Source of the DNA: a bacterium
GTDB taxonomy: Bacteria > UBA8248
Reading direction: 5' to 3'
DNA length: 64,000 nt
Assembly (NCBI GenBank): GCA_965213685.1
Contig: CBDBZY010000016.1
Location: 320,001-384,000, forward strand
Position numbers and translations under genes: made by a program. The notes beneath the pieces are model-generated. The model had not been told where the DNA came from and searched no databases. It worked only from the letters and a program-made list of their open reading frames with translations. Shown in pieces: positions 1-64,000 of this stretch; within the stretch, counting starts at the first letter, position 1, and every line of letters starts with the position of its first letter.

Positions 1-338
1 CACTAATGACCTGATTAAAGAGTGTGACTATAACACAGGACTCACAGACATTGTGGTCAAAAGCTAAGATGGGAGCTATTGCTGGTGGTGCAGGAGCAAT
101 CGGTCTGTCTCTGATGCCAGTTGCACTTGCTATTCATGTTATGAGTGATTAAAAAGTGAGTATAAAAATGGCAGTAGCCATATCAGTCGCCACTGCACCA
201 ATCAGCCTCATATGTGCTCCAGTTACTGCTACTGTGGGTGGAGTTTGGTTTGCTAGGCAAATGATCAATTTGTGCTACCACAGTGGAGACCTGTCCCCAG
301 AGAGTGATGATGAGACGTCATGTGACTCCACAGAATGA
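1..338 (+). pseudogene. 3' end of a GBP-FN3-TM copy (partial at window edge), disrupted
   Basis: Nearly identical to 14094-14430. It has an extra A (ctgattaaag versus ctgattaag, ~17-19) and TAA at 150-152 where copy B has AAA. The lesions could also be sequencing errors. Confidence 0.75.
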
Positions 339-877
339 CATGACCATACTCTATGGCTAGCTATAGCTGCTCTTGTGTGTACACGTTCATGTACTCTCAT
401 ACCTGCCACAATACACACAACATGCACATGTATTTTGATATGGAGTGGATGTAACTGACAAGGACAGTTATTATCAATACAAGCCTTGTTTATATGACAT
501 TGTTAGCATGACATTGTGTTGGCATGGCAACAGCATATAAATGAGAACCCATCAGTAGTGTGGGTGGAGCCAGAGAGGTCACCAGTGGGTAGCACACACA
601 GCAGTGATCATCACTGGTTGTCGTGATGAGATGGGCCCCTGTCATCAACTACAATTATTATGGAGTTGCCATGTCCCCAGGCACAGAGCAGTGCTAGCCT
701 CATTCCCAGGCCTTCCCCCACATGCCAGCACAACACCACACCCAGCATGGTGGAGTGCTTGTGTGTGGGGGGCAGTCTGGGAACAAGGCTAGAGTCATGT
801 GGATTGATGCATAACAAATGACCATAAACATTATACACTGTAGTGGTGAATGTTATGAGCACTGCTAGTGATGAGTA

Positions 878-997
878 TCATGACTTGTGTTCCTCTGTGG
901 TGACTGAGTGTTGAGGTGATTGTGGTTCTCTCGGTCTGATCCACAGCAGCGGGAACATTCCAATCAAACATCTGATGATGATACCAGCACAGCGACC
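878..997 (-). pseudogene. TMEM65: Orphan copy of TMEM65 last exon
   Basis: GRCAGIIIRCLIGMFPLLWIRPREPQSPQHSVTTEEHKS; splice acceptor mutated AG->TG. Confidence 0.8.
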
Positions 998-1532
998 CAG
1001 AGACGGGGGAAGAGGAGGATGAGAAAGGGAGTAACCAGAGGAAGAGATACATGTATGAGAGTGGAAGCAGATAAGCAGGCTGGCAGGCCAAAGGCAGGCA
1101 GACAGATACAGACAGACATGGCATTTTGACTCCATAGAATAACATGACAATGGCTCCCCTTGTGTGGTAGTACAACCTCTTGCACTCTCATACGTGCCAT
1201 ATAGCCTCGTTCCCAGGCTCTTTTCGGGCCTGGATACGAGGCTAACCTAAACATCACATCAACCAGGTCCTTGCACCACCCCACCAGGCGGGCCACTGAA
1301 TGTACCTGGCGTCCAACACTGTTGTTACGCTCAAAATATGCCATTTGCTGACTGAACTAAGTCAAACAATTACATGTACACAATGATCATACCCTAGCAG
1401 ATGGCGGCGGTACTTTAGACCACAGAATATCAATGACTAGACATCATTAGCGTATTCTCACAAGCCTCCAATCTACCTGCATATTTACTAGAGATCTATG
1501 GACCAGCCAAGAATGCGGATAATTATATCACT

Positions 1533-2456
1533 CAAGCCCGTAGGCAGCAAACGAAGTGGGCGGGTGCTTTTTTTGATTAAGTGGACCTTAAATAAGGCTA
1601 ACTTACTCATTCAGAGAATGTTACAATTACATGAAGTAGTGTGTCATACACTTTTCAAAGGTGGTGTACACTTACAAATTTTTTACAATAAACTGTTAAG
1701 TATCGGGGGTGACTCCTGAACAAAAGTTGAGTGGTTTCTAAGGGCTAAGAATTTGCTGCAGACAAAAGACTGCAGTAGTTAGGGGGGTAGTCTCGCGAGC
1801 CATACGTATTTTCAAAACGTAGGCGACGCGCGCGAGACTACTTAGGGGGGTCTGGGGGCATGAGCCCCCAGGAAAAGTTTGAAAATCAGGCCTCCAGAGA
1901 TTGAATCTGAGCCATATATTGAGCAGTTGTGCAAACAAAATCAAAATTAATGTCACCTTGAATTCTCACCGCTAATAATCAGTACGCACGAGTAGCGCTA
2001 CGCTCGGCGGTAAAAATTAATGGCGGGCAAAGTTTGACCAGTTTCCAGAACCCCCAGAAACCCCCCAGGAGCCGCCACTGAGTATCGTACACACAGACGT
2101 ATAATGCTACTTATATGCGCAAAGACTCTAATTCAAGCATCATTGGTTCACGTACTCACGCAGTACAGTAAGCATGTGGGTAGTCTCGTGAACCAGACCG
2201 TATTCCGTGAACGCGCATGCGCGAGCGAAAGGGGGAGGGGAGGAAGGGCTATACTTTCGCTCGCGCATGAGCGTTCACCGAGTACAGTCTGGTTCACGAG
2301 ACTACATGTAGCATGTGGGCAAACATGCGTATAATTGTATTACTCAATGCTTTGAAAGTAGGCTCGCTCCGCACGCGTCAAATGCTCAAGGTGGACCTCT
2401 GTGCAAACGGGGCGGGTGCGTACGCACCCTACGCACCCCCCCTGCCTACGAGCTTG
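1533..2456. mobile_element. Non-autonomous DNA transposon with 5-bp TSD and nested elements
   Basis: TIR caagcccgtaggcag / ctgcctacgagcttg; TCACT on both sides (1528-1532, 2457-2461). Confidence 0.75.
2180..2305. mobile_element. Palindromic mini-MITE
   Basis: 52-bp arms gtagtctcgtgaaccagac...gcgagcgaaag with 4 mismatches around a 22-nt loop. Confidence 0.75.
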
Positions 2457-2748
2457 TCACTGTTACCTACAATGTACTGCCCATTCGCTACTGCCCGCTA
2501 TTGAACACCAGCACCGTGTAGCGCCATATACGCTAAATATTGATGGTAGCTATTTGCTAAACACCAAAGCTATTTACTAAACATCCACCCCTTTGCTATA
2601 TCCCCTTAAAAATAGGGTTTTCAAATTTGGGCAAACAGCACGTTACAGCATAGATAGCTATCTATGGTCGCAGCAGTGTGGGGGAAGTCCCTACGTTTAG
2701 AACGCGACGCACAGGTATTAGAGCCCACCGGTAGCTTTGCTCATCTAC

Positions 2749-4878
2749 ATGGCTGCCTCTGTAGCCATAGCTGAGGATGTTAGTGCCTCCTCCCTCACCC
2801 CTCGAGACCTCACCCTCCCTGGTAGGTCCCTCCCTCCTGCCATGCCCCTCATCATCTCCACCCAAGACAGGTGGGACCCTCACAGCTGCAAGCTGGAGAC
2901 TCACCAGCACAACAGCCAACCACAATACCTACAGCTAGTCACAGACACTCTACAACTGCTGGGAACCATCAACAAGCCTGTGGCTGTCCTGTCCATCTGT
3001 GGCCCCTACCGCTCGGGGAAGTCCTACTTCATCTCCCGACTGCTGGGCAGGCCTGGGGCCTTTCAGCTGGGCCACAGGATGCAAGCCTGTACACGTGGAA
3101 TCTGGATGGCCACCACTGTCCTGGAGTGTGAGCAGTTTGTCACGATCTTGCTGGACACGGAAGGCATTGATGCCATTAGAGCCTCCGAGACCATGGATGC
3201 GAGCTTGCTGACTGTCACCACACTCCTCAGCTCCTACCTCATCTACAACTCCATGAAGGTGCCCCAGAAGGTGGATCTGGACAAGATGAGGTGCTTCACC
3301 CAGCTCTCCAGGTCTCTGCTTGTGCAGAAAGGGGAGTCCATGAGGGCAGAGGTCATGAGGAAGTTCTTCCCTCACTTTCTGTGGCTGCTGCGAGACGTGA
3401 CACTGAAAGTGATAGACAGAGCCGGCCAGACCATCTCAGCCACTGAGTTCCTGCACACTCGTGTGCTGGCATCACAATCTGGCCAGCCTACAGAGATGGG
3501 CAAGTCTCTTTGCAGCCTCTTCCCCTCACTGGAATGCCACACTCTTCCCATGCCAAGCATCAACCCCAAAGTCATCAAGAACATTGTGGAGCAACAGGAC
3601 AAGCTGAAACCAGCATTCAACAAGGCAGTGGATGAGCTGATCCAGCGAATCCTGCAGCAAGTCATGCCCAAGAAAGCCATCGATGGAGTGAGTGTGGTGG
3701 ATGGCCCAGCTCTAGCTGCTCTGACCTGTGGCTATGTGGATGCCATCAACACGCCAGGAGCAATACCAGACCTGGAACAAGGCTGGCAGGCCGTCATCAA
3801 GTGGAAACTGAAGGAACTATCAGACAAGCTAGTGGAGGAGTACAGGAGAGAGATGGAGGAATGTTTAGGAGAAAATCTTCCCATGGAGGAGAGAAATCTG
3901 ATGAGAATCCACCAACAGACACTGAGCAGGAAAAGGGAGTCACTGCAGCAGGAGATCTGTCGACTCAAGGCATTGAGTTCCACCTCTGGAGACAAAGACC
4001 CAATCCTCAGTCAACTGGAGCAGGCAATCAGTCAGACAAACGAGGGGGGCGAGGTGATTGGGGGGGTCCTGTTCCAGTTCACCACTCACAACTACTCCAA
4101 GTCCAAGCAGCAGTGTGAAGAGGTGCTGATGGAAGCACTGAAGAGCAGTGGAATTTACAAAAAGTGTCAAGAAGCCTTCATCAACTCACAGCCACTGGAC
4201 ATAATGGCAGAGATACAGGAGATTGACAGGCAATACCACAAGCAAGCTGTTGGACCAGCAGCCAGTGAAGTGCTGGAGAAAGGTCACAGAGAACTGAACC
4301 AACTGGGAGACTCACTCAAGAGAATTCCTGGCCCACCTCATGAGGTGAGGGACATTGGACGAGGATCTGATCGAGTGAAGCTGAGGTGGCAACCTCCAAA
4401 GAAGAACCCTGAGGCTGCTGAGAGCTATGTGGTGTGGAAACAAGAGGAGGGGAAGCAGTGGGAGAGGGTGAGGGAGACAAAGAAGACCAAAATCCTCATC
4501 ACTGGACTGAAGTCAGACACAGACTACCAGTTCAGAGTCACAGCCACTAATGACCTGATTAAGAGTGTGGCTACAACACAGGACTCATGTACAATGGAGT
4601 CAAAAGCTAAGGTGGGAGCTCAAGGTGGTGGTAAAGGAGCACTTGCACTTGCATTGTCCCCAGTTTTAGGTTATGATGCTATGACTGAAGGAGACATGAG
4701 TACAAGAAAAGTAGTAGCCATATCACTCGCCACTGCACCAATCAGCCTCATATGTGCTCCAGTTACTGCTACTGTGGGTGCAGTTTGGGCTGCTAGGGAG
4801 TTCATCAAGGAAGAGTGCTACAGTGGAGACCTGTCCCCAGAGAGTGATGATGAGACGTCATGTGACTCCACAGAATGA
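2749..4878 (+). CDS. GBP/atlastin-family large GTPase with FN3 domain and C-terminal hydrophobic hairpin, copy A (intronless)
   Basis: G1 GPYRSGKS, G2 CTRGIW, G3 LLDTEG, G4 WLLRD; helical stalk; FN3 (PGPP..VKLRW..YVV..GLKSDTDYQFRVTATN); two hydrophobic segments; acidic tail. First ATG at 2749. Confidence 0.92.
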   Translation: MAASVAIAEDVSASSLTPRDLTLPGRSLPPAMPLIISTQDRWDPHSCKLETHQHNSQPQYLQLVTDTLQLLGTINKPVAVLSICGPYRSGKSYFISRLLGRPGAFQLGHRMQACTRGIWMATTVLECEQFVTILLDTEGIDAIRASETMDASLLTVTTLLSSYLIYNSMKVPQKVDLDKMRCFTQLSRSLLVQKGESMRAEVMRKFFPHFLWLLRDVTLKVIDRAGQTISATEFLHTRVLASQSGQPTEMGKSLCSLFPSLECHTLPMPSINPKVIKNIVEQQDKLKPAFNKAVDELIQRILQQVMPKKAIDGVSVVDGPALAALTCGYVDAINTPGAIPDLEQGWQAVIKWKLKELSDKLVEEYRREMEECLGENLPMEERNLMRIHQQTLSRKRESLQQEICRLKALSSTSGDKDPILSQLEQAISQTNEGGEVIGGVLFQFTTHNYSKSKQQCEEVLMEALKSSGIYKKCQEAFINSQPLDIMAEIQEIDRQYHKQAVGPAASEVLEKGHRELNQLGDSLKRIPGPPHEVRDIGRGSDRVKLRWQPPKKNPEAAESYVVWKQEEGKQWERVRETKKTKILITGLKSDTDYQFRVTATNDLIKSVATTQDSCTMESKAKVGAQGGGKGALALALSPVLGYDAMTEGDMSTRKVVAISLATAPISLICAPVTATVGAVWAAREFIKEECYSGDLSPESDDETSCDSTE

Positions 4879-5719
4879 CATGACCATACTCTATGGCTAG
4901 CTATAGCTGCTCTTGTGTGTACACGTTCATGTACTCTCATACCTGCCACAATACACACAACATGCACATGTATTTTGATATATTATGGAGTGGATGCAAC
5001 TCAATACAAGCTTTGATACTATGACATTGTGTTGGCATGGCAACAGCAGACCCTGAGTGAGCATCCATAGTGTGGGTGGAGCCAAAGAGGTCACCAGTGG
5101 GTAGCACACACAGCAGTGATCATCACTGGTTGTCATGACGAGATGGGCCATGTAAATAATTACGTAGTTGCTATAACATGTCACTGTCTGTATCGGCTCC
5201 GGGGCAATCTGATTGGTCATTAATAATAATTTTGATTCTTCTCATCACATGATTTGCTTGCATTGTCACATGACTTGGTTTCTGAGTTCTGGTTGGTGGC
5301 TAAATGGTGGCTGCTACTCAACTTCAGTGGCAAAGGTGTGAGGGGGGAGGGGTGAGGAGGGGAGGGGGAGGATGGGGAGGGTGATTGTGAGAGTCTTTTT
5401 GCTCTTGTCAAACTTTGCTCTCCCATTGAGTTGGTCTACTGGGTAAGAGAGGGCCACCTGGAATGAGTTAAGGGAGGGAGGGAAAGAGGGAGAGAGAGGA
5501 AGGGAGGAAGGGAGGAAGGGAGGAAGGGAGTGGGAAAGGGAAGGAGAAAAGGAGAGGGAGGGAGGGGGAAAAGGGAGAGGAAGAGAGGGAGGGAAGGAGA
5601 GGGAGGGAGGGAGGGAGAAGGTAAGATGTTGCTAGGATACATCCAGGAGGTATGGTGGTGTTTTGTTCTGAAGTAGCAGCTGTTTCTCAAACACATCCAA
5701 TTCCACATCTGCTGCAGAG

Positions 5720-5969
<250 letters not shown>

Positions 5970-6112
5970 ATGAAAGAAGAGAGAGAGCTCACCTCCCCCC
6001 CACACAGCCACCCTCCCCTCCACTCACTCACCTGGACCACTCACCACTCCAGGCAGCTCCACACACACTACCATCTCCTTCGGTCTCCTCCCTCTCCTGG
6101 ACCCCCCGTCAT

Positions 6113-6411
6113 CAGGCCTGTAGCCAGGGGGGGGGGGGGTTCGGGTGGTTCGATCGAACCCCCTAAATAATACTCGCCCACAGTGACTTCTCTTACACGA
6201 TGCATGCGTACGCGCTACGCGTAGAGTAAAGATGGCTAGTGGAGCTATGTCCATGGAGACTTCAACTTAGTAGCGTACTTTTAGGGTCAAATATCATTTT
6301 TCATTGTACTGTTGCATTTGGAATGTCGTCAATTGCGGGGCAGCGAGGGTGGGCGGGGCAATGGGTGGGACTTATAGAACCCCCTAAGCTGGGAGGTTGG
6401 CTATGGGCCTG
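6113..6411. mobile_element. MITE with 5-bp TSD inserted in a DNAAF2 exon
   Basis: TIR caggcctgtagcca / tggctatgggcctg; TSD GTCAT; empty site visible in copy 3 (~31293). Confidence 0.85.
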
Positions 6412-8108
6412 GTCATTAGTGAAGTCCTCCATAGCAACCTCCCCTCTGTAGGTGAGGGTGTAGGATGGTTGGGGAGGGGGGGAGGAGGAGGAGGGGGAGG
6501 AGGTGGAGGAGTGCTTTTTTCTTTTCTCTCTGTTCCTTTTGGTGGGTTTCTTCTCTTTGGGAGTGAGAAATTTGAAAGAGGAGGGAAGGAGAGGGAGGGA
6601 GGGAGGCACAGAGAGAGGGAGGGAGGGAGGCAGGAAGAGAGGGAGAGTAGGCGGCAGCGTATACATAATGCAGTCAAGTGTACATGATTGTGTGTTTGTG
6701 GACTGCACACAATGTACATGTGCAATACAACAATAATAGAGTTGCTAGGTTACCACATGAGGTCACTCACTCTGTGCTGTCTGAGCTGAGGGGAGGGTAT
6801 GGGATAGGGAATGGGAGGGAGGAGGAGGAGGAGGAGGAGGAGGAGGAGGAGGTGGGGGAGGAGGAAGAGGAGGAGGAGGAGGAGGTGGGGGAGGAGGAGA
6901 AGGAAGGAGAGGAGGCACCTTTGGACTGGAGGAGAGAGAGAAGAGGGTCAGTCACTCACTCACACAAAAATTCCTCCTTCTCTATTGGGTCAAACGTAAG
7001 GCCTGATGCTGCATATTCCTGCATGTACCCTTTGGTGCAAGCTTTCTAAATTTGGCAACAGTTGCATAGTAAATTTGGTAACATTACATCATGACAATGC
7101 TTTCCCTTCATAACTAACTTTTGAATGCTTTTTTTATTTTCCCTGATGACAGTTGGGTGTGGTTTGCCCTTATAAGGCATCTTGAGGAACTTCATTTTGG
7201 CGGTGTCGACCTTTCCCCCGTCCTTTGTCTCTATGGCTTCAATCACCGTGTCGATCAGCAGCTGCATGAACCTGGGATACTAGGGAGAGGAGGAGGGGGG
7301 AGGGGAAGGAGGGAGGGAGGGAGGAAGAGAGGGAGGGGAGGAGGGGAGGAGGGAGGGAGGGAGGGAGGGAGGGCGGAATGGGGAAATTTGCAACACACCA
7401 CAAAACTTGGTCAGTAGTGATGTGTACATGGATCACAGTGTTGAGCATGCAATGATCATGTGATGATCACATGGTGGTCATGTGACTCCTACCTTCTGCC
7501 CTCTCTTGTAGATGTGTGGGTTGAACACCATGTCAATCACCACACACCTCTTCCCAGCTGCAGGGAGGCAGGGAGGGAGGGAGGGAGCAGCGGCTGAGAA
7601 TGATCACCAGTGCACTCAGAAATACACCCCTCCCTCCCTACATCCCTCCCACTATCCTCACATCCCTCCCTTACTTTCTCCCTCCCTCCCTCCCTCCCTC
7701 CCTCCCTCCCTCCCTCCATCCCCCTATCCCCACCTCCCTCACATTCTCCCTCTCTTCCTCCCCCCTCCATCCATCCCCTCTCCCCCCCCTCCCTCCCAAC
7801 ATCCCTTTCTCCCTCCCTTCCTCCCTCCCTCTCTCTCCTCCTTTCTCCCCCCCTCCCTCCCTCTCTCTCCCCCTCCCCCCCCTCCCCCCCTCCCTCCCTC
7901 CTTCCCCCCCTCCCACACACTTGTCCAGGTCCTCTCTGTCGGGGGTGATGGAGTACGGGATCTGCCACTGCTACCCACGTTTCTTACTGCTCCCTTTACC
8001 AGCCACACATGTTGCCGTAGAAACCACATCACTCTGACAGGCATTAATGAATGTCTTGCGGTGACCAGGTTCAACAAATACCTTCATTACGAACCCAGGC
8101 TGTGTGTG

Positions 8109-8221
<113 letters not shown>

Positions 8222-8422
8222 AAAAGAGAGAGCAAAACTATAAAAGAAAAGTTGGCCAAATGTCGGCCGAAGTTGGACAAGCGATTCAGTCATATTCCTG
8301 TGACCCTTATCAGTGACAAAATAATTTATGGCCAGTGTACATTGATTAGTATTAAAGTTACAGTAACACACAACTGCACATGGAGAAAGGCTTGGGAATA
8401 TTTTTAGAGAACTGTGAAAAAC

Positions 8423-8493
8423 TGGCAGCCACCTGGGATTGAACCGGGGGCCTCTGACTTCTGTCAGTGCTCTACCACCTGAGCTATGGCCAC
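8423..8493 (-). pseudogene. tRNA-like / tRNA-derived SINE head
   Basis: A box TAGCTCAGGTGG, B box GGTTCAATCCC; acceptor, D and T stems form, but the anticodon loop is only 4 nt. Confidence 0.65.
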
Positions 8494-8576
8494 CGGGTGA
8501 CAGCCAGCCTTCACAATTCTCAATATCACTCCGTACATATATGTGCACATATCATGCACACACGTCCTAACAGTAG

Positions 8577-9125
8577 GGGGTCGGCCCAGCACAGCCAGCA
8601 AGGCCGGTACTGGTGGGGGGTCGGCCCAGCACAGCCGGCGAGGCCGGTACTGGTGGGGGGTCAGCTCAGCACAGCCAATACTGGTGGGGGGTCAGCCCAG
8701 CACAGCCGGCGAGGCCGGTACTGGTGGAGGGTCGGCCCAGCACAGCCGGCGAGGCCGGTACTGGTGGGGGGTCGGCCCAGCACAGCCGGCGAGGCCGGTA
8801 CTGGTGGGGGGTCGGCCCAGCACAGCCGGCGAGGCCGGTACTGGTGGGGGGTCGGCCCAGCACAGCCGGCGAGGCCGGTACTGGTGGGGGGTCGGCCCAG
8901 CACAGCCGGCGAGGCCGGTACTGGTGGGGGGTCGGCCCAGCACAGCCGGCGAGGCCGGTACTGGTGGGGGGTCGGCCCAGCACAGCCGGCGAGGCCGGTA
9001 CTGGTGGGGGGTCGGCCCAGCACAGCCGGCGAGGCCGGTACTGGTGGAGGGTCGGCCCAGCACAGCCGGCGAGGCCGGTACTGGTGGAGGGTCGGCCCAG
9101 CACAGCTGGTGAGGCCGGTACTGGC
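8577..9125 (+). repeat. 40-bp GC-rich minisatellite, ~13-14 units
   Basis: Unit gtcggcccagcacagccggcgaggccggtactggtggggg repeated head-to-tail without spacers. Confidence 0.95.
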
Positions 9126-9272
9126 ATCCTGTGCACTGAGTGGCTCCTCAACAGCCTGGCCTGAGGGTTGCCATGGAGACCAGGGAGGTGTGGTTCTGTA
9201 ATGCCCACGTACCAGTCTTGGCTAGTATGGCATGCCACACACCATCAGGTGATACCAGCACAAGCAGCAGAG

Positions 9273-9366
<94 letters not shown>

Positions 9367-9987
9367 AGGTGAGTGTCTGCCTCCCTCCCTCCCTCACTGT
9401 GGGGTTGATGAACTTGACCTCCTGCCCTCTCATCCTCTCCAGCTCAGTCATCTCATGCTCATAGCGCTGGAGATGAGAGAGACAAAGAAAGTAAGCTCTC
9501 TCCCTCTCTCTCTCTGTCTCCCTCCTTCCTTTCTCCACAAAACTCACTCTCCTGTTCTCTGGGTCCTCAATCTCTTTTGCATACTCCACAAGCAGCTTCC
9601 GAAACTCCTCCTCCTTCAGAGCCTTTTGGAAGGACTTGATCTCCTGTGGAGGCAGAGACTGGAGGTGGGGACACACTCGCTGGCCAGACAGAGACATAAG
9701 GCATTTGGCTAACGGGCTAGCGAGACTACACGCAGAGGAACGCAGTGACGAGTGCAGCTGGAGGGAAATGCTGTTAGAAAAAGCTGATTAAAATGTGAGT
9801 TCTTGTTCATGCGAGGCATGGCAACGGATACCCACTGACTGGTGCAGAGCTACAGTGGCATTCTAATTAAAGCACACCAGTAGCTATGCCAGTTGCAAGA
9901 GGTAAATACTCCTCCACAGCGCGCTCGACCTCTCGTTCGGTACGACCTCGCCAGTCTCACCTCTTCCGTCACCTTAAAGTCTGCCAT

Positions 9988-10156
9988 AGCAGCGGAAGAA
10001 TCGCCACACGGTCTGGGCAAACACGAAAGCAAAGTATACTAACGTGTACGGTGAGTTGCTTCCGTGTATGTCGAGTATCCGGTAAATGGGTGGGGCTGTA
10101 GTACGAGTTGCAGCTCACAGTAGTGTGGCTTACTGAGCTAGGAGAAAAGCGTAGCG
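9988..10156. promoter_or_regulatory. Probable bidirectional promoter DNAAF2/ICAP-1
   Basis: Divergent start codons only ~170 bp apart; CpG-rich. Confidence 0.6.
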
Positions 10157-12093
<1,937 letters not shown>

Positions 12094-12315
12094 CCTGTGT
12101 ATTGTGTCATTATCTGTACTACCACTATTACATCATGGTTTAAAATGACCAATCAAAACCTACTGCCCATATAAGGATCCCCTGCTGCTACAACCCTGAC
12201 ATGAATATAATTATGGTTTGCTATGCTTAGCAATTCTATAACGTGTAGCAAGAGAGAAGCACTAGAAATCACCACTTTCTCATTGCCTCGCTCCAGTACC
12301 AAACAGCTACCAGCG

Positions 12316-14430
12316 ATGGCTAAGAAGCAGGAAGTTCCCTCCCTCACCCCTCGAGACCTCACCCTCCCTGGTAGGTCCCTCCCTCCTGCCATGCCCCTCA
12401 TCATCTCCACCCAAGACAGGTGGGACCCTCACAGCTGCAAGCTGGAGACTCACCAGCACAACAGCCAACCACAACACCTACAGATAGTCACAGACACTCT
12501 ACAGCTGCTGGGAACCATCAACAAGCCTGTGGCTGTCCTGTCCATCTGTGGCCCCTACCGCTCAGGGAAGTCCTACTTCATCTCCCGACTGCTGGGCAGG
12601 CCTGGGACCTTTCAGCTGGGCCACAGGATGCAAGCCTGTACACATGGAATCTGGATGGCCACCACTGTCCTGGAGTGTGAGCAGTTTGCCATAATAATGC
12701 TAGATACAGAAGGTATCGATGCCATTAGAGCCTCTGAGACCATGGCCATGAGCCTGCTGACTGTCACCACACTCCTCAGCTCCTACCTCATCTACAACTC
12801 CAAGAAGGTGCCCCAGAAGGTGGACCTGGACAAGATGAGGTGCTTCACCCAGCTCTCCAGGTCTCTGCTCGTGCAGAAAGGGGAGTCCATGAGGGCAGAG
12901 ATCATGAGGAAGTTCTTCCCTCACTTTCTGTGGCTACTGCGAGATGTGACACTGAAAGTGACAGACAGAGTTGGCCAGACCATCTCAGCCACTGAGTTCC
13001 TGCACACTCGTGTGCTGGCATCAGAAGCTGGCCAGCCTACAGAGCTGGGCAAGTCTCTTTGCAGCCTCTTCCCCTCACTGGAATGCCACACTCTTCCCAT
13101 GCCAAGCATCAACCCCAAAGTCATCAAGAACATTGTGGAGCAACAGGACAAGCTCAAACCAGCATTCAACAAGGCAGTGGATGAACTGATCCAGCGAATC
13201 CTGCAGCAAGTCACGCCCAAGAAAGCCATCGATGGAGTGAGTGTGGTGGATGGCCCAGCTCTAGCTGCTCTGACCCGTGGCTATGTGGATGCCATCAACA
13301 CACCAGGAGCAATACCAGACCTGGAACAAGGCTGGCAGGCTGTCATCAAGTGGAAACTGAAGGAACTATCACACAAGCTAGTGGAGGAGTACAGGAGAGA
13401 GATGGAGGAATGTTTAGGAGACAATCTTCCAATGGAGGAGAGGAATCTGATGAGAATCCACCAACAGACACTGAGCAGGAAAAGAGAGTCACTGCAGCAG
13501 GAGATCCGTCGACTCAAGCCATTGAGTTCCACCTCTGGAGACAAAGACCCAGTCCTCAGTCAACTGGAGCAGGCAATCAGTCAGACAAACGAGGGGGGTG
13601 AGGTGATTGGGGGGGTCCTGTTCCAGTTCACCACTCACAACTACTCCAAGTCCAAGCAGCAGTGTGAAGAGGTGCTGGTGGAAGCAGTGAAGAGCAGTGG
13701 AATACGCAAGAAGTGTCAGGAAGCCTTCATCACCTCACAGCCACTGGACATAATGGCAGAGATACAGGAGATTGACAGGCAATACCACAGGCAAGCTGTT
13801 GGACCAGCAGCCAGTGAAGTGCTGGAGAAAGGCCACAGAGAACTGAACCAGCTGGGAGACTCACTCAAGAGAATTCCTGGCCCACCTAGTGAGGTGGAGG
13901 TCATTGGAAAGGGACCTGATCGAGTGAAGCTGAGCTGGCAACCTCCAGAGAAGAACCCTGAGGCTGCTGAGAGCTATGTGGTGTGGAAACAAGAGGAGGG
14001 GATGGAGTGGGAGAGGGTGAGGGAGACAAAGAAGACCAAAATCCTCATCACTGGACTGAAGTCAGGGACAAAGTACCAGTTCAGAGTCACAGCCACTAAT
14101 GACCTGATTAAGAGTGTGACTATAACACAGGACTCACAGACATTGTGGTCAAAAGCTAAGATGGGAGCTATTGCTGGTGGTGCAGGAGCAATTGGTCTGT
14201 CTCTGATGCCAGTTGCACTTGCTATTCATGTTATGAGTGATAAAAAAATGAGTATAAAAATGGCAGTAGCCATATCAGTCGCCACTGCACCAATCAACCT
14301 CATATGTGCTCCAGTTACTGCTACTGTGGGTGGAGTTTGGTTTGCTAGGCAAATGATCAATTTGTGCTACCACAGTGGAGACCTGTCCCCAGAGAGTGAT
14401 GATGAGACGTCATGTGACTCCACAGAATGA
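12316..14430 (+). CDS. GBP-FN3-TM GTPase, copy B
   Basis: Same motifs. Likely start MAKKQEVP at 12316; an in-frame upstream ATG also exists at 12223. Confidence 0.92.
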   Translation: MAKKQEVPSLTPRDLTLPGRSLPPAMPLIISTQDRWDPHSCKLETHQHNSQPQHLQIVTDTLQLLGTINKPVAVLSICGPYRSGKSYFISRLLGRPGTFQLGHRMQACTHGIWMATTVLECEQFAIIMLDTEGIDAIRASETMAMSLLTVTTLLSSYLIYNSKKVPQKVDLDKMRCFTQLSRSLLVQKGESMRAEIMRKFFPHFLWLLRDVTLKVTDRVGQTISATEFLHTRVLASEAGQPTELGKSLCSLFPSLECHTLPMPSINPKVIKNIVEQQDKLKPAFNKAVDELIQRILQQVTPKKAIDGVSVVDGPALAALTRGYVDAINTPGAIPDLEQGWQAVIKWKLKELSHKLVEEYRREMEECLGDNLPMEERNLMRIHQQTLSRKRESLQQEIRRLKPLSSTSGDKDPVLSQLEQAISQTNEGGEVIGGVLFQFTTHNYSKSKQQCEEVLVEAVKSSGIRKKCQEAFITSQPLDIMAEIQEIDRQYHRQAVGPAASEVLEKGHRELNQLGDSLKRIPGPPSEVEVIGKGPDRVKLSWQPPEKNPEAAESYVVWKQEEGMEWERVRETKKTKILITGLKSGTKYQFRVTATNDLIKSVTITQDSQTLWSKAKMGAIAGGAGAIGLSLMPVALAIHVMSDKKMSIKMAVAISVATAPINLICAPVTATVGGVWFARQMINLCYHSGDLSPESDDETSCDSTE

Positions 14431-14974
14431 CATGACCATACTCTATGGCTAACTATAGCTGCTCTTGTGTGTACACATTCATGTACTCTCATACCTGCCA
14501 CAATACACACAACATGCACATGTATTTTGATATGGAGTGGATGTAACTGACAAGGACAGTTATTGCCAATACAAGCCTTGTTTATATGACATTGTTAGCA
14601 TGACATTGTGTTGGCATGGCAACAGCATATAAATGAGAACCCATCAGTAGTGTGGGTGGAGCCAGAGAGGTCACCAGTGGGTAGCACACACAGCAGTGAT
14701 CATCACTGGTTGTCATGATGAGATGGGCCCCTGTCATCAAATCAACCACAATTATTATGGAGTTGCCATGTCCCCAGCCACAGAGCAGTGCTAGCCTCAT
14801 TCCCTGGCCTTCCCCCACATGCCAGCACAACACCACACCCAGCATGGTGGAGTGCTTGTGTGTGGAGGGCAGTCTGGGAAGAAGGCTAGAGTGATGTGGA
14901 TTGAATGACCATAAACTAATTATTATACACTGTACATGTAGTGGTGAGTGTTATGAGCACTGCTAGTGATGAGT

Positions 14975-15093
14975 ATCATGACTTGTGTTCCTGTGTTGAC
15001 TGAGTGTTGAGGTGATTGTGGTTCTCTTGGCCTGATCCACAGCAGTGGAAACATTCCAATCAAACATCTGATGATGATACCAGCACAGCGACC
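14975..15093 (-). pseudogene. TMEM65: Orphan copy of TMEM65 last exon
   Basis: Near-identical to 56125-56244 with small indels. Confidence 0.75.
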
Positions 15094-15213
15094 CTGAGAC
15101 GGGAGAAGAGGAGGATGAGAAAGAGAGTGAGTACATTAAAACACCAGAGAAAGGAAGGAGAGAGGCAGGCAGGCAGGCAGGCAGGCAAGCAGACAAGCAA
15201 CCAAGCAAGTAGG

Positions 15214-15244
<31 letters not shown>

Positions 15245-15499
15245 CTGTATCCACTTCAGGAGAGAAGCTTCATAGATGCCATAGGGTGGGTAGTATACAC
15301 AACATTTTGGCTATTATGCCCTCCTCAGTGTGATGTACAAACACGAGAAAGAGGTGCTCCATATTGAGGGTGACTATTAATGTCTGAGTCAGCATGCCAG
15401 GTACTACAGAGCAAGGTTAATTAGGATGCGGAGATAAAATTATGACAAGCATTGTAACATGCTGGACAGGAGTTGTGCATGTACAATGCATCACAGACT

Positions 15500-15680
15500 A
15501 TCGACCCTGAGGTTCATGCCTGTGAGATGAGAGGTCTCCAGGAGCCTTTATATCCACTTGCTCTCCCTATAAAACTCCTGGAGACCTCTCATCCCAATGT
15601 GATAGCGAAGGAACCCCCCAGAGTGAAATTTGGGGTTCCCGGGAATAACATTCTCTCCAGAGTGCTAGCAAGGCAAACAC
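15500..15680 (-). pseudogene. TMEM65: Degenerate TMEM65 exon 1 remnant (also ~38120-38360 and ~51970-52205)
   Basis: gaacccccca gagtgaaatttggggttccc gggaataacatt aligns with 58482-58524 of the intact exon 1. Confidence 0.65.
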
Positions 15681-16876
15681 ATATTCACTGTAGCCCATGC
15701 AACAATATAGGGCTTGTGTTGCATAACCAGGCGTGAGGTACTCCACATTTCATCATCATTCCCATGACAACTGGTTACAATATAGCGTGTACTTTGCATC
15801 CAAGCCTTGTCTCCGTACCTTTTATGCAATCCCTATATTCCTTTCTAAAATTAAATTTTTTAAATTTACTAGTATATATTTCGCCAGGTCGCTTACGTGG
15901 CCACTCGAACCCCCGCATGAATGTGTCTGCCCGCATGGCGCGTCCTTGATACAAGTGTACAGCACTCAACTAGCTGGGTAAGAACTCTTTGGACTTGTGC
16001 AAGTGCTCTTCAAACTCTCCTTACTGCAAGGAAAAGAGATGGCTAAAGTGCTGTGGTGGCTGTCTTGACAGAATGTGATATTTTGGATGTGAGCACTCAC
16101 TGGGAGATTTTCGTAACTGAACCTTACATCATAATTACACAATATCTGTACTTATGATAGTACAATATCCGCACAGAAAAGCGAACATACGTTACCATAC
16201 ATGGAGTACCACACTACAAATACATCACACAGGGCAGCTATACATGTACATGGCACTGCTAGACACATACAATATTGAGGAAGGTGAATTGATGTACACT
16301 GCAGCAATACAACCTACTCAGCTTTCATTGTTACACGACATTCAGTTCAATTTGAACCCTCTTCGGGCATAATTATTATGTTTTCTACTTCCCATGATCA
16401 TGCAGCTCAAAGAATGTTGTGTAACTTTAAAACTCTAGCTTTTACCTTGACAGAGCACAAATTACCTACTGCTGTACTTGCCCATACTATGAGGAATATT
16501 TCCTTATATTCAGTGAACATGAAAACACAAGAGTGCATGTATATGTGTTAAAACAAGAAAGAGTTGTATGAGAGGAGTTGCTATACAGCAGTCCTCCTTG
16601 TCAGAAACACAGAAGGAAAAGCTCCAGCCTTGAGACTCAGGCTACTTGTGGAAACACTGACTTATTGTCTATAGTATACCACACAATAATATATACACAC
16701 ACTACTCCATTTTGGACACGCACATTGAGCTCTACTCACTAGCTACTGGTGTCATGTGAATTTCAATGTTTATACAGCCCAACTTCCATTCACAGCACGG
16801 AGGTCACTGAGGTCATTCAGTGTATTTGAGTCTGGGCAATTGGTGCTTGTATTGATCCACTGCTGTTAGCTTTACA

Positions 16877-18988
16877 ATGGCTGCCTGTGGAGACACAGTT
16901 GAGAAAGCTGCCTCCTCCCTCACCCCTCGAGACCTCACCCTCCCTGGTAGGTCCCTCCCTCCTGCCATGCCCCTCATCATCTCCACCCAAGACAGCTGGG
17001 ACCCTCACAGCTGCAAGCTGGAGACTCACCAGCACAACAGCCAACCACAACACCTACAGATAGTCACAGACACTCTACAACTGCTGGGAACCATCAACAA
17101 GCCTGTGGCTGTCCTGTCCATCTGTGGCCCCTACCGCTCGGGGAAATCCTACTTCATCTCCCGACTGCTGGGCAGGCCTGGGGCCTTTCAGCTGGGCCAC
17201 AGGATGCAAGCCTGTACACGTGGAATCTGGATGGCCACCACTGTCCTGGAGTGTGAGCAGTTTGCCACAATCCTGCTGGACACGGAAGGCATCGATGCCA
17301 TTAGAGCCTCTAAGACCATGGATGCAAGCTTGCTGACTGTCACCACACTCCTCAGCTCCTACCTCATCTACAACTCCATGAAGGTGCCCCAGAAGGTGGA
17401 CCTGGACAAGATGAGGTGCTTCACCCAGCTCTCCAGGTCTCTGCTCGTGCAGAAAGAGGAGTCCATGAGGGCAGAGGTCATGAGGAAGTTCTTCCCTCAC
17501 TTTCTGTGGCTACTGCGAGACGTGACACTGAAAGTGACAGACAGAGCCGGCCAGACCATCTCGGCCACTGAGTTCCTGCACACTCGTGTGCTGGCATCAG
17601 AAGCTGGCCAGCCTACAGAGCTGGGCAAGTCTCTTTGCAGCCTCTTCCCCTCACTGGAAGGCCACACTCTTCCCATGCCAAGTATCAACCCCAAAGTCAT
17701 CAAGAACATTGTGGAGCAACAGGACAAGCTGAAACCAGCATTCAACAAGGCAGTGGATGAGCTGATCCAGCGAATCCTGCAGCAAGTCACACCCAAGAAA
17801 GCCATCGATGGAGTGAGTGTGGTGGATGGCCCAGCTCTAGCTGCTCTGACCCGTGGCTATGTGGATGCCATCAACACACCAGGAGCAATACCACACCTGG
17901 AACAAGGCTGGCAGGCCGTCATCAAGTGGAAACTGAAGGAACTATCAGACAAGCTAGTGGAGGAGTACAGGAGAGAGATGGAGGAATGTTTAGAAGGCAA
18001 TCTTCCCATGGAGGAGAGGAATCTGATGAGAATCCACCAACAGACACTGAGCAGGAAAAGGGAGTCACTGCAGCAGGAGATCCGTCGACTCAAGCCATTG
18101 AGTTCCACCTCTGGAGACAAACACCCAGTCCTCAGTCAACTGGAGCAGGCAATCAGTCAGACAAATGAGGGGGGTGAGGTGATTGGGGGGGTCCTGTTCC
18201 AGTTCACCACTCACAACTACTCCAAGTCCAAGCAGCAGTGTGAAGAGGTGCTGATGGAAGCAGTGAAGAGCAGTGGAATTCACAAGAAGTGTCAGGAAGC
18301 CTTCATCAACTCACAGCCACTGGACATAATGGCAGAGATACAGGAGATTGACCGGCAATACCACAGGCAAGCTGTCGGACCAGCAGCCAGTGAAGTGCTG
18401 GAGAAAGGCCACAGAGAACTGAACCAACTGGGAGACTCACTCAAGAGAATTCCTGGCCCACCTCGTGAGGTGAGGGACATTGGACGAGGACCTGATCGAG
18501 TGAAGCTGAGCTGGAAACCTCCAGAGAAGAACCCTGAGGCTGCTGAGAGCTATGTGGTGTGGAAACAAGAGGAGGGAAAGCAGTGGGAGAGGGTGAGGGA
18601 GACAAAGAAGACCAAAATCCTCATCACTGGACTGAAGTCAGAGACGGACTACCAGTTCAGAGTCACAGCCACTAATGACCTGATTAAGAGTGTGGCTACA
18701 ACACAGGACTCGGAGACAATGATGTCAAAAGCTAAGAGGGGAGCTCTTGCTGGTGGTGTAGGAGCAGTTGTATTTCTATTAGCCCCACTGACAACTACTT
18801 ATATGGCTAAGACTGATGAAGAGATCAGTACAGGAAAAATAGTAGCCATATCAGTCACCACTGCACCAATCAGCCTCATATGTGCTCCAGTTACTGCTAC
18901 TGTGGGTGGAGTTTGGCTTGCTAGGGAAGTGATCAAGCAAGGGTGCTACAGTGGAGACCTGTCCCCAGAGAGTGATGATGAGACATAA
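16877..18988 (+). CDS. GBP-FN3-TM GTPase, copy C
   Basis: Same motifs, 703 aa. TCA->TAA removes the last 6 residues (SCDSTE). Confidence 0.92.
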   Translation: MAACGDTVEKAASSLTPRDLTLPGRSLPPAMPLIISTQDSWDPHSCKLETHQHNSQPQHLQIVTDTLQLLGTINKPVAVLSICGPYRSGKSYFISRLLGRPGAFQLGHRMQACTRGIWMATTVLECEQFATILLDTEGIDAIRASKTMDASLLTVTTLLSSYLIYNSMKVPQKVDLDKMRCFTQLSRSLLVQKEESMRAEVMRKFFPHFLWLLRDVTLKVTDRAGQTISATEFLHTRVLASEAGQPTELGKSLCSLFPSLEGHTLPMPSINPKVIKNIVEQQDKLKPAFNKAVDELIQRILQQVTPKKAIDGVSVVDGPALAALTRGYVDAINTPGAIPHLEQGWQAVIKWKLKELSDKLVEEYRREMEECLEGNLPMEERNLMRIHQQTLSRKRESLQQEIRRLKPLSSTSGDKHPVLSQLEQAISQTNEGGEVIGGVLFQFTTHNYSKSKQQCEEVLMEAVKSSGIHKKCQEAFINSQPLDIMAEIQEIDRQYHRQAVGPAASEVLEKGHRELNQLGDSLKRIPGPPREVRDIGRGPDRVKLSWKPPEKNPEAAESYVVWKQEEGKQWERVRETKKTKILITGLKSETDYQFRVTATNDLIKSVATTQDSETMMSKAKRGALAGGVGAVVFLLAPLTTTYMAKTDEEISTGKIVAISVTTAPISLICAPVTATVGGVWLAREVIKQGCYSGDLSPESDDET

Positions 18989-19446
18989 TGTGACTCCACA
19001 GAATGACATGACAATACTCTATGGCTAGCTATAGCTGCTCTTGTGTGTACACGTTCATGTACTCTCATACTTGCCACAATAATCACAACATGCAATTATG
19101 CACATTTTGATATCATTATTATGGAGTGGATGTAACTCAATACAAGCTTTGTTACTATGACATTGTGTTGGCATGGCAACAGCAGACCCTGAGTGAGCAT
19201 CCATAGTGTGGGTGGAGCCAGAGAGGTCACCAGTGGGTAGCACACACAGCAGTGATCATCACTGGTTGCCATGACGAGATGGCCTCTGTCCTTATTGTGT
19301 AGTTGCCATGTCCCTATGACATGTCGCTGTCTGTACCGGCTTCTGGTGCAATCTGATTGGTCATTTGATTCTTCTCATCACATAATTTGTTTGCATTGTC
19401 ATGTGACTTGGTTTCTGAGTTCTGGTTGGTGGCTAAATGGTGGCTG

Positions 19447-22657
<3,211 letters not shown>

Positions 22658-22916
22658 CTGTGGAGGGTGAGGGGGTGAGGGCAGGGAAGGGGAAGACATT
22701 GGAAGTGGAGACATTCTAATCATCTCGCTGGCCAGACCGCGACGCAAGCTATACGGCTAACCGGCTAGGGAGTAGACGAACGCAGCATCTATGAACGCAG
22801 TGACGAGTGCAGCTGGGGGAGAAATGTTGTTAGAATATGCCGTTGAAAACGTGAGCTCTTGTTCATGCGAAATATGGCAACGGATACCCACTGACTGGTG
22901 CTGTGGCATTCTAATT

Positions 22917-23338
22917 GAAGACCTCCGGTCAAAAAGGGCATTAAAACACTTCGAGGTAAAAAGACGACTTTTACATGAAAAGTAACGGAATATGACTCTA
23001 ACTATCTGCTGCCGAAGTATTACAGTCTAAATATTTGCCTTGCGTGATTTATAACCTTCAACCTCCGACCAAAAGGGCCTTGTCATATACTTTCACCTCT
23101 TTCTGCATTCGCCGCATGGGTAGTTCGCGATATTCGTAGTCTAGAAAGCGCCTTGAACCCCCCAGAAGGTATAGCAAACAGAAGAAACCTTCGTGGACAA
23201 CTCCTAGGCCTCCAAAGAAACATTTTCATTCGTATATTTAAAGAACAAAACCCGTAAACTAAACCCTAAATCTTTCAATGGCCGTTTTCTCGACGTATAC
23301 GAACGTCGTTTTAACGCCCTTTTTGACCGGAGGCCTTC
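22917..23338. mobile_element. MITE with 31-bp TIR and 4-bp AATT TSD (Sola-like)
   Basis: gaagacctccggtcaaaaagggcattaaaac / gttttaacgccctttttgaccggaggccttc; empty site ttctaattaaagca at ~9861. Confidence 0.85.
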
Positions 23339-23346
23339 AATTAAAG

Positions 23347-25890
23347 CATAGATATTTAACCTCACGGAACGGGATTGGAAACGGGCGGCGCGCGCGCTAC
23401 GTTCCGCGTTGTTCCGGAAGCGCCGAGGCCGGTTACAAATCGGTTACAAGATACACAAGTATGATACAAGATAAACAATATTTCTACAGAATATACAAAT
23501 GTGTTTACAGATTGGAAGTTTCGGCACTTTGGGCACTTTTCTTGATATTATTTCTTTACAAAAACACTCAGAGAAGGGAAGAAAATCATCAAATCATTGA
23601 GGTAATGACGTATGCTGAAAGTTGAACCATTGCTGAACATTCAACCAAGGTCAACAGCACAAATCCATAGCACGTTGCTAGAACAGTGCAGCATAAACTG
23701 TGGGATTGATTATGAATAAGTTGAAGGTGATATCAACCAGCTCAAGGGCTGTGGTGGGCTGTTACTCTTCTGTCATGATGTGGTCTGTCAAGCTCACTAG
23801 CAGAGATCACTGCTTAGTCCTCATTGGCTATGCTAGAAGGTGGTGGAGTCTACCCATGAGTGGCGAGTGGTGACACAACTGGATTGATCAGAGCACTAAC
23901 AGTCCCAGGAGTGGATGGAAGGTAGATAGTGGTAAGAGGAATGAATACAGCATGAGCTGGTACTCCATAATCCATTGTTTTAGTGGTAATACTTCTGCTG
24001 TTTTTCAGTATCTGTAGGTAAGTGTTTCACAAGTTAAAGCAGATGTAACTCTAAGTTGAAATGTTCTATGTCTTTAAAACAAACACCATGCAAACGAACT
24101 GCTCTTGGTGAACACATTGAACTGTAACACGGATTTATTTGGTATGGCATGGGAGAAATTCAAGCTGACAAAACGGACCCATTATTCGAGGCCGCAACAC
24201 GGAGTATCGTCGGCCTAACTTAGTCATGCATGCACGTATTGAAACCAAACAAACTCCATGCAAAACTTCAGCTTTCGAAGAAGGAGGAGCCGTAGTTTCC
24301 AAGGTCATTCTTCGGTCCATAGCGCTACTAGGGCCTGACAAAAAACGCTGGTTGAGTCGCCATTACGTATACCGCGGCACAAACCACATAACTGTTCGAA
24401 AAACACACAACTGTGCTAAAAACATTTGTTACGCTGTTGACTAACCTTCAACTGTCACTTGAGTGTAGTGTAAGGGAGCTTTGTGGTGCTCTTCTTCCTC
24501 GCCTGGGCGCTTACGCCAAAAACGGGTGCGCGAGGTAACAACGGGGAGTGTCTCAACCATAGATATTTAACCTCACGGAACGGGATTGGAAACGGGCGGC
24601 GCGCGCGCTACGTTCCGCGTTGTTCCGGAAGCGCCGAGGCCGGTTACAAATCGGTTACAAGATACACAAGTATGATACAAGATAAACAATATTTCTACAG
24701 AATATACAAATGTGTTTACAGATTGGAAGTTTCGGCACTTTGGGCACTTTTCTTGATATTATTTCTTTACAAAAACACTCAGAGAAGGGAAGAAAATCAT
24801 CAAATCATTGAGGTAATGATGTATGCTGAAAGTTGAACCATTGCTGAACATTCAACCAAGGTCAACAGCACAAATCCATAGCACGTTGCTAGAACAGTGC
24901 AGCATAAACTGTGGGATTGATTATGAATAAGTCGAAGGTGATATCAACCAGCTCAAGGGCTGTGGTGGGCTGTTACTCTTCTGTCATGATCTGGTCTGTC
25001 AAGCTCACTAGCAGAGATCACTGCCTAGGCCTCATTGGCTATGCTAGAAGGTGGTGGAGTCTACCCATGAGTGGCGAGTGGTGACACAACTGGATTGATC
25101 AGAGCACTAACAGTCGCAGGAGTGGATGGAAGGTAGATAGTGGTAAGAGGAATGAATACAGCATGAGCTGGTACTCCATAATCCATTGTTTTAGTGGTAA
25201 TACTTCTGCTGTTTTTCAGTATCTGTAGGTAAGTGTTTCACAAGTTAAAGCAGATGTAACTCTAAGTTGAAATGTTCTATGTCTTTAAAACAAACACCAT
25301 GCAAACGAACTGCTCTTGGTGAACACATTGAACTGTAACACGGATTTCTTTGGTATGGCATGGGAGAAATTCAAGCTGACAAAACGGACCCATTATTCGA
25401 GGCCGCAACACGGAGTATCGTCGGCCTAACTTAGTCATGCATGCACGTATTGAAACCAAACAAACTCCATGCAAAACTTCAGCTTTCGAAGAAGGAGGAG
25501 CCGTAGTTTCCAAGGTCATTCTTCGGTCCATAGCGCTACTAGGGCCTGACAAAAAAAGCTGGTTGAGCCGCCATTACGCATACCGCGGCACAAACCACAT
25601 AACTGTTCGAAAAACACACAACTGTGCTAAAAACATTTGTTACGCTGTTGACTAACCTTCAACTGTCACTTGAGTGTAGTGTAAGGGAGCTTTGTGGTGC
25701 TCTTCTTCCTCGCCTGGGCGCTTACGCCAAAAACGGGTGCGCGAGGTAACAACGGGGAGTGTCTCAACGGGGATGTACATATCGCAATGAGTGCACGTGA
25801 CCCGTTTCCAATCCCGGTTACGTAGTCTTTACAATCTATGGTCTCAACGGGGATGTACATATATATCGCAATGAGTGCACGTGACCCGTT
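23347..25890. mobile_element. CATAGAT-terminated non-autonomous transposon (outer copy, right end truncated)
   Basis: 23347-24557 matches 24558-25768; the outer copy resumes at 25849-25890. Confidence 0.8.
24558..25840. mobile_element. Complete 1283-bp element with 8-bp TSD (hAT-like), nested in its own copy
   Basis: Ends CATAGAT..cgggattggaaacggg / cccgtttccaatcccg..ATCTATG; GTCTCAAC at 24550-24557 and 25841-25848. Confidence 0.88.
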
Positions 25891-26072
25891 GCGGAGAGAG
25901 TCTGGCTAGGCTACGCGAGACTACGGTCTCGACAAATACGACAAGCAAAGTATACCAACGTGTACGGTGCGTTGCTTCCGTATATGTTGAGTATCCGGTA
26001 AATGGGTGGGGCTGCAATACGAGTTGCAGCTCCTAGTAGTATGGCTTACTGAGCTAGGAGAAAAGCGTAGCG

Positions 26073-27197
<1,125 letters not shown>

Positions 27198-27925
27198 CCT
27201 GTGTATTGTGCCATTATCTGTACTACCACTATTACATCATGGTTTTAAATGACCAATCAAAACCCACTGCTCATATAAAGAAGGCCCCTTGCTGTTACAA
27301 CCCTGACATGAATATAAATATTTTGTCCATAGCATAGCAGGTGAGAACACTAGAATATTATCTCTCCATATTGCCTCCGTACAGTGGTAAACATCCAGCA
27401 GCAATGGCTGGATGTTCCCTCCCTCACCCCTCGTTATTATGTTGCTGTATATTTTTACTTTACATGATTATTGTGTAACTATTCTTTGCCCTGACAAGAA
27501 AGAGAGAACCAACTCAACAACTATTCTAAAACAACTGCTTGTCCATACTATGAGAAATTGTGCATTTCCCTATATTCTGTAAACACGATAATATGAGGAC
27601 GCATGATTGTATAGGTGTTCATACAGGAGAGGGTGGCCACCGATACAGCAGTACTTCTTGTCACAAACACAGAGGAGAAACTCTAGCCTTGTGACTCAGC
27701 TAACACTGACATATTGTCTATAGTATACCACACAATAATATAATCACACACTACTCCATTTTGGACATGTACATTGTGCTCTGCTCACTAGCTACTGGTG
27801 TCATGTGAATTTCAATGTTTATACAGCCCAACTTCCATTCAGGGACAGAGGTCACTGAGGTCATTTAGTGTATTAGAATACTGGGCAATTGGTGCTGGTA
27901 TTGATCCACTGCTGTTAGCTTTACA

Positions 27926-30055
27926 ATGGCTGCCTGTGGAGACACAGTTGAGAAAGCTGCCTCCTCCCTCACCCCTCGAGACCTCACCCTCCCTGGTAGG
28001 TCCCTCCCTCCTGCCATGCCCCTCATCATCTCCACCCAAGACAGCTGGGACCCTCACAGCTGCAAGCTGGAGACTCACCAGCACAACAGCCAACCACAAC
28101 ACCTACAGATAGTCACAGACACTCTACAACTGCTGGGAACCATCAACAAGCCTGTGGCTGTCCTGTCCATCTGTGGCCCCTACCGCTCAGGGAAGTCCTA
28201 CTTCATCTCCCGACTGCTGGGCAGGCCTGGGGCCTTTCAGCTGGGCCACAGGATGCAAGCCTGTACACGTGGAATCTGGATGGCCACCACTGTCCTGGAG
28301 TGTGAGCAGTTTGTCACAATCCTGCTGGACACGGAAGGTATCGATGCCATTAGAGCCTCCGAGACCATGGCCATGAGCTTGCTGACTGTCACCACACTCC
28401 TCAGCTCCTACCTCATCTACAATTCCATGAAGGTGCCCCAGAAGGTGGACCTGGACAAGATGAGGTGCTTCACCCAGCTCTCCAGGTCTCTGCTCGTGCA
28501 GAAAGGGGAGTCCATGACGGCAGAGGTCATGAGGAAGTTCTTCTCTCACTTTCTGTGGCTACTGCGAGACGTGACACTGAAAGTGACAGACAGAGCCGGC
28601 CAGACCATCTCAGCCACTGAGTTCCTGCACACTCGTGTGCTGGCATCACAGTCTGGCCAGCCTACAGAGCTGGGCAAGTCTCTTTGCAGCCTCTTCCCCT
28701 CACTGGAATGCCACACTCTTCCCATGCCAAGCATCAACCCCAAAGTCATCAAGAACATTGTGGAGCAACAGGACAAGCTGAAACCAGCATTCAACAAGGC
28801 AGTGGATGAGCTGATCCACCGAATTCTGCAGCAAGTCACGCCCAAGAAAGCCATCAATGGAGTGAGTGTGGTGGATGGCCCAGCTCTAGCTGCTCTGACC
28901 CGTGGCTATGTGGATGCCATCAACACACCAGGAGCAATACCAGACCTGGAACAAGGCTGGCAGGCCGTCATCAAGTGGAAACTGAAGGAACTATCAGACA
29001 AGCTAGTGGAGGAGTACAGGAGAGAGATGGAGGAATGTTTAGGAGACAATCTTCCCATGGAGGAGAGGAATCTGATGAGAATCCACCAACAGACACTGAG
29101 CAGGAAAAGGGAGTCACTGCAGCTGGAGATCCGTCGACTCAAGCCATTGAGTTCCACCTCTGGAGACAAAGACCCAGTCCTGAGTCAACTGGAGCAGGCA
29201 ATCAGTCAGACAAACAAGGGGGGTGATGTGATTGGGGGGGTCCTGTTCCAGTTCACCACTCACAACTACTCCAAGTCCAAGCAGCAGTGTGAAGAGGTGC
29301 TGATGGAAGCAGTGAAGAGCAGTGGAATTCACAAGAAGTGTCAGGAAGCCTTCATCAACTCACAGCCACTGGACATAATGGCAGAGATACAGGAGATTGA
29401 CAGGCAATACCACAGGCAAGCTGTCGGACCAGCAGCCAGTGAAGTGCTGGAGAAAGGCCACAGAGAACTGAACCAACTGGGAGACTCACTCAAGAGAATT
29501 CCTGGCCCTCCTGGTAAGGTGGTGATCATTGGACGAGGATCTGATCGAGTGAAGCTGAGCTGGCAACCTCCAGAGAAGAACCCTGAGGCTGCTGAGAGCT
29601 ATGTGGTGTGGAAACAAGAGGAGGGGAAGCAGTGGGAGAGGGTGAGGGAGACAAAGAAGACCAAAATCCTCATCACTGGACTGAAGTCAAACACAGACTA
29701 CCAGTTCAGAGTCACAGCCACTAATGACCTAATTAAGAGTGTGGCTACAACACAGAACTCATGGACATATGAGTCAAAAGCTAAGGTGGGAGCTATTGCT
29801 GGTGGTAAAGGAGCAGTTGTATTTGCATTGTCCCCAGTTATAGGTTATGAGTCTATGACTGGTAGATACATGAGTGTAAGAAAAGTAGTAGCCATATCAG
29901 TCGCCATTGCACCACTCAGCCTCATATGTGCTCCAGTTACTGCTACTGTGGGTGGAGTTTGGGCTGCTAGGGAAGAGATCAATCAAATCAGATGCTACAG
30001 TGGAGACCTGTCTCCAGAGAGTGATGATGAGACGTCATGTGACTCCACAGAATGA
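27926..30055 (+). CDS. GBP-FN3-TM GTPase, copy D
   Basis: Same motifs, uninterrupted 709 aa ORF. Confidence 0.92.
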   Translation: MAACGDTVEKAASSLTPRDLTLPGRSLPPAMPLIISTQDSWDPHSCKLETHQHNSQPQHLQIVTDTLQLLGTINKPVAVLSICGPYRSGKSYFISRLLGRPGAFQLGHRMQACTRGIWMATTVLECEQFVTILLDTEGIDAIRASETMAMSLLTVTTLLSSYLIYNSMKVPQKVDLDKMRCFTQLSRSLLVQKGESMTAEVMRKFFSHFLWLLRDVTLKVTDRAGQTISATEFLHTRVLASQSGQPTELGKSLCSLFPSLECHTLPMPSINPKVIKNIVEQQDKLKPAFNKAVDELIHRILQQVTPKKAINGVSVVDGPALAALTRGYVDAINTPGAIPDLEQGWQAVIKWKLKELSDKLVEEYRREMEECLGDNLPMEERNLMRIHQQTLSRKRESLQLEIRRLKPLSSTSGDKDPVLSQLEQAISQTNKGGDVIGGVLFQFTTHNYSKSKQQCEEVLMEAVKSSGIHKKCQEAFINSQPLDIMAEIQEIDRQYHRQAVGPAASEVLEKGHRELNQLGDSLKRIPGPPGKVVIIGRGSDRVKLSWQPPEKNPEAAESYVVWKQEEGKQWERVRETKKTKILITGLKSNTDYQFRVTATNDLIKSVATTQNSWTYESKAKVGAIAGGKGAVVFALSPVIGYESMTGRYMSVRKVVAISVAIAPLSLICAPVTATVGGVWAAREEINQIRCYSGDLSPESDDETSCDSTE

Positions 30056-30491
30056 CATGTCAATACTCTATGGCTAGCTATAGCTGCTCTTGTGTGTACA
30101 AGTTCATGTACTCTCATACCTGCCACAATACACACAACATGCACATGTATTTTGATATAATTATTATGGAGTGGATGTAACTCAATACAAGCTTTGTTAC
30201 TATGACATTGTGTTGGCATGGCAACAGCAGACCCTGAGTGAGCATCCATAGTGTGGGTGGAGCCAGAGAGGTCACCAGTGGGTAGCACACACAGCAGTGA
30301 TCATCACTGGTTGCCATGACGACATGGCCTCTGTCATTATTATGTAGTTGCCATGTCCCTATAACATGTCACTGTCTGTACCGGCTTCTGGTGCAATCTG
30401 ATTGGTCACTTGATTCTTCTCATCACATGATTTGTTTGCATTGTCACGTGACTTGGTTTCTGAGTTTTGGTTGGTGGCTAAATGGTGGATG

Positions 30492-34620
<4,129 letters not shown>

Positions 34621-34847
34621 CCTGTGTATTGTGCCATTATCTGTACTACCACTATTACATCATGGTTTAAAATGACCAATCAAAACCCACTGCCCATATA
34701 AGGATGAAAAATTCCCCCTGCTGTTACAACCCTGACATGTAATTATGGTTTGCTATGCCCAGCAATTCCATAACGTGTAGCAAGAGAGAAGCACTAGAAA
34801 TCACCACTTTCTCATTGCCTCACTCCAGTACCAAACAGCTACCAGCA

Positions 34848-34927
34848 ATGGCCAAGAAGCAGGAAGCTCCCTCCCTCATCCCTCGAGACCTCACCCTCCC
34901 TGGTAGATCCCTCCCTCCTGCCATGCC
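34848..34927 (+). pseudogene. 5' stub of a B-type GBP gene (MAKKQEAPSLIPRDLTLPGRSLPPAMP); a shorter stub at 27404-27433
   Basis: Matches 12316-12395 and then breaks off. Confidence 0.75.
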
Positions 34928-35078
34928 AGGATAGCCACATTCAGAGATAAACACATTCTTCAGCATCCACTTCCACTATTGTGGTTCCCAATGTTTGTAC
35001 AGCCCATCTCACTTGTATGGTACTGACCAGTCTTGCACTCCAAACAGTGCCCACTGCTGTAGTTTTGCAATAGGTGCA

Positions 35079-37217
35079 ATGGCTGCTTGTAGAGACACAG
35101 CTGAGGATGTTAGTGCCTCCTCCCTCACCCCTCGAGACCTCACCCTCCCTGGTAGGTCCCTCCCTCCTGCCATGCCCCTCATCATCTCCACCCAAGACAG
35201 GTGGGACCCTCACAGCTGCAAGCTGGAGACTAACCAGCACAACAGCCAACCACAACACCTACAGCTAGTCACAGACACTCTACAACTGCTGGGAACCATC
35301 AACAAGCCTGTGGCTGTCCTGTCCATCTGTGGCCCCTATCGCTCGGGGAAGTCCTACTTCATCTCCCGACTGCTGGGCAGGCCTGGGGCCTTTCAGCTGG
35401 GCCACAGGATGCAAGCCTGTACACGTGGAATCTGGATGGCCACCACTGTCCTGGAGTGTGAGCAGTTTGCCATAATCTTGTTGGACACGGAAGGCATCGA
35501 TGCCATTGGAGCCTCTGAGACCATGGCCATGAGCTTGCTGACTGTCACCACACTCCTCAGCTCCTACCTCATCTACAACTCCAAGAAGGTGCCCCAGAAG
35601 GTGGACCTGGACAAGATGAGGTGCTTCACCCAGCTCTCCAGGTCTCTGCTCGTGCAGAAAGGGGAGTCCATGAGGGCAGAGGTCATGAGGAAGTTCTTCC
35701 CTCACTTTCTGTGGCTACTGCGAGACGTGACACTGAAAGTGACAGACAGAGCCGGCCAGACCATCTCGGCCACTGAGTTCCTGCACACTCGTGTGCTGGC
35801 ATCACAATCTGGCCAGCCTACAGAGCTGGGCAAGTCTCTTTGCAGCCTCTTCCCCTCACTGGAATGCCACACTCTTCCCATGCCAAGCATCAACCCCAAA
35901 GTCATCAAGAACATTGTGGAGCAACAGGACAAGCTGGAACCAGCATTCAACAAGGCAGTGGATGAGCTGATCCAGCGAATCCTGCAGCAAGTCACGCCCA
36001 AGAAAGCCATCGATGGAGTGAGTGTGGTGGATGGCCCAGCTCTAGCTGCTCTGACCCGTGGGTATGTGGATGCCATCAACACACCAGGAGCAATACCAGA
36101 CCTGGAACAAGGCTGGCAGGCCGTCATCAAGTGGAAACTGAAGGAACTGTCAGACAAGCTAGTGGAGGAGTACAGGAGAGAGATGGAGGAATGTTTAGCA
36201 GACAATCTTCCCATGGAGGAGAGGAATCTGATGAGAATCCACAAACAGACACTGAGCAGGAAAAGAGAGTCACTGCAGCAGGAGATCCATCGACTCAAGC
36301 CATTGAGTTCCACCTCTGGAGACAAAGACCCAGTCCTGAGTCAACTGGAGCAGGCAATCAGTCAGACAAATGAGGGGGGTGAGGTGATTGGGGGGGTCCT
36401 GTTCCAGTTCACCACTCACAACTACTCCAAGTCCAAGCAGCAGTGTGAAGAGGTGCTGATGGAAGCAGTGAAGAGCAGTGGAATCCACAAGAAGTGTCAG
36501 GAAGCCTTCATCAACTCACATCCACTGGACATAATGGCAGAGATATGGGATATTCATACACAATACTGCAAGCAAGCTGTTGGACCAGCAGCTGGTAAAG
36601 TGCTGAAAAAAGGTCACAGAGAACTGAACCAACTGGGAGACTCACTCAAGAGAATTCCTGGCCCTCCTGGTAAGGTGAAGGTCATTGGGCAGGGATCTGA
36701 TCGAGTGAAGCTGAGCTGGCAACCTCCAGAGAAGAACCCTGAGGCTGCTGAGAGCTATGTGGTGTGGAAACAAGAGGTGGGGAAGCAGTGGGAGAGGGTG
36801 AGGGAGACAAAGAAGACCAAAATCCTCATCACTGGACTGAAGTCAAAGACCAACTACCAGTTCAAAGTCACAGCCACTAATGACCTAATTAAGAGTGTGG
36901 CTACAACACAGTACTCATGGACATATGAGTCAATAGCTAAGGCGGGAGCTCTTGGTGGTGGTAAAGGAGCAGGTTTGATTGCACTGGCCCCGGTTGCAGC
37001 TGCTATTTATATTATGCATGATGGGGAGTTGAGTACAGGAAAAGTAGTGGCCATATCAGTCGCCACTTTACCACTCAGCCTCATATTTGCTCCAGTTATT
37101 GCTCCTGTGGCTGCAATTGGTGGAGCTATGTTTGCTGCGGAGGCGATCGGTGATGAGTGCAATGTATGTGATGAATTTGAAGACCTGTCCCCAGAGAGTG
37201 ATAATGAGACGTCATGA
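35079..37217 (+). CDS. GBP-FN3-TM GTPase, copy E
   Basis: Same motifs. ATG (MAACRDTAED) at 35079; divergent tail CDEFEDLSPESDNETS. Confidence 0.92.
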   Translation: MAACRDTAEDVSASSLTPRDLTLPGRSLPPAMPLIISTQDRWDPHSCKLETNQHNSQPQHLQLVTDTLQLLGTINKPVAVLSICGPYRSGKSYFISRLLGRPGAFQLGHRMQACTRGIWMATTVLECEQFAIILLDTEGIDAIGASETMAMSLLTVTTLLSSYLIYNSKKVPQKVDLDKMRCFTQLSRSLLVQKGESMRAEVMRKFFPHFLWLLRDVTLKVTDRAGQTISATEFLHTRVLASQSGQPTELGKSLCSLFPSLECHTLPMPSINPKVIKNIVEQQDKLEPAFNKAVDELIQRILQQVTPKKAIDGVSVVDGPALAALTRGYVDAINTPGAIPDLEQGWQAVIKWKLKELSDKLVEEYRREMEECLADNLPMEERNLMRIHKQTLSRKRESLQQEIHRLKPLSSTSGDKDPVLSQLEQAISQTNEGGEVIGGVLFQFTTHNYSKSKQQCEEVLMEAVKSSGIHKKCQEAFINSHPLDIMAEIWDIHTQYCKQAVGPAAGKVLKKGHRELNQLGDSLKRIPGPPGKVKVIGQGSDRVKLSWQPPEKNPEAAESYVVWKQEVGKQWERVRETKKTKILITGLKSKTNYQFKVTATNDLIKSVATTQYSWTYESIAKAGALGGGKGAGLIALAPVAAAIYIMHDGELSTGKVVAISVATLPLSLIFAPVIAPVAAIGGAMFAAEAIGDECNVCDEFEDLSPESDNETS

Positions 37218-37769
37218 CTCCACAGAATGACATGACAATACTCTATGGCTAGCTATAGCTGCTCTTGTGTGTACAAGTTCATGTACTCTCATACCTGCCA
37301 CAATAAGCACAACATGCATAGACAATCTATGTAATTATTATGGAGTATATAGATGATGAGAGAGATGTAACATTATATCCATACAAGCTTTGTCACTATG
37401 ACATTGTGTTGGCATGGCAATAGCAGACCCCAAGCGAGCATTTGTAATGTTGGCACGGCCAGATTGATCACCAGTGGCTAACAAATAGAGCACTGATCAT
37501 CACTGGTCATCATGACAAGGGCCATGAATTCGAAATTATTATGGGCCCCTGTCATCATCTGGAGTTGCCAGCCACAGAGCAGTGCTAGCCTCATTCCCAG
37601 GCCTTCCCCCACATGCCAGCACAACATCACACCCAGCATGGTGGAGTGCTTGTTTGTGGGGGGGCAGTCTGCACGGGAACAAGGCTAGAGTGATACATAA
37701 CAAATGACCATCAGCATCATAATAATATTATTATACACTGTAGTGTTATGAGCACTGCTAGTGATGAGT

Positions 37770-37890
37770 ATCATGACTTGTGTTCCTCTGTGTTGACTGA
37801 GTGTTGAGGTGATTGTGGTTCTCTCGGCCTGATCCACAACAGCGGGAACATTCCAATCAAACATCCGATGATGATACCAGCACAGCGACC
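37770..37890 (-). pseudogene. TMEM65: Orphan copy of TMEM65 last exon
   Basis: Near-identical to 56125-56244. Confidence 0.75.
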
Positions 37891-38012
37891 CTGAGACGGG
37901 GGAAGAGGAGGATGAGGAAGAGAGTGAGTACATTAAAACACCAGAGGAAGAGATATTGAGAATGGAAGGAGAGAGGCAGGCAGGCAGGCAGGCAGGCAAG
38001 CAAGTAGGCAGG

Positions 38013-38043
<31 letters not shown>

Positions 38044-39221
38044 CTGTGTCCACTTCAGGAAAGAAATTGCATACCCAGTAGATGTCATAGGGTGGGTAAT
38101 AATGTACAATGCATCACAGACTATCGACGCTGAGGTTCATGCCTGTGAGATGAGAGGTCTCCAGGAGCCTTTATATCCACTTGCTCTCCCTATACTCCTG
38201 GAGACCTCTCATCCCAATGCGATAGCGAAGGAACCCCCCAGAGTGAAATTTGGGGTCCCCGGGAATATCATCCTCTCCAGAGCGCTAACAAGGCAAACAC
38301 ATATCCACTGCATGTAGCACGACTGCACCCCATGCCACAGTATCATACATGCCACAATAAACAGAACTCAGAACCACTAATCGTAACTGAAAGTAGTTTA
38401 CCAAAAATTGCGAGTAGGGGCAGAGCCTGGGAACGAGGCTAACAAGGCCTCCCTCTGCTCGAGCAAAGTTGCGCGACCTTGACCCCCGCGGCTTTGCTAT
38501 TTTCGAGTTCAAAAATCACTCAACAATATCGCGCGTGTGGGTCTGGGGATGGGGCTAATCCGAACATACACGAAGGTACTATCATACCTACGGTAGTAGG
38601 TGTATATAGGGATTGGCCGGGGTGCTCAGCATTAAACCTGTACATTACAAAAATGCAGCTTTCACTTTCAATATGCAAGCAACATGATCTGTAGTAGTGT
38701 CCTGGTAAAGAGTATGCAAAATGTAAGTTGTACCTCAAAAAGTAGGAGATAATAATACATCATGTGTGTGATACATGCAAAAGATAATTTTCCAAATTGT
38801 CCATGTTCTCCTTCTTCTTCTTCTTGTTGTTCCAGTTGAAGAAGCGAAACTCAATAACTGTAGTACCATTAACCATGATAATGCACATGCAGGTACATGG
38901 CATTGGTGGCTAGTGCATAGGCATAATTTTTTTTCGTTAACCCCTTCACTTCTTGAGATATTGATGATTATCTAGAATCTCCATGTACTTTGTGTATTGA
39001 AGAACATTATAAATTCAAATGAGGGTAACTACGCGCGCTTTAATGAGCGCTTAAATACACAATTTTTGCACTTGACGTCTTGGATACGGTACATAGATAC
39101 TTAAGTACTTGAAATCCACTTACACGCATACGTCGCGTGGTCACTGGCCGGCCGGCAGTTGTTGCGCGCGCCGCATGCTCACGTGCACGTGCGCAGCGCC
39201 GTTCGAACCGGCCGGCCCCTA

Positions 39222-39481
39222 CACAGCCAAAAATAATTGGGCTCGATTCGATACCGACTGCCGTAAGGTATCGAATCGAGGACAAGGAGGAGCTCGAATC
39301 GAGCACGTAAGGTCCTTACGGCCTCGAACCGACACTGGGGTTACATGTCGATTCGAGCTGTAAGGCAGACCTCATACAAAAAATACAATGGGACTGCCCC
39401 AAATGAACGTACCGATACTGTAATTCCGTACCGTATCGCGCACGTTTACGTCCTCGAATCGGGATTCAATTTTTGGCCGTG
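39222..39481. mobile_element. CAC-terminated MITE with TA duplication (EnSpm/CMC-like)
   Basis: TIR cacagccaaaaat / atttttggccgtg flanked by TA; internal repeated TCGAATCG and GTAAGG motifs. Confidence 0.65.
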
Positions 39482-40042
39482 TACGCAGCTGCCAACTTCT
39501 GACCTGCGTTCGATTGTGATATGTGTTGAAGTTACTATCAGGTCTGTGTTTGGTGGACTCGGAAGCTAAAAAGGCGTGCTCAACACAGGCTGATACGAAC
39601 CAGAGACGTCTATATGCACCGGCACTGCACTGCTGTATTAATTATACATGTACTCTGCATCACGTGCATATCACAGTGCACTGTACTAGCTCAAGTAGTT
39701 CTTCCTGCATATATCATAGCACCTGTTAAAACTCTACACTACTGACTGCACATTAGTTGCTGCTCTTAGTATATAGACACCATTAACTTCATTTAACACT
39801 CATAATTAATTGTATTGTGTCACACTTAGGTTCATTGCTGTTATTTATGAAACCTGTGTATTGGTTGATTATCTATTGCTGTCATTCATGAATCTACCAT
39901 ACTTATTGCCACAGCTTATGAGCATTCACCTATTGCAATTCATGCACAACTGAAAGAAGTTCTATAATCAGTGGAGTAATGCTGTATGTTATATTTGGTT
40001 AGTGACAACATCTTTGCTGAAAGCAGCAAAAAATGTGAGGAG

Positions 40043-40631
40043 ACTAGTAAATTAAAAAATTAAATTTTAGAAAGGGATATAGGGATTGCATAAAAAGGTA
40101 CGGAGACAAGGCTTGGATGCAGAGTACACGCTATATTGTAACCAGTTGTCATGGGAACGATGATGAAATGTGGAGTACCTCATGCCTGATTATGCAACAC
40201 AAGCCCTATATTGTTGAGCTGAGTTTCATGGAAACACCGGAATCAATCAATGAAGGATCATCGATAACCATGGAGGGACCATCCCAGACCAATGCGGTAC
40301 TTGAACCATTGCATGATGTCACATGTAGAAACCATCGGACAGAATTTAAGTCTGATATATCACTAAACTATGCCCAAGCACTGAAAATGAAGACATGCAT
40401 ACTTGCATACTTTTTGTAGTGATAATAGCTTATGAAGGGAAGTGGTGGTGGCTGCTCAACAATATAGGGCTTGTGTTGCATAACCAGGCATGAGGTACTC
40501 CACATTTCATCATCGTTCCCATGACAACTGGTTACAATATAGCGTGTACTCTGCATCCAAGCCTTGTCTCTGTACCTTTTTATGCAATCCCTATATTCCT
40601 TTCTAAAATTTAATTTTTTTAATTTACTAGT
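40043..40631. repeat. Long inverted repeat / foldback element
   Basis: ~177-bp arms (40043-40219 and 40454-40631), near-perfect, with a ~235-bp spacer. Confidence 0.9.
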
Positions 40632-41636
40632 ATATATTTCGCCAGGTCGCTTACGTGGCCACTCGAACCCCCGCATGAATGTGTCTGCCCGCACGGCGCG
40701 TCCTTGATACAAGTGTACAGCACTCAACTAGCTGGGTAAGAACTCTTTGGACTTGTGCAAGTGCTCTTCAAACTCTCCTTACTGCAAGGAAAAGAGATGG
40801 CTAAAGTGCTGCGGTGGCTGTCTTGACAGAATGTGATATTTTGGATGTGAGCACTCACTGGGAGATTTTCGTAACTGAACGTTACATCATAATTACACAA
40901 TATCTGTACTTATGATAGTACAATATCCGCACAGAGAAGCGAACATACGTTACCATACATGGAGTACCACACTACAAATACATCACACAGGGCAGCTATA
41001 CATGTACATGGCACTGCTAGACACATACAATATTGAGGAAGGTGAATTGATGTATACACTGTAGCAATACAACCTACTCAGCTTTCATTGTTACACGACA
41101 TTCAGTTCAATTTGAACCCTCTTCGGGCATAATTATTATGTTTTCTACTTCCCATGATCATGCAGCTCAAAGAATGTTGTGTAACTTTAAAACTCTAGCT
41201 TTTACCTTGACAGAGCACAAATTACCTACTGCTGTACTTGCCCATACTATGAGGAATATTCCCTTATATTCAGTGAACATGAAAACACAAGAGTGCATGT
41301 ATATGTGTTAAAACAAGAAAGAGTTGTATGAGAGGAGTTGCTATACAGCAGTCCTCCTTGTCAGAAACACAGAAGGAAAAGCTCCAGCCTTGAGACTCAG
41401 GCTACTTGTGGAAACACTGACTTATTGTCTATAGTATACCACACAATAATATATACACACAATACTCCATTTTGGACACGCACATTGAGCTCTACTCACT
41501 AGCTACTGGTGTCATGTGAATTTCAATGTTTATACAGCCCAACTTCCATTCACAGCACGGAGGTCACTGAGGTCATTCAGTGTATTTGAGTCTGGGCAAT
41601 TGGTGCTTGTATTGATCCACTGCTGTTAGCTTTACA

Positions 41637-43766
41637 ATGGCTGCCTGTGGAGACACAGTTGAGAAAGCTGCCTCCTCCCTCACCCCTCGAGACCTCACCC
41701 TCCCTGGTAGGTCCCTCCCTCCTGCCATGCCCCTCATCATCTCCACCCAAGACAGCTGGGACCCTCACAGCTGCAAGCTGGAGACTCACCAGCACAACAG
41801 CCAACCACAACACCTACAGATAGTCACAGACACTCTACAACTGCTGGGAACCATCAACAAGCCTGTGGCTGTCCTGTCCATCTGTGGCCCCTACCGCTCG
41901 GGGAAATCCTACTTCATCTCCCGACTGCTGGGTAGGCCTGGGGCCTTTCAGCTGGGCCACAGGATGCAAGCCTGTACACGTGGAATCTGGATGGCCACCA
42001 CTGTCCTGGAGTGTGAGCAGTTTGTCACAATCCTGCTGGACACGGAAGGCATCGATGCCATTAGAGCCTCCGAGACCATGGATGCGAGCTTGCTGACTGT
42101 CACCACACTCCTCAGCTCCTACCTCATCTACAACTCCAAGAAGGTGCCCCAGAAGGTGGATCTGGACAAGATGAGGTGCTTCACCCAGCTCTCCAGGTCT
42201 CTGCTCATGCAGAAAGAGGAGTCCATGAGGGCAGAGGTCATGAGGAAGTTCTTCCCTCACTTTCTGTGGCTACTGCGAGATGTGACACTGACTGTGACAG
42301 ACAGAGCCGGCCAGACCATCTCAGCCACTGAGTTCCTGCACACTCGTGTGCTGGCATCACAATCTGGCCAGCCTACAGAGCTGGGCAAGTCTCTTTGCAG
42401 CCTCTTCCCCTCACTGGAATGCCACACTCTTCCCATGCCAAGCATCAACCCCAAAGTCATCAAGAACATTGTGGAGCAACAGGACAAGCTGAAACCAGCA
42501 TTCAACAAGGCAGTGGATCAACTGATCCAGCGAATCCTGCAGCAAGTCACGCCCAAGAAAGCCATCGATGGAGTGAGTGTGGTGGATGGCCCAGCTCTAG
42601 CTGCTCTGACCCGTGGGTATGTGGATGCCATCAACACACCAGGAGCAATACCAGACCTGGAACAAGGCTGGCAGGCTGTCATCAAGTGGAAGCTGAAGGA
42701 ACTGTCAGACAAGCTAGTGGAGGAGTACAGGAGAGAGATGGAGAAATGTTTAGGAGACAATCTTCCCATGGAGGAGAGGAATCTGATGAGAATCCACAAA
42801 CAGACACTGAGCAGGAAAAGGGATTCACTGCAGCAGGAGATCCGTCGGCTCAAACCATTGAGTTCCACCTCTGGAGACAAAAACCCAATCCTGAGTCAAC
42901 TGGAGCAGACAATCAGTCAGACAAACGAGGGGGGTGAGGTGATTGGGGGGGTCCTGTTCCAGTTCACCACTCACAACTACTCCAAGTCCAAGCAGCAGTG
43001 TGAAGAGGTGCTGATAGAAGCAGTGAAGAGCAGTGGAATTCACAAGAAGTGTCAGGAAGCCTTCATCAACTCACATCCACTGGACATAATGGCAGAGATA
43101 TGGGATATTCATACACAATACTGCAAGCAAGCTGTTGGACCAGCAGCTGGTGAAGTGCTGAAAAAAGGTCACAGAGAACTGAACCAACTGGGAGACTCAC
43201 TCAAGAGAATTCCTGGCCCACCTCGTGAGGTGGAGGTCATTGGATGGGGACCTGATCGAGTGAAGCTGAGCTGGCAACCTCCAAAGAAGAACCCTGAGGC
43301 TGCTGAGAGCTATGTGGTGTGGAAACAAGAGGAGGGGAAGCAGTGGGAGAGGGTGAGGGAGACAAAGAAGACCAAAATCCTCATCACTGGACTGAAGTCA
43401 GACACAGACTACCAGTTCAGAATCACAGCCACTAATGACCTGATTAAGAGTGTGGCTGCAACACATGACTCATGGACAATGGAGTCAAAAGCTAAGATGG
43501 GAGCTCTTGCTGGTGGTGTAGGAGCAATTACATTGTCACTGATGCCAGTTGCAGCAGCTATTGCGAATGTGACTGCTGAAGACATGAGTGGAGGAAAAAT
43601 AGTAGCCATATCAGTCGCCACTTTACCAATTAGCCTCATATGTGCTCCAGTTACTGCTACTGTGGGTGGAGTTTGGATTGCTAGGGAAGTGATCAAGGAC
43701 GGATGCTACAGTGGAGACCTGTCCCCAGAGAGTGATGATGAGACGTCATGTGATTCCACAGAATGA
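41637..43766 (+). CDS. GBP-FN3-TM GTPase, copy F
   Basis: Same motifs, uninterrupted 709 aa ORF. Confidence 0.92.
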   Translation: MAACGDTVEKAASSLTPRDLTLPGRSLPPAMPLIISTQDSWDPHSCKLETHQHNSQPQHLQIVTDTLQLLGTINKPVAVLSICGPYRSGKSYFISRLLGRPGAFQLGHRMQACTRGIWMATTVLECEQFVTILLDTEGIDAIRASETMDASLLTVTTLLSSYLIYNSKKVPQKVDLDKMRCFTQLSRSLLMQKEESMRAEVMRKFFPHFLWLLRDVTLTVTDRAGQTISATEFLHTRVLASQSGQPTELGKSLCSLFPSLECHTLPMPSINPKVIKNIVEQQDKLKPAFNKAVDQLIQRILQQVTPKKAIDGVSVVDGPALAALTRGYVDAINTPGAIPDLEQGWQAVIKWKLKELSDKLVEEYRREMEKCLGDNLPMEERNLMRIHKQTLSRKRDSLQQEIRRLKPLSSTSGDKNPILSQLEQTISQTNEGGEVIGGVLFQFTTHNYSKSKQQCEEVLIEAVKSSGIHKKCQEAFINSHPLDIMAEIWDIHTQYCKQAVGPAAGEVLKKGHRELNQLGDSLKRIPGPPREVEVIGWGPDRVKLSWQPPKKNPEAAESYVVWKQEEGKQWERVRETKKTKILITGLKSDTDYQFRITATNDLIKSVAATHDSWTMESKAKMGALAGGVGAITLSLMPVAAAIANVTAEDMSGGKIVAISVATLPISLICAPVTATVGGVWIAREVIKDGCYSGDLSPESDDETSCDSTE

Positions 43767-44324
43767 CATGACAGTACTCTATGGCTAGCTACAGCTGCTC
43801 TTGTGTGTACACGTTCATGTACTCTCATACCCGCCTCAATAAACACAACATGCACATGTAATTATTATGGATATGTCATGTATTTTGATATATTATGGAG
43901 TGGATGTAACAGAAATTGAGTTATTTATTAGTATAAGCTTTGTTACTATGACAATGTGTTGGCATGGCAACAGCAGAACCTAAATGAGCATCCATTGTGG
44001 GTGAAGCCAGATAGGTTACCAATGGGTAGCGATTCTAGTAAATATAGCAGTGATCATCACTGCTTATCATGATGAGATGGGCCCCTGTCATCAACCACAA
44101 TTATTATGGAGTTGCCGTGTCCCCAGCCACAGAGCAGTGCTAGCCTCATTCCCAGGCCTTCCCCCACATGCCAGCACAACACCACACCCAGCATGGTGGA
44201 GCGCTTGTGTGTGGGGGGCAGTCTGGGAACAAGGCTAGAGTGATGTGGATTGAATGACCATAAACTAATTATTATACACTGTACATGTAGTGGTGAGTGT
44301 TATGAGCACTGCTAGTGATGAGTA

Positions 44325-44442
44325 TCATGACTTGTGTTCCTGTGGTGACTGAGTGTTGAGGTGATTGTGGTTCTCTCGGCCTGATCCACAGCAGCAGGAA
44401 CATTCCAATCAAACATCCGATGATGATACCAGCACAGCGACC
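44325..44442 (-). pseudogene. TMEM65: Orphan copy of TMEM65 last exon
   Basis: GRCAGIIIGCLIGMFLLLWIRPREPQSPQH. Confidence 0.75.
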
Positions 44443-44532
44443 CTGAGATGGGGGGAGAAAAGAAAGTGAAAAAGTATAAGTATTCATTTGCAAGCATTGG
44501 ATAGGAGTAAGCATAGAAACAAGGGCATTATC

Positions 44533-64000: not shown

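What the first reader, a model, noticed from the sequence alone, without database searches (positions are those of the whole stretch)
4324..4830. Hypervariable FN3 surface and membrane hairpin flanked by near-invariant sequence
Seen: the first ~525 aa differ at few sites. Variation clusters in FN3 strand A (HEVRDIGRGS / SEVEVIGKGP / GKVVIIGRGS / REVEVIGWGP), the KS-x-T-x-Y loop, strand G (TQDSCT / TQNSWT / THDSWT / TQDSHT), and above all helix 1 and the inter-helix loop (LGYDAMTEGD, ALAIHVMSDKK, TTTYMAKTDEE, IGYESMTGRY, AAAIYIMHDGE, AAAIANVTAED, ASTIWAVTGES). The GDLSPESDDE tail and even the non-coding ~90 nt after the stop are much more conserved than this coding segment, and all length changes keep the frame. 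Inference: diversifying selection on a specificity module, either ligand/lipid recognition or escape from pathogen antagonists.
Basis: partly seen in the sequence, partly recalled or inferred. Interest (0 to 1): 0.85.

Follow-up and report, generated by a model that had tools for sequence, protein, structure and literature searches.

The report
Hypervariable membrane anchor on GBP-like GTPases
A tandem array of near-identical immune-type GTPase genes differs almost only in the short segment that ties each protein to a membrane, and that segment has been driven apart by positive selection while the rest of the gene is kept uniform by gene conversion.

Summary
The window holds 8 intact intronless genes. 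The same contig holds 23. Each encodes a GBP-type GTPase, a GBP helical domain, one FN3 domain, two hydrophobic helices and an acidic tail.

- **Body, codons 1-510:** dN/dS 0.34.
- **About 90 codons from the end of FN3 to the juxtamembrane helix:** dN/dS 1.8-1.9 by counting and 2.8-3.3 by maximum likelihood. dN exceeds dS in 27 of 28 window pairs and 243 of 253 contig pairs. Site-model LRTs are 100-120.
- **Controls:** null simulations with the observed composition and body segments do not reproduce this.
- **Flanks:** the tail and about 105 nt of 3'UTR are as uniform as the body.

Gene conversion also contributes. The PHI test gives p<0.001. Hairpin dS is 2-3 times higher than in the body, and head classes and hairpin types are decoupled.

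Variable sites lie on one face of helix 1, the turn, the juxtamembrane helix and three FN3 patches. Helix 2 is conserved.

Two things remain open. Function is inferred, not shown. Codon composition flips inside the gene, with 4-fold GC of 0.17 in the hairpin against 0.61 in the body, and I cannot explain this. The host is probably a sponge.

The parts
2749..4878 (+). copy c1, intronless CDS of a GBP-type GTPase + GBP_C + FN3 + two hydrophobic helices + acidic tail (709 aa)
4333..4599 (+). c1 FN3 domain; variable patches in strand A, the EF loop/start of F, and the end of G
   Evidence: Pfam fn3; AF2 strands, pLDDT >90; site posteriors; coordinates
4603..4713 (+). c1 helix 1 plus turn: the hypervariable core (Gly/Ala face conserved, opposite face and turn variable)
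4714..4788 (+). c1 helix 2, conserved proline-containing hydrophobic helix (VAIS-ATAPISLICAPVTATVG-VW)
4789..4827 (+). c1 juxtamembrane helix; variable at aligned columns 682, 686, 689, 691, 698
4828..4878 (+). c1 conserved acidic tail DLSPESDDETSCDSTE plus stop
4879..4985 (+). about 105 nt of 3'UTR, near-identical in all 8 copies
12316..14430 (+). copy c2 CDS (variable module 13882-14379)
16877..18988 (+). copy c3 CDS (variable module 18458-18955; tail cut 6 codons short by a TAA)
27926..30055 (+). copy c4 CDS (variable module 29507-30004); reference copy for the structure model and searches
35079..37217 (+). copy c5 CDS (variable module 36663-37181; 2-base deletion in the tail)
41637..43766 (+). 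copy c6 CDS (variable module 43218-43715)
48570..50702 (+). copy c7 CDS (variable module 50154-50651)
53383..55533 (+). copy c8 CDS, most divergent hairpin with two in-frame insertions (variable module 54964-55482)
9..335 (+). truncated pseudogene remnant: end of FN3 + hairpin + tail of the c2-like type, with 2 in-frame stops

Best explanation
The window is part of a ~200 kb tandem array of intronless genes. Each encodes a membrane-anchored member of the GBP branch of the dynamin superfamily. The parts are a catalytically complete GBP-type G domain, a helical domain, one cytosolic FN3 domain, two hydrophobic helices and a conserved acidic tail. The two helices are most likely a hairpin with both ends in the cytosol.

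Two forces shape the array.
1. Non-allelic gene conversion keeps the G domain, helical domain, tail and ~105 nt of 3'UTR within a few percent of each other. This holds even between copies with unrelated upstream DNA.
2. Positive (diversifying) selection has driven apart, and now maintains, at least 15 anchor types.

The variable residues occupy one face of helix 1, the short turn, one face of the juxtamembrane helix after helix 2, and three FN3 patches (strand A, EF loop, end of strand G). Helix 2, its invariant prolines, the Gly/Ala face of helix 1 and the tail stay constant.

Shown here: the architecture, the conversion, omega above 1, and the positions of the variable sites.

Inferred: each paralog presents a different membrane-embedded and membrane-proximal surface on the same GTPase chassis. 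That surface would set which membrane or membrane protein is engaged, or would escape an antagonist that binds the anchor. By analogy with GBPs this would be a cell-autonomous defence or symbiont-handling role, probably in a sponge.
For: **Architecture.** Pfam gives GBP 132.5 bits, GBP_C 39.9 and fn3 41.4, all above cut-off. PDB sequence matches to GBP2/1/5 have E 1e-27 to 5e-32, against 1e-9 for atlastin. Foldseek top hits are GBP5/GBP1/GBP2, and FN3con has TM 0.80. AF2 gives helices 618-645 and 651-687. Helix 2 has a KD 19-mer mean of 1.6 or more in 57 of 57.

**Selection, 8 window copies.** Body omega is 0.34 and the hairpin 1.87. dN exceeds dS in 27 of 28 pairs, bootstrap P is 0.002, and ungapped columns give 1.74.

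**Selection, 23 contig copies.** dN exceeds dS in 243 of 253 pairs in the hairpin and in 0 of 253 in the body. Omega is 4.7 for the 13 pairs with hairpin pS below 0.05.

**Maximum likelihood on the hairpin alone, with its own tree.**
- M0 omega 3.27, LRT against omega=1 of 39.9.
- M2a/M1a LRT 120.0, M8/M7 120.3, M8/M8a 120.1.
- MG94-F3x4: omega 2.80, LRT 29.5, M2a/M1a LRT 100.2.

**Controls.**
- 100 simulations at omega=1 with the observed composition give an NG86 ratio of 0.99 +/- 0.15, maximum 1.46. The observed value is 1.78.
- 4 M1a-null replicates give LRTs of 0-3.3.
- Body segments 101-190 and 441-510 give LRTs of 0 and 5.2.

**Conversion.**
- PHI p<0.001 for the CDS and for the body, with discordant segment trees.
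- Eight same-type pairs have hairpin pS 0 while their bodies differ at pS 0.011-0.055; a ninth (g264873/g316926) has hairpin pS 0.036 against body 0.048.
- Head classes and hairpin types are decoupled, with 15 types among 23 copies.
- 4-fold GC is 0.605 in the body and 0.17 in the hairpin.

**Position of variable sites.** Searches give the sites. Helix-1 variability has 95-100 degree periodicity, permutation P 0.025-0.03.

**Family-wide.** Helix 1 plus turn is less conserved than the G-domain-plus-helical body in 8 of 10 paralog/ortholog groups at protein level, and it or the juxtamembrane stretch is the least conserved region in 7 of them.
Against: - Function, localisation, topology and expression are all untested. 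No RNA holder was available.
- Helix 1 is below the TM hydrophobicity threshold in 2 of 8 window copies and 27 of 57 family members. A single-pass or interfacial arrangement is therefore possible.
- Recombination inflates site-model LRTs. The body as a whole gave an LRT of 23, and PHI within the hairpin is borderline at p=0.07.
- Hairpin dS is 2-3 times the body's, so part of the contrast is age rather than selection.
- The extreme AT3 composition of the hairpin is unexplained. A non-stationary, region-specific mutation process was not modelled.
- The codon ML, PHI and simulation code is my own, not PAML or HyPhy.
- In two distant subfamilies (P0095/P0101, P0108/P0118) the hairpin is no more variable than the body.
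- The three FN3 patches could not be shown to be one surface, because no coordinates were available.
Confidence: 0.7

Rival explanations
1. Neutral island. The hairpin is only weakly constrained (any small or hydrophobic residues will do) and is too divergent to be converted. It therefore drifts while the rest of the gene is homogenised. No positive selection is involved.
For: Hairpin pS is 2.4 times the body's: 0.149 against 0.063. Conversion is pervasive outside the hairpin. Helix 1 is compositionally simple, being rich in Gly, Ala, Val and Leu. The body as a whole also gives a spurious-looking LRT of 23.
Against: - Relaxation predicts omega near 1. Observed values are 1.78 (CI 1.22-2.63), 3.27 and 2.80, all rejecting omega=1.
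- Omega rises to 2.4-4.7 in the least diverged pairs.
- Simulations at omega=1 never reach the observed ratio in 100 runs.
- Conserved and hypervariable positions alternate with helical periodicity. The segment is therefore constrained, not free.
Confidence: 0.08
2. Host-internal specialisation. Selection is real but is not driven by microbes. The anchor types sort paralogs to different host organelles or lipid environments. Alternatively they enforce homotypic assembly, so that each paralog oligomerises only with itself. GBPs and atlastins act as oligomers.
For: Variable residues lie on a helix face and juxtamembrane surfaces that could be helix-helix or lipid contacts. Atlastin and RNF112, both structural relatives, are housekeeping membrane GTPases. 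No expression or infection data exist here.
Against: Fifteen or more types among 23 copies with omega2 of about 8-9 is more turnover than a handful of organelles would need. Large, recently duplicating arrays with recurrent change in one module are typical of conflict genes; this is general knowledge and was not tested here. Nothing here tests oligomerisation.
Confidence: 0.2
3. Artefact. Misalignment of a gappy low-complexity segment, or skewed codon composition, produces the apparent omega above 1.
For: There are gaps in 19 of 90 hairpin columns. 49% of differing codons have 2 or more changes. 4-fold GC is 0.17, which violates the equal-rate assumption of NG86.
Against: - Ungapped columns give 1.74, P=0.001.
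- Gap-free, low-divergence pairs give the highest omega.
- GY94-F3x4 and MG94-F3x4 both model the composition and give 3.27 and 2.80.
- Composition-matched null simulations give 0.99 +/- 0.15 and LRTs of 0-3.3.
Confidence: 0.04

Closest known systems
Vertebrate interferon-inducible GBPs (hGBP1/2/5)
   Same: They have the same G-domain family and fold. The motifs GPYRSGKS, DTEG and LLRD are present and conserved. Both occur in tandem arrays. Both have a C-terminal membrane-targeting element that evolves fast: primate GBP polybasic motif, PMC7240152, seen as search listing and abstract start only.
   Different: There is no CaaX box or polybasic motif. Here the anchor is protein-encoded, as FN3 plus two hydrophobic helices plus an acidic tail. 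GBP_C is matched only over its first 78-179 of 297 profile positions. The genes are intronless, there are 23 or more copies, and the host is probably a sponge.
Atlastin and RNF112 (GBP-like GTPases with C-terminal membrane helices)
   Same: They combine a GBP-type G domain and a helical middle domain, followed by two closely spaced hydrophobic helices and a short cytosolic tail. Both appear among the Foldseek hits. That atlastin and RNF112 carry TM pairs is recalled, not tested here.
   Different: Sequence similarity to atlastin is far weaker than to GBPs: E 1e-9 against 5e-32. Neither atlastin nor RNF112 has an FN3 domain. They are single or low-copy conserved genes, not hypervariable arrays.
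Rapidly evolving immune gene arrays with a variable specificity module (mouse IRGs, fish finTRIM B30.2; TM-domain selection in tetherin)
   Same: All share the pattern of a constant effector body with a positively selected contact surface, in tandem paralogs reshuffled by recombination. Tetherin is a recalled precedent for positive selection inside a TM helix caused by a TM-binding viral antagonist.
   Different: All of these are recalled; only the finTRIM reference was seen, in a reference list. Here the variable module is the membrane anchor of a GTPase itself. No antagonist or ligand is known.

Membership tests
GBP family (GB1/RHD3-type G domain, dynamin superfamily) | Pfam GBP N-terminal domain above the gathering score | tested here: met
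   132.5 and 137.1 bits against a cut-off of 21.1
GBP family (GB1/RHD3-type G domain, dynamin superfamily) | G motifs: P-loop with internal Arg (GxxRxGKS), switch-I Thr, DTEG, (T/L)(L/V)RD | tested here: met
   GPYRSGKS, ACTRGIW, LLDTEGI and WLLRDV are present in all 8 copies. G84, G89, K90, S91, T114, D135, T136, G138 and D215 are invariant in 57 family members. The role of each motif is recalled from hGBP1.
GBP family (GB1/RHD3-type G domain, dynamin superfamily) | Helical GBP_C domain after the G domain | tested here: met
   39.9 and 38.2 bits against a cut-off of 24.3, but only profile positions 2-78 or 2-179 of 297. AF2 shows long helices at 344-522.
GBP family (GB1/RHD3-type G domain, dynamin superfamily) | Closest solved structures are GBPs | tested here: met
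   phmmer to GBP2/1/5 gives E 5e-32 to 6e-27. Foldseek ranks 1-21 are GBP5/1/2.
GBP family (GB1/RHD3-type G domain, dynamin superfamily) | C-terminal CaaX isoprenylation signal (hGBP1/2/5 subset only) | tested here: not met
   C-termini are ...SCDSTE...DDET and ...NETS
GBP family (GB1/RHD3-type G domain, dynamin superfamily) | Induction by infection or interferon-like signals | not testable with these tools
Atlastin | Atlastin-type G domain as the best match | tested here: not met
   Atlastin-1 E is 1.8e-9 against 4.9e-32 for GBP2
Atlastin | Two closely spaced TM helices followed by a short cytosolic tail | tested here: inconclusive
   AF2 gives two helices separated by a 5-residue turn. Helix 2 is hydrophobic in 57 of 57 and helix 1 in 30 of 57. 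No dedicated TM predictor or experiment was available.
Fibronectin type III domain | Pfam fn3 above the gathering score and an FN3 fold | tested here: met
   41.4 bits against a cut-off of 25. There are seven strands with pLDDT above 90. FN3con has TM 0.80 and rmsd 1.3.
Diversifying-selection immune gene array (a kind, not a family) | Tandem paralogs with omega above 1 confined to one module | tested here: met

The most novel reading that the evidence does not exclude
The two-helix anchor is a germline-encoded recognition repertoire that works inside and at the surface of the bilayer. At least 15 alternative helix faces, turns and juxtamembrane surfaces, mounted on one GBP-type GTPase chassis, would let an early-branching animal (probably a sponge) tell apart or attack different microbe-containing membranes. 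Gene conversion would keep the enzyme constant. The AT3-rich codon island would mark a segment shielded from conversion or translated slowly for insertion. This would be immune specificity encoded in a membrane anchor rather than in a soluble binding domain.
Probability: 0.15. Interest if true: 0.9.

Novelty: new variant of a known kind. Interest (0 to 1): 0.68.

Why it matters
GBPs are central cell-autonomous defence GTPases in vertebrates. A 2022 review states that their presence and function in invertebrates are still unclear, and it mentions neither FN3 nor sponges (passages of PMC9005921). Here a GBP-type enzyme is joined to a protein-encoded membrane anchor and amplified to 23 or more copies. 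It shows a clean split between a conversion-homogenised enzyme and a positively selected anchor.

If the anchor sets target specificity, three things follow:
- It is a new way of building an innate recognition repertoire.
- It is a natural tail-swap experiment, with many anchors on one body.
- It is a rare case of adaptive evolution on a helix face within the membrane.

The array is also a compact example of how gene conversion and selection partition one gene.

Tried and rejected
**Expression.** The look-up of sequencing runs listed no RNA holder. Nothing can therefore be said on transcription.

**Names and taxa.** Cluster look-up of 6 relatives gave no names. ESM Atlas hits all scored below 0.9: Septin/AIG1+fn3 clusters at 0.83-0.79 and a GBP cluster at 0.76. 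I treat these as leads only.

**Literature.** Each search returned nothing on a GBP with FN3 or with TM helices:
- GBP + FN3 + teleost + transmembrane: 0 papers.
- guanylate-binding + FN3 + zebrafish: 1 paper, irrelevant; its 'FN3' was part of an accession number.
- GBPs + teleost + positive selection: the same paper.
- The five-term search: 15 unrelated papers.
- sponge + GBP + Porifera: 1 unrelated paper.
- GBP + invertebrates + expansion + transmembrane: 10 of 248 listed, none describing such a protein; one was the review read.

Supplements were not consulted. Subscription journals are outside the library, so 'not described' holds only for these searches.

**DNA from other species.** The metagenome-contig scan gave 23 loci. 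All but one were distant GBP-like genes at 22-38% identity. The exception was a 1.7 kb fragment at 50% identity covering residues 14-180. None had the C-terminal module. The genome-contig scan gave none. The codon-level result could therefore not be replicated in another species. Only a protein-level comparison was possible, and its groups were chosen by similarity and contig length, not by verified species.

**Hairpin-only searches.** The word-based search of residues 610-709 found 6 close relatives. phmmer of residues 615-709 against 1.84 billion representatives found 17 hits, which were short fragments or long multi-stretch proteins I take to be low-complexity. There is no evidence that the module occurs on other heads.

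**Other ideas tested and dropped.**
- Overlapping-gene explanation: all 5 other frames of the hairpin carry 1-11 stops in every copy.
- Deaminase-like hypermutation: kappa in the hairpin is 1.1-1.4, which is not transition-dominated.
- gBGC faking omega above 1: the hairpin is the GC3-poor part.
- LIR or other known motif in the tail: the aromatic residue before GDL is not conserved across the family, so I dropped it.

**Not attempted.**
- Mapping sites on the AF2 model in 3D, because coordinates are not exposed.
- Complex prediction, because I make no binding claim.
- The second structure job.
Full report
**What is there.** The window is animal DNA rich in microsatellites. It carries eight intact, intronless, same-strand ORFs of about 703-716 aa counted from their ATGs.

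Pfam finds a GBP N-terminal G domain at 132.5 bits. The start of the GBP_C helical domain scores 39.9 bits, and one fn3 domain scores 41.4 bits. All are above the curated cut-offs. About 100 residues follow. They comprise a Gly/Ala-rich hydrophobic helix, a short turn, a second proline-containing hydrophobic helix, a short amphipathic stretch and the acidic tail GDLSPESDDETSCDSTE.

The G domain is much closer to human GBP2/1/5 (E 5e-32 to 6e-27) than to atlastin-1 (about 1e-9). An AlphaFold2 model built on 57 family members has mean pLDDT 74.8. It gives a confident FN3 (pLDDT above 90) and two antiparallel helices at residues 618-645 and 651-687 (pLDDT 62-84). Foldseek ranks GBP5, GBP1 and GBP2 first. 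FN3con matches the FN3 at TM 0.80. RNF112 and atlastin appear further down.

The G motifs GPYRSGKS, DTEG and LLRD are present in all copies and invariant across the family. There is no CaaX box.

**Size of the array and host.** The window is C16:320001-384000 of an 8 Mb, 71-contig assembly. A protein search of that assembly finds 52 matches, nearly all on C16 between 178 and 375 kb. Of these, 23 are intact ORFs of 650 aa or more.

The assembly is a mixture. Many contigs have GC of about 0.65 and others 0.42-0.53. It therefore looks like a bacterial bin that also holds host contigs.

Ten public runs labelled 'sponge metagenome', from five studies, hold 0.34-0.48 of the sampled words of copy c4. 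The host is therefore probably a sponge. I did not confirm this independently.

A database search found 228 relatives. Many are 44-66% identical, have the same GBP + GBP_C + fn3 architecture and lie on Mb-scale contigs. None carries a name.

**Check of the observation.**
- Nucleotide diversity is 0.01-0.09 along the body.
- It rises to 0.14 at the end of FN3 and to 0.13-0.42 across the two helices.
- It drops to 0.044-0.049 in the tail and the first ~120 nt after the stop.
- About 105 nt of 3'UTR are almost identical in all eight copies.

Upstream of the start codon the copies fall into at least four unrelated classes. The uniformity of the CDS is therefore not just recent duplication of whole units.

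**Is it selection?**

*Counting (Nei-Gojobori).* On the eight copies the body gives dS 0.071, dN 0.024 and omega 0.34. FN3 gives 0.67. Columns 601-690 give dS 0.202, dN 0.377 and omega 1.87. The tail gives 0.86.

In the hairpin, dN exceeds dS in 27 of 28 pairs. Fisher's test gives p<0.05 in 17 of 28. A column bootstrap gives P=0.002 with a ratio CI of 1.22-2.63. The 71 ungapped columns give 1.74. In the body the count is 0 of 28.

With all 23 contig copies, hairpin pN exceeds pS in 243 of 253 pairs, against 0 of 253 in the body. Omega is highest where divergence is lowest. It is 4.7 for the 13 pairs with hairpin pS below 0.05 and 2.4 for the 55 pairs at 0.05-0.1. This argues against saturation or misalignment as the cause.

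*Maximum likelihood.* I wrote a codon ML program for this. On the hairpin alone, with its own tree:
- GY94-F3x4 M0 gives omega 3.27, and the LRT against omega=1 is 39.9.
- M2a against M1a gives an LRT of 120.0. M8 against M7 gives 120.3 and M8 against M8a gives 120.1.
- About 40% of sites sit at omega of about 9.
- The MG94-F3x4 parameterisation gives omega 2.80, an LRT of 29.5 and an M2a/M1a LRT of 100.2.

*Controls.*
- One hundred simulations at omega=1, on the fitted tree with the observed position-specific composition, give an NG86 ratio of 0.99 +/- 0.15 with a maximum of 1.46. The observed value is 1.78.
- Four replicates simulated under the fitted M1a give LRTs of 0, 0, 3.3 and 0.
- Body segments of similar length give LRTs of 0 and 5.2.
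- FN3 alone gives 40.6 (omega2 about 10 for 13% of sites).
- The whole body of 510 codons, where recombination is rife, gives 23. That value is a warning about how much recombination alone can inflate the test.

**Gene conversion also operates.** A PHI test (my own implementation) rejects no-recombination for the whole CDS and for the body at p<0.001. For the hairpin alone it gives p=0.07. Segment trees disagree with each other.

Hairpin pS averages 0.149 against 0.063 in the body. The anchor lineages are therefore older than the bodies they sit on.

Eight pairs of copies share an anchor type with hairpin pS of 0 while their bodies differ at pS 0.011-0.055. A ninth near-identical pair (g264873/g316926) has hairpin pS 0.036 against body pS 0.048. 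This is what one expects if bodies keep receiving tracts from other paralogs and anchors do not.

N-terminal head classes and anchor types are decoupled. There are 15 anchor types at 85% aa identity among the 23 copies.

**Where the variable sites are.** The following aligned columns have posterior above 0.9 under M2a:

| Region | Aligned columns | c4 residues |
|---|---|---|
| FN3 strand A and just before it | 517, 520, 521, 524 | 530, 533, 534, 537 |
| FN3 EF loop / start of F | 576, 578 | 589, 591 |
| End of strand G and linker | 600, 602, 603 | 613, 615, 616 |
| Helix 1 | 609, 612, 616, 619-622, 624 | |
| Outer end of helix 1 and turn | nearly all of 634-649 | |
| Helix 2 | 661 only | |
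| Juxtamembrane helix | 682, 686, 689, 691, 698 | |

With eight sequences these posteriors are indicative only.

Across the 23 copies, helix-1 variability has a periodicity of 95-100 degrees (permutation P 0.025-0.03). A constant A/G face (A619, G622/A623, G626/G627, G629/A630) alternates with a variable face.

Helix 2 is the most conserved part of the anchor. P670 is invariant, and P663, D694 and L695 are 90% or more conserved across 57 family members.

From the canonical FN3 topology, which I recall rather than tested, the AB turn, the EF loop and the end of G lie at the C-terminal pole of the domain, next to the anchor. I could not verify this in 3D because model coordinates are not exposed.

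**Membrane status.** Helix 2 has a Kyte-Doolittle 19-mer mean of 1.61-2.79 in 57 of 57 family members. Helix 1 ranges from 0.34 to 2.42. It reaches 1.6 in 30 of 57 family members and in 6 of 8 window copies. Nothing else in these proteins exceeds 1.41.

A hairpin with both ends cytosolic fits the basic residues that flank both helices. A single-pass helix 2 with an interfacial helix 1 is not excluded.

**Family-wide pattern.** At protein level, helix 1 plus the turn is less conserved than the G-domain-plus-helical body in 8 of 10 paralog/ortholog groups of the wider family. It, or the juxtamembrane stretch, is the least conserved region in 7 of them. One example is 0.29 and 0.16 identity against 0.88 for the body, in six proteins from two contigs. 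Two distant subfamilies are exceptions. I defined the groups by similarity and contig length.

**An unexplained feature.** Synonymous composition flips inside the gene. GC at 4-fold sites is 0.605 in the body, 0.415 in FN3 and 0.17 in columns 601-680. In that segment Gly is 96% GGA/GGT, against 43% in the body. GC recovers in the tail.

For comparison, the window's intergenic GC is 0.48. The median 4-fold GC of 280 long ORFs on the host-like contigs is 0.44, with a range of 0.21-0.73.

GC-biased conversion could explain the GC-rich body. It cannot explain why the hairpin is far below background. Possibilities include slow-codon usage for membrane insertion, a separate origin of the module, or a local mutation bias. 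Kappa of 1.1-1.4 speaks against deaminase-type mutation. None of these was tested.

**Interpretation.** I consider the following shown:
- a GBP-type GTPase family with an FN3 plus two-helix anchor;
- its amplification into a large array;
- homogenisation of everything except the anchor module;
- omega above 1 in that module.

I infer that the anchor is a specificity determinant, with about 0.7 confidence for the whole package and less for any particular driver. Microbe-driven conflict is my preferred driver. This rests on analogy with vertebrate GBPs, whose C-terminal targeting motif also evolves fast (PMC7240152, listing and abstract start only). It also rests on the scale of turnover.

Host-internal sorting or homotypic-assembly specificity is a serious rival, at 0.2. 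Pure neutral escape from conversion (0.08) and artefact (0.04) are disfavoured by the tests above.

A 2022 review says that the presence and function of invertebrate GBPs remain unclear, and it mentions neither FN3 nor sponges (passages read). My six searches found no description of this architecture.

**Verdict.** This is a new variant of a known kind: a GBP-family array whose positively selected module is a protein-encoded membrane anchor.

Noticed in passing
whole assembly G000 (window = C16:320001-384000): The assembly that holds the window mixes contigs of GC about 0.62-0.69 with contigs of GC 0.42-0.54 that carry animal genes. It looks like a bacterial bin that also contains host DNA. 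The reported completeness of 94% and contamination of 3.7% hide this.
   Followed up: partly
window 4591-4827 and the same segment of all copies: Synonymous composition flips. 4-fold GC is 0.17 in the hairpin, against 0.605 in the body, 0.48 in intergenic DNA and a median of 0.44 in 280 long ORFs of the host-like contigs. This is unexplained.
   Followed up: partly
C16:193952-194332, 213035-213415, 283509-283889 (outside the window): Three nearly identical 127-codon open frames encode only the end of FN3 plus a hairpin plus a tail. Their anchor type is found in none of the 23 intact genes. They may be pseudogene relics, stand-alone small ORFs or conversion donors. I did not resolve which.
   Followed up: partly
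window 9-335: This is a truncated remnant of a c2-type FN3 end, hairpin and tail with two in-frame stops. Further decayed pieces lie just upstream of the window.
   Followed up: yes
window 18956-18988 and 37182-37217: c3 loses the last six codons of the tail through a TCA-to-TAA change. c5 has a 2-base deletion that ends its tail early. c5 also carries extra residues in helix 2 and the juxtamembrane part.
   Followed up: yes
window 30492-31655 (-) and 11399-11668 (+): The spacers contain exon-like pieces of other genes. One is a PIH1 CS-like domain (E 4e-14) on the minus strand. The other is an ICAP-1/PTB-like piece (E 5e-9) on the plus strand. This suggests that fragments of neighbouring genes were copied along with the array units.
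   Followed up: partly
window, 240 nt upstream of each CDS: There are at least four unrelated upstream and N-terminal head classes: MAACGDTVEKAAS (c3, c4, c6, c8), MAAS...AEDVSAS (c1, c7, with c5 related), and MAKKQEVP (c2). Head class does not track anchor type across the contig.
   Followed up: partly
G000 C64:1589043-1590856: A dispersed copy on another contig matches residues 44-666 at 54-91% identity (80-91% for all pieces but the last). It is in five abutting pieces in different frames, so it is probably a frameshifted pseudogene.
   Followed up: no
window 5436-6170, 8051-8407, 9140-9712, 11054-11418, 56773-57273 and others: Long (CA)n, (GA)n and proline/serine-coding simple repeats fill much of the spacers. 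A ~40-codon tandem repeat lies at 8467-9238.
   Followed up: no
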